A stretch of 64,000 nt of DNA. Origin: Eledone cirrhosa. Taxonomy: Eukaryota. The notes below the pieces were generated by a model that saw nothing but the letters and a program-made list of their open reading frames with translations, did no database searches and was not told the DNA's origin. The DNA lies in NCBI GenBank assembly GCA_964016885.1, contig OZ024743.1, positions 215,140,001 to 215,204,000 on the forward strand. The letters are read 5' to 3'. This document shows positions 1-64,000 of the stretch, in pieces. The first letter of the stretch is position 1; the number at the start of each line of letters is the position of its first letter. A program made the position numbers and the translations under genes.

Positions 1-2340
1 CCTTATGCTCATACCACTTCTCAGAATGTGGTAAATTGTTTACTTTGCATAGGTGCCAGTGGAGCACCCTGCCCTTCGCATCATGGCTCCAGCCTTTATA
101 GGACACAGATCCAACACAGTGGGCTAACCTCCTCCTTGTAAATATGCTGTTTCACCCACTCTGTTCTGCTAATGGCTGCGTTTGCGCAGCCATTAGCATT
201 CCTTCTGTAGCCTTTTTAAGGTCTTCTCTTTTTAACGAGTTCCACGTCTGTGGATCTCTAAATTCAGTTTTCTCAAAGAAGTTACTATGAAGGGATTGTT
301 CATGAAGGTTGCTCTTCCTCCTTGCTGTTGTTTTCTCCTTGGACAACCTCTGGCATATTGTCCTCTCCTTCAGTACAATTCTGAGAATTGGCTCCCTACT
401 GTCAGTCACGTATTTGTGCAGGTTGTTTTTCTTCATCTGAACACAGTCCTCTATGCTGATAAGACCTCTTCAACCTTCAGATCTCTTTAAGTAGAGTCTA
501 TCGACTTGACTCCTCTTGTGGAACATGTCGTAGATAGTCAATAGCTTCCTAGTCTTCCTATCAATTTCTTTTTGTTCAACAACATTCGATTAAGAATTCC
601 CGCACTGTACCTAATGATGGACACAGCTCGGGAATTCACTGCACTTATGACATTCTTACTATTTAGATGTGATTTAATACGCTCCTTACTCTCCTAATGT
701 ACTCAGATCTTATCAATCCCTTCATTTTTTTGTTCTTGATGTCGTCTGCCTCCAGAACACCTAAATATTTGTATCCTTCTTCAGTGTCAATTTCCTTTAT
801 CATCTGAACTGTTGGTACTTGGGTTCCGTTGCTTCTGCTCAATTTACCCCTCTTCATCACTAGGACTCCACACCTATTAATACCAAATTCCATACATATA
901 TCATTGCTGAAAATACGGACAGTGTCAACAAGCACATCCAACTCCTTCTCACACTTCCCAAAGAGTTTAAGATTGTCCATGAAGAGATGATTGATGGTAA
1001 GCTCGCCTTTTCCCAACTTGTATCCTGCTCTTACTTTTCGTACTATAATGGTCAGGGGTATCAGAGCAAGGACAAATATCAGAGGGGACAAACTATCTCC
1101 CTGGAAGATACCTCTCTTGAGCTTCACGCCTCCCAGGGATTCACCAGCCGACGTTCACTCTGTTTCCCAGGACTTCATACTTTTGCTCAACAAGTCTGAT
1201 GTTATCTGCCACCTTGAAGATCTCTAGGTTTTGGTTATCCAAGAATGAGGTACCATATCGAATGCCTTTTTGTGATCTATCCATCCCATGGCAAGACCAG
1301 TGTGTCTCCTCTTGCAATTCCTCATTACTGGTCTATTGTACCACGTGACTTCTTTCGGCATCCTTTCTGTTCGTCCGGTAACAAGTTGTTTATGTGGAGG
1401 TGATGGTAGATTTCCTCAGACACAATGCTTGTTAACAGTTTCCACATTACGGACAGACATGGGATACGTCTATATTTTGTAACATCATTTCCCTTGATTC
1501 GGTCTTTCATTACCAGAACTGTGGTACCTTTTGTCAACCACTCTGGTACCTCACACGACATCAAGCAGTCATTGAACATGGTTGTCAGTTTCGGGTGGAG
1601 GGATGTTATATTTTTAATCCAATACCCTTGCACACAATCTGGGCCTGGTGATTTACAGTTGGTTAGTTTTTTGGCCTGCCCCCTAAGAGTTCAACTGTGT
1701 TACTCAAATCAGTTTGCTGGTGTGCCTGTCCACTAATCTCCTTTTGTACTGTCTCAATCCACACTTCCTGATCATTATGTTTAACATCCTGCTCCCATAT
1801 TCCTCTCCAGAATGTCTTAGTTTATTCCGCCTCAGGGATCAAGTCGTTGCCTCTTTCTTTCCCTTCAAGCTGTCCAAACAACATCTTCTGGTTGTTGTCA
1901 AACATGCGGTTCTGTCTATACTGACTGACTCTGCTCACATATCGCCTAATTTTTTCACTCTTTGCTACAATGCGTTGCTTCATTTCCTCTATGATAATAT
2001 TTAGCTTTTTCCTCCTAGTTCTGTACTATATTTCCAGTCTATTTTTAGTGTCTATATTTCGTAGTGTCCCATTCAGTAGGGACTGAAAATTTCCAATGTC
2101 ATTTCTCATTTCCCTGATTTGGTCATTCAGTCGTTTCTTTCAGCAAGGTTCTGATATTTCTTGTTTGTTGTTTTCTCTCGCTTTTATGCCAAGTAATTTC
2201 ATCGCCGCATTTGCTGTTGCTTTGAGGATATTGTTGCACTGGTGAAGGTTCCCGCCTCAAGGTATGGGATGACTTTGTTTACTTTAGCTGTTGTTTCTTT
2301 TAAACTTTTTCCGCTTGTCCGTCCCTCTACCGATACTGCC
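1..2340 (-). mobile_element. Decayed R4/Dong-like RLE non-LTR retrotransposon, 3' end cut by the window edge
   Basis: Frameshifted minus-strand ORFs with RT motifs: VPEWLTKGTTVLVMK..KYRRIPCL..EQKGCR (1325-1633), KRGIFQGDSLSPL..HLFMDNLKL..YKYLGV (663-1127) and TEGMLMAAQ (152-436). HWHLCK..KWYEH is readable near base 1. Confidence 0.85.
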
Positions 2341-2344
2341 AATT

Positions 2345-2690
2345 CACATAATAATAATAATGATGATTTCATTTATTAGCCACAAGGGCCGACATGTAGG
2401 GGACAATAAAAAGACAGGGACAGTGGGGGATACAATAAGGTCGAGTACAGTGCACAACGCAAGACTAATTTAACAATGAAAATATAAAAATATGAAATAA
2501 AATATGCATAAATATAATAATAATAATAATAATGATTTCATTTATTAGCCACAAGGGCCGACATGTAGGGGACAATACAAAGACAGGGACAGTGGGGGTT
2601 TACAATAAGGTCGAGTTAAAGTGCACAATGGCAAGACTAATTTAACAATGAAAATATAAAATATAAAATAAACTATGCAAAATATAACAA
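2345..2690 (-). repeat. Tandem duplication (~170 bp) of the Tx1-like 3' UTR and tail
   Basis: The string ataat..gatttcatttattagccacaagggccgacatgtaggggacaata..aagactaatttaacaatgaaaatataaaa occurs at ~2350-2515 and ~2520-2690. Confidence 0.9.
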
Positions 2691-3668
2691 AATAAATTCC
2701 CCGATAGGGGGTGGACGACCCTGGGTGATTCGGGTATCCCACCAATCCTGAACCACCCTGCGCTTCTAGGGCACCCAGGAGAGCACCCCTCTCCTCAAGT
2801 TATCTAGCCTATAGGCGCATGGTCAGAGTAGGCCCATTCACACGAGCCATTCTCGCCATATTCACCCACCTTTTAGCAAATGTACTGGGGGGCAGCACTT
2901 CTCTCTCCACCCTCACCCTCCTTTCCAGGTGAAACTTGAAGAAGTTGATGAGGGATTGGCCGAAGAGAAAAATGTCTGTCTTTAGTCCTTTCAACCTGGT
3001 CCACCATGTAATCTCTTTTGCAACTGCCACCAGACAGAGGAAAATGTCCTGCTCTGCCTGACCTAAGGAAGGTGGCGGCTCGATCTTCACTATGGACTCG
3101 GCCGATAGCCGGATTTGTTCCACATGCGACAGTAGCTGTTTGACATAACTCCACAAGTCAGTAATGCACAGACATTGGACAAGTGCGTGCAGAACGGTTT
3201 CGTCGTTCTGTGCGCATCTTGGGCAGGTCCGTCTGACAGCACTTCCGTGCCTGTAGAGTTTATCCCGAACCGGCAGTGCCCCCCGGTAGCACTGCCAAGC
3301 GAGGGATTTCTGGAAATTGTCCATCGTCCCCGGCTCAAAAGTCCTCCGGTACAGACTGGTCAGTTCGACTTCGTCGAGGCCCAAAGCTTCTCCGAGTGCG
3401 TCATCGCACTTGCCCACCACTAATCCTCTATAGAACTCGAGAGTGGAAGTTCCACTGATCGCATTGCGCGCTTGGTAGAGGGCAGTGAGTGCCTGGCAAC
3501 ATTCCAGGTGCCAGTCACCCAGTCTCGGTCTCTTCTTGACCCAGGACTGCAGCTCAGTCAAAGAAATGAGCTGCGGAAAGGCCCGTCTGATAAACGGCGA
3601 CCACACCTGTTCACCATTGAGGCAGAATATCTGGAGATGTCGCAGCCTCAACGCACGTCTGCGCATTA

Positions 3669-5405
3669 TTAGCCACGTAAGCCCATCCCTCCGCGTAGAG
3701 GGTGCTGGCAGCAGATGGACCGCCTCAGCAACAGAACTTGTCCCCTCCACAAGAATTTGAAGAGGAGCCGTTCCAACTTGACGAGGCGCGGAGGGGGGCA
3801 AGGCACGACGGTTAGGCGGTAATAGATGACGGACGCGATGTACGCATTCGCCACCTCCGCGCGACCTTTCAGTGATAGCTTCCTCCCAGCCCATTTTTGG
3901 GTGAGACTGGCTACTCTGCTCGTTACCTCGTCCCAATTCTTTTCCACCTGGAGGTATGGTCCGAACCAAACCCCGAGCAACTTTACTGGTCCGTCCGTCC
4001 AGCGCCCCACCACGCTGTTGGACGGCATGGGCTTGCCTCTGCAGGTTCCGAGCTGCAAGCCCACCGACTTTTCCGGGTTAAGTTTGGCTCCTGTCAACCT
4101 TTCATATTCCTTCAATAAGGTGCCGACCACCTTGATTTCTGAGGTGTTCGACACCATCACGGTGATGTCGTTCGCATAAGCCGACACCGCCTTTCCACGT
4201 CCCGGTTCGAGCGGGATGCCCGGCAACAGCTCCAGCTTCCGCAGTAAAGGCTCGAGAGTCAATACGTACAGAAGGGAAGAGAGAAGGCACCCTTGACGGA
4301 CCGATCGGGAGAGCCGAAATAGTTCCGAGTGGTGGCCATTAACCTTGACCACCGAGCGTGTGCCTCTGTGCATTGCAACGATCCAGCTTCCAAAGCCAAC
4401 TGCTTTGAGGACAAACTCCAGATACCGATGGTCGACCCTATCGAATGCTTTCGATTGATCTAAATTGATCAGTGCCCCACCGACGCCAGGTTTACACCCT
4501 ACCCTCTCTATGATATATCGCATGAGGTGGAGATTGTCGTGTATGGACCTGGCTGGGATTGCGCAAGTTTGCGCCTCCCCAACCAAATCCTCGACGATAA
4601 GCGCCAATCTTTTTGCTAACACCTTGGCCAAAATCTTAAACTCTGTGTTGAGCAGAGTTATGGGCACGAAGTTGTCTAATGTATCCCTCTTGTTCTCGTC
4701 TTTCCTTATCAGCGTCACCACTCCCCTGCTCACAGAACTGGGAATACTCCCATACTGCTGCCAGTTACAGTAGAGTGCTTCGCGGAGTTCGGAGAACAAG
4801 TCTGGCATATTTACGTAAAGCTCGTAGGGCAGGCCATCCAAGCCGGGTGACTTGCGCCTCATGCAGACGACAAGGGCGTCCTGAATTTCGGCTGAAGTAA
4901 TCGGCCTTTCGCAGCGCTCAGCGTCGACCGTCAAGATGCGCGGCAAGCCGTCAAGGTAGGGACTGAAATCCGCTACTCTCTCTGACTCGCCACTCTCCCC
5001 GAACCCGAGCAAAGTGCTGGCGAAAGGCCTCACACTCCGCTTGGAATCGCTTATCTCGTGTCCGTCTCGGTCCGCCAAAGACCGAATTGTGGTTTTATTA
5101 CCACGCTGCGCCTCCGCCACGCGGGGCCATCGAACAGCTTTAGTTCCCTCATTTCTCAGTGCACGCGCCTTAGCTCTGACAATGCAACCTTCGTGTTTGG
5201 CATTGAAGAAATGGTCTAATGCCATTCTCGCCGCTAGCACGTCAGTTGCGATGCCACTACAAATAGCCTCGTCTAACTTATCTACCAGCTCCCCCTCCTT
5301 TCTATTTTCCTCTAACGCTACTTCTTTGCTGAACTCTATCGAAGTTACTCTAATCTCTCTTTTGAGAGCCCCCCACCATCTGTTGTTGATGATCCCCCCT
5401 GTCAA
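3669..5405 (-). pseudogene. Reverse transcriptase portion of Tx1-like ORF2
   Basis: 578-aa ORF with L1/Tx1 RT motifs; catalytic YADD altered to YAND; flanking domains lie in other frames. Confidence 0.85.
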
Positions 5406-5421
5406 CTTTTGCTTAACTAAC

Positions 5422-6215
5422 TTATTGACATTGGTCCCTGTAAGCCTTACGTGCCGGAAATGACATGTTCAGCTTCCAGTAACCCTGTCCTAACCTACGC
5501 GTTTTATTTAGGTCGACCGTACAGATCACAAATTTGTGATCTGAATAGGCGACCGTTTTAAAAAGTGGACAGCCCACACTATTTCTATCTATTTTCCTAA
5601 TGAAGATTCTGTCTATATACGATCTAGATGACCCCATTCGGTTGGTCCATGTCCATACTGGCACATTGGGGAAAACTAGTCGATACCTGTCAGACAGTTG
5701 GAACTGGCTGAGTAGGTGCTTGAGGCTTTTGCACCCCCCGCTCCTATCGGCTACTCCCACGCAATCCCAGCGTGCGTCTAATATGCCATTCCAGTCCCCC
5801 GCTAATAGTAAAGGGCGAGACGTACCCAGAAGGTCTCCAGGCGCCTAAAGAAGTCAGGTCATCCGGCCCCTGTAGGGGCGTAGGCGGCCAGCAGTCTAAA
5901 GGCACCACCTTCGCTACTGCTCACATCCAAGACCACCAACTTACCGTCAGGGTCCCGGAAGATCGACCTTACCTCGAGATCCAGTCCTTTCCTAAACAGC
6001 ACTTCCACCCCACCCCCAATTCCCGGCCTGCTAACAGATGCGAAGATCTGATAGTCGTCGAAAATGGGGGCTAGTGCACCCTTGTCGGAAATTCTGGTCT
6101 CGCTTACGGCAATCACATCCATTTCCAGCGACCGGAGGTCGTTGAGCAGGCGACCCTGCTTCCAGGGTGACACTATGCCGCGATCATTTAAACTTCCTAC
6201 TCTTAATATGGCCAT
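5422..6215 (-). pseudogene. APE endonuclease portion of Tx1-like ORF2
   Basis: ORFs 5859-6215 and 5422-5760 carry the N-terminal APE motif and the SDH motif. Confidence 0.85.
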
Positions 6216-7194
6216 ATTGGTAAGCTAAGAGAGAGAGAGGGAAGGTTTACTTACCTCCCGGGTCTTGTGAAGGTCGGGTGGTTCGACCTCCATGGTTGGT
6301 GGGGTTTCTTTTGGGAACCCCTTTAAAAATCTTGATGTGGGTTTCACATTCGGGTTTCCCACGTCTTGAGGAAAGCTCTCTCGAATTTCTTTGAAGGAAT
6401 TGAGTGACATTCGGATCAGAAGCAAATCTTCTGGCACGCAAAATGTGCTCATTTCAAAAATCTCCCCCTCTGTTTGAATGTCCTCGCTTCGCGCTAAGAG
6501 GGCCATCAGTTTATCGTTGGCCCTTCTGACAAGCACGAAGTTTTTATAATAATAATAATTGAAGATGTGAAAGGTGCATATTTATTTTTTAAATATTTCC
6601 CCAATACAATTTTCCCTTTTTACATTTTGGTCGATCGTGGCTAAATTTTAGATTTTGAAAGGAAAATTGACAGTTGAAAGATCACTTCTCTCTCCCACCA
6701 CCACATTCACAGCCACTACCTCACGCATTCACGCCAGAAATCGCTAATCTATTTTCAGACTACTGTCATTGACAGCTACCTACCTCTCTTCTCAGTGTCT
6801 AATGCGTGGTTATACATATATATATATGTGTGTATATACATATATGTGTATAAATATTCACGTGTGAATGTATATTTATGTATGTGTATGCAGCCTACAT
6901 AAAGGAGAAAACAAAGGGGGAGAATAAAAGAATACTAGCAAACCATTTACACCTCAAACTCAAAATAGACAGAAAATAACATCGGAGAAGCAACTCCTAT
7001 CAGCTACAATGTCACCCTACCCACTACCACTCACCGCACCCCCAACCCCAGCATTAATCTCTCTGCCACCACCACCAACACCACTCACACCACAAGAACA
7101 GTTGAGAAAATTCTCGTACACCTCTTACAGCTGCAGCCATAACAATATCACCTCAATCAACACCAACAATGACCATAATTATACTGTTTTAATA

Positions 7195-7322
7195 ATAATA
7201 ATTGTTTCTACTTTTGGCAAAAGGCCAGCAATTAATCATTGTATTACTGGTACTTTATTTTATCGACCCCCGTAAGGATGAAAGGCAAAGTTAACCTCGG
7301 CGGGATTTGAACTCAGACCCTA
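7195..7322 (-). mobile_element. Partial octopus-type SINE
   Basis: tttatcgacccccgtaaggatgaaaggcaaagttaacctcggcgggatttgaactcag, shared with several copies in the window. Confidence 0.85.
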
Positions 7323-7339
7323 AAATAGTAATAATGATC

Positions 7340-10300
7340 TGAGTGCCAGCCAGCAACTGCACTAGCCAAAGAGCCGGGCAACGTTCAATGTACGTCCAAT
7401 ACCATGCGTAACGCAAGCATGTACTGCGAGATGAACAAATAAAAATTAATACACAATACCAAATCGCTTTTCCTATGGTTAATCAAGAAGCGCATCTCCC
7501 AGGAAGGTGCCAACCTGAGATCGAAAAGTCCTCCTCTGGCACAAACTCTTCTCCAATTATGGACCTGGATGGTCACTTGATGGGGGATTGCCTCAACTCG
7601 AGCCATCCAGATCCACCACTCAAACCACCTCACAAAGAAAAACCTAAAAGGATTAAATGGACCCGAGAAGAGTATAAAGAAGTAATATATGCATATTACT
7701 ATGCATTAGGTTAGCCATCACAAGACAGACACACTTTAAACTCCTACAAAATCTGGAAAACTCGGAATCAAGCTAGCAGGCGTGATATGGATGGAAATAA
7801 GTTGGCAAATGTAAGGAGGTATATCTTCAGAAATAATAGACTCACAGGCACTAAACTTAATGCGATCAAACAGGCTGTGGAAAATGACATAAATATAAAT
7901 GATGAAATAACTGAAGAATCTCCTGGAGATAGTAACCATTCACAAGTATTTACTGAAAGACCTCCATCTGACCAAATCACAAATAGGTTTGTAGAAATGA
8001 GAAGCCCTATTGAACCCGCAGAAAATAGCCAGGAGAGGGACTTAGAAACAGTAATTGAAAACCAAACATCTGCTGAAGAACAGAGGGAGACTATGAAAGA
8101 ATTAAAGCAAAACATACTGAATGAGCTTGCAGTAGTAAGACATTCTAGTATACCACTTCAAACTCCCAAATACAATCCAAAATAGAATACAAATAATGAT
8201 TGGTAATTCTGTGACAAAGGAAATCATAGAAGAGCTAGAACGTGATCTTACTGAGTTAAATAAAATCATGTATGCATCTGCTAGAGTAATTGAAACAAGT
8301 TGTTTACCACCAAAAGAAAATAAAAAGTCGAACATTCGAGGTAAACCAATTTGGAGGAGTAGAATCGAAAAGGAGATTGACGTAATGCGAGGAGAAATAT
8401 CTTTATTGAGTGAGTTAACCGCAGGAAATGATATAAGATCGAAGAAGGTAAGAAAGCTAAATAGAAAATATGGACAGTCTTCTAGAGAAGCACTTGTTTC
8501 AACAAAAGAATCTCTGAAACAAAAAGTCCAAGTAAAAGCCCAACGAATTCGTAGATTCGAGAAGCGAAACAACTTCTACAGGAAAATAAGTTGTTCTCAT
8601 CCAATGCCAAGTCCTTTTATATATGAAGTTGAAAACTTCTGGAGTAAGATTTGGAGTGTTGAGAAGACATATGATGCTAATGTAAATTGGATTAGTCGCC
8701 TGGAAAAATCCTACAAAAATTTAGAAGAACAGTCGTGGGAAGACATTTCTATAGCGGACTTAAGGACAGCACTCAATAAATCTCATAAATGGAAATCTCC
8801 AGGTAGAGACAGGTGCCACATTTCTCGCTTTCCTCACTGCCGTGCATTCACAATATATTGGTCAAGCTGTTTAATGGAATTATAAACGATCCAAAAAATA
8901 CACCTGATTGGATAGCAAGTGGCATTACCTACCTACTACCAAAGAATAACGAAACCAAAGATAAAAAAAACTATCGGCCCATAACCTGCTTGTGCACCAT
9001 TTATAAACTATTACCCTCTATTCTCATGGAAAAGACATACGTGTTTTTGGAGGAGAACAATATTTTCCCCTTTGAACAAAAAGTGTGCTGACGAGGTTCA
9101 TATGGTTGCAAAGATCAACCTTTGATTAATCGTATGATCCTTGAGAACTGTCATAATAAACATAGAAATATCAGTTCTGCATGGATCGATTACAAAATAG
9201 CCTCGGACAGCATACCACACTCATGGATTCTGAAATCACTGGCCTTCTTCAAAATCTCACCTGTGATCTTAAACTTTCTGAAACACAATATGTCATTATG
9301 GAACACACATCTCCAATTGTCTCATTCAACTGGGGTACAGTGCTCTAGGAATATAAACATCAACTGTGGTATATTCCAGGGTGACTCACTTTAACCCTTG
9401 CTTTTCTGCATAGCTTTAATACCCCTTACATCCGAACTTAATAGAACAGGGTACGGTTATAGAATTGACAACAAAAAAATAAGCCACCTATTTTATATGG
9501 ATGATTTGAAGCTATATTGCAAAGATAATGACGAACTGGAAGGCCTTTTGCGGAGAGTAAAAACGTTTAGCGATAACATCAGGATGGAGTTTGGACTTGA
9601 CAAGTGTGCAAAAGCCACTTTCAAGAAGGGGAAGCTTGTCAACTCAGACTCAGTTGAATTGGATGCTGAAACAATCATAAATGAACTTGAGAAGGAACAA
9701 ACCTATAAATACTTAGATATTAATGAGGGCTCTGGCATACAGCATGCAAGTATGGAAGAGAGGACAAGGAATACATGTTACAGGAGAGTACGTGCAGTTC
9801 CGAGATCAGAACTAAACGCTCGTAATAAGGTGCTAGCCATAAATTCCTTGGCAGTACCAGTTGTCACTTGTAGCTTTGGTGTAAGGAACTGGAATATGAG
9901 TGAAATAAAAAGATTCGACACCAAAGTCTGTACGCTACTGACCTGTAAAAGGATGCACCACCCAAAAGCAGATGTGGATCGTCTTTACCTTACTAGAACT
10001 CAAGGAGGTCATCGCCTGATCCAATTTGAACTTGCTTACAAGACCACCATCATTGGACTGGCCAAATACCTTGAAACAACGAACGAATGTATGCTGAAAC
10101 TTGTTGAAAAGCATGAGAGAAATAAGAAGGTTAATTCTATCTTGAAGGAGAGCAACACATATGCTACTGCTCTCATGCTTTATACCCAGGCTGGACAGAC
10201 TAAAGAAACTCTTGCAACTGATGCTTCTAGGCACATACAATCACTGGCAAAACAAAAGGGTAAGGACAATTAGCACCAAATTGGGAGCAGAAATCTCTGC

Positions 10301-10948
10301 ATGGCAAATATGTTGCCCGTAGCAAACAAGCTGATGTTGACTAAAAGCACACCCATGAGTGGCTACGTAGTTCAGGGCTAAAGGCCTCATCTTATCTGCC
10401 CAATATCAAAGCTCATTGACTTGTAATTCCCAGGGCAATGTGATGATAAACGGAATAAACCCAAAGTGCCGATTCTGCAATGCTGAATCACTTAGTCGCT
10501 GGATGTAAAGCTTTAGCACCAGAAGAATACAAATATAGACATGTCAGAGTTGGCCAATTTCTACACTGCGTAATATGTCGGTATTACAAAATCAATGCTG
10601 AAGACAAGTGGTACAATCATCACCCTGAGGCTGTAACTGAAGGAGAAAAAGTAACAATTCTCTGGGACTTTCCTGTACATACTCACAGGACCATAAAAGC
10701 AAATAGACCTGACATCATTGTAAACGATCAACATAACACGGTCTGTTTATTGATAGGTATGAGCATTCCATGTGATCACAATATCGCGCAATAGAAGTTG
10801 ACAAGCTACGAAAATATAAAGATTTGCTTATTGAAATTGAGAAAATGTGGCACCTCAAGGCCGTTACAATACCAGTGATTGTGGGAGATCTGGGAATAAT
10901 CAAGAAAGGAACATAACAATATTTGCGAATGATTCCTGGTTTACCCTC
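7340..10948 (+). mobile_element. Decayed, near full-length R4/Dong-like RLE retrotransposon
   Basis: N-terminal RIKWTREEYKEV; RT pieces WKSPGRD, NYRPITCL, WIDYKIASDSIPH, GIFQGDSL, HLFYMDDLKL; CRFC..HLVAGC..YRH zinc knuckle; RPDIIV restriction-like endonuclease. Preceded by a TAA-rich site. Confidence 0.9.
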
Positions 10949-11000
10949 TCTTTCTTACCACACCTTACTTTCAGATGAAAGTAAGGTGTGGTAAGAAAGA
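10949..11000. repeat. Perfect hairpin with 25-bp arms and 2-nt loop
   Basis: tctttcttaccacaccttactttca-ga-tgaaagtaaggtgtggtaagaaaga. Confidence 0.95.
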
Positions 11001-11309
11001 ATAACTAAAGTCAATAGAATAGTAAATAGTTTGAAAGATATTTCTCTATATTTAAATCTGAACAATGTTCAAACCAACACAACTCTCATGTCTATTCCAT
11101 TATCCTGTGGTTATTTATATAGATTATATATGCAACAATTATTTCAAGGTAAACTTCTGGCTGGTGTCCCCTCTTAAATACAGCAATCTGTGTGTGTAGC
11201 TCCTTCCCTACAAGATAAATAAGTGTATATGTTAACGTGAACGGAATAAGTTATACTAGCAGCTCCTATGTGAGTTCTACACATATAATATATTGCCTTT
11301 TATGAACAA

Positions 11310-11475
11310 TGGCATTGTTGGTTGCTAGGAAGGGCATCTAGTTGTAGAAACCTAGCCAGAAACAGTTATATATGAGTAAGGTGACATGGTCACTAGACCC
11401 AACTTGCCTCAAATGAGACAACCTGTCTAACCCATGCTAGCATGGAAATGGACGGTAAACGATGATGATGATAAT
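11310..11475 (+). mobile_element. 3' part of a SINE/LINE-tail repeat ending in (GAT)n
   Basis: aggaagggcatctagttgtagaaacc...aacccatgctagcatggaaatggacggtaaacgatgatgatgat; resembles common cephalopod SINE 3' ends (from recall). Confidence 0.5.
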
Positions 11476-12419
11476 GTTTCCAAAGGCCAATAACTAGTTC
11501 ACTGCATTTACAATGTGAAGAGTAAATTGTTTTGACTGGTACTGACACATATTGAGAATAGCACTATCTCTGTAAGATTGATATCCCACCTTGTATTTAC
11601 ATATGCATATGTGTATATATGTATACTGTTTTTTTTTATTATAATCAATGTGCTGTATTAACTGGTTCACCCATGCACACTGTGAATTTATTTTCCCTAT
11701 GTGTCAGGAAGACACTCGGCATATATCTCAGAAACAATAATTAAAGAAAATAAAAATGACAATAATAATAATATCTTTATTTTTTTTTATAACACCAACA
11801 ATACCAATAATGACATTGAAATTAATGATAATTATTTTTACTTTAGGCACAAAGCTAGTAAATGTTTACTTCTCATATATATATATATATAAATATATTC
11901 TAAATATATCCCGTCTTTATCATGGAACACAATCAACACTGAATAAAAAAGAACATCACCTACATAAACTTATGTTCAAACAAAGCACATTGACGCAATG
12001 TAGAAAATAATCACAGTGCAATACACAATTAAAAACAATAAAAATTATAAAACTAATAAAAACACATTCAATAAAAACTAAAATGCAATCGAAATGCTGT
12101 TGTATAAACATCCAAAACAGCATAATAATTTTTACGAGCACAAGAATGCTAACATCAGGAACATGGTGGTATATGATATGGTAGAATGACTTCATATGAA
12201 TCTCTTTGAAATATTATACTAATAGGAATAGTAATATTGCTAAGAAGCTGAAAATGGTCACTTTTGTAGCGAAAAGAACAAAAGAAAAATGTATTGAAAT
12301 TGAAGCCGAATTCGAAGATGAAAAAAAAAAAAAAATAATAATTATCCCGATTATGATGGTGATGTTGACGGTGGTTTTGGTAGTGGTGCTACTATTGATA
12401 ATAATAAGGATAAAAATAT

Positions 12420-12470
12420 ACTCGGGGAAACGCCTTCTCCATTCGGTCCGCCGGGGCTGTGGGGCGTCAA
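12420..12470 (+). mobile_element. Short CRE-like LINE 3' fragment
   Basis: cggggaaacgccttctccattcggtccgccggggctgtgggg is nearly identical to 46717-46759. Confidence 0.6.
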
Positions 12471-12789
12471 CCATGTGGAACCCCATTTGCTTACCATACA
12501 GAGAGATATGGAATGCGAGAGAGATGGGGGCGTTGACGGTGGGATTTCGGCTCTTCCGTATTCGGAAACATTGCACCTGTCAAGAGTGTATTTTCATATT
12601 TACACATCTTCCCATTGACTCTTAGCTTTCACACCAGTATACACTCAACTGTCTATCATATATCTAATTAATCCACTTCATAGAAACAATACGTATTATC
12701 ATGCTGTTGTTGTTCCTCATGGCTATTGCAATATGCTCATGACATTGTTGTTCATCATTGCTATCACAATGTTATTACGATTATAGAGA

Positions 12790-12924
12790 CTGTGATGAGC
12801 ATATTGCGTATGATGATGATGAAGATGATATTGGTGCTAATGATGATGATGTTAATTAATATGGTGATACTGATGATGATGATGATGATGATGATGATAC
12901 TGATGATGATGGTGATCATGTTGG

Positions 12925-12956
<32 letters not shown>

Positions 12957-13090
12957 GCGATGGTGATTTTGATGATAATGCTTTCTTTATTAACCACAAG
13001 GGTTTACACAAAGTAGACATAATGATAATGAGATGATGATGATAACGATGATGGTGAGGATGATGATGATGATAAGGATGATGATGAGTT
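12790..13090. repeat. Degenerate (ATG)n microsatellite
   Basis: Directly visible; explains the poly-Met/poly-Ile ORFs. Confidence 0.95.
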
Positions 13091-14035
13091 GGAGTAAGAT
13101 ATCGGCGTTAGACATGTTAATGTTGCATTTTGCAATTACCTAATTATCAGATACTGTGAAGAAATAAATATTAAAGAAGCAGTATATACATTTCAATATA
13201 ATGTTGCATATGTTTAAATAGTGAGACTTATACTGATATCAGGTATTACTTTCTTTACGCTGAAATGTGCTGGTGAAAGAGGTGATCTTTGTTATGAGAA
13301 CCATTTGTCATATTGATATTAAACGTTTTCAATTCACCCCAAGCACTAAATCTATTTCGCACACTCTTCACAATTTATTAAATCAAACCGTTGTTTGCCA
13401 AAGTAAATTTACAATTAAATTTTCAGACATGAAAACAATAAATGGGAGTAGAAAAGAGAAAATGAAAAATAGATTTAGGTGAAAACAATAGACGTAACTG
13501 AGAAGGGTGAATGAGTGAGATTGGGTACGAGTTCAGGGGTTAACGTTATTTAGATAAGTTTGAAGTATGTTATAACGTGTATCGGTCAAAGCACTAATCG
13601 TTGTATTTTCTTGCCGTACGAATGGAATATACTACGAGGATTTCAACTACGATGAATGAAGATGAATTAAGAATCTGCATTGAAGCAAATAGTATAAAAA
13701 GATAAATTGTTACATTGTGGAAAAGCAATTTAGACATGATCGATATTTATTTTCACTGCTTCACTGCAATGCCAGCTACACACACTGGAACTGAGCCCAT
13801 ACAGGTTTGGAGTGTTTACCTTACCGCTTAAAAGGTTAAAAAGTCACATTTTATACATTAATATGAAAAACGAACGATTTCACTCATGTTGCAAAAGTGA
13901 TACAGCAAGAGATAGGAAAGCCTGAATCCCTATTAATCATAAACATATACTGACTTCAAACAGGCAATATGTGCAAGTTTTTTACTCGGAAATCATTGTA
14001 TATATATATCCAGTGATTACAAACACACACACACA

Positions 14036-14067
<32 letters not shown>

Positions 14068-14072
14068 GAGAC

Positions 14073-14108
<36 letters not shown>

Positions 14109-14184
14109 TTATTTGTATATATTAAAAAGTGCGATAGCTGCCAATGAGTGTGATCAAAGTTATATCGGTATAAATACATCGATT

Positions 14185-14275
14185 GTAACTGAAAGTGAAC
14201 CAACGTGTATAAGTATATCTGAGAGTGAAACAACGTGTATAAATATAACTGAGAGTGAACCAACGTATATATATA
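14185..14275. repeat. 30-bp minisatellite, about 3 copies
   Basis: ctga(a/g)agtgaa(c/a)caacgt(g/a)tata.. repeated at 30-bp spacing. Confidence 0.85.
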
Positions 14276-15609
14276 TATCTAATATGTGTGTGAAACCACA
14301 CTTTCAACCGATTCCTGTTAGAGGGGAGTGTCTCCAAATGATTGGGCTGTGTTGTGGCTGTTTGTATTAAAATTGAAACGAAACCAAATAAACTAGGAAT
14401 TTAATAATAGTTTTTCCTAAATAGTGTTCAGTATAATGTATTTGTTTTGAAGTTTACGTATACAAAGCATTAACAATTGAAACATTATCGAGGAATTCGC
14501 AATTGTTTTGAATGATATTAATAAAAATATAATTTTTTAGTAAATAAATTTCCGTTTGGTGCTTCGACATTTAAATATTACTTCTTAACATATTTTAGTA
14601 TTATATAATTCTAAATCTAATATCTTGCAAAGTCTCTAATTTGATGTCAATTTTATAACGTAGAATGTAGGTGCGGGAAGGGTGGGTGTTTTAGTGTGTA
14701 TTTACAGACACTAAGTCTATACAACAGAAATTGATATTGTAGAAGCAAATCTAAACTTTAAAATTAATAATTTGGAAGAATTTATTTAAGTATATGATGG
14801 GATATATTGCCAATATTTACACTTTTTCCTCGTTAGGATAATACTATATAAATCTCAAATTATCCTGAGGACTTATGCATTAAACATTAAATGTACTTCG
14901 AGAAAAGAAAGATAATTTTCGTAAGCTACAATAATAGGGTAGATGTATTGAATAAATCATGTCTGTTCAAAACTGTCATTTTAAATTACTATCAATTTGG
15001 TAGATGTAAATATTTTGCTTGGTAAACGCGCTAATCTTAATATATACATAGAGTATATATGGGTTTTTGAAAATTAAATGAGGACGTAATTATCGTCAAT
15101 TTAATATTGATTGATGGGTTCAATTTCTGGCTTCATTTTGTAAACATAATTTTAATGAATGCATGCAGGTATGGTCCATAACTCATGAAGGTGTCGTAAA
15201 GGGGCCATATTGAAATAGGGTATTTCTTAGGCAGCTGTAATTCCGGAGGTTTCCAAATATGAATGCAGCAGATTTCTTTAAGAGCAGGATAGATAGCACA
15301 TATGTAGCCAATATGTACGATAAAATAAAGTACCACTGGGAGTCGATTGAATCGACTTTCCCTCACCCCCAATATTGCTGGACTTTTGCCGATATAAGAA
15401 ACTATTATTAGGGATAATATAGTCCATTTATGATTAGTTTTGCTATTATTCCGTGTAAAAGTGTTAAAGGTGTAGTTAATGCCGATGTCGGCGTCGTTAC
15501 TGTCATCACAATCACTATTATTAGATTACCTGTAAATCATTATACTACCTCGTTCTTATAGATTTTAACTGTGTAGCAAGCGTTTTTCGTGCATGCGTAT
15601 TCATCTGGG

Positions 15610-15654
<45 letters not shown>

Positions 15655-16075
15655 AGGGCGGGTAACATTCCCGAGATCCATGGACGAGTTCTCTCCAGCG
15701 GTCTCTGTCCCTCATCGCTGCCATGCCCTGCGTCTCCAACAGACCAGTGTCTGTCCTTAGGGCATCAACATATGTTAACTTCAGTCTTCCTCTTCCGGTA
15801 TGTCCATACTGTAGTAGAGTCTGTGCTGCTATACAGTTCTGAGACTTGTACACTGACCAAAAAACTCACTCAGATGGTGGATGGGTGCTACACGAGAATA
15901 CTGAGGATGGCTCTGAACATTAATCAGTATACACTGAGGATGAAGAACTCAGAGCTGTACGGGAGCATCCCGAAAGTCAGCTCAAAAGTGACACAGAGGT
16001 GACTGAGGTTAGCTGGTGCTCACCTACATCCTGAGGTGACACTGCACTCAGTGCTCCTGTTGGAGCCCCTACATG
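15655..16075. mobile_element. RTE-like LINE 3' fragment with 5' inversion, inserted in (TA)n
   Basis: Plus part encodes VESVLLYSSET..DGCYTRILRMALNI..LLLEPLH; minus part encodes GHTGRGRLKLTYVDAL..MRDRDRWRELV, the natural continuation. Confidence 0.8.
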
Positions 16076-16089
16076 TATATATATATATA

Positions 16090-17122
16090 TATCAACTAGA
16101 AATAGATTGACATATATATATATATATATATATAAAATAAACAATCACAGGGAAAAAATTGTAAATAATGTAAGCACACATAGCTAGGTAGGTACCCAAT
16201 TAAAGTTTAACTAGAACTTCAAATATAGATACCTTTAAAATGATTAATTTCCTTTGTATATATTTCTTTAAGTAAAAAATATATTTCACCAATTAATCAG
16301 TAAATCACATTAGTCAAAGGAGAAGAAATAACTATCTGCGTTTACAAAGCAAATGCAAATCTGTGAATGACTCGTACATCGTGTTGCATTTTTTAAAAAT
16401 ACACACATCGCCCAGCGTCATCCCAGTGGCGTGAATAGGATTATTGACAGCTAGAAATAGCAGCCACGTCCATTCAATTGAGTTAGCTCTACAATTAAGG
16501 GGCCGTATATATATCCAAAATTAAATTAAGGGTTGTCTGTCTGAGAGACATGCGCCATATCCACTGTAGAATAAGCTCAAAGATTCCAATGTTCCGAGCA
16601 TTTCATAGAGCTAACTCAGTTGAATGGACTCGGCTGCTATTTCTAGCTGTCGATAATCCTATTCCCGCCACTGGGGTGACGCTGTGCGATGTGTGTATTT
16701 TTTTAAAAATGCAACATGTGGTTCGAGTCCTTCACAGATTTGCATTTGCTTTGTAAACGCAGATAGTTATTTTCTTCTCCTTTGGTTACCATCAAGGATT
16801 TGACTACTGTGATTTGCAGATTAATTAGTGAAATATATTTTTTACTTAAAGAAATATATACAAAGGAGATTAATCATTTTAAAAGTATCTATATTTGAAG
16901 TTGTAGTTAAACTTTAATTGTTTATCTGCCTAGCTATGTGTGCTTACATTCTTTACAAATTATTCCCTGTGATTGTTCTCTATGTTTATTTTATATATAT
17001 ATATGTCAATTTATTTCTAGTTGATATAAAATGCTCGGATCTATTCATTAGAATCTTTGAGCTTATTCTACTGTGGATATGGTTCATGTCTCTCAGACAT
17101 GACAACCCTTAATTTAATTTTG
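16090..17122. repeat. Interleaved fold-back element A'-B-A-B' bounded by (TA)n
   Basis: 16090-16491 is the reverse complement of 16606-17027; 16517-16603 is the reverse complement of 17029-17122. Confidence 0.9.
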
Positions 17123-17209
<87 letters not shown>

Positions 17210-17611
17210 CTCTGTGTGTGTGTGTGTGTGTGTTTGTATGTTCGTGTGTGTGTACCTGCGTGTGTGCGGGTATCTGTGTGTACATATATGTGTGTGTGTG
17301 TGTAATGTTACCCATCTAACACCTGGACGAATAGTATGCCAATATTCGGCCATATTAAAATGTTTGACCTTGATTATTGAAGTAGAATTTCAAGCACTTT
17401 ACATTCAAACATTGCACATGTTTCTTCCCAAATAACAAAATATGCTACACCGGGCTTCTTTTATACATTAGTCACATTCCATATTTATGCCATATCTTTC
17501 TCTCTAAATATATTTTCCATCGTGAATTATATGTTGTGAGTTAAACATTGGGTTCTATATTAATATGTCCGTTCAAATTTGATAATATCACTGATGTTTA
17601 ATAGGGTGTCA

Positions 17612-17735
17612 TTTAGGCACAAGGCCAACAATTTCGGGAGAAGGGAAAATCGATTAAATCGACCACGGTACGTTACTAGTGCATTTTTATTAACCCCATA
17701 AAAACGAAAGGTAAACTAATATTGGCGTAATTTGG
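17612..17735 (-). mobile_element. Degenerate SINE copy
   Basis: ggcacaaggcca..tcgattaaatcgacc..aaaggtaaactaa. Confidence 0.65.
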
Positions 17736-18769
17736 CACATATATACATATATACATATATGTATACATACTCGTGCATTAGTGTGTATGTGTATATGTAT
17801 GTCTGTGTATGTGTATGTATGTGTGTTTATATGCATGTATGTACGCAAGCATGCATATATGAGTTTAACATCTTACATCGAATTATTTCTGCATTGAAAA
17901 GTTGTGTATAGGTGAGTAAGAACGAGTGTATATATAGAGTAAACATACGACATCATGAGAAAGAGGAGCGGGGTGGATCAAGGGAAAAATACAGACAGTG
18001 AAAGAGAGAAATGGAACTAGAAAGAGGCGTGTACTATTTTACTTTAAAAATTCAACTTTATATTATTTTATATATTATATTTTTCTAATTGTCCATTGAT
18101 CAAATAACCACAATATATATTTAAACATAATTAATGGAACAGGTTATATGCAATCACAATATCAAAGGTGTTAATCATATGCTATATTTATTCCCCATAG
18201 GCAACATATAACCCTGTAATTTGCTATTAAACAGATAATTTAGCTGTAGGTGTGGCAACAGCAAAAATCATGTATATTAATTATAACAATCTTTTCTGTA
18301 TTGGTCACACAACTCCGCACATACAAGTGAAGTTTTAGAAAACGTGGGGGAATATACGTTAACTGTTCATAGTGTTGTGAAACAACATTTCATAATAAAA
18401 TATATTAAGAAAAGTTAGTTTTCCACATAACACAAATGAAAATGACTGTTTATATGCCAGTTACCACACATAAACGCGCGAAAAGTCCCTTCATCAAGAA
18501 TAGCCTGGAATCACACATATCTCACCACCTTTAAAACATACCACTTGAAGAACCTTCGGTTTACAAACTATTTCAAAAAACGCCGTCATGTGTTACGTGT
18601 TCATATATACATACTGCATGTACGCATCCCTACATACATACATGCATACATGCATGCATACATACATGCATACATACATCGTACTACCGCCTTTGACGCC
18701 TTGCTGGCATCCCTTTCCACTCTAGTCTAGTGTTAAAAACGTCTCTGATTTAGACACAATACTAACATT

Positions 18770-18953
18770 TATAAGGACGGGGAAAGTCGATTAAATCAAC
18801 CCTTCTGTGTTAATGGTGCATTTTATCGAACACCGAAGTATGAAAGGTAAGCTAACTTTGGATGGATTTGAACGGAGAACGCAAAGTGACGTAAATCTAT
18901 TCTACGAAGTATGGTGTCCGGCGCTCTACCGATATTGCCAATCTACCACCCTT
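18770..18953 (-). mobile_element. Degenerate SINE copy
   Basis: aagtcgattaaatcaaccc..gctctaccgatattgccaatctaccaccctt matches 45241-45465. Confidence 0.7.
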
Positions 18954-20316
18954 CCATAGTTATATAGCAGAATGTCTCCCATTGAAACAAAATCCGACTC
19001 GACGAGTTGTTATGTCGATTAGGATCAGGCAATTTCAATATTTTCACCCACCAGTTTGTTCTTCTTTTCTTAAACATAATATATGATTTAACAAAAAATA
19101 AAACTAGTCTGCTATACCTCGATGTTGATTAAATATCTGAACAGATAAGTCGACAATTTGCAGTTTACATCGTATAGAATTTGTGTAAAATGGTGCCTTC
19201 GTACTTCCTATATTTTCTTTGTATGTCATAATAATTTCTTTCCAGAAACAAACCATGATTTCATCGCTTTATTATAACCAAAGCATGACACCAATCTCGG
19301 CAGGGAGAATTTATCTGATAATGTATACTTAATTTGTTTAATGTAGTTAATATATTATAAATCTATTTTACATATTTTTTAAATCATGATATATGATTAT
19401 AAAAACATTCTCGAGAAATATCTCCTTTTCTCGTTGTCGTCTAACATGCATGGAATGCTATTCGGTTGTGTTCTGTAAATCATTGATTCTAAGTTACCTG
19501 TTAAGACTTGTCCGTGTGTCATAGGTTTCCTTCGTGTCACATCAGTTTTCTTTGTTGATTATAATATTACATATCTATTAATTTTAAGGATGTGTCTCTA
19601 AATATGTTTACGTATGTGCGGTAGGTGAGTGATTAAATATTTTTAAAAATAATTATTTGGCTGCATAATATGCGAAGTTCATAACACATGGTATTAATTT
19701 TCATAACTGATGGTAATGTTCGCATAATTCAAATGACCAGCTTAAATAAAGACATGATATTTGGTTTTGTATTTTGTTTAGCCTTATAGGAATAAGGTAC
19801 ACATCTGATTTATTCATCTACAACTTATTTCCATTTACAATCAAATGTCATTAAGCATAATTAGCCAAATTATTTTTGAATATCAGAGAAACTAAACGTC
19901 TTGAATATTATGAAGATATAGTGAATATATATACTTGCCTAAAGCTCGCATATCTATATTAGAAACGATGTTATATTATCTAGCAAGACCTAATCTATAG
20001 ATTGGATTGCCTCGGAAACCTATCCTTATTGCATAAGATATTGTCAGATGATATAGTGTGACTAGTTGCGTGATTGTACCATCATGTATAAACGATGGCC
20101 TTTAAAATATTTATCACAGCGTTGTTAATATAAGATTTATGCACATAAATTCGCATTCTCCATCATTATTCTTTCTCTCGCCCCCTCTCTCTCTCCCTCT
20201 CTCTCTCCATTTTTATATATATATATATATATATATATTCAGTAGTTAAGAAAATAAAGACCACAAGCTCATATATATATATATGAACTTGTGGTATATA
20301 TGTATATAACATATAA

Positions 20317-20893
20317 TGTAAGAAGAAATTATAGACACAAATATATACCTATTATTTCTCAATGTCCCGACTGTACAGTTTCGCAGGTCACTATGCAAAA
20401 ATCTGATGTCATATAGATGTAATATTGCTGAGAGTTAAGCCAGCTTTTCAAGGGAGCAACTCAGGGAAAGAGCGCTAACTAGACACGTCCGTAGCATGAG
20501 AGAAAATCTCAAGAAGGCAGAGGGAGGCCCTATCACGTGATACACCGGTAGAGTAACCACGGAATTATAGAGACTGCTTTCAATCAAACACTATATACAC
20601 TTTCAGTCAATCTTACCACCCCACTGTAGCCTCTGTATCATATTTAGCCCCCAATCTTGACCGGTATATCACGTGATAGTGTCTCCCTCCGCCTTTTTGA
20701 GATTTTCTCGCATGCTACGGACGTGTCTAGTTAGCGCTCTTTCCCTGAGGTGCTCCTTTGAAAAGCTGACTTATCTCACACCAATATTACATCTCTATGA
20801 TATAAGATTTTTGCATAGTGACCAGCGGAACTGTACAGTCGGGACATTGAGGAAATAATAGGTATATATTTGTGTCTATTATTTCTTCTTACA
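20317..20893. repeat. Fold-back element with ~235-bp arms and a degenerate HHR in each arm
   Basis: 20317-20549 inverts 20660-20893. Right arm reads ttcc CTGAGGT gct..agc GGAA ctgtacag TC ggga; the left arm keeps GAAA. Confidence 0.85.
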
Positions 20894-21090
20894 AAGGGCG
20901 TTGGATTGCAGTAGCGGTAGAGAGTCGGACACCATGCTTTGAAGCATAGAGTTACGTCCCTTTATGATCTGAGTTCAAATCCCGCCGCGTTTAATTTTGC
21001 CTTTTATCCTTACGGGGTCGATAAAATAAAGTACCAGTAATGTACTGGTCATTGCTGGTCTAGTGCCAAAAGTCGAAACAATTATTTCTT
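20894..21090 (+). mobile_element. Octopus-type SINE (partial extra 3' copy at ~21285-21360)
   Basis: ctgagttcaaatcccgcc..gccttttatccttacggggtcgataaaataaagtaccag..gtgccaaaagtcgaaacaattatt. Confidence 0.85.
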
Positions 21091-21359
21091 ATTACTTTAT
21101 AATATGTTACACAGCTCTGATATTGAGTCAATTTAATTATTTCGATTATCTTGTCTCTCATAATCATAGAGCAACACAGATTAAGGTCGACAACACATAA
21201 TCTCACATAGTTGTGAAAAATATGTTTATATATACATGCATATGTATGCACATATATCTGTGTACCTCTCATTATTATATGTATACGGGGTCGATAAAAT
21301 AAAGTACCAGTAATGCACTGGTTAACTGCTGGCCTTGTGCCTAAAGTCTAAACAATTAT

Positions 21360-21391
<32 letters not shown>

Positions 21392-21699
21392 GGGGTGGGG
21401 GTGCCTGGGTGTGTCTGTGTGAGTGACCGTGTGCATTTGTATGCGTGTGTGAGGGAGTAGCAGTACTTGATACTGCAAGCAAACACATTATAATGAATTC
21501 AATAGAGGATGCGGCACTCTATTGTATGTGTATAGACAACCAGCGGCTGTGATTTTGAAGTTTGATGATGGTTGGTGCCAGATGATGTAAGGAATAAAGC
21601 TGAATTATAATCCCCTATTTTATATCTGCATTTCTGTAATCTGGATAATCATTTGAACTTTTTGACTCCCTTTCATTGAACCACATATAAATCTAACAA

Positions 21700-21995
21700 T
21701 AGTCGGTTACGACGTATAGTGACCCAGGTGATGTGATCAACAGAACAACCTGCTCCTGAAATTATCATGAAACAGCCTAAGCATTCCACACATACCCATA
21801 ACGTAGTTCTCGGGGAGATTTTGTGTAACAAAGGCTGCGACAAGGCGGGCAATTCTATTTACAGGTACAATTTATTTTTGCCAGCTGCATTGTCTGGCGT
21901 TACGTGAAATAAACATGTCGTGCTCAAGGAAGCAACGCGTCGCTGGGAATCGATCTCACGTCTTTATGATCGTAAGCCAAATACACTAACCCCCG
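21700..21995 (-). mobile_element. tRNA-derived SINE of a second family
   Basis: Minus strand begins ggttagtgt..gagatcgattcccagc (A/B-box like) followed by ttccttgagcacgac. Confidence 0.55.
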
Positions 21996-24835
21996 AGGTG
22001 TAAACTTTCACGTTTAACCACATTAACACACAACATATCGAGCTTTTCTGATCAGTGTTCCCCACTTAGCATATTCCAAATCCATCGTCAACGAAAACAC
22101 CAACTATTTGATGTTAGCAAATATTCTTGGTTCTGCTCTTTCTTTGTTAGCATTAATTTACTTGTTGATACTATTCTATCTATTTGCCGTATGCGTGCTG
22201 AAGTATTCCGTGGTATCTCGTAACAGCTGCCATAATGATTCCAATTTTTGTCATTTATGAAATCTTGATACATGCCAGTAATATCGCAATTGAATATTAC
22301 TGTAATCTACATAGAGTATGAGAAAGTAAATCATGTTGAATGAGATACCTACTATCTTTGTATTATCTGGAAGCAGCGGTATAATTGCTAAGATAAAGAA
22401 AGTGATCTCACATGTAAAACTTAGATTATCGTAAGTACAGGAAGAATGATTTTCTGTCACCTTGCATGGAAATAGTGTGATATAATTTAATACGAAAGCG
22501 AAGGGTCGTTTAATATGAACGGAATGAAGAAATTAAATACAGAAAACGGAAAAGAGATATAAACGTACTTTTTAAACTAATATTTTATTAGATATATATA
22601 TTCGATACATAAAATCAAAACCAGATATATAGGCTACCTAAGAGGGTTTTTCGCGTACCATGTTATACACAACGGTATAGGCACATTGTCTAATCAAACG
22701 TATTATTATAGCAAATATTCGGATATTTGAATTGGAAAACAAAAAAAAAAAGAGAAATAGAACAGATACTTAGATGTGTTATCAGCATCAAATGTGCATA
22801 TCAACAATATTTGACGTCCAATAAAATAGTGCTAACTTCCTATAGATACAATATAGGAAAATAAACAGCACTAGCATCTAGTTCGAATTCGCGCAGGAAG
22901 TGCGCCTAATATAATGTTTTAAATTTTGTATAGATTTTATCAATAATGATATAAGCTCGCAGTAGTTATCCAACTATGGATTCTAAACGTTAAATAAAGC
23001 ATACTTGAGAACACATGTTCCCCACAAAAATGTATGGTTAGAGTGTGAAGGGAAGTATTTTTAAACTGGATGGAATCTGTGCAGAATAGGTCAGATTATA
23101 ATGCCGTAATGGGGCGGGGTAACTCCTAGTAGACAGTTGTAGGGGAGATAACTTTGACAATCGATCCCTTTATTGCTAATATAAGAAAAAACAATGTCAT
23201 TTCTTTTTTCTTAGTTAACCAAATTAAACAATTACTAGTGATGCCATGTTAAATTAATTTTTATGTTCTAAGATTGTCAAAATGTTTGCACTATTATTAT
23301 AGGCAATAACAAATAATTTATTAGAAATTTAAATATCTCACCTAATAACAATTTCAAAATATATCCATTAGAGTTTTTTTTAAGTATCCGGCTTTATATG
23401 ATATTTTATATAATATTCTATTGCAAAATACATTTTCGAATTTGAATAGATTATTGGTGCCTTATTAAATCACCTGAACATCCATTAAATTATTCTAATT
23501 TCATATCATTCGAAAAATGGAAATCGTTTACATGAAATATTACCTTCGGGTTCATTTGCAAACACTATAAAATATTTTATGTAGTAACATCATCACATTT
23601 TCACGAATGTTTTCCACATTTATGACTATTTATCTTAACTAGTCAAAAGCAATTTAGTATCCATCTGTCTTCCAGACTCTCCAATCTCGAATATCCGTGA
23701 CAGTGCACAGCAACGATACAAAATATATAACAGGAGATTTATTGAATGCTATTTTTAATTCCTATTCATTGAATTAGGAAAAGGGAATTTTACTGTTAAT
23801 GTTAATTTGTGTGACGTCTCACAATTACAGTAGACTATTACATACTACCTTTCCCAATTAATTTTTATCCGCATAACATGTCTTCAGAATTAGCACATTA
23901 ATTATATGGGCAAACTAGATTATGTTGTAAAACATTAAACTGGTATTTTACTTCACGTACATTTAGATCGAAAATATATTTAAATTAATTCAAATACAGA
24001 TGAATATCTTATGTGTTGGGGAAATATTCAACATCGATGAGAAATATGAATTCACCAATAACCATCTAGATGGAAGTAATACAATACTGATATAGTTATG
24101 ATATAAATATTAGTCGTCGAAATGGTTACTATAAAAAATTCAATCTCATCTTCGTATAGTATGATATATTTGCTACCTTTCCCCCAATCAATTATTGATT
24201 TAAGTTTTTAATAATCATGTTCCGTGGCTTACAATCACGTTCGTTCTAATATCAAATGTCGTTGTAATACTAAAAGAGAAGGCTCTCTTGTTGCCATATA
24301 ATTGGATTTCACTTACCTCGAATAAAAAAATTCTGGTACACTATATCCAAATTGAAAATATATGTATTTTGGATAAGAATGCATTATTTTAATGGATTAT
24401 TTATTAATTCCGTAAAACAGACTAATTTCTCCAGTCTCTAAAGTGTGACAGTACGTTGCAAAATGCAAAAGAATATACAATTTAAGCAAGCAATATTTTC
24501 AATAACTCCCCCATTCTGACATTTATATTTTATTCATTGTTGAGCTAATATAGTATCTCACTGGTTTACTGAACTCACTGAATTACAAAAGTGTGTGTTA
24601 ATTTGATTAGGCTAATGTAAAATCAAAATAAGTCAAATATGTGTTGCCCTCAAATTGTAATTAGTAAAATCCCACATAACACTAGATTTACAGTCGCGTG
24701 CGTCCTGGGGAAATTGCTCGCCAGCAGGTGGCTGGATAAGTAAGGGCGCAACTCAGGCTTTATCTTATGCACCTTCTTTCTCGTGTGTATTTTCTGCTGA
24801 ATTTTTATCGAAAACAGATGTGCAGGTAATATATA

Positions 24836-25350
24836 TACTAGTCAAATTACCCGCACTATGCTGCGCCTCACAGATATTTTTTGTAAGAAAATGATGATTG
24901 ATTTTAAATCAGTGATATAATTTATGGAGAAAAACTCTGCATTTAAATATTACTCAATGTAAAATGTAATTCATGAACAATTGTAAAACATTATTTTTTG
25001 CAATATATCAAATCAAAATTACATTATTAAATCTTATTCTTATTTTATTTCTTGTAAATATATTTTTTTCCAAATATCTATTCAAAACTTTTGTGAATAG
25101 GCATCCTATCTTATCACTTACCGTTGGTTTAAATTTCATATACATCGAAAGGAAAAGATTTTCAGCGGGGGTTTTGTGCCCCCGGTGAACCCTTTGATTA
25201 AAATGAAATATACTTATCCAAGTACCCTGGGTAATGAACTTTCAGAATATATATGGTTATGGGGGCCTATCCAAAACCATAGGAGTAGTTCGTGAATAAA
25301 CAAACAAACAAACAAACAAAAAAACAGACAGGAATACAACTCTATATATA
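24836..25350 (+). mobile_element. Possible non-autonomous Helitron/Helentron-like element
   Basis: Starts actagtcaaattacccgc, has an internal hairpin cgggggttttgtgcccccg and a subterminal (CAAA)n, and ends in ..ctatatata. Confidence 0.4.
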
Positions 25351-27638
25351 TTGATTATCTACACGTGAGCTTTTATTCCATTTTGAAAAACAACTCAGAA
25401 ACAAAAGATATGCGAGTATGATTCATTTTTCGCCTTCCGTATAAATAAATGAGTAATAGACGTGCTTTAAAATTCCTGAGGTGTCTGGTCATTCTTCTAA
25501 ATTAATAATTTTGCCATGCAGTGATCGCTTGCTGTATGGGCCCGAATCATATAGGAAACATATATAGGAAACATATCTAAATGCTAGATAGTCCCTACAA
25601 GAGGGGTCTTATGAATAATACATAGAAAAATAACGTTTGAAATAAACATATATTTCAAGACTATGATGAAAAGATCTTTGGGCCATTCTTGGGGCAGTCT
25701 CAATTAGATTGATTTTATCTCAGAAAATGTAAACAAGAATGTTGAAATCGGCTTTCATTTATATATCAATAAATGTGGTCATTCTCCTACTTATTAAGTT
25801 TCTAATCAATACAAGAAAAATGAAACTAATAAATGATATAGTTTCATTCATATGCCAAGGAATGACATGTAACAAAATATGCATAACCAATTATAGTGTA
25901 TAAGAAACCAATTGCAGCGTTAGAAGAATGATACTGATTTAAATAGGGAATATAAAATTAATTAAATTAGTGCCTAACTTATGTTGTTTAACTCTTCAAA
26001 ACGTTCTACCGAAAATAACCTTACAAATGGGCTGAACTACAAATGTCACCGTCTGCTTGCGCTGTTTCATTTTACCACGAATATACTTTTATTGGCTTTA
26101 TTTTTTTAAATGTACGTTTGAATAGAGACAACCTAAAATGTATTACCCTGAATATAATGAATGTAATGATGGAGGAGTTTATGGGGATGTGCTGGCAATG
26201 GTGCTGGAGCTGGAATTGGCAGCTGTGGTGAGTAAAAAGTGACTGGGAACAAAAGGTGTGTTTACGTTATGCGAAAAAATATATATCAAATTTACCCAAT
26301 TTTTTTGACACCTTTTCGACAATATTTTGATACTATTTTATAAATGATTTTGTGGAAAATATTTAAAAAATGTTTATAAACATTTTTTCAAATATCCTTT
26401 TGTAAATATTTGTGAAAAGTCTTGATTAATTTTTCCGAAGAATTTTGAAAGTATTGAGCATTTTTTTTGAAAAAAATTCTTTAAATTATGTTTAGATTTG
26501 AAGAAAATTTTTCGTGAAAGATTTTGATTAGGGATAACTTTCGAGAAATTTTCAATAACATTTTAAAACACAATTTTAAAAAACATTAAAATCAATACTG
26601 TTAGAAACATTATGAATTTATTTGATAACAAATGTGAAGCAATTTTTGGCGTGAAACATTTTGAAATAATGGACAATATAATTTCAAGAAAGTTTTGAGA
26701 AACGTTTTGGAAAATTAGGGGAAAACTCTTGATGAATTTAAGTTGAAAGAGTTTTGCATATATTTCGATAAAATTTTAAAGAATTTTCTGAAGAAACTGT
26801 ATGGAAAATTTGTAAGAAAATTTTTGAGAAATGTTAGAACATTTTTTATGGAATAAAGTATTATGGATAGTATTAAGAAAAAATTTAGATTTGATGAAGG
26901 TTTTTGTAAAAAATGAGATATATAATTGAGTCAACTTTTTAAATCCAGAAAACAAACTTATAGAAAACATTTCAACATCGTTTGTAAAAAATGTTGGTAA
27001 ATTATGGGACAAATTTCGAGTGTTCAGGTTACCTGAATGGAAAATTTGTAACGTTTGAAATAACATTCAACGACATTTTCTCAAATATTTTAAGAATTGT
27101 CATAAAATTGAATGAGAATAATCTTCTTTTTTTTTAAAACCTCAAGTACTTTTGAAAGTTCTACTCAATAATCGTCTTTCCAACTTTTCCCAAATCATTC
27201 TTGAAACATCTTCTTGAAAAATGTCTTAAATATTTAAATGAAAATTAACTAAAAAATCCCCTATAATTTAATGAGCTCACGATATAGATACCGGTCTCCA
27301 TATAAGACAGTATATAAAGAAAATACACAAAGAGGTATTTGTTCAACTACAGGGTATATAATACCTCCGAAGTGAAAATCACATTATCTACGAACAGAAT
27401 GTGAGCCTTTATCTTCGTTTTTTAAATTTGATATATTAGCTCCTGATTCATTTCTATATATAAGTAGAGCTTAAACGTAATAGTATGTGCGTCTACATGG
27501 AAATACGAACACACACATATAAACGTGTGATCTTGTGCTCAAACATGCGCACACACAGGCACAAAATCACACATGTACTCAAAAATAATGTAAAATCTAT
27601 ATATACACGCATGTATATACCTCTATACACATATACAC

Positions 27639-27701
<63 letters not shown>

Positions 27702-27820
27702 GATATATATATATATAGAGAGAGAGATATCCCAGTAGGTACTAGGTATACACGGAAATATATATGGTGTCTATAATAGTGGTTGTTCTATGGTACTAAT
27801 TTGAGATACCAGAACTGTAA

Positions 27821-28402
27821 ATATGAGCGGAACAAGTAAATATTAAACAATCTTTTAAATAAATTAAAATACGATTTAAATATTTACCTCTTCTAGTGCC
27901 ATGACCGACGGTTTCGATTATCAAAAGATTGGAAATTCACAGAATTTCCAATGGAAAGATATAGCTCTTCAGATAGCTTTTCCAAATCTACTAGACATAA
28001 GTCCGTATACATGTAGATATATCACCCTCTGCCCAGTGAATGAATAAAGCCGTTAAAATGACGCACACACTTATTGGACCGTTAGAAAAAGCGGGTATTA
28101 TAGACTCACTGATATTACATGCTGAAATAACAGCGAGTCTATAATTCCCGCTTTTTCTAACGGTCCAATAAGAGTGTGGGTCATTTTAACGTCTTGATTC
28201 ATTCACTGGGCAGAGGGTGATATATCTACATCTGTCTAGTAGATTTAGAAAAGCTATCTGAAGAGCTATATCTTTCCATTGGAAATTCACTGAATTTCCA
28301 ATCTTTTGATAAGCGAAACCATCGGTCATGGCACTAGAAGAGGTAAATATTTAAATCGTATTTTAATTTATTTAAAATATTGTTTAATGTTTACTTGTTC
28401 CG

Positions 28403-28409
<7 letters not shown>
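27821..28409. mobile_element. Fold-back element (~280-bp arms, 27-nt spacer) carrying two hammerheads
   Basis: 27821-28107 inverts 28135-28409; the right end abuts (TA)n. Confidence 0.9.
28253..28332 (+). ncRNA. Type I hammerhead ribozyme (mirror copy at 27898-27977, minus strand)
   Basis: gctat CTGAAGA gct..attggaaattc act gaatttccaat..agc GAAA ccatcgg TC atggc; stems I-III pair. Confidence 0.85.
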
Positions 28410-28451
<42 letters not shown>

Positions 28452-29117
28452 GCACATACATATAATAACATTGAGAAGTATTTCAGGGACAGATATAAAT
28501 AAATAAGATAAAGGATATTAAAAAAATATGCAAGAAAAAAAAAATAAAATAAAAGATAATTTCATAAAGGGACGTATTGGCAACTACAGTTGGGGGTGGA
28601 TAATAAAATAATAAAATACACACATACACACGATATATGTATATTTATATATATATATATATAAATAAATGTACATACGCAGAGAGAGTGAGAGAGAGAG
28701 ACACATATATACACATGAGTAAACACACGTGAAAGTCAAAGGTATATGTATACATACAATATGTACACATATAGAAAGAAAATCCTTATAATTATACACC
28801 CCTACACGCATATATACATATATATATACAATCATATATATATACATATATATATATGTATATATACATACACATATATAAATACGTGCACACGGATATC
28901 CATACGTGCGCATACATGCGCAAAAATATACACATATACATTAGCATATACATGAGTACACACCTAAAACGATATACACGAACGTATGTACACAGTATAA
29001 GGATGAGGACATACAACGCGTAAATAATCACACTCCCGCATACATACATACATACGCACACACATGTATACGCGCCAACATGCACAAAAATATATATAAA
29101 AAAAAAAAATACCAAAC

Positions 29118-29167
<50 letters not shown>

Positions 29168-29269
29168 AATGCGTACACACGTAAACATAAGTACATAACA
29201 CAATAACATGCGCATTACACACACACAATAATATATCAACACACGCATACATATAAACGTAAAGTATAT

Positions 29270-30840
29270 ATTACCCTTAAAGACCATAAATTAGACTTTA
29301 CTAATCGACACAGCTGTAGACTAATCAACCCTGCTAAATCTGAAATTGGTCTTGTGAGTAAAAAAAATCCTAAGAAATATAATACTTCAAATAAGAACTG
29401 TGACTGACTTATCCCAATGTTTAAATACTTCCTCTGTTATTTTTTGGTTTAATAATATACAAGGAAAAAATAAATGTAGATTTACCCAATTTAATAATGT
29501 TAATTTTTACCCCTCTATCACAGAATCTTTATTAACTAAAGCCTTATACATTGCTAGACTTTTCATTAATATTTCTAAATTAGAAGATGTTATCTTACAT
29601 GCTAGGAAAACACTAATTTTTGCTAATGAAGGTACTTGGGTTAAAAGGTTAAGTCCTGAAAACTCTTTTGAAGTCGCAATGGGCTCATATGATAGCGCCG
29701 ATATGTGCGACTTAGTAGGATTATTCCTCTTCCACGCCCTTAAAGATAAATGTCCTTGACATAATATAGGCTTATACCGAGACGATGGTTTGGCAGTTTC
29801 TCAGACCACCAACGGCCATAACCTTGATAAATTCCGTAAAGACGTAATCAATACCTTTGTTCACTTAAGCCTAAACATTACTATAGATACGAATCTTACT
29901 AATATCAACTTCCTTGATATCAATATTGACCTACTTACTGCCACGTTTAGACCCTATAATAAACCCAAGGAAAATTTAGGATATATACACATAGAGTCTT
30001 GCCACCACCCTATAGTCTTTAAAAGTCTTATTCCTAACATTAATCGTATGATCTCTAGCTTATCTTCGTCTATATATATTCTTAATAAAGATACCCTTTA
30101 TTATAATAAGGCCCTCAAAAACAGCGGCTTCACCTAACAATTAAATATTTACCTACTCATCTTTCTAACACAATAACAGGAAAAGAAAAATTATTTGGTT
30201 TTCACCTCTCTTCACACTAACTGTTAAGACTAACGTAGGAAGAACAGTCCTCGAAATTCCAGACAAACATTTTCCCCAAAATCATAGAAATTTAGTTAAA
30301 ATCACCTACCCTTGCTGTCCATCAATGAAAACTAAAATTACCAACTCAAATGGTACTAGAGGAAATCCGGGATGCAGCTGCAGGAAACCGGAAGAATGCC
30401 CATTACAGGGCAAATGTGATAACCAAGCCTTTGAGTATGAAGTGAGGTTGACACCGATTATTATTAACCAGCTAGCCAGAAGTGAGCGATATATTGGCTT
30501 GACTCAGGACAGATTTAACCAGGTATTATGCACACGTTTCTTCTTTCAAACAGCCTGAAAAAAGAACATCACAGCGCTGGCAAATAAGGTGTGGGAGTTG
30601 AAAGACAGAAATATTCCATACTCCATTGATTGGGCTATTTTAGACTACACAAGAGAATACCAAATGGGCACAAAGAAATGTTCATTCTGTACTACGGAAC
30701 ATTTTCAGAATTCTCCAAAACCTGAAAACCCCTCCCCTTGCCTCAACTCTAAGACCGAGATCTTTAGATGTTGTCCGCACCTGAAATCGCATCTACATTT
30801 TAGCTTGATTAACACACCAACGATTACTCAATCAGCCTGA
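29270..30840 (+). mobile_element. Decayed Penelope-like retroelement (RT plus GIY-YIG), Naiad-like
   Basis: [95 protein letters not shown]; several stops and frameshifts. Confidence 0.9.
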
Positions 30841-31267
30841 GATTTATCTTTACATATTACGCCTTCTACTCAATACCAATAGTGTCACCTTATGAACACT
30901 ACTTCCTACCCAGTTTATCATATAAACACATACTTTCTACCATTGTATATCACTTTTTAACTGTATACCCTATTCCAGATCTCTTCACAAACACTTTCTA
31001 CCACAATTTATACGCCCCTTTTCTTCCTCACCTGTTGTTCATCTTAATTTATTATATTATTTGATTTCAGTTATACACCCCTACATCCTTACATACCCAC
31101 TATGTTTTTAAGTTTACTCACATATGGCTGCATGTGGGCACATATGCAGGCAGGCATATGTGTGCATATATGTGTATTTATACATATACACATGCATGTG
31201 TGTTTGTGTGTGTGTGTGTATATGTGTGTATATCTTATGTATGTATATATATATATGTATATAGGCG

Positions 31268-31344
<77 letters not shown>

Positions 31345-31439
31345 TAGGGTATATATTATGATAATATTTGTTTATCTAATAGTATAAGTTTTTGTCGGTT
31401 GGATCTGTGAGTATATCTTTTCATTTTCTGGTACGCCCG

Positions 31440-31485
<46 letters not shown>

Positions 31486-31685
31486 TACCCTTTATATACA
31501 CCTACCAGCGAGTATGTGTGTATATATAGTTTGTCTGTTTATATGTATATACACACACACACACACATGTATGTATGCATGTGTTTATGTGTGTGTGTAT
31601 ATCTATATATATATGTATATATAAAAGACGTAAAATAAGAAAATGTTTTAAAAAAATTTTAAAGAATTAACTTACTTAAATGTTC

Positions 31686-31767
31686 ACTCCAACTAATTAG
31701 TTTCTGCAATGGGATAAAGACAGTTACGTAATGAACTGTTGAGAATTTCATTGCGTCATCAGGGAGT
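31686..31767 (-). ncRNA. Type I hammerhead ribozyme downstream of a minus-strand PLE fragment
   Basis: actcc CTGATGA c gcaatg..cattgc a GAAA ctaattag TT ggagt. Confidence 0.85.
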
Positions 31768-31978
31768 TCTATTCTCAGCCAAGTCTCCAGGCAATGCGCG
31801 GACACTGGGGACTCATATAAAAATAATAATAATTCGGTAAATGGAACAGCTATTGAGGACTGGATTCCAGGCACTGAAAATTCTCACTGCCACTGGTAAA
31901 ATGGCCGATTCTAAAGAATCAATCACGTGACACAGAGGCTAGTCAGTAGGAATGGGATGGTAAGATGACAGACGCCTA

Positions 31979-32629
31979 CTAACACCCCCCAAAACAAATT
32001 AGTAGTGGTTTTGGCAGGTTTGCTCGACAAATCAGTGATTTGGAGATAAATATAGATAATTTAATATATCTACTAACATAAGCGCACAGATGTACGCTAA
32101 TGCCAGCAAATACACAGGTTATGTCATAGTACCTAGGTGGTTCAATGCATGAGGATGCAGAACAATAATATAAAAGACGTAAGAACAAAGCTTTTTTCCA
32201 AGAGATGTTATATTTAATAGTTTTGTCTTTCAAGGACCATATAAGTTCTGAGAGAGCCGTGTTGGTTCTTTTAAGTTGGTATTTAAAAGACGAATGATGT
32301 TTATAAAGACGAGCTTTAATGGAGGTGGAAGTGGAGCCAAAATAGGTGAAGGAATTGGTGTCAGTTATAACTTTACATTCGTAGATTAAGTTTTTATCAA
32401 GACAATGGTTGTTGAGAGGACATTCATTTTTAGCAGGGCAATTGTAATTGCGATTAGAGAGATTATTAACGAGTGACCTAGTGTTATCTATAGAAGGAAA
32501 TGGATTGGAGAAGTTATTTGCGATAGGAATAATAGTTTCTTGATTTAGAATGGGATTAAGAACATTTAGCGAAGTTGTGTTTGACGTTGTATTTGGGTCT
32601 AATTTCTGCAAACCCAAATACAACGTCAA
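31979..32629 (-). mobile_element. PLE GIY-YIG endonuclease fragment
   Basis: NCPAKNECPLNNHCLDKNLIYECKV..TYFGSTSTSIKARLYKHHSSF..TALSELIWSLKD..ISWK. Confidence 0.85.
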
Positions 32630-33235
32630 ACAGAATCTATTTTAAAATAATATATATATTTATTTGGTTCCTTTACCGGTTTTGCAGTTCTTCTGCTTTT
32701 CAATAGTAGAGTTGAGATGGAGGGTCTGTGGGTTTTCTCACATCTGGTTGGTCTCTGAATGTTACTTGTTTTATATGGAAAAAAGTGGCTCGAAAAGCCA
32801 GGTTTTTCGAGAAGTAATTTGATTGGTTGGTCAATAATTATAATAAATTTCGCGCCAGGTCGCGTTACAAAGTTCTTCAAACAAGGGAGGGGGGAGGTCA
32901 CAGGTTGTTTTTTCATATATGAGTGTTTGAATTTCTTTTTACTTAAAAAAAAGGGGGCTCACGAAGGCTTTTTTTTAACAAACGTAATTTGATTGGTTAT
33001 AAATGAAATTATGACTGTCACATGAACAAGTTTTCATTAAATTTTCGCGACCTTATGTGGAAATCTATTCTGTAGCCTTTTTAGAGAATGTTATGACAAG
33101 TAAAAGATAATGGTCAAGAGAAATTGGATGGGAGAATTGTTCTGGTCCAGTGAATATGGTTAGTTCGCTGGGGTGTCAGAATTCAGATTTTCTATTGAAT
33201 AAAGAATGTAAAGATATGTATGTTTATTCGTGTGC

Positions 33236-33306
<71 letters not shown>

Positions 33307-33315
33307 TGTGTGTGT

Positions 33316-33374
<59 letters not shown>

Positions 33375-33710
33375 CGTGTGTTTGTGTGTGTTGTGTGTAT
33401 GCGTTTGAATTTCTTTTTACTTAAAAAAAAGGGGCTCACGAAGGCTTTTTTTAAAAATAAACGTAATTTTATTGGTTATAGATGAAATTATGTCTGTCAC
33501 GTGAACAAGTTTTCATTAAATTTTCGCGCCCTTATTTCGAAATCTATTATGTAGCCTTTTTAGAGAATTTTATGACAAGCAAAAGATAATGGTCAAGGGA
33601 AATTGGATGGGAGAATTGTTCTGGTTCAGTGAATATGGTTATTTCGCTGGGGTGTCAGAATGCAGATTTTCTATTGAAGTAAAGAAAGTAAAGATGAGTA
33701 TGTTTATTTG
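32630..33710 (-). repeat. pLTR-like repeat with partial tandem duplication; same family as 57134-58114
   Basis: 32650-33090 matches 57190-57620; ~32925-33230 is repeated at ~33403-33710, separated by (GT)n. Confidence 0.85.
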
Positions 33711-34014
33711 TGTGTTTGTGTGTGTGGGTGGGTTTGTGTGTGTTGGAAGATGATTCTATTAGTAGAAATGGGGGAGGGAGTTATGTGTGTGTGTATATGG
33801 GTGTTATGTGGGTGTGTGTGGGAGTATGTTAAGATGGAGAGAATATATATAGTGTGTGTGTGTGTGTGTATATATGTGTGTGTAGGAAATTGATTCTATT
33901 AGTAGAAATGGGGGAAGTTGTGTGTGTCGGGGTGGGGGTTGTTATGTGTGTGTATCGGTGTTATGTGTGTGGGAGTATGGTTAGCAACCTAAGATGAAGA
34001 GAATATATATATAT

Positions 34015-34059
<45 letters not shown>

Positions 34060-34261
34060 GAAAATGATTCTTTTAGTAGGAATATTTTTGAATGAACATA
34101 TTTTCCTTAATTATTCGTATTTGTTCTGTTGTATTGTCAGTGCAAACGTATGTTCAGGTTTATTTAGTTCGGATTTTTATTTTCTAAATTAGAAGGTGTT
34201 ATGTGTGTGTGTATCTGTCTGTTTGGATGGTTAGCATGTTATGGTGTTGGCATACTGTATA

Positions 34262-34696
34262 TTAAACCATATTTAATGCTGGTCTATATTTTTGAATAAA
34301 CATATTTTCCTTATTTATTCGTATTTGTTCTGTTGTATTGTTAGCGCAAATGTAAAATGGGAAGACTTGGAATTTGGGTGTCTTATTACTTGCGCATATG
34401 TCTAGATGTGCGCTTAGTGGTATCTGTCTCATGGTTGGATCTCGTAATTGTTGGCGATGAACTGTCATTCTGTTTCTGAGTTTGAGTTTAGTTTGTGCTA
34501 TATAATCTTCATTGCATCCTTTACATTTCATGGCATGAAGTAGTTTTTTTGATGAGCAAGTGAAGTGATGTTTTACAGTAAAATTTTGTCCTGATTTAAA
34601 TGTATATGTGTTGCCTTCAATGAGTGCAGGTTCCACAATTAGAGTGACCACATTTTTTGACACCTCGTTGTGGGTTTGTGGTAGGTAATTTGGCAT
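34262..34696 (-). mobile_element. PLE GIY-YIG C-terminal fragment of a different (Neptune-like) lineage
   Basis: FTCSSKKLLHAMKCKGCNEDYIAQTKLKLRNRMTVHRQQ..HLDIC..RINKENMFIQKYRPALN. Confidence 0.8.
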
Positions 34697-34724
34697 TGGT
34701 GAGTAATGTTTTCAGTGATTTCGG

Positions 34725-34805
<81 letters not shown>

Positions 34806-34806
34806 T

Positions 34807-34843
<37 letters not shown>

Positions 34844-34847
<4 letters not shown>

Positions 34848-37808
34848 GAAAGAAGGTTTACATGGTTTGCTATACAAAAAAGTTTTTAATCACATAATCA
34901 CATAGCTTACCTTTGTTTCACTGAACTGGTATGTCTAGAGATCGCTATCCGCTTAATTTTGCGTTACTCGATCGCCAATACAGAATTATAACCAGTCAGA
35001 TCTCCGGAGCATGCGAGAATGAAGAAAATACACAGGCAAGAAAATAAAATAAAATACGGAGTAGTTATGGCATTCAATTAGAACAATAACAACAATTACA
35101 ACAATGCTATCAATAAACTATTTAAGGAGACCCTGATATTACTTAGGTGGGGGGTATATAATGTATCTAATGTTACGGCGTGAAAACCAGCTGTCATAAG
35201 GCAAAAAGTATCGTAGTGTGTATCAATTTTAAATTATAAAGATAAGCTAGTTTTTACAGTCTTTCTCTTCATCTTCAACAGTATACATGAGTGGGACCAC
35301 TGTCGAAGCTCAATAGTTGCAGAGTTAATATAGAGGTTAACGAATTAATATACGCATATATCTACATACACACACACACACACACATACATATATATAAA
35401 TACATATACACATATATATACATGCATGTGTACATAGACACATACATACACATCAATATACACTCGTACAAAAATATACATACATGCAAAGAGAAAAGCG
35501 TGCTAATTGTAATTATGGCAAAAAGAAGGTAAAGTAACATTGTAGTAGTGAAATGAGAAAAACTAGGATCTAGGATTTATAGGGACGACACGTTACTTAT
35601 AACTAGGAACCTAAACAACCAGAGCATGGAAAGACTAAGGAAAAATATTAGAATATTCTTCAAAAAACTAGGCCTAAGTATTACCTACGAACTAAACCAT
35701 AAGAAGGTAAATTTTCTAGATGTAACTCTAAATCTAAATACTGGATTAATAGAACCTTTCCACAAAAATAATGAAAATCTTGCCTACATTAGTTACAACT
35801 CGAATCACCCCAAATCCATAATTAAATTCATAGCACGTAGTATATCCCTCCGAATATCCCGCTTATCCTCAAACCTAGAAATCTTTAACGAGCATGCTGA
35901 CTATTATAATGCAGCATTAAGTAGGGCCGGTCATAAAGATAAACTACAGTATATAGTGAATAAGGACAACATAAACAATCCTAGTAATTTCTACTCCAAC
36001 CGCTCACATAATAATAGGAATAGCTTGACTAGACATAGGGTTAGACATGTAACACCTAGAGTAAACGGCCAAAAACACTAATAACGTAAACCCTAGAAAC
36101 AATAGAAGAAACAGACAAAGAAAATACCTATGGTTCAACCCAATATTCAACTCCTCTATAAAAACTAGACTGCCCTCTACATTATTTAAACTAATAGATA
36201 AACACTTCCCTATCTCGCATAGATATCACAAAATACTCAATAGATCTACTATAAAACTCTCTTTCTCAACAGCAGCTAACATAGAATCACACATACGCAA
36301 GATCAACCACAGAAATATCTCAAGTAAATCAATTGCACCTATACATAAGCACAAACTCATCACTACATCACAACCACAAGCGCATACAAATGCGCAGCAG
36401 CAAAACCCCATTGGGCATATATCACAACCCACTTATAACAGGGTACTAAATAGGAATGGAAAAGCTGCACAAAATAGCGCCTCAAACTGCAACTGTCACC
36501 TCCCAGATAGGTGCCCATTGGCGAACAGTTGTCTCGATTCGAGCCTGGTGTACATGTGCACTGTCATCTCGGGTAACTCCACCTGGAATTACATAGGATC
36601 CACCGCGGGTTCTTTTAAGAAAAGATGGTATGTGCACAGGCACTCAATGAAAAAACGTGCACTTATGGGTTCCACCACCCTCGCCAGAAAAATATGGGAA
36701 TTGAAGGACAGCAACACTAACTACACTATCAACTGGTCGAAGTTGTCGGCTGCTAAAACCTATAGTACAGGGATGTCCTATTGCGGGCTGTGTGATCTTG
36801 AGCTATTGTATATCCTTAGAAATGTTAAAAGGCTACTTAATAATAAGTTAGAAAGATCTATCTTCTGCAGACATAGAATAGCCACTAAATTCATAAGATT
36901 CAAACCTCCGTGAATCGAACCAACATAACATAGCTTTAAATTAGGATACCTACTACCCACAGAAATATATTCATTAAGTATACTATTTCCTTCACAAGTC
37001 TATACCACACAATTGTCTGTAAGTACCTCATCTACCAATAATCTTACTCCTTCTCAGCTGCTGCAATCATTTGATCCTAGATCCTAGTTTTTCTCATTTC
37101 ACTACTACAATGTTACTTTACCTTCTTTTTGCCATAATTACAATTAGCACGCTTTTCTCTTTGCATGTATGTATATTTTTGTACGAGTGTATATTGATGT
37201 GTATGTATGTGTCTATGTACACATGCATGTATATATATGTGTATATGTATTTATATGTATGTGTGTGTGTGTGTGTATGTAGATATAAGCGTATATTAAT
37301 TCGTTAAACTCTGTATTAACTCTGCAACTATTAAGCTTCGACAGTGGTCCCACTCATGTATACTGTTGAAGATGAAGAGAAAGACTGTAAAAACTAGCTT
37401 ATCTTTATAATTTAAAATTGATACACACTACGATACTTTTTGCCTTATGACAGCTGGTTTTCACGCCGTAACATTAGATACATTATATACCCCCCCCCCC
37501 ACCTAAGTAATGTCAGTGTCTCCTTAAATAGTTTATTGATAGCATTGTTGTAATTGTTGTTATTGTTCTAATTGAATGCCATAACTACTCCATATAGTAG
37601 CCGTATTTTCTTTTCTTTTCTTGCCTGTGTATTTTCTTCATTCTCGCATGCTCCGAAGATCTGACTGGTTATAATTCTGTATTGGCGATCGAGTAACGCA
37701 AAATTAAGCGGATAGCGATCTCTAGACATACCAGTTCAGTGAAACAAATGTAAGCTATGTGATTAAAAACTTTTTTGTATAGCAAACCATGTAAACCTTC
37801 TTTCCTGA
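34844..37808 (+). mobile_element. 5'-truncated PLE flanked by ~730-bp inverted pLTRs
   Basis: 34844-35575 inverts 37075-37808. Between them: IYRDD, VNFLDVTLNL, SNHPKSI, LWFNP, CNCHLPDRCPL and WNYIGST..KKRWYVH..CGLC. Confidence 0.9.
37647..37759 (+). ncRNA. Variant hammerhead in the pLTR (mirror at 34901-35013, minus strand)
   Basis: catgct CCGAAGA t ctgactggt..accagttcag t GAAA caaatg TA agctatg. Confidence 0.65.
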
Positions 37809-37978
37809 TTTATTATTACTCCAAGTATTTACAACATAGGAATTACGGCATACCCGCAGCATCACTATGAAAACGCCTTGTTGAGTCAAACCAAGCCAAG
37901 CGTTAATACCATCCACTACCTGGAATACCATAACTGGACTTCACCTAAGCGGACTGCATTTAACTATTATTTGTTAAT

Positions 37979-38136
<158 letters not shown>

Positions 38137-38171
38137 TGTGTATGTGTTTGTTTTTATATTTAATTATTCCA

Positions 38172-38365
38172 AGGGCAGTGGATCGGCAGTATCGGTAGAG
38201 GGTCGGACGCTATGCTTTGACGCATGGAGTTATGGCTCTTGCCATTCTGAGTTCATATCTCACCGAGGTTAACTTTGCCTTTCATTCTTACGGGGTCGAT
38301 AAAATAAAGTACCAGTAATGTACTAGATAATTGCTGGCCTTGTGCCAAAAGTAGAAACAATTATT
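38172..38365 (+). mobile_element. Octopus-type SINE
   Basis: Full-length match to the 20894 and 54508 copies. Confidence 0.9.
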
Positions 38366-38562
38366 TAATTATTCCCCGCCCCCGACCTTTCGTTGTCTAA
38401 AACCCCCTTATGGATTTATTTTAATTTATTTATCCTAATTTTATTTATTTGTTATTATTAATTAATATTTTCTTATATATTTTTTGAAATTTGTTTATGT
38501 TATTTACTTATATCGGTCCCCGAACTACTTCGCAATGTTATCTACATATTAATATACGTGTA

Positions 38563-39130
<568 letters not shown>

Positions 39131-39481
39131 TATATGTGTATAAGTGTATGGAGAGATGTGCATGTGTATATATATATACATTTTACTTTATTTGTTAGTA
39201 CATGTGTGAGTGTGCGCTTCTGTGTACGCATATGTGAGCAAAGGATCACACGTTTATATGTGTGTGTTCGTATTTCCATATTGACGCACATACATTTATG
39301 TGAGAGTGTATACGGTTATGTGCTATTTCGTATAAGCGTGTGTTTTAGTGTGTGTATGTTTATGTTCTGGATATTTAATCATATTTTTCCCCTCAAATTT
39401 TGCCCTCTATTTGATTTTAACCTCACTTTCATATTTCCTAAATTATGTTATCAAATCTATATTTAATAAACATTCCGCGTT

Positions 39482-39545
39482 ATTCTTTCTGACGATGGAA
39501 GACAGATATAAATATCTCTCTTGAAGAAACCAGTGGTAAATGAAT
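39482..39545 (+). ncRNA. Type I hammerhead ribozyme
   Basis: attcttt CTGACGA tggaagacagata taaa tatctctcttgaa GAAA ccagtgg TA aatgaat; followed within ~45 nt by (TA)n. Confidence 0.7.
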
Positions 39546-39578
39546 TAATTATCTTATGTTGTTTATTACATAACTATA

Positions 39579-39667
<89 letters not shown>

Positions 39668-41419
39668 AACGTAAATAGAAATTAAATTGCAACGATACAA
39701 TCCAATGGCGAATTATATTAGTATAATAGAATGAACGTTTTGATTATTTCGGAAACACGTCTTTTATCACATGATAGAATGTGAAATAAATGTGAAATAG
39801 AAAAATTAAGAACCAGAAGAGGAAGGTACTAATAAATAATGAAGAAAATGAAAAAAATTAGCATTCATACAGCTATGATTTGGTATAAATATCTTCCTTA
39901 TTGTAAAGAATATTGCCTCAATTAATTATATTTAATAGACAAAAGTTATAACATGGTTTATGATTTGGGTGATAAAATATCATATACTGTTGTATGTAAT
40001 TTGAATGTTGCACTTTGTCCAGAGTCTCATCAAAATGTAATGTTATTTAGTTTGAAAAGTGCATCTAAGCACAACTAATTCATATCCATTAAGATATCGA
40101 ATTTTACTGAATTCATCAGTGAAACTTATATCATGTTCATTCATTTGACAAGAACATTTATCAAATAATAATTATGTATATTTGCATTGATTCTAACGAA
40201 AATCTGCTAATACACTCTGAATTCGGTTTAAATATTTATTATTTAGATAACATTTTTACTGAATGAAAATGAGAACAACTATTTCAATTAAAATTGATAT
40301 CTTATTTGTCACAAATAGCGATAATATAGAGAGATCTCTGTAGATAGGCATAATAGTAATTGTCTTCTAATGGGGTAGTTGGGTTCTGAATCACAGGAAA
40401 ATAATATTCCTTCGGCCAATCTAGCGGAGGCATAATTGAGTATGGCTGAGTGTGGGTGATCATTCCCTAAACTCATAATCCTTGCGTAATACTCAGCGAG
40501 AATCAGCATCACGCTTTGTTTACATAGCCAATCTTTAGAATACAGCCTATTTCAGGCTTCCAACACATTTCTGTTAACGTATATTTGTTTTTACTTTAGC
40601 AGAATGGCCGAGAGCTTTTGTTAAAAACAAACATTGTGATGATGTAATGCACGTATATCGAACCAAATACTGCATGATTGCAAAGGGAATGTCAAGTCTA
40701 TTTGGCCACACATTACTTTATAAATAATTATGCCTACTAATAGAAGGTACAAAAAGAAAATAACTACACAATATATAGGAATGAAAATCAATTTTAAATG
40801 GTAAATTCATATGGAAAATATTTAATCGGAAATAAACAAATGTCATGCAATTTGATATCAGCTAAGAATATAAATTCCATTAACCTAGATCGGAAATTAA
40901 AATTTTCCTTTCTGTTAAACACGACTGCAGAAATAAAATTACGAATTGCAAGAGAAACATCATTTCCCTTGAAACTAGAATTCGATAATTAATTTTCTAG
41001 TATGATGAAGTTTAATTCTTTACATAGAATAAGGGTATACAATAATAATGTTTCTGCATCAAAGGCATTCGTTCATTCTAGGTTTAAGTTTCTCCCCAGG
41101 AAATATTTCTCAGAGTCTCCATAAATTGTAAGCAAGGGTCATATGTATAATTATAATTAATAATGAACTTTCATTTTACTCAATTTAATTAAACAATTAA
41201 TTTCATAAATGAATATTCTGATAGCTCGTGTAAGTAGTAGCGAAATAATACAGCCACGTATACAAAACATGCAGAGTCTCAGAGATAAAAATCACCGATA
41301 CAGAAATACATCTACGACGGATGATATGCATAACATTGAGTTCTTTAAATAATTTGTTGCATCATCGTTTACCAACCTCACACACCAATTCTTCCCATTG
41401 GTAAACAGCATAACATAAA

Positions 41420-41534
<115 letters not shown>

Positions 41535-43623
41535 CGTGTGTGTGTGTGTGTATATATATATATATTTGTGTTTATTTCCGATTAAATATTTTCCATATGA
41601 ATTTACCACACACACACACACATATATATATAAACATATATTATTCAAAATATTAAGAAATGAAAAATATTCTCATTATCAAAATATATACTTTATTATA
41701 TATATTTCAGAGGTAGTGTGTTGTTTTTTCAGTACGTCCTCATCAGACAAAATATATGATTTGATATATGACATACCGCTACGGTCTTTATTATTCAATT
41801 CCAGTATTGGTAGTGATTTATTTCATCAAATCTCAATGTTTATATACCACAAATAATATTATAAACTTAAAAAAGGACGTAGAGCAAATTAGAGATATGA
41901 GAGAGTGTGTAAAGAAGAGTAAAGGGTAGAAAAAAATAAATACATACATAAATAGATAAATGGATAACAAATAAATGGATGAATGAGTAAAATAAATATA
42001 TAAGAAGAGAGAGGAATAACGACCAAAACGGGAAGGTGTGGGGAAAGTAAAGGGAACAGAGGGGGTTAAAGAAAATAAAGAATAATAAAGGAACATCAAA
42101 AAGAGGGGAATAGATTAAAAAAACCGTTGTTTTCAAATGCTAGATCAAATAGGACATCCAATCAATTCACATAATCAATTGAATATCTTTTGTATTTGAT
42201 TATGCTTTAGCTAATTATACTTATATATTATATCAACATTAATTAGTATAGATTACTTTCTATAGCAATCACATATATAGTCTAATTAAACATTTATATA
42301 ATTTAATTTAATTCATTATAGCTGAAATATATATAATAAAGTATATATTTTGATAATGAGAATATTTTTCATTTGTTAATATTTTGAATAATATTAAAAA
42401 CTCCAGGAAAACGAGCGTGTTGAGCGCTTATAATCTATTGTAAAATTGCATTCATTGAGTAATCAACGAAACATACTAATCTTTGGTCTTATGTAAATAT
42501 ATATATATATATTTGTGTGTGTTCATTTGGGAGTAATATTTTGTCCAAACTTGCATAGTCATCCGCGGTTCATTGAAATTGTGACCACTAGTTTCCGTAA
42601 CTTAGCAGGTAAGGACTTCCACGGTAACATATATTTTCAAAGTGTTTGTATTACAGCTGTTATTGTTCTCTCGTATTTGCTTTATGATTTGTTGTTGTAA
42701 ATATAGTGTTACATTTGTTAAAGGTCAGAAATTCCCCTTATTCTCCTATGCAGTGCTTCTGTTGTTATTGCTGTTGTTGTAGTTCATATCGATGGCCTTC
42801 ATTGTGATGTTTATACGGGTTATAGTGACAATTTTGGGGAAGCTGACCTTGCTCATATTTACATCATGATGTTGGCTATCACCAAGAAAATGCTGCATGC
42901 TCTTCTTGTCAATTTTCTCTTTCGCTATTCTGTTCTGTGGATGAGTAGGGAAAGTTCGCTTCCAAATTCTTTTTAGACAATTATGGGCATAATTTGCAAT
43001 TTTACGTAGGAGATAGAGGAATGAGCCAGCTTGAGCTGTCATGCAAAATATCAGCCATTGAACTAAACCATTACTTTAAATCGACAGATGATTGGGTGCT
43101 GAAAATGGTTGCTGAACATGAAAGGACGAATTAAGAATACTTAACATAAAATTTTAAAATGATGGTGATTCAGCAATTAAGCCTGCAAAGAAAGGAAACG
43201 TTGCGAATTATAAAGGTCAACGGAAACTGAGCTCTATATGAGAGCAAACACATTTATATGGGAAGTATAACCTACGTATTAAAGAAACTGATGTCGATTA
43301 AACACACACCCATCACTCTCTACGGATACTTGGGCTAAAAGCAAGACGTGAGGGATTCAATTTGGCTGCACATTATCAATGTGGACCAAAGCGCAATTTC
43401 AAGCTAATTTGATTACAAAAGATAATTAACATACATGTCGTTTTGCGCTGAGCATTTTGAGACCACTGATCACCTGGTTTGAGGCTGCAAACACATACAC
43501 ACATACACACACACATATATACATATATATATATATATACATATATATACATATATATATATATATATACATATATATACATATATATACATATATATAC
43601 ATATATATACATATATATATATA

Positions 43624-44283
43624 TTTCGTTCGATCTCACGCTCTTGAACTTATGTTCTGTTACCGCTGTGATCTTGGATTCTCTCTCTAGTTGCTGCCCA
43701 TTCTTCGGTTTGTTGTTTTTTTCGCTGTTTTCTCTTTTCCCCCTTTCCCTTCTATTTTCCTTTCTCTCCCTCCTCCGTTTTCCCAATAACTTACCCGGTT
43801 ATTGAACGCTCTGGGGTAGATATATTGTCGTTAAAGCGTTGAAATATCCGAGACCCCCAGGAGACAACTGACGAGACTCCAACCCAACCGGTCCTTGCTT
43901 TCTTCTTACTCTCATTCCATTTTTAAGCCTATATATATATCAAGATATATATATATATATATAAATATATATATATATAGGCTTAAAAGTAGAATAAGAG
44001 TAAGAAAGCAAGGACAGGTCGGGGGGGGGGTCTCGTCAGTTGTCTCCTGGGGGTCTCGGATAGTTCAACGCTTTAAAGACAATATATCTACCCCCAGGGC
44101 GTTCAATAACCGGGTAAGTTATTGGGAAAACTGAGGATGGAGAGAAGGAAAATAGCAGGGAAAAGGGGAAAAGAGAAAACAGCGAAAAAAACAACAAACC
44201 GAAGAATGGGCAGCAACTAGAGAGAGAATCCAAGTTCACAGCGGTAACAGAACATAAGTTCATGAGCCTGAGATCGAACGAAA
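43624..44283. repeat. Fold-back with ~310-bp arms and a (TA)n spacer
   Basis: 43624-43935 inverts ~43975-44283. Confidence 0.9.
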
Positions 44284-45240
44284 AAGGCGACTGATTCAAG
44301 CGAGTGCGAGTGAGAAAAAGACTTCTAGAAGTTCAGGCGAGAGAAAATAATGAGGTGGCAGACAGTGAGTTTGAGGGAAAGTGAGAGGGAGGAAGAGAGA
44401 GGAAGAAAAGGGAGAAGAGTAGATAGTAACGAAGTAGGTAGGTCGAGGGAGAGAGAAGAGAGCGATAGAAGACGGGTCATAGCGAAACATGATAAAATAT
44501 ATGGAGAATATATGGCTGTGTAGTTGCTAGTAAGTTAGGCTTAAACGTGGATTAAGATTAAGAAGAAAGCAAGAAGGTGGCTCGGGGGAGGGGGGGTCAC
44601 ATAAATATATATATATATGTATATAAGGATGGAAGGGAAAGCTAATCTAGGCAGGATCTGAGCTCTATGCTACAAAGCATGGCGTCCGAATCATTTTTTA
44701 TCTAAATTATTTTCTCATCATTATAATCTTAATACTCTTTTACTACTATCAATAATAATACAGTTGATCGCTATAACACCCATATATTCTAAAAATAATG
44801 ATGAATTACTTTCCACGTATGACCCTGCTTGCTTATTATGCGACCTTAAAAATTATGGTGTAAAACATTTAAATATTCCCTGTTTGATATAGTTAACAAA
44901 TCATATATTCCTGTTAGCTATTTAGATATTTAGATATTCATGTTACAGTTGTACTTTGTTTTGTGATGTTAACAAATCAATTAACTGTCATATTTTCAAT
45001 TTTTATTTTTAACGAAATTTATTTTCACTATCTAACGAGAAAGGAAATACTCGTTTCTCATAAATTGTTTGATTGGTAATCCAATACATTTTTCACCCAG
45101 GATACTCCCTTGTTTTATGATGCACAAACTGTATAGTTCTGCTTACTATTGTTAACATCAGTAGTAATAATTAATAATAGCAACCAAAAAACACCACCAA
45201 TAACAGCAACAACAGCAGCAGCAATGTCACAAAAACCAAA

Positions 45241-45465
45241 AATAATGATTTCTAGTACAGGCACAAGGCCAGTAATTTACGGGCAGAGTAAAGTCGATTA
45301 AATCGACCCCAGTACGTTACTGGTGATTTATTTTATCGACCCCGTAAGGATGAAAGACAAAGTTAACCTCGGCGACATTTGAACTCAGAAGGTAAATGGC
45401 CATAACTCTATGCTGCAAAGCATGGTGTCTGACGCTCTACCGATACTGCCAATCCACCACCCTTA
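45241..45465 (-). mobile_element. Octopus-type SINE, full length
   Basis: Same family as 38172; tail on the minus strand is ggccttgtgcctgtactagaaatcattatt. Confidence 0.9.
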
Positions 45466-46199
45466 CAAAAAACAAAACCAAAAATAATAACGGCAATAGC
45501 AACAAGAACAACAATAACAAATATAATTATAGCAGAACTATAACAAATATAGCCAAAAAACGAAGAAGACTATGTCAAACAAGAACCAACGAGCCTTCGC
45601 GAATATCTGATTAATTTATGGATAAATTTCTTTCTAACACTTTCGAACTATGTTCGTAAATGCATCAAGTTTAAAATCAGCCTCAACACAACCTGAAGAG
45701 TTTAGGTCGAAAGCAATACCGAAGGGAAGGAAAAACAAACAATGTAAAAACAATACTGCCATGTAAGTAACACATAATTTATCGACTGTATTATTTATGC
45801 TTATATTATAGAAATACGCACATTTGTATTCAAGGCTATCATATAGATGTACGGTTGTTCGCTTTTTGAACTTAAGAAACAAAATGTACGAAGAGCGATG
45901 CATGCAAAAGCCATACAAAAATCATAGAAAATCATGCAAATGACCAATATCCAACAAAAATGATAATTTCCTAAATGATATTTCGTACTTTACACATCAA
46001 GTGCCACAAAGGAAATCAAAACACACGAATGAACACGGAAGTAATATGGTTCCATCCTACACATATATTTTCAGCAACACTATGCGCTAAAAACGAGAAC
46101 ACAACACACACTTATAGAAATTGGCAAAAAAAAAACTCTCACTCTGATTTAAAACTCCACTCCAACAAACCAACAAATCTAAGCAAAAAATAACAAAAA

Positions 46200-46425
46200 A
46201 TATTACAGTTGGAAATAGAGCACATAAAAGAAGAAATCCACAACGAAAACATACACTGAAAAGTATGCCAACATTAGGAAATAACAACAGACAAGAAATG
46301 GTACAGACCAGAAGAAGTATCATCTTGGATATGTCAGCACATACAATCATGGAAATCAAAGCCAAACGGCCAAACACAATAGTCAAAGACTACAAAATAT
46401 GTATTCTAATTGATGTATCAATGAT
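46200..46425 (+). mobile_element. Old R4/Dong-like RLE remnant
   Basis: Reads ..EIKAKRPNTIVKDYKICILIDVS, a degenerate RPD endonuclease motif. Confidence 0.5.
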
Positions 46426-46560
46426 CACATACGTCCTCTGATACTAACTCTGTTAAATTTAGTCTATCTAGGACCGTCAGCTGAAGAGTTCATTGACTGA
46501 TTATGAAGTATTGATGTTAATGCTGTGAAATATGGCATGTATTAATTTAAACTCTTCTTA

Positions 46561-46760
46561 TTGATAACACCATTACCCCTGGCAGTGGAGACTTCTGGTG
46601 TCCTCGGCCATAGGGCTACCTCCCCACTCACCACCATAGGCGCTGAGCTGACCAGCCGCACGTGTGGACCGCGAGAGTTGGAGTGGCTTTTCCAGTGCAT
46701 CTCCCTTGTCGTCCACCGGGGGAACGCCTTCTCCATCCTGTCTGCCGGGGCTGTGGGGGA
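46561..46760 (+). mobile_element. CRE-like RLE LINE C-terminal fragment
   Basis: PLAVETSGVLG..LFQCISLVVHRGNA resembles the PxAxExxG..QRxSxxxQRGN ending of RLE elements. Confidence 0.7.
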
Positions 46761-48249
46761 AGGGGTGCATTGCGTTACATTCCATATTTAGGTATCTGTT
46801 ACAGTGAAGCTGTGTTTATTTTTCTGCATTATACAATCCATAATGGAAATAACGAGAGGAGCTGTAGAGAATATTGATGGGAATGGGAGATTAACATTGG
46901 AGGCAATATTATCCATAGAATTCACTAACATCACATAACCTACAAATGACTAAGCTTGCCAAAAAAAAAAATATTCATTGTTTCCTTCAAGCGTCTATAT
47001 TGAAAAAAGAACCTCTTTTGGCCAGTGCATGAGTGTATCCTGTTCAACCTATGAACTTTTCATTCTAGTTTCCTTTAAGCCGATCTTCTTATGTGCATCG
47101 TAATGTTGTTGTCTAATGATTCCCGTTGCATTTATGAAGAGAGACACATATATATGGGATATAAATTAATAAATTGAATCGCAACTTATTGCAATTTATG
47201 AACAAACAAACCTTTTGACTGTGTAGCGTGTGTTTAAGACTGCAAGATATGTCATGTTTCATTCGCGAATCAGGGTACACTTTTTCATATCAACTATATT
47301 ATTCGAACAAAATATGTTGAAATTCATCTGGAAAGTAACCTCTATCGAATAATCTATGAAGTTACATTGATTTGCTAGGATTTTACCTAATTGTTATGTC
47401 AATTTGATGAAGCAGTTTCATTTATCATTGACTTTATCATCTTAAGTTATCCGTAGGGTTTACAGCATCGGTGCAAACGATGCATATGTTGCATGTCGAA
47501 TATGTTTGACATATCAACGTAATGACAAAGGAAATGCCACATGTTTGATTTCATTGTTATTTGCTGAGATGAATCTCCCTAATCTATGTACTCGAAACCT
47601 AGATAATCGTAATAGTTTTGCTATATGTTAATCGTTAGTCTCCAAATGAAAGATAACATGAGTTAATACTTGATTTGTCTACTGCAAAAGGAAGATACAA
47701 AATTGAATCATTGTAAATGTAATTAATTTCTTGAAATCGAAGTAACATTTAAAATTTAAAGATTAAATACTTGGATTGGAATTTAATTGCTACCAACTTT
47801 CTAACTACCTCCCTTTAAAAATGTACAATGCATGTTGAAAGTATGTTGAAATAATTATAGCGACACTCATAAACGGTATTTTCGAAACAAAAATGGCACT
47901 TTCATTCAGCATGAAAATAAAGCGAAGAGCAATTTCAAATGATCATCGTTATTATATAAACATATAAACTATGCTTTATGTAAAGTTGTATTATTAATGA
48001 ATAATTCAATAGTTTGTAAATAGATAAATATATCATACTTATGCGCTAAATGTCACTTCACTACATTTTTATAAAGTGTATAAACATTTGAATAAAATAA
48101 ATATAGAAACTGAAAATGACAATTGTATTCAGATTCAATTGTGTATGTGTGAAAACGAATAGATGCGATACTTGATATAATTTCATTAGTTGATACATTG
48201 GTACTATTCATTTCAAATCAATTTTTATAGGAGGTAAACAATGGATCAA

Positions 48250-48301
<52 letters not shown>

Positions 48302-48816
48302 TATATATATATATATATATATAGTGGTGTGTATGTGGTTGTGAGTATGTAAATATATTTTATTCTTTCCATTCTACAAAAACACTCTGGCCACCTGTGG
48401 CTTGTATGTTAACTTGACCACTCACCTCAGTCTGTGCTATGATTCGGTCTTGCTTATCTTCTATTACCAACCCACCTAAAAAAATGTCCCTACTATATAT
48501 CAGTTGAATTACTATTCTTGGGGTTTTTATTTATTTCTTTTTTTAATATAATTTTTTTTTTCTTTATTTATTTTTTTTTTCTTTATTTATTTATTCATTT
48601 ATCTATTTATTCATTTATTTATTTATTTATTTACTTATTTATTTATTTCAAAAATGCACTCTGGCTAATTGACCACTCCCCAAAGAAAAAACGGTCTGTG
48701 ACATGTTGTGACCCTGTGTATCTAAATACCATCCTCCCCCCCCCCCTACCCCCACCCACCATCCCTCCCTTACCACTACCTAAATGTATAAATACCAGAA
48801 CTTAATATGACACCCA

Positions 48817-48865
48817 GCTTCCTGAAGATTTCTTCTGAATGAAACAGTACTAGTCCTGTAGAAGC
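48817..48865 (+). ncRNA. Compact type I hammerhead ribozyme
   Basis: gcttc CTGAAGA t ttc ttct gaa t GAAA cag tactagtc ctg TA gaagc. Confidence 0.8.
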
Positions 48866-48892
48866 GCCTTCTATACAATAAAATATATATAT

Positions 48893-49323
48893 ATAAAATA
48901 TAAAAAAAATAATGAATAAAACAATGAAACAGTTCCTTATATTAAACAAAAAAAGTTCATTATTTAACGATCGTTTCTAGGATATATATGTGTTAGAATT
49001 GGCATGCATATTCAACAGATCTATGTACAAAATTATACAAAATTATACAAACTATCAAAATTAAATATACATACCAAACACATATATATGCCGTCTTCAG
49101 AAATAATGATTATTTCTGAAGACGGCATATATATATGTTTGGTATGTATATTTAATTTTGATAGTTTGTATAATTTTGTATAATTTTGTACATAGATCTG
49201 TTGAATATGCATGCCAATTCTAACACATATATATCCTAGAAACGATCGTTAAATAATGAACTTTTTTTGTTTAATATAAGGAACTGTTTCATTGTTTTAT
49301 TCATTATTTTTTTAATATTTTAT
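48893..49323. mobile_element. Near-perfect 430-bp palindrome centred at 49108 and made of two hammerheads
   Basis: Centre reads ..gccgtcttcagaaataat-g-attatttctgaagacggc..; the arms differ at very few positions. Confidence 0.95.
49109..49257 (+). ncRNA. Hammerhead with ~115-nt stem II insert (mirror at 48959-49107, minus strand)
   Basis: attattt CTGAAGA cgg catatata..tatatatcc ta GAAA cgatcg TT aaataat. Confidence 0.8.
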
Positions 49324-49498
49324 CTTGACTCTGTATTCCGTTTATCTTTCACCGAAAGTGATTTTTCATTGCATCTCTTATTTCCATGATATCCGGATTA
49401 CATTGAGTTCTTCATACGGATTGGACACTACCGTAAACTCTTGGTAGATTTATCTACATATATATATATATATATATATATGCACATATATATATATA

Positions 49499-49593
<95 letters not shown>

Positions 49594-49744
49594 TTGTGCA
49601 TAATGTCCCTGATACAGGTATTTGTATTAAAAAAAAACATTTTCTAAATTAAGCATTTATATAAAGAGTAAAAATAACCGCATACATACGACAGCAACGT
49701 CGGCGAAGCTTCGAAATGAATACACCCCTTTTAAAACACTTGTC

Positions 49745-49788
<44 letters not shown>

Positions 49789-49789
49789 T

Positions 49790-50558
49790 AAAAGATGTCT
49801 ATAGAATCACCAGATAAAATATATACCGTTTCCTCTCCCAATTAGCATAATTAACCATATAACAAATCAATTAGACCAAGCTATAAGATTAAAGGCTCCT
49901 ATGAAGAAGTCTCCGACAAATAACCGAAAGCAGCCCTTCGCGGCGGTTGCGACGGAGTATTTATCGAGTATTTCGACAGCGTGTATAAATCGACCAGATA
50001 TACAGTCAACTAACCAGAATTAGGTGTAAAATAAACTAGAAGAAAAGTTCACATATATAGTTACCTTACCATGGTGTCGTCCGCATTTTAAAGTATCCGA
50101 TAACTTTGGAAATCTAGAGCTTCGGATTCTTCAGGAGTTAGCTCAAATTTAGACAATTAATTTTCGAAAGTGATCGAGCCAAGAAAACATTCCAAAATGG
50201 CTAAGAATCGTGACGTGGCAGCGGTCAAGTTAGAAAGGATGTGATTAGTTGCTTACGGCTGGTAGGCTTTTTGCTAGAAAGCACAGCCCAATACAGCCAA
50301 AATTGTATCTCAACCTAACGGGAGATGATTACATATAAAGATTTACATATATATATATAAAGTCATAGATACATATGTGTTTTGCAACGGGTCACTTTGT
50401 GGCTTAATGAAGAATTAATAAATTAAATAATCAGAGCTATATATAATAAAACATGTCTATAGAATCACCAGATCAAATATATACCGTTTCCTCTCCCAAT
50501 TAGCATAATTAACCATATAAAAAATCAATTAGACCAAGCTATAAGAATAAAGACTCCT
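49790..50558. repeat. ~770-bp element bounded by ~110-bp direct repeats, within (TA)n
   Basis: atgtctatagaatcaccagat..ccaagctataaga..ctcctat occurs at ~49790-49902 and ~50448-50558. Confidence 0.85.
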
Positions 50559-50573
50559 ATATATATATATATT

Positions 50574-51112
50574 GGAATTTCGTATTTCTGAGGAAATACG
50601 TTATGTTTATTATAAACATTTAGAGAACCGTAGCCTTGCCAAAGCACCAGCGACTATCGTCTTTTGGCGGTGCCCAACAGAAGCAAGTCGTACAATCGGA
50701 ATGCGCATTTCGAACTGAACTCTTTCTCATCAGCACGATCCCTTCCACTCTTGCAACGGCTAGACTTTGAAAACAGACGAGAATATATGGATTTCTCGTT
50801 TGTGTAGATGAAGTGATTCATCTCATTTCCATATGGAGCTGTACATGTTTGCTTAACTTATAATAGAATAGAATTACAATTTAGCTTCAGGCAAAGTTGT
50901 AGACAAACATGTTTAGGAAATTCGTATTTCAGAAGACATGCGGTATGTTTAAAACAAACATTTAAACAGCAAGAGTGGGAGGAATCGTGCTGGTGAAAAC
51001 CAGTTCAGTTTGAAATGCACACCCACGATTGTCCCCCTTGCTTATGCTGGACACCGCCAGACGCTGTTAGGCGGTGAGGCTCTGGCATAGCCACGGCTAT
51101 CTAAATGTTTAT
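50574..51112. mobile_element. Diverged fold-back with a hammerhead pair (50695-50739 minus; 50984-51029 plus)
   Basis: Consensus atcgtg CTGATGA gaa..ttc GAAA tgcgca T(C/T) cacgat; ~50612-50753 inverts ~50969-51112. Confidence 0.75.
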
Positions 51113-53334
51113 TTCAACTCGTGTTAATGTATATATGTAATACATATCCGTTTCTGTCGTAAAAGGCAAAGAAAAGTGTATTGATATGTAATTTATTGGA
51201 CATCGAATTTCACTTGCGATTCCTTTCAATTAAAAACAAACCCACATATGCTATCCTACAACGAACTGACTATATTTCTTTGCGGCTTCACAGTAAGCTA
51301 ATTTTTTAAAAATCAATTATCAATGCATAAAATCTTCGATGAAATATTATATACTTTTCGCCAGCTGTTGAATATCTCACAACATTTTTAATTATTTACC
51401 TATAGTTTGAGGGGTAAGAATTTAACATTATGCTTTGATTACAAAATATGTTTTTAATTCATTATTCATTCATTATCTATTCGATATCCGTTATGCACAA
51501 TAATTAATCAATAAGGATGGCACGCATATACACACGTAAATGTATAAATATATGTTTGGGCCTGAATTTATATTTATATTTATATTATTTTATCTGTGTG
51601 GTTGAGTGCGCTTGTGTAGGAGTGTTTGTGCTTTTGATCGATAGATTTCCATAAGGTTTACATCACACTTGTTTTCAGATCCTTGTTAATTTGGTATATA
51701 GTATTTGAAGGATAATTGATACGATTCTAAGATATTTGAAAATATATATTAGACATGAACAATTAAGTAGGAGTCCGGAATTGTAAAGCTTTTTTCAAAT
51801 TTTTTTAACATATTGATTTTTTTTTAAATTAAACGTCCCATATACTTTAAAGGAATCGAATATTAATATAACTCAAGATTTGTTATGGATCATTAGAAAT
51901 TTACTTAAACGCCATCGAATATGAAATAAAAAAACATATAACCTTAATATGAACTCAGTAATATAAAACGAAAACATAAATCACTAAAACTTCACTACAT
52001 TGTCACTTTATCTAATAAGTTTTCTTGCAATATACAGAAGTTTTATACGGGAATTTGAACCTTATTTTCAGTTATCATAAATTATAGAATAATTTTCTCT
52101 ATTGAAAGTAATTCTAAACATTAGTTGCATAATTTTGAAATATTGAATAAAATGAATTTTATATTGCTATGAATCTCTTATGTCTTCTGAAACAAACTAG
52201 TAGGGAATGAATATCAAATCTTAAATTAACCAACGTTTGATAGAGTTAAACCCAAAGATATATGATAAACATAATCAATTTAAACATTAATATAGAAAAT
52301 TATTTCATGACTGATATATATTTTATGAAGTAATTTCATCAGTCTATTGAGTAAGCAGCCGTTAATACGTTCTTTGATGTATAAAATGTGATATTGACGG
52401 AAAATTGATATGATGTACTTGAAAGTATATTCGAAATATAAGATAATTGTTAGATGTGAATTTCAGTCATTGAAAATCATGACTGATTTTTTACACACAT
52501 ATATACATACAAACACAAGCACAGGTACACACGCAAACTCTACATGTATATTCACACACTCGCACGATGTAAACATTTGGATTAATATACATAATATTCT
52601 CTTGAAATCATTTGCTTATGCATATTTTTGTTTTCATTTTAAAAAAAATTTAATTTTGATTTCTTATTTACAAACATAATATATTTTATGAGAACTGCCA
52701 TATCTGACATATGTCTTTCAAAATAGATTTCTAGCTTAAATGATGAGAAATTTCCATAACTGAAAACTTGAAGCAAATCACTATTCTTATACTCTAAATT
52801 ATTATTCATTTAGATTCTGGTATCCTAACAATTCGAACATTTTTTTATTCACTTCATTAAAGGCTAGTTTTCTTTATAAATTAAATACTGAATCGAGCAG
52901 ATCGTATTTCCCGGTTACATGGATTATATTATTTAGTTTATATATCTTTAAATATCATTGCAAACTGATAATACTATATTATACAAGAAATGATACTAAG
53001 TGAAGGAAAAGTGACAATTGATATACTATATACAAAGAGATCTCGTTCTGGCAACATGGCATGGAATATGTGATAATATAGGAATTATTGCAAATTCACA
53101 AACTTTTAGCTAAATTGTATTATAGCCCATATGAATCGTATTTAACTTGCATGCGGTTACAGATCTTTCTTTAAATTACTGAATTATTTACATAAAAGAA
53201 ATTAATCTATAAACGAATGGAAAGGATCTATCCTGATATCAATTCATTTTAATCAAGATATATAGTAATAGATGTAACAACACCGGCAGTCAATTTACCT
53301 TAAAGCTAAGTTGTATTGCCGCATCTCCCTGAAG

Positions 53335-53863
<529 letters not shown>

Positions 53864-54507
53864 CGGCCTCCCGGCTTTCTTCTCGATCTGTTTTTCGCCA
53901 GAATCTAATAATAAGGCATTTATTATATAATCTTTCGCTGTGTCCATGTTCTTTAATATGTTATAATGTAAACAAAATATCTGAAAATAATAGAATAATG
54001 TATTCTGCTGAAATTATGAAACATTTACATAACTTCAGTATTTACAATGATTCTAGCATCAATAGAATTATAAATCTGGCTAACTCCAGGAATGATGTAT
54101 GAGTGATTTTATTGATGGCATTCACTGTAATGGCGCAAGAATTGTATTTCACACAGCCACTCCTCAGTGGAATGGTGAATTTTGAAATCGGAGAACACTT
54201 GATTAATTATGTTGACAACGTTTTGGACAACAGTAAAAAATGACGAAGGATAAAAACATGCTTCAGTATGAAAGGATTGACTTTCTATAAATCTAAAAGA
54301 CTTAATGGTGATTATCTGTAGGATAACAGTACCATTGATGATGTCACTGGTGTATGGTGAAAGAATTGATATTTACATTTATATTTTTAACCATTGGTTA
54401 AACAATGATAAACATTGATTGCGAGCTGAATTAACTATAGACATATAAAATATAAAGAAGCGAAAACAAATACAAACCAAGCAGTGAGTATGTTTTATTA
54501 TTATTTA

Positions 54508-54702
54508 TAGCGGTGGATTGGCAGTATTGGTAGAGGGTCGGACGCCATGCTTTGCAGCAAAGAGTTATGGCCCTTTATGATCTGAGTTCAAATCCCGCTG
54601 AGGTTAATCTTGCCTTTCATCCTTACGGGGTCGATAAAATAAACTACCAGTAATGCGGTGGGTCGTTTGCTGGCCTTGTGCCAAAAGGAGAACACTTATT
54701 AT
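54508..54702 (+). mobile_element. Octopus-type SINE
   Basis: Same family as 38172. Confidence 0.9.
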
Positions 54703-54747
54703 TTCTGACAATATTATAATAATATGACGCTCCCCACCTATAACAAT

Positions 54748-54849
<102 letters not shown>

Positions 54850-55329
54850 GTTTCTATATATGAGGTTATGTTCATACTACTTTGTATATTTTGTTATCAA
54901 TGATTATATATATTTCTCTATATGTGTGCGACGTATTTTAATGGTGAACTTTAATTAAAATCTAAGCTGCAAAAATGTTGAAAATTAATTAATTTCTCAA
55001 CAGATATTCTTCATTTATTCCACTCTTCTGTGAATTGTAATTATCATGTTATCAACAAATCAATCATTTTCTCTGAGAAAGGATCCATGTGTTACGCGTA
55101 TGTAGACGAGGAAAATGGAATTTGTAAATGGTTCTGACACGAGTGGAATATGTATAGAACTTCTGGCCGAGATTATTGGAATTAAGTAAAAGAAAATAAT
55201 TTGCTAATAAAGAGAACCTCATTCATTGTCTGTTATTCTTAATGATATTTTTGCATATAAAATGACTATATTAATGTTGCAAACAGACGCAGAATAGGCA
55301 GACGTATAAATCAATAAATTTATATAAGT

Positions 55330-56185
55330 TCCAGGACTGATGTCACACAAGATTTATTTCAAACACAAACTTTAAACCAAGAGTTTTCTCCTTCAAAGTA
55401 ATCCCCCTGCAGTCTAATGCACGTTTCCAATATTTTCTGCCACGCTTGCCTGCACCTGCACTCCTGGAAGGATTCTCTCGGGATCCTCCGCAGTTTCGTC
55501 GTCACAGCCATTTTGATGTCGTCCACGTCTTCAAAACGGGTCCCCTCCGGGTCGCACTCGAAGATCCATGACTCATCACCGGTGATGACTGTCCCTAGCA
55601 TGTCTGGTTTGGTTTCAAGACGCTCGAGGATGTCCTGGCACACTTGCATGCGTCGACCCTTCTGGTCATCGTTCAGTAGTTTTGGCACCAACTTCGCGCA
55701 GACTTTCCGCATGTACAATGCTTCAGTGAGAATCTCCCAGACGCTGTCCCGATTTATGCCCAGCTCATTTGCTATCAGTCGAACAGTCGGCCGACGATCG
55801 CTACGCACCATCTGCATGACGCGTTCAACGTTGACCTCAGTCCTGGTTGTTGAGGGCCTTCTGCTCCTGGGATCATCTTGCACCATTCACAAACGCGTGA
55901 GCGTGACATCGTCTCATCTCCATACACTTGGTGCAGCAATCCCAGTGTTTCTGACGGAGTTACCCCAACCGTACCAGAAACTTCAAGTTTGTTCGTTGCT
56001 CTGTGCCCATTGCTTGACAACCTGAAACAGAGGATTTGTATATGAAATTATGAAGAAAAAAGTTTGATCGCAGCAGAGAGCTAAGATTACAGTTACATAC
56101 TCCAGAGGGATTACTTTGAAAGAGGAAACTCTTAGTATGAAATTTGGGTTTGAAATAAAGATTTATTTCAAACCCAAATTTCACG
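55330..56185 (-). mobile_element. Internally deleted mariner-family transposon
   Basis: EQRTNLKFLVRLG, VYGDETMSRSRVCEW (HTH), MRKVCAKLVPKLL and VITGDESWIFECDPE joined directly to GTRFEDVDDIK..CIRLQGDYFEG; most of the catalytic domain is missing. Confidence 0.9.
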
Positions 56186-56186
56186 A

Positions 56187-56275
<89 letters not shown>

Positions 56276-56297
56276 TGAGAGAGAGAGAGAGAGAGAG

Positions 56298-56454
56298 AAT
56301 GGGGTTAGAAAACTAGAAGGTAATATCCGTAGTGGTAAAGCACTCAGCCCATGGGACGAGTTTGGCAGAAGTAGAAACACAACAGTTAGTTCACCATACC
56401 GAGAACAATTGTTTCAACTTCACAAAGGTGAAACAAATGTTCTCGGTATGGTGA
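56298..56454. repeat. Truncated relative of the 58190-58466 element with a short fold-back
   Basis: caccataccgagaacaattgtttca..tgaaacaaatgttctcggtatggtg; the upstream ~90 nt match 58190-58280. Confidence 0.8.
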
Positions 56455-56460
56455 CCTTAC

Positions 56461-57124
56461 TCGGAAGTTGTTTTTCGTTAATTCCTGAGCCGAAGTACGA
56501 TTCTCGCTAATTTATATTTGTATTAATCTCCAGAGTCTAGCTATTGACCAGTTAATTTTCTTGATTTTTTTAGTTGATTCTATTGACTGATGAACAGCTT
56601 ATGTTAACTTATAACCAATCTGTTTAGAGCTTTATTCGATTTGTGATGTTTTGCATTCTTGCAATAATATACACAAGTGAATTCATTCGCCTAAAATAAG
56701 GGTTGCCTCACTTGCCGAGCTCCACGTTGGGTCGGTAACGGTCATTCCTTAAATTAGCACTCGAACTAAAACCTGTTGAAAAAGTGGCTTTCTTGTTCAA
56801 TCATCTTTCCAGAAGCCTAACATTATTTATGTAAGCGGACGGTACTTGATTTAGGAGTCGCAGAAACCCAAATGCTGGATCTTACCAACCCAGGGGTCCG
56901 GGTAAATTGTTAATCACATACATTTTTATTTGTTTGACCCGAATTACTGGGTCGTTTTTTTTTGGTTGTGCGAATGATTGTTTAACCATCGTCACAGTGT
57001 GTTTGCCCTTTAACGTATGTTGTAGCTCTGGTTCATCTGAATCATTGAGCGCTTGCCACACATCTCGGAAGTTGTTTTTCGTTAACTCCTGAGCCGAAGT
57101 ACGATTCTCGCTAATTTATATTTA
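56461..57124. repeat. ~660-bp segment bounded by ~60-bp direct repeats
   Basis: tcggaagttgtttttcgttaa(t/c)tcctgagccgaagtacgattctcgctaatttatattt at 56461 and 57065. Confidence 0.85.
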
Positions 57125-57133
57125 TATATATAT

Positions 57134-58114
57134 ATATAAAGAAAAAAAGATGAAATCGAAAATGCAACTGGAGTCTTATTTAAACAAATATGTATATATT
57201 TATTTGGTTCCTTTACCGGTTTCGTAGTACTTCTGCTTTTCAAAAGTAGAGTTGAGATGGAGGGTCTGTGGTTTTTCTCACATCTGGTTGGTCTTTGAAT
57301 GTTACTTGTTTTATATGGAAAAAAGTGTCTCGAAACACCAGGTTTTTAGAGAAGTAATTCGATTGGTTGGTCAATAAATACAATAAATTTCGCGCAGCTC
57401 GCGTTACAAAGTTCTTCAGAGAAGAAGGGGGGTGCTCAGGTTGTTTTTTTCATATATGAGTGTTTGAATTTCTTTTTACTTAAAAAAAGGGGCTCACGAA
57501 GGCTTTTTTTAAATAAATGTAATTTGATTGGTTATGAATGAAATTATAGCAGTCACGTGAACATTTCATTAAATTTTCGCGCCCGTATTTGGGAATTTAT
57601 TTGTAGCCTTTTAGAGAATGTTGCGTTTGTCATAAATTCTCTAAAAGGCTACACAATAAATTACCAAATACGGGCGCGAAATTTAATGAACTTGTTCCCG
57701 TGACAGCCATAATTTCATTTACATCCAATTAAATTACATTTATAAAAAAATCCTTCGTTAGCCCCTTTTTTTAAGTAAAAAGAAATTCAAACACTCATAT
57801 ATAAAAAAACAATCTGAGCACCCCCCCCCCCTTGTTTAAAGAGCTTTGTAACGCGAACTGGCGCGAAATTTATTATACTTATTGACCAACCAATCAAATT
57901 ACTTCTCTAAAAACCTGGCGTTTCGAGCCACTTTTTTCCATATGAAACAAGTAACATTCAAACACCAACCAGATGTGAGAAAAACCACAGACCCTCCATA
58001 TCAACTCTACTTTTGAAAAGAAGAAGAACTGCGAAACCGGTAAAGGTACTAAACAATTTTTTTTTAAAAATAAGACTCCAGTTGCATTTTCGATTTCATC
58101 TTTTTTTCTTTATA
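57134..58114. mobile_element. Fold-back (~485-bp arms) with variant hammerheads (57210-57248 minus; 58008-58048 plus)
   Basis: 57134-57619 inverts 57636-58114; consensus tactt TTGAAAA gcag aagaa ctgc GAAA ccgg TA aagg. Confidence 0.85.
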
Positions 58115-58251
58115 CTTTCACTCGTGTAGGACACCTCGGTTATTTTTCATTTTGTAAAAAAGCCTCACTTTCTAATATATATATATAGTGGTAGAACACT
58201 GGAAGATAATATCCGTAGAGGTAGAGCACTCAGTCCATGAGACGAGTTAGG

Positions 58252-58466
58252 TAGAAGTGGTTACACAACAGTTAGTTCACCATACCGAGAACAATTGTTT
58301 CACATTAGCGGATCCTTAGCTCGTAATTGACATGCTTATACGGAACAGCCTGTTCACATTGTGAACAGCCTGTTCCGTATAACCATGTCCAATACGAGCT
58401 GAGGATCTGCTATGTTGAAACAATTGTTCTAGGTATGGTGAACTAACTTTTGTGTAAGGACTTCTA
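58252..58466. mobile_element. 215-bp palindrome centred at 58359 with a hammerhead pair (58283-58325 minus; 58393-58435 plus)
   Basis: Consensus tacgag CTGAGGA ..11 nt.. GAAA caattg TT ctcggta; ends at (TA)n. Confidence 0.85.
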
Positions 58467-58560
58467 TATATATATATATATATATATATACATTATGAAG
58501 AGAGAAGAAACATTTAGATATAATTAGTAATAAAATGTATCATACCTAAACTGCTCCTAG

Positions 58561-58593
<33 letters not shown>

Positions 58594-59098
58594 TATATAA
58601 AACAAAAATAAGAATTGCATTTTACTGTTTCTACAGATTATAGATATTTGTATAGGATAAAATATCTCTTAATGTCGTGCGTGCACGCCTGGCTAGATTA
58701 GCGTACCCAGGTCAGTCAGCCTTCATATACCTTCCTCCTTGTATTTCGGTCGGTTTAGCACCCTGCTGCTGACATGAAGCTTATAAACTACGTACATAAC
58801 ATTCTAGATGACTGACGTCTCCCTGTGACAGACAAGAAAAACAACAAACTTGTTAATATGTTTTGATTTGATTTTTTCGCTTAGCTATTTTTGCTTTCAA
58901 TACATGCCCATATATGCACTCTACCCTATAATAAGTTCAGCTAGATTCCCGCCGTTATTATACTGGTCGCTTAGTTCGGATCTACCTGTCGAAACGGCCG
59001 GAGCTCAGCCATCGGAGTCCTACATATATATATATATATATTATATATGAATTTATTTTCAAGATTTCTTATCTGGAAAAGTGTGTTGAAACAGATAT

Positions 59099-59504
59099 TG
59101 TTGTAGTTACGGAGGGTCATGCTACCAATAAAAATACACGCATCTGTTGCTTTTCACGTCAATGTAAAAATTTGCGGTCGATTGGTTGGTTCGATAACTG
59201 GATAGTTGTATATATTGCCAAAGTTCTTTCGACACACATCAGGGAGTAGGTATTTATTTTCTGTCTTGACCTTGTTCTGTCCTACACTATCTTCTGCAGG
59301 CCAGAACAACGGAGAGGCACACACAATAAAAATATAGTCATTGAGGAGGTCACAGAATGTGTGTCGAAATAGATTTGACAATATATAAATAATATTCTGG
59401 TTATCGAACCAACAACCAATCGGAAACGTACAATGAATTGAAGTGAACAGCAACATATGCGTTTGTTTTTATTGGCACCATGACCCTCCCAAAGTATGAC
59501 AACA
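59099..59504. repeat. Diverged fold-back with ~140-bp arms
   Basis: ggagggtcatg.taccaataaaaa..gattggttggttcgataac..tttcgacacacat inverts 59358-59504. Confidence 0.75.
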
Positions 59505-59520
59505 TATATATATATATATG

Positions 59521-60103
59521 AAAATTAGAATTGGTGCACTGAAGTAGAGTAGCGATGTATACATGAATGCATGCTTAGTATATTTGGCAATATATTGTAT
59601 GCTTAATTAAAAACATTTTGAAGCCCTTACGCTATTATTTAAATGTAGTGATTATGTCACTTATTTTTTTACAACAAACAAAGGGAGATAAGCTGTCAGA
59701 TCTGTTTCATACTGTTGGTAATCATCAGAGCTTAGCACTCGCCTTTGCCTGTTGAAAATTATAGATGTTGGATTCTTATAGAATACCAGTAATAATCAGG
59801 AACTGATTATACAGAGCGATTGCCGGTCCAGCAAAAATTGTAAATTAGAATTGGTGCTCTGAAATAGCGATGTATACATGAATGTATATAGAGTATATTT
59901 GGCAATATACTGTATTCTTAATTAAAAACATTGTGAAGACCTTGCGGTATTATTTTAAAGCTGTGTCTATGTCACTTATTTCTTTTTTTAACAAACAAAG
60001 AGAGATAAGCTGACAGATCTGTTTCATAGTGTTGGTAATCATCAGAGAATAGCACTCGCCTTTGCCTGTTGAAAATTATAGAATTCCAGTAATAATCAGG
60101 AAA
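59521..60103 (-). repeat. Tandem ~317-bp repeat, each unit with a hammerhead (59690-59733 and 60007-60050)
   Basis: Consensus aagct CTGATGA ttac caaca gtat GAAA cagatctg TC agctt; flanked by (TA)n on both sides. Confidence 0.85.
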
Positions 60104-60168
<65 letters not shown>

Positions 60169-60524
60169 TGACGGATGGATGTAGAAGACATTCAAAACCG
60201 TAGTACAGTGTAGATATAAATTTTCATTTTATCAAGGTCAAAATTACTTCGGAGTTTTGGTGAGAATTTTTCTATTACCCTCTCTACTACACCAATTATC
60301 GAGTACTCTGGTGTGTTATGGTCCACCTGGGATCTTACCACATCCTCTTTGTTATATATATATATATATATATGCCCATGGCAGACGGGAACTAAAATAA
60401 AGAATATGTCACCAACGTTTACGATGGACAACCAAGATATATATATAATTGGTGTTGGATGCTTAAAGCGTCCGTATGCGGTGGGCCCTATGAGCACTCG
60501 ATGCCCTCGTAGAGCAGAGTATGC

Positions 60525-62971
60525 TATCACAGAAAAAAGAGAATCAGTGTTGCGACGAAAGGAATTACAATTGTTTCTCAGGCGACCAGCTCGAGGCACG
60601 ATCGATGTGGTGATCAAACCTGACTCTGAAATCACGTGGTCCTCGGATACGTTGCGATTCTACGAAGCAGATTTTCCTATTGTCCTTTAACATCGAATTC
60701 TTTCGTTTGTTGATTTAGATCCTGCTGTCGTCAATCCATGAGTGGTCAAGAATTGTACAGATCACCGGTATTTCTAGGCACTCATGGTTGCCCACTGTTT
60801 GGTTCTTCTCGTTCTCCACCTGTCAATCAAAATTTCTACATATATCAGAATTACTACTGTGGTGGGAGAGTGGCTGTAATCTTAAACGGCTGGCATCACG
60901 TCGACGTATTCGTTGTCGCTAGGCTCCCTGGTCCACAGCGGTCAGGTACACACACGCAATTATGCTGTATGTGGCAGTCATTGTAAATAATGTTGGCGGT
61001 TTTTTTTTTCATTAAAAAAAATCATAGGGATATTTAGCATAACATTTCTAGGACACAGCCTTAGAATACCCTCCACCAATACATATTTCAAAAAGGAAAA
61101 GAAAAAGAAAAAGAAAAAGAAAAAGAAAAAGAAAAAGAAAAAGAAAAAGAAAAAGAAAAAGAACGTTTTTAAATGAAAGCTTGCAACAGCATTTCAAACA
61201 GAAAGGCTATATCAGAGATGTTTTCAACAAATACACCCAATTCTACACTCACACACTGGACTCAGGGGAGCCCGCATAGGCAAGACGCCGCACATATATA
61301 GACAGATGAATTTTAATTTTAATTCTAATTTTAATTTCAAGTTTTAATTTTGTCGTTCCATGCCGCTGGTACACACGCACACAACGCCTGCCGCTAGCAC
61401 ATTACAATCATGCATACTCTCCACGTGCATTCCATATATACTGTTATGAAACTCATACCCTTTACATTCCATGTATACATCAAACCCATGCACATCCCAT
61501 ATATACTTTTTATGAAATAGATGTTACACATAACCACAATATATATAACTTGTTTGTGTACGCATGCACGGCCCACATCTATCCACAAGCCACGAGACCT
61601 GCATCATGCGCAGGCTCCCACCCAGTGCCTTAGATCACCAGCCCCCATATATATCATATAAACATTTTCACCACACACCCAAGTATTGTATGCAACTTTA
61701 TCCACACCCCGATAATGCCCGATTCCCCTCTGCATCCTTGTCATGTATGCATTCTCTTTTTCCAGAATTTTATTTTATTGTATTTTATCTTATTGTATTT
61801 TATTATTGTATATTATTTCATTATTATATTATTTTATGTTATGTATGTACAGACATTTTTATATATATGCCACCCACGGTATATGTGATTAGTGCAAGAA
61901 TATTGTGCTGCCTTAAAATTTAGGCATATTGTTCAGGTAACTTCGGATTCATACCGCCACGTGATCTGGTTGGGTCAAAGCCTCAAAAGCGTTGTCTCAT
62001 ACAATACTGTGTGTTCCATCTGCGCAGCTGCGCGTGTGAAGACGGATGAGGGGGTACTCATCAAGTATATGCCTCCGGTATGGTACCACGCGGGTGCATG
62101 AATGTATGTGTGTCCACACAGACATGCATGAGCATGGGTGTGCGCATGCCTGGGTCGATGTATCTGTCTCAGCATGTCTGCGTGGGGGTATGGATGAGTA
62201 TCTATGGATTTTCTTTTCATCTGTCTATATATGTGCGGCGTCTTGGCTATGCGCGCTCCCCTGAGTCCAGTGTGTGAGTGTAGAATTGGGTGTATTTGTT
62301 GAAAACACCTCTGATATTGCCTTTCTGTTTGAAAGGCTGTTGCAAGCTTTCATTTAAAAACGTTCTAATACAGGTTTTTTCTTTTTCATTTTGAAATATG
62401 TATTGGTGGAGGGTATTCTAAGGCTGTATCCTAGAAATGTTATGCTAAATATCCCTATGATTTGTTTAAAAGTAAAAGAATATTCCCGCCAAACATTATT
62501 TACAATGACTGCCGCATACATCATAGTTGCGGGTGTGTAACTGGCCGCTGTGGACAAGGGAGCCTAGGGACAATGAAGACGTCGAAGTGATGCCAACCGT
62601 TTAAGAACTCAGCGGTTCTCCCACCACAGTAGTAAATCTGATATATGTAGAAATTCTGATTGACAGGTGGAGAACGAGAAGAACCAAACAGTGGGCAACC
62701 ATGAGTGGCTAGAAATACCGGTGACGTGTAGAATTCTTGACCACTCATGGGATGGCAACAGGATCTAAATCAGCAAACGAAAGAATTCGATGTTAAAAGA
62801 CAATAGGAACATCTGCTTCGTAGATTCGAGACGTTTCCGAGGACCGCGCGATTTCAGAGTCAGGTTTGATCACGACATCGATCGTGCCTCGAGCTGGTGG
62901 ACCGAGAAACAATTGTAATATGTCCAATAAATTCCTTTCGTCGCGACACTAATTCTCTTTTTTCTGTGATA
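60525..62971. mobile_element. Large fold-back with ~770-bp arms and a ~900-bp spacer
   Basis: 60525-61310 inverts 62216-62971. ORFs 60738-60986 and 62521-62748 are mirror translations. Candidate HHRs at 60561-60652 (minus) and 62831-62923 (plus). Confidence 0.9.
61096..61163. repeat. (GAAAA/GAAAAA)n microsatellite expanded in the left arm only
   Basis: Directly visible; the right arm has only a short T run at the matching position. Confidence 0.9.
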
Positions 62972-63029
62972 TATATATATATGTGTATATAAGAGAGTAT
63001 TATAGTTTGCTTGTAGCATTGTGGAATAA

Positions 63030-63438
63030 TTAAAAAAAATTGAACGTTTTAGAAGCCTCAACAATGCAGATGGGTAAATCTCCGGGAAACAGAATCCGGT
63101 GGTGAAGAGAGAAATGTAAGAGGAAATGTAGAATGAGATGTATAGTTTGTAAGGCGACGTAGGAAATAGCGTAAAAATAAAAAATAAATACTTTCCCCCT
63201 CGGAAACCCCCCAGTTGATGGATGCGAAATCCGAAATATAGGGACAATTAAATCTCACCCAAGGTAACTCTATCTCTTGTTATTATTTTTATTCTTATGC
63301 TCTTTCCAACGTTCCTCTACACAGTATATATCTCATTCTACATTTCCTCTTACGTCTCTCTATTCACCACCGGATTCTCTTACCCGGAGATTTACCTATC
63401 TGCATTTTTGAGCCTTCCAAAACGACCAAATTTATAAA
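63030..63438. repeat. Diverged fold-back with ~160-bp arms
   Basis: aatgcagatgggtaaatctccggg..gaatccggtggtgaa..gtaagaggaaatgtagaatgagat inverts ~63330-63410. Confidence 0.85.
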
Positions 63439-63456
63439 TATATATATATATATATC

Positions 63457-63598
63457 TCAAAGGTATATATTGACTTAGCAACTCAAAATAGTCTCTTACA
63501 ATTAAATAGCTCAAAGAAAGAGGTATTGCACGGCTCAGAAAAACCTATTTAATTGTAAGAGATTATTTTGAGTTTCTAACTCATTATATACCGTTGAT
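63457..63598. repeat. Small fold-back with ~50-bp arms
   Basis: actcaaaatagtctcttacaattaaatag / ctatttaattgtaagagattattttgagt. Confidence 0.85.
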
Positions 63599-64000
63599 AT
63601 AGTCGGCTCCAGTGATAATTTAAATCTCCTGTAAACTTGGCTGCTATTTTTAGTAGCGTACGTTTATGAGACACACTAGTTTCTGATGCCATGTGCGTTA
63701 TTTTATATTCGCACACTATTTAGTCTTCTGAGATACTTTTGAAGTGAAGGGTTTACTAATTTCACACCACTGATGAGCAAAGTATTGGTAATTCCCTTCG
63801 CTAAAATTGCGAAACAGCCTACCAAAGCTTTCTGGGCGTTAGGCAGTTACCCAATATTGGTTTCTTTTTCTTTCTTGATTTATTGATTTATATTGAGTCT
63901 GGCAAACCGTATTCTTATTAGTTAGGATTTTTTCAACCAAACGAATCTGGTCCCTTCGATTTGAACACATATATGTTTATATCTGTGTTTATCTCTCTTT

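What the first reader, a model, noticed from the sequence alone, without database searches (positions are those of the whole stretch)
34844..37808. Coding PLE with the same fold-back architecture: link to the ORF-less elements
Seen: a truncated RT-thumb/GIY-YIG region lies between 730-bp inverted repeats whose outer parts contain an HHR-like motif ~55 nt from the end. Inference: shrinking the coding spacer to 900 bp (60.5 kb), 27 bp (27.8 kb) or 1 bp (49.1 and 58.4 kb) would give the other fold-backs, so one mechanism may explain the whole series.
Basis: partly seen in the sequence, partly recalled or inferred. Interest (0 to 1): 0.75.

Follow-up and report, generated by a model that had tools for sequence, protein, structure and literature searches.

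The report
Penelope retroelement with folded-back end
This is a dead, truncated copy of a Penelope-like jumping gene whose end was copied back on itself as it inserted, a layout already described for these elements, and most of the gene-less hairpins nearby look like shorter products of the same process in other families.

Summary
[quoted passage not shown] Public reads show that the insertion runs on through a one-sided ~170-nt tail to 37981, that both family ends abut (TA)n, and that other copies of this family fold back at other points: 7 head-to-head joints, spacers 131-821 nt, 5 without coding DNA. The window's other 12 fold-backs, however, are unrelated in sequence: separate families, not shrunken copies. 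Of 13 fold-backs, 11 abut (TA)n on one side and 8 carry hammerhead signatures. One arm family also lies downstream of a Neptune-type endonuclease frame. Best mechanism: the truncated cDNA turns back on itself during target-primed reverse transcription. The architecture is published, including for a Hydra-clade element. New member of a known kind; modest interest.

The parts
34727..34842 (.). (TA)n tract abutting the short 3' end of the inverted arm
   Evidence: sequence; distance 0
34843..35576 (-). Inverted, 5'-truncated copy of the element's 3' end (734 nt), stopping at the family's short end; no tail
   Evidence: the family's short end at 37813 is followed by (TA)n in 200 reads of X11 and one X5 contig
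34898..35016 (-). Second copy of the hammerhead, with A6 changed to G in the core (probably inactive)
   Evidence: arm alignment; not found by the descriptor
35577..36081 (+). 5'-truncated RT from the YRDD motif through the thumb; head-to-head junction at 35576/35577
   Evidence: profile match E about 1e-43
36065..36913 (+). Linker (WFNP motif, CxCx5C finger) and C-terminal GIY-YIG endonuclease lacking CCHH, with CxxC..E and CxH; frameshift near 36071 private to this copy
   Evidence: table 4
36914..37073 (+). Part of the 3' non-coding region not copied into the inverted arm
37074..37809 (+). Direct arm (3' non-coding region / pseudo-LTR), 736 nt
37644..37762 (+). Type I hammerhead fold: stem I 9 bp with one bulge, core 37653-37659 with C at position 4, 81-nt stem II (37660-37740), 1-bp stem III, predicted cut after 37752
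   Evidence: 0 of 2000 shuffles; cleavage not tested
37810..37981 (+). One-sided tail of about 170 nt, part of the element, ending at a second family-wide 3' end followed by (TA)n; probably the 5' leader of the next tandem unit (inferred)
   Evidence: depth continues in 4 of 4 runs; loose ends at 37976 run into TA repeats in 4 X1 and 2 X3 contigs; by-eye motif likeness to the 5' end of Hydra-1_Obim
37982..38134 (.). (TA)n tract after the tail
32633..34725 (-). Neptune-type PLE fragment (GIY-YIG frame 34711-34262) followed, through a chain of local duplications, by a non-folded copy of the 57-kb arm (32633-33092) that lacks the outer ~36 nt
   Evidence: 412 of 463 columns identical to 57171-57622
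57135..58174 (.). ORF-less fold-back: arms 485/479 nt, spacer 16, 60-nt tail on the right, U3-A8-type hammerhead remnant
58188..58466 (.). ORF-less fold-back: arms 107 nt, spacer 1, 64-nt tail on the left; the tail recurs in a second copy at 56306-56416 that folds at another point
27718..28412 (.). ORF-less fold-back: arms about 290 nt, spacer 9-17, 100-nt left extension, full type I hammerhead with canonical core (cut after 28327)
48893..49457 (.). ORF-less fold-back: arms 215 nt (99%), spacer 1, 134-nt right extension, palindromic hammerhead half-core in both arms
60448..62971 (.). ORF-less fold-back: arms 786/756 nt, 905-nt non-coding spacer, 77-nt left extension, palindromic hammerhead half-core in both arms
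16088..17122 (.). ORF-less fold-back whose 114-nt spacer is mostly an inverted copy of its 94-nt right tail; no hammerhead signature found
20317..20893 (.). ORF-less fold-back, spacer 110, half-core in one arm; not directly against (TA)n
43624..44283 (.). ORF-less fold-back, spacer 0-2, (TA)n on the left; no hammerhead signature found
50612..51112 (.). Old ORF-less fold-back (78%), spacer 214, half-core in one arm; not directly against (TA)n
59042..59505 (.). ORF-less fold-back, spacer 117, 53-nt left extension; no hammerhead signature found
63036..63601 (.). Two adjacent ORF-less fold-backs (63036-63433, spacer 95; 63453-63601, spacer 35) sharing one (TA)n tract; no hammerhead signature found

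Best explanation
The locus is one insertion of a Hydra-clade Penelope-like retroelement into (TA)n, now dead. Shown: domain content, head-to-head layout, two family-wide 3' ends about 170 nt apart, both followed by (TA)n, and variable fold points among copies. Inferred mechanism: the element's GIY-YIG nicks (TA)n and the RT primes cDNA from the far end of the tail. Synthesis stops at a variable point (here at the YRDD codons). The new strand then turns back onto itself, at a point 0 to about 1500 nt behind its end, and is copied outward to the short end, where it is joined to the other side of the target. If the stop lies in the ORF, the result is a coding fold-back like this one; if it lies in the 3' non-coding region, the result is an ORF-less hairpin. 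Most other fold-backs in the window are such stubs of other PLE families. Each insertion leaves (TA)n on both sides, which would explain why they chain together.
For: Hydra-clade motifs in the window protein and its relatives. Same layout listed for Penelope-13_HM: a 5'-truncated inverted copy at the 5' end, with a hammerhead on each strand. Two 3' ends, each running into (TA)n, and depth rising towards the 3' end. Seven head-to-head joints at different places in other copies (geometry from read starts, note 4). Both arms share the minority base at 37324 and 37339, where 87-100% of laid depth differs, which points to one template. Spacers <=2 nt in 3 of 13 and <=17 nt in 5 of 13 fold-backs, against 0.5% and 4-5% expected per pair for two independently truncated cDNAs (P about 3e-5 to 2e-4). 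Two copies of the 58-kb family fold at different points, both with spacers of about 12 nt or less. (TA)n against exactly one end in 11 of 13, P about 3e-14; within 53-171 nt of the other end in 9 of 12, P about 3e-4. Self-priming was proposed from junction palindromes in PMC3846280.
Against: The read joints show 0 letters fitting both sides (2 in the one contig joint), whereas snap-back priming should often leave microhomology. Two or three of the 10 opposite-strand joints (near 37898-37906) appear tail-to-tail, which this model does not explain. Joints come mostly from one RAD-seq run: visible only near its cut sites, 3-54 reads each, 1-4 starts, so library chimeras are not excluded. Shared arm alleles could also come from gene conversion or from a source subfamily. 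Five of 13 fold-backs have no hammerhead signature, and only one ORF-less family is tied to a coding frame, through a repeat-rich stretch. The half-core pattern was chosen after viewing the sequences, although it matches a published feature.
Confidence: 0.62

Rival explanations
1. Two-primer insertion: a dimeric PLE protein nicks both strands of (TA)n and primes two cDNAs, one from each RT start site (with and without the tail). They stop independently and are end-joined head to head.
For: A purified Poseidon protein cleaves and extends both strands and starts at two sites that bound the tail (PMC11167929). Junctions without microhomology. The tail-only inverted piece at 16506-16604 stops at the short end, as a cDNA blocked by a second primer would. 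Long spacers (514-1497 nt) fit easily.
Against: Excess of near-zero spacers at variable positions (two copies of the 58-kb family). Shared minority alleles in both arms require one RNA or one source locus.
Confidence: 0.22
2. The fold-back forms on RNA: an antisense transcript self-primes, and the hairpin is reverse-transcribed and integrated (model of Arkhipova et al. 2013).
For: It predicts head-to-head palindromes and a single template; at DNA level it looks like the best explanation.
Against: It does not by itself explain why the outer ends fall on the two family-wide 3' ends next to (TA)n. No antisense promoter has been shown here.
Confidence: 0.1
3. The ORF-less fold-backs are MITE-like or Foldback DNA transposons with long terminal inverted repeats that insert at TA, unrelated to the coding PLE; or they are non-autonomous units copied whole.
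For: TA targets and long inverted repeats are typical of Tc1/mariner derivatives (recalled). A mariner-like element with 61-bp inverted ends lies at 55353-56159. Five fold-backs lack a hammerhead signature.
Against: One-sided extensions; hammerhead signatures only on the outward strand (half-core 6 of 13 sense, 0 antisense, 0.2 expected per single arm; plus 2 full folds). Fold points differ between copies of one family. A non-folded copy of the 57-kb arm lies behind a PLE frame.
Confidence: 0.05
4. Assembly artefact, or a local inverted duplication of unique DNA at a fragile (TA)n tract.
For: Long palindromes beside microsatellites are error-prone in assembly. No laid contig spans the whole stretch, and this locus's own junction was not seen as a joint.
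Against: Arms differ by 1-22% between fold-backs. At 37308, 37333 and 37517 the left arm holds the family base and the right arm another. The arm stops at a family-wide end, not in unique flank.
Confidence: 0.01

Closest known systems
Hydra-clade PLEs (Craig et al. 2021, PMC8557442), in particular Penelope-13_HM and Hydra-1_Obim
   Same: C-terminal GIY-YIG without CCHH, CxCx5C linker, CxxC and CxH around the conserved E and N, (TA)n target, hammerhead near the 3' end. Penelope-13_HM is listed with a 5'-truncated inverted copy at its 5' end and a hammerhead on both strands.
   Different: A different family from Hydra-1_Obim by eye (different hammerhead; roughly half the residues alike after YRDD). 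Tail about 170 nt against the 30-40 bp reported. Hammerhead has an 81-nt stem II and C at core position 4, whereas the listed Hydra hammerheads have canonical cores and short stems II.
Penelope elements of Adineta vaga with inverted pLTRs, one-sided tail and junction palindromes (Arkhipova et al. 2013, PMC3846280)
   Same: Head-to-head inverted pLTR, optional tail on one end, palindromes at the inverted junction read as self-priming, unrelated DNA captured between pLTRs.
   Different: There 8-10 bp target duplications are visible; here (TA)n hides any. Here the arms are longer (up to 790 nt) and the fold-backs far denser.
Minimal hammerheads of metazoan PLEs (Cervera and de la Pena 2014, PMC4209133)
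   Same: Palindromic helix III, U3-A8 core variant, and pairs of hammerheads 100-700 bp apart on opposite strands in Schistosoma, which match the ORF-less fold-backs.
   Different: The very long stem II and U4C core of this family were not seen in the two parts of the paper I read (parts 1-2 of 4).
Poseidon of Anolis in vitro (Frangieh et al. 2024, PMC11167929)
   Same: Two RT start sites bound the tail; both strands are cut and extended; AT-rich targets.
   Different: Different clade; start sites lie close together inside the ORF start. Inverted products are not explained in the parts I read (parts 1-2 of 4).
Non-LTR retrozymes (10.64898/2026.07.22.740005)
   Same: ORF-less, hammerhead-bearing, PLE-derived.
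   Different: Retrozymes are head-to-tail tandem units; these are single head-to-head stubs with copy-specific junctions.

Membership tests
Hydra-clade EN+ PLE | RT followed by C-terminal GIY-YIG endonuclease in one ORF | tested here: met
   YRDD/thumb then GIY..YIG; Atlas look-alikes at 0.95-0.96 named GIY-YIG; all 21 long relatives carry YRDD, 2 of 10 scanned hit Pfam RVT_1 below cut-off; laid runs lack the frameshift. Pfam itself gave no relevant hit for the window frames.
Hydra-clade EN+ PLE | CxCx5C linker motif | tested here: met
   present in the window protein and in 103 of 153 relatives (definition)
Hydra-clade EN+ PLE | CCHH motif absent from the endonuclease | tested here: met
   no CxxC between GIY and YIG in the window protein or in any of 153 relatives
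Hydra-clade EN+ PLE | CxxC and CxH around the conserved E and N | tested here: met
   both present; 137 and 113 of 153 relatives
Hydra-clade EN+ PLE | RWK and DKT motifs; no IFD, no N-terminal CxC | not testable with these tools
   this copy is truncated downstream of them; among 21 long relatives the relaxed patterns match 8 (RWK/R) and 17 (DKT-like)
Hydra-clade EN+ PLE | Insertion into (TA)n | tested here: met
   both ends here and both family ends in reads
Hydra-clade EN+ PLE | Canonical hammerhead near the 3' end | tested here: inconclusive
   full type I layout (0 of 2000 shuffles) but U4C core, 81-nt stem II, no Rfam hit; U4C lowers activity in vitro
Hydra-clade EN+ PLE | Groups with reference Hydra proteins in an RT tree | not tested
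   reference sequences were seen only in a paper supplement and compared by eye
PLE insertion architecture | Inverted 5'-truncated copy at the 5' end | tested here: met
   definition
PLE insertion architecture | Tail on one end only, 30-40 bp | tested here: inconclusive
   one-sided tail shown as element sequence for this family and the 58-kb family, but 170 and 64 nt long
PLE insertion architecture | Target-site duplication | not testable with these tools
   hidden in (TA)n; no empty site available (no genome held)
PLE-derived stubs (the 12 ORF-less fold-backs) | Arm found 3' of a PLE ORF | tested here: inconclusive
   1 of 12 (57-kb arm behind a Neptune-type frame) within 64 kb; no genome to test the other 11
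PLE-derived stubs (the 12 ORF-less fold-backs) | Hammerhead signature pointing outward near the end | tested here: inconclusive
   7 of 12 (1 full fold, 6 palindromic half-cores); none in 5
Non-LTR retrozyme | Head-to-tail tandem units, each with a hammerhead | tested here: not met
   head-to-head single stubs; definition
MITE / Foldback DNA transposon | Symmetric ends and a fixed internal structure across copies | tested here: not met
   tested for 2 families (34.8 kb and 58 kb): asymmetric ends and copy-specific fold points; not tested for the others

The most novel reading that the evidence does not exclude
If the host is an octopus (inferred from a Hydra-1_Obim-like element at 29.4-30.8 kb and the microsatellite load; not shown), PLE fold-backs from many families, whose arms cover about 13% of this window, could be the main genomic source of the long near-perfect double-stranded RNA behind the exceptional A-to-I hyper-editing reported for octopus. 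They would play the part that a palindromic Harbinger repeat plays in the frog. The many fossil junctions would also let one read the unexplained turn-back step of PLE transposition statistically.
Probability: 0.2. Interest if true: 0.7.

Novelty: new member of a known kind. Interest (0 to 1): 0.3.

Why it matters
How PLEs make tandem and inverted ends is stated to be unresolved. A genome with many families and many copy-specific junctions allows a direct count that separates snap-back from two-primer models. For annotation, it argues that such TA-flanked hairpins should be filed as PLE stubs, not MITEs. A tail of about 170 nt and a hammerhead with an 81-nt stem II would be missed by the usual descriptors. 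If the host is an octopus, the hairpins are candidate editing substrates: PMC5625713 reports exceptional dsRNA potential and hyper-editing there and left octopus out of its repeat analysis. None of this makes the locus itself surprising to a specialist.

Tried and rejected
No whole genome is held, so genome-wide consensus building, spacer distributions and arm-to-ORF tests were not possible. Rfam: no match at gathering score in the window, and only low-complexity microRNA-type hits in the locus. Pfam: no relevant family for 9 window frames. tblastn with 6 relatives and a Hydra-type profile found no coding remnant in 11 of 12 ORF-less fold-backs; these queries cover Hydra and Neptune types only. 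The one weak hit (right arm at 57.6-58.0 kb, 14.6 bits; best reversed-sequence control 4.5) scores 5.1 in the left arm and nothing in the third copy; I do not rely on it. My first spacer count (7 of 13 at <=17 nt) used hand-set centres for the two 63-kb hairpins and was withdrawn; aligned values give 5 of 13. Rows dropped before the count of 13: low-complexity matches, the mariner-like pair at 55353-56159, four palindromes under 80 nt, a 40-nt pair at 40799-41608, and dispersed inverted copies. The hammerhead region's folding energy is not above shuffles. No RNA holder was listed among public runs. Summed depths are not copy numbers. Earlier-findings look-ups by place, by sequence and by one word set gave nothing. 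Paper searches for a link between cephalopod editing and PLE fold-backs returned no paper making it, judged from the listings and the passages of PMC5625713; the library lacks most subscription papers. Rejected: shrinking of this element's spacer as the origin of the other hairpins (no shared sequence); assembly artefact; retrozyme.
Full report
Observation. Self-BLAST and arm alignment confirm inverted arms at 34843-35576 and 37074-37809 with 1497 nt between them. Identity is 98.6% over 720 ungapped columns and 94.5% with gaps. The spacer holds two overlapping frames (35557-36081, 36065-36913) and 160 nt of non-coding DNA. The first frame starts at a YRDD motif, so more than the thumb survives. 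All four laid runs lack one base at 36071, so the frameshift is private to this copy. The arms differ by 10 substitutions and several indels, which argues against an assembly duplicate. No laid contig spans the whole stretch, and this junction was not itself seen as a joint.

Protein. Pfam names nothing relevant. A full scan found 5522 relatives at E<=0.001, and Atlas look-alikes at 0.95-0.96 are named GIY-YIG proteins. Craig et al. 2021 (PMC8557442; passages, sections 11 and 20, and parts of the supplement read) define the Hydra clade by a CxCx5C linker, absence of CCHH, CxxC and CxH around the conserved E and N, and (TA)n targets. The window protein has all of these. Of 153 relatives held (the best 150 of the scan plus 3), 103 carry CxCx5C and none has the CCHH-type cysteines. 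The N-terminal motifs cannot be tested because this copy is truncated, and I built no tree against the reference set.

Hammerhead. Rfam finds none. A type I descriptor allowing a long stem II finds one in the right arm: stem I of 9 bp with a bulge, core at 37653-37659 with C in place of U4, an 81-nt stem II, and a cut site after 37752, 57 nt from the arm end. None of 2000 dinucleotide shuffles scored as well, and the opposite strand has none. The unconstrained fold gives this three-way layout, though its energy is ordinary (z -1.25). The left copy has A6 changed to G. U4C is a natural variant that lowers activity in vitro (PMC3088659, passages). Cleavage is untested.

The family in reads. I laid 4 of the 13 listed runs on 35577-37980. 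Depth rises towards the 3' end, as expected for a repeated, 5'-truncated family; the tool warns that it is no copy number. Two 3' ends appear, each running into (TA)n: one at 37813 (200 reads of X11, one X5 contig) and one just past 37976 (4 X1 and 2 X3 contigs). So 37810-37981 is a one-sided tail of about 170 nt, and the insertion is longer than the finding states. By eye, the motif at the short end resembles the 5' end of the Hydra-1_Obim consensus about 140 nt before its start codon, which suggests the tail is the leader of the next tandem unit (inference). Ten opposite-strand joints are listed. For six, the short side equals the distance from a RAD read start on the minus strand, which makes them head-to-head; one contig joint is head-to-head too. 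Their spacers are 131, 136, 181, 242, 514, 637 and 821 nt, and five contain no coding DNA. Two others (37347/37898, 37474/37903) appear tail-to-tail and one is undetermined; I cannot explain these. The joints come mostly from one reduced-representation run with few independent starts, so they are a biased sample and chimeras are not excluded.

One template. At 37308, 37333 and 37517 the left arm holds the common family base and the right arm another, as expected for later mutation. At 37324 and 37339 both arms share a base that 87-100% of laid depth lacks. The arms therefore came from one molecule or source locus, or were homogenised later.

The series in the window. After dropping low-complexity rows, one mariner-like pair, four palindromes under 80 nt, one 40-nt pair and dispersed copies, one search leaves 13 local fold-backs with arm identities of 78-99%. 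No two match each other at E<=1e-6, so they are separate families. Eleven of 13 have (TA)n within 5 nt of exactly one outer end (2% expected per end; P about 3e-14). Nine of 12 measurable have (TA)n 53-171 nt beyond the other end (P about 3e-4). For the 58-kb family this extension is element sequence, because a second copy at 56306-56416 shares it; that copy folds at a different point. Two fold-backs have a full hammerhead fold (34.8 and 27.8 kb). Six more have a palindromic half-core on the outward strand, none on the inward strand, against 0.2 expected per single arm (pattern chosen after viewing, but published in PMC4209133, parts 1-2 of 4 read). Five have neither. The 57-kb arm recurs unfolded at 32633-33092 (412 of 463 columns), downstream of a Neptune-type endonuclease frame at 34711-34262 (63-65% to two relatives). 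Overlapping local duplications link the two, but a separate insertion into the CA repeats between them is possible. No coding remnant was found in the 905-nt spacer at 60.5 kb or in 10 other ORF-less fold-backs, and the weak hit in the 57-kb arm is not reproduced in its other copies.

Mechanism. Spacers are <=2 nt in 3 of 13 and <=17 nt in 5 of 13, against 0.5% and 4-5% expected if two cDNAs stopped independently (P about 3e-5 to 2e-4; an earlier count of 7 was withdrawn). Together with variable fold points and shared arm alleles, this favours a nascent strand turning back on itself (0.62). Against it, junctions show 0-2 letters of overlap. A two-primer route fits the in vitro finding that a Poseidon protein extends both strands from two start sites (PMC11167929, parts 1-2 of 4 read) and fits the tail-only inverted piece at 16506-16604; I give it 0.22, and both may operate. 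Self-priming on antisense RNA (PMC3846280, passages and discussion read) gets 0.10. That this locus is a PLE insertion with an inverted truncated copy is near certain; the doubt is about the step that makes the inversion.

Comparison with what is known. An inverted 5'-truncated copy next to the 5' end, and a tail on one end, are standard PLE features. The Hydra-clade element Penelope-13_HM is listed with exactly this layout and a hammerhead on each strand, and an octopus Hydra family is on record. Paired hammerheads 100-700 bp apart on opposite strands were reported in Schistosoma. Retrozymes (10.64898/2026.07.22.740005, part 1 of 5 read) differ in being tandem. What differs here from the texts I read is the tail length, the long-stem U4C hammerhead and the density, with arms covering about 8.1 kb of 64 kb. 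I saw only parts of one supplement, so further variants may be on record. Earlier AI notes from other genomes reached similar readings; they are unchecked and add no independent support.

Verdict. A new member of a known kind. Interest 0.3. The boldest reading not excluded is that such fold-backs supply the double-stranded RNA behind octopus hyper-editing (PMC5625713, passages read). Host identity is inferred only, and expression is untested; probability 0.2.

Noticed in passing
window 29358-30807 (+): A second, decayed Hydra-clade PLE (RT through endonuclease), by eye closer to Hydra-1_Obim than the 34.8-kb element; no inverted arm found.
   Followed up: partly
window 32192-32641 (-): A third Hydra-clade fragment whose 5' truncation point carries a 20-bp inverted repeat (32575-32635), a miniature snap-back of a different type.
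   Followed up: partly
window 16088-17132: The spacer of this fold-back is an inverted copy of its own 94-nt tail with its TA run, ending at the short end (order: arm inverted, tail inverted, arm, tail).
   Followed up: partly
window 37765-37981, in laid reads: 249 reads of X11 and contigs of X1 and X5 carry unrelated sequence upstream of 37765: a second family seems to share only the last ~45 nt and the tail, without this hammerhead. It may be a non-autonomous partner.
   Followed up: no
window 37898-37906, in laid reads: Three opposite-strand joints end in this 9-nt stretch of the tail, at least two apparently tail-to-tail; possibly a third terminus.
   Followed up: partly
window 57995-58050: Across its three copies, the 57-kb family suggests a minimal hammerhead with the U3-A8 core pair; each single copy is damaged.
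   Followed up: partly
window 55353-56159: Mariner-like transposase remnant between 61-bp inverted ends (family name recalled from the translation).
   Followed up: no
window 7175-7324, 18783-18956, 20862-21104, 38140-38366, 45259-45487, 54510-54723: Dispersed ~200-nt repeat in at least six copies, SINE-like (label recalled); one abuts the right arm of the 20.3-kb fold-back.
   Followed up: no
window 56460-57127 and 59519-60112: Two stretches with direct repeats (64 bp at both ends of the first; a ~295-bp tandem pair in the second), each beside a fold-back; possibly partial-tandem PLE ends.
   Followed up: no
window 663-10794: Decayed non-LTR retrotransposon frames (RT and endonuclease motifs) on both strands (labels recalled).
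   Followed up: no

Follow-up and report, generated by a model that had tools for sequence, protein, structure and literature searches.

A young head-to-head Penelope-like insertion in Eledone cirrhosa with a family-level breakpoint hot spot at stem I of its hammerhead-like motif

In the accessible text of PMC8557442 and PMC3846280, an inverted 5′-truncated copy combined with a one-sided tail is the standard outcome of insertion for endonuclease-bearing (EN+) Penelope-like elements (PLEs). The hammerheads of PLEs also occur as opposite-strand pairs 100–700 bp apart, as already noted in the passages of Cervera and de la Pena (2014; PMC4209133) that concern them. According to the part of PMC11167929 that deals with PAc Poseidon, this PLE protein can nick both target strands in vitro and extend each of them, two internal starts bound the tail, and hammerhead cleavage is dispensable in vitro. 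A further point of comparison is provided by the animal non-LTR retrozymes, described in the accessible text of PMC7229834 and bioRxiv 10.64898/2026.07.22.740005 as non-coding, AT-rich units of a few hundred bases with a type I hammerhead, arranged head to tail in tandem.

We analysed a window of 64,000 nucleotides from Eledone cirrhosa (64 kb; all positions refer to it), an AT-rich, microsatellite-rich stretch of animal-type DNA full of retroelement fragments. It contains a real, young stub of the known PLE kind, namely a head-to-head insertion with a one-sided tail. The whole insertion spans 48893–49457 (565 bp) and is thus larger than the 48893–49323 delimited in a preliminary description, which had presented it as a 430-bp perfect palindrome. 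A palindrome it is, but a near-perfect one: the arms, of 215 nt each and 99% identical, differ at two sites (pairs 49081/49135 and 48902/49314). The left, inverted arm (48893–49107, minus strand) is a 5′-truncated copy that ends at the inner 3′ terminus of the family, whereas the direct arm (49109–49323, plus strand) continues into a 134-nt tail (49324–49457, plus strand) that ends in a short inverted repeat at the outer terminus. The 1-nt spacer reported between the arms is G49108, whose minus-strand complement is the C within stem I. The insertion is flanked on both ends by (AT)n, with an (AT)5 remnant of the target on the left (48883–48892) and a longer stretch on the right (49458–49593); within such repeats a target-site duplication is indistinguishable. 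On its left side, the palindrome sits in the (AT)n that lies behind a host element (48817–48882, plus strand), which carries the hammerhead-like motif of another family and an AATAAA and is followed by (AT)n up to 48892. This host motif (48817–48892, plus strand) shows a U–U at the base of its stem II.

The locus has in common with the EN+ PLE insertions of PMC8557442 and PMC3846280, as far as their accessible text goes, a head-to-head inverted copy (5′-truncated and located at the 5′ end), a tail at one end only, a junction palindrome and a hammerhead in the terminal repeat. Its position between (AT)n repeats recalls the insertion into (TA)n noted for Neptune and Naiad in the same portions of these two papers. 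On the other hand, the insert contains no ORF, its tail of 134 nt compares with published tails of 30–40 nt, and the recurrent breakpoint at stem I detailed below is not described in those portions. The likeness to PAc Poseidon lies in the two 3′ termini that bound a tail, the AT-rich target and the extension of both strands; the 5′ stop and the joining step, which we address here, are absent from the accessible text of PMC11167929. As for the animal retrozymes, the non-coding and AT-rich nature, the type I hammerhead and the size of a few hundred bases are shared, but we found no head-to-tail tandem of hammerhead units in the 64-kb window and no such joint among those listed, and the locus is not a tandem retrozyme.

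Part of the stretch is present in 19 of the 23 public sequencing runs listed, from 15 studies. No RNA run is among those listed as containing it, which is neutral as to expression. Four of these runs (contigs of X1, X4 and X6 and ddRAD reads of X21) were aligned on 49080–49455. They reveal a high-copy family, with 1821 contigs in X1, 4778 ddRAD reads in X21, 27 contigs in X4 and 23 contigs in X6, in which only 725 of the 4778 X21 reads are at least 99% alike to the window copy. The family has two 3′ ends, an inner one at 49323 and an outer one at about 49457. The inner one, which mirrors the end of the left arm, gives way to (AT)n in 432 X21 reads, seven X1 contigs and two X4 contigs. At the outer one, seven X1 contigs share the terminal letters and then enter a microsatellite. 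The tail is family-wide and not unique flanking sequence, with a depth of about 850–1500 in X21. Against this background, the window base differs from 397 of 407 reads at 49135 (right arm only) and from 899 of 903 reads at 49380 (in the tail). Counting the second arm mismatch, about three changes in 565 bp look like private ones, which fits the young age initially proposed, although assembly errors may also produce apparent private changes. Sequence upstream of stem I is found in 283 RAD reads and two X4 contigs, which means that not every copy stops at stem I; it also confirms the 9-nt 5′ strand of this stem. No ORF linked to the hammerhead unit was found in the 30 nt of upstream sequence examined. 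Pattern scans for the motif in metagenomes, prokaryote genomes and viral contigs returned nothing genuine, the lone match (L001) being a chance one of 26 nt within a bacterial ORF.

Read outward from the axis, each arm shows a type I hammerhead-like motif. The minus-strand motif (48957–49109) has its core at 49100–49094, a stem I of 9 bp and a predicted cut after 48966; its plus-strand counterpart (49109–49257) has its core at 49116–49122, GAAA at 49239–49242 and a predicted cut after 49250. The statement that each arm starts with stem I applies in full to the minus strand (9 bp), whereas stem I is cut to 7 bp on the plus strand. Likewise, the axis does not fall exactly at the 5′ edge of stem I, where it had been placed, but about 2 nt inside it, because the minus-strand stem I takes in the spacer and reaches one base into the opposite arm. 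The stem II region, estimated at about 115 nt, is a long hairpin of 116 nt between the core CTGAAGA and GAAA (49123–49238, plus strand), in which a C following the core and an A preceding GAAA are left unpaired. Stem III is palindromic, as had been seen (ACGATCGT), and this self-complementary stem gives a duplex of −10.0 kcal/mol. The letters at the axis do equal those that follow the predicted cleavage site; this match is nevertheless no independent evidence, as it is the complementarity of stem I seen from the other strand.

The hammerhead assignment comes from our own descriptor scan and folding, since Rfam provided no hammerhead match: there were zero matches at the gathering score in the 64-kb window, and the 25 weak matches over 48600–49500 correspond to generic AT-rich hairpins, without any hammerhead family. 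The core elements CUGANGA, GAAA and UH are present together with stems I and III, and the proposed PLE-type reading of the motif is supported. With the PLE hammerheads in the relevant passages of PMC4209133 it shares type I topology, an extra base after the core (here a C after CUGAAGA) and a palindromic stem III suited to dimers. It departs from them by a stem II region of 116 nt instead of a 7–8 bp helix, by a stem I of 9 bp instead of 4–5, and by the absence of the G10.1–C11.1 pair that closes stem II beside GAAA, where U instead faces G or A and an additional A precedes GAAA. This core variant with a long stem II may already be described in the work of Lunse et al. on PLE hammerhead variants. 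In the minus-strand RNA monomer, the fold constrained to the hammerhead reaches −44.3 kcal/mol against −45.5 kcal/mol for the minimum free energy, i.e. a cost of 1.2 kcal/mol, and the 9-bp stem I has a pairing probability of 0.5–0.9. The 163-nt minus-strand stretch that includes the stem II hairpin has a z score of −7.06, and none of 200 shuffled sequences was equally stable. The fold is kept among family variants in which H17 is U or A (870 of 2624 reads) or in which an A-to-G change in stem I gives a U–G pair (747 of 2566 reads). A second stem-I-like 9-mer, at 49301, is not followed by a core. It should also be noted that the 3′ strand of stem II (49196–49222) differs from a second abundant subfamily (518 reads) by A-to-G changes for which pairing is kept as G–U; edited RNA may have been the source of such differences.

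Palindromic centres whose middle differs from that of the window were found in runs of three organism labels. A centre lacking 3 nt is seen in one contig each of X1, X4 and X6, and a centre lacking 1 nt in five X1 contigs, one X4 contig and three reads; both are perfect palindromes. Two of the three 3-nt-short contigs end about 15 nt past the axis, much as a 31-mer assembly graph would give at a perfect palindrome. Substitutions at the centre, from G to A (11 contigs and eight reads) or from G to T (eight contigs and four reads), are probably one type read from both strands. They are less secure than the deletion types, as AT-rich upstream variants could mimic them.

Asymmetric inverted joints point to the same place: in eight of nine, one partner stops 3–8 nt before the hammerhead core. 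In all eight listed contig joints (seven in X1 and one in X6), the antisense piece stops at the sense equivalent of 49108–49113, while the sense partners start at 49153, 49228, 49332, 49342, 49385, 49402, 49416 and 49420; the lone joint off stem I is a RAD joint (49188/49325) with a single start. The nominal P for eight of nine at stem I is 3e-11, assuming uniform ends and equal detection elsewhere, the latter being unproven given that no opposite-strand joint is found among the contig-set matches listed. The tail fully contains six of the eight sense partners (nominal P 0.016), as expected for cDNA primed at the outer start. Four contig joints share 1–4 nt between their partners, and the four others carry a filler of 3–34 nt, partly copied from the element. 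With a reference of 28 nt to the left of the axis, the sides of these joints measure 23–28 letters, below the 31-letter bridging standard. The count is blind to ends upstream of stem I. We excluded from it four X21 junctions (49080–49139, 49080–49223, 49080–49225 and 49138–49223), read as stem II length variants or gaps, as well as a 49103–49086 contig; symmetric fold-backs away from stem I could be among 170 unlisted loose ends. Stem I is thus a breakpoint hot spot at the level of the family, within which the axis is not placed at random. The literature searched, outside which one relevant paper lay, yielded no report of breakpoints at a hammerhead stem I.

The non-random axis that mapping of other copies was meant to reveal was seen within this family. 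The window holds three other head-to-head palindromes of hammerhead families (27818–28412, 58252–58466 and 56384–56461), whose axes precede the core by 143 nt and by 40 nt, or lie beyond it, and the stem I hot spot is therefore not a general rule. The one with its axis 143 nt before the core, entered in our feature list as 27718–28412, is older (arms 90% identical) and of the same architecture: (AT)n flanks it on both sides, and its left side carries about 100 additional nt. The stubs at 58252–58466 and 56384–56461 are both head to head and belong to one further hammerhead-like family, with differing axes. Another hammerhead-like motif, at 31762 (minus strand), is of a different family and has the same core variant (extra C, extra A before GAAA), its stem II region spanning 51 nt and its stem III being palindromic. 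Upstream of it lies a GIY-YIG-like ORF that has a cysteine linker (31979–32641, minus strand), for which the best named cluster has GIY-YIG on 11% of its members, a lead only, and Pfam gave 0/6. PLE-like reverse transcriptase/endonuclease fragments (35557–36913, plus strand) are found within 34845–37807, flanked by long inverted repeats (94%). More inverted repeats (57149–58100, 20317–20893, 59095–59505, 63045–63424, 60525–62971 and 16140–16977), with no intact hammerhead core near the axis, are likely to be truncated retroelement insertions. At 43625–44282, the two members of an inverted pair flank a central (AT)n, and each carries CTGACGA reading toward the centre (tail to tail). Finally, 152–10794 and 55359–55886 hold putative decayed LINE-like ORFs and a putative mariner-like transposase fragment, named by their motifs.

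How could such a locus arise? We lean towards the view that the 3′ end (pLTR and tail) of an endonuclease-bearing, microsatellite-targeting PLE inserted recently as a 565-bp stub, in which two cDNAs were joined head to head. The enzyme of the element would nick both strands of the (AT)n target, one cDNA being primed at the inner start and the other at the outer start. Each would end only a few bases from the 5′ strand of stem I, the likeliest reason being that the template RNA begins there, and the two free ends would then be joined with a loss of 0–3 nt, microhomology or filler. The predicted hammerhead cleavage would not be needed for this route. The involvement of two cDNAs is suggested by the PLE protein that extends both strands and starts at two sites (PMC11167929, accessible text), and end-joining by the shared letters or fillers at the joints.

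To account for the stop we favour an RNA 5′ end first; the stop may also result from processing, from trimming to the fold or from RNA structure. At the edge, the letters TCATT (A being 49109) resemble an initiator. Cleavage at a poly(A) site may also be considered as the source of this end: AATAAA is found 6–7 nt before stem I in both upstream variants, a spacing closer than is usual for a poly(A) site. The edge lacks an AG, which rules out a 3′ splice site such as that of Drosophila virilis. More tentatively, and with less than even confidence, we suggest that the family might be copied mainly from a short RNA starting at the 5′ strand of stem I and bearing the unusual core variant with its long stem II, that the palindromes would be rebuilt at each insertion by joining run-off cDNAs, and that the ribozyme fold would serve to mark the 5′ boundary of the template and not for cleavage.

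The main rival to two joined cDNAs, possible but in our view unlikely, is snap-back self-priming, in which a cDNA or an antisense RNA would fold back at a short inverted repeat that combines the 5′ strand of stem I with bases immediately upstream, then copy itself to the inner terminus. Junction palindromes are interpreted as self-priming, with antisense RNA proposed, in the accessible text of PMC3846280 (Arkhipova et al., 2013). Self-copying would also suit arms that are so alike in a family with so few reads this close to the window copy. In the cDNA of both upstream variants, a TATTT could form 5 bp with AAATA; with one of these variants, the resulting centre would lack a single T relative to that of the window. 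The X6 filler opens with a 6-nt snap-back. However, none of the centres listed is one that the two upstream variants predict, centres with loops of 0–1 nt cannot prime directly, and simple self-copying leaves the eight asymmetric joints unexplained, six of which have a partner located only in the tail.

The preliminary description had favoured a related idea, namely that the self-complementarity of stem I drives priming or a template switch through pairing of its 5′ and 3′ strands in the cDNA. This we find rather improbable. Within the cDNA, the end copied from stem I is complementary to a single site, that of the predicted cleavage, and the partner that priming by stem I predicts (49251–49260) is seen in none of the eight listed joints. 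Priming there would moreover leave an anti-hammerhead loop and not a symmetric palindrome, and the centres vary between copies, unlike the product of a single templated event. In a weaker form, pairing would only dislodge the enzyme and set the stop. The propensity of stem I to form in the RNA monomer and a stop that falls where its 5′ strand has just been copied agree with this form, which is not distinguished from an RNA 5′ end; stem I may have a role as a stop or boundary.

A palindrome that moves as a small unit in its own right, of fold-back or retrozyme-like type, and is copied in full, is very improbable. The sole X6 contig over the core is indeed a palindromic-centre contig (depth 105.8), but at least three centre types exist, no head-to-tail tandem joint is among those listed, and folding predicts that a transcript of the full palindrome forms a 212-bp hairpin with a stem I probability of 0. 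Lastly, although independent reads do not bridge the exact locus (the aligned span being 49080–49455), an assembly or chimeric-read artefact, a risk raised at the outset, is hardly credible, as the mirror stops exactly at the native 3′ terminus of the family, the flanks differ, the arms differ at two sites and the same axis recurs in runs of three organism labels and four studies.

The architecture of the locus is ordinary for PLEs; what stands out is the family-level breakpoint hot spot, the long tail and the odd hammerhead. Its core variant with a long stem II escapes Rfam and is a ready assay target. Two questions are touched upon: how head-to-head inversions form, for which antisense self-priming is invoked in the accessible text of PMC3846280, and what role PLE hammerheads play, given that cleavage is dispensable in vitro in that of PMC11167929. 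As this young family is high-copy, with a sharp hot spot for breakpoints and centres that vary, both can be tested by counting its junctions in a single assembly. If true, the reading in which run-off cDNAs of a short RNA are joined would answer how the head-to-head inversions of PLEs arise from sense RNA.
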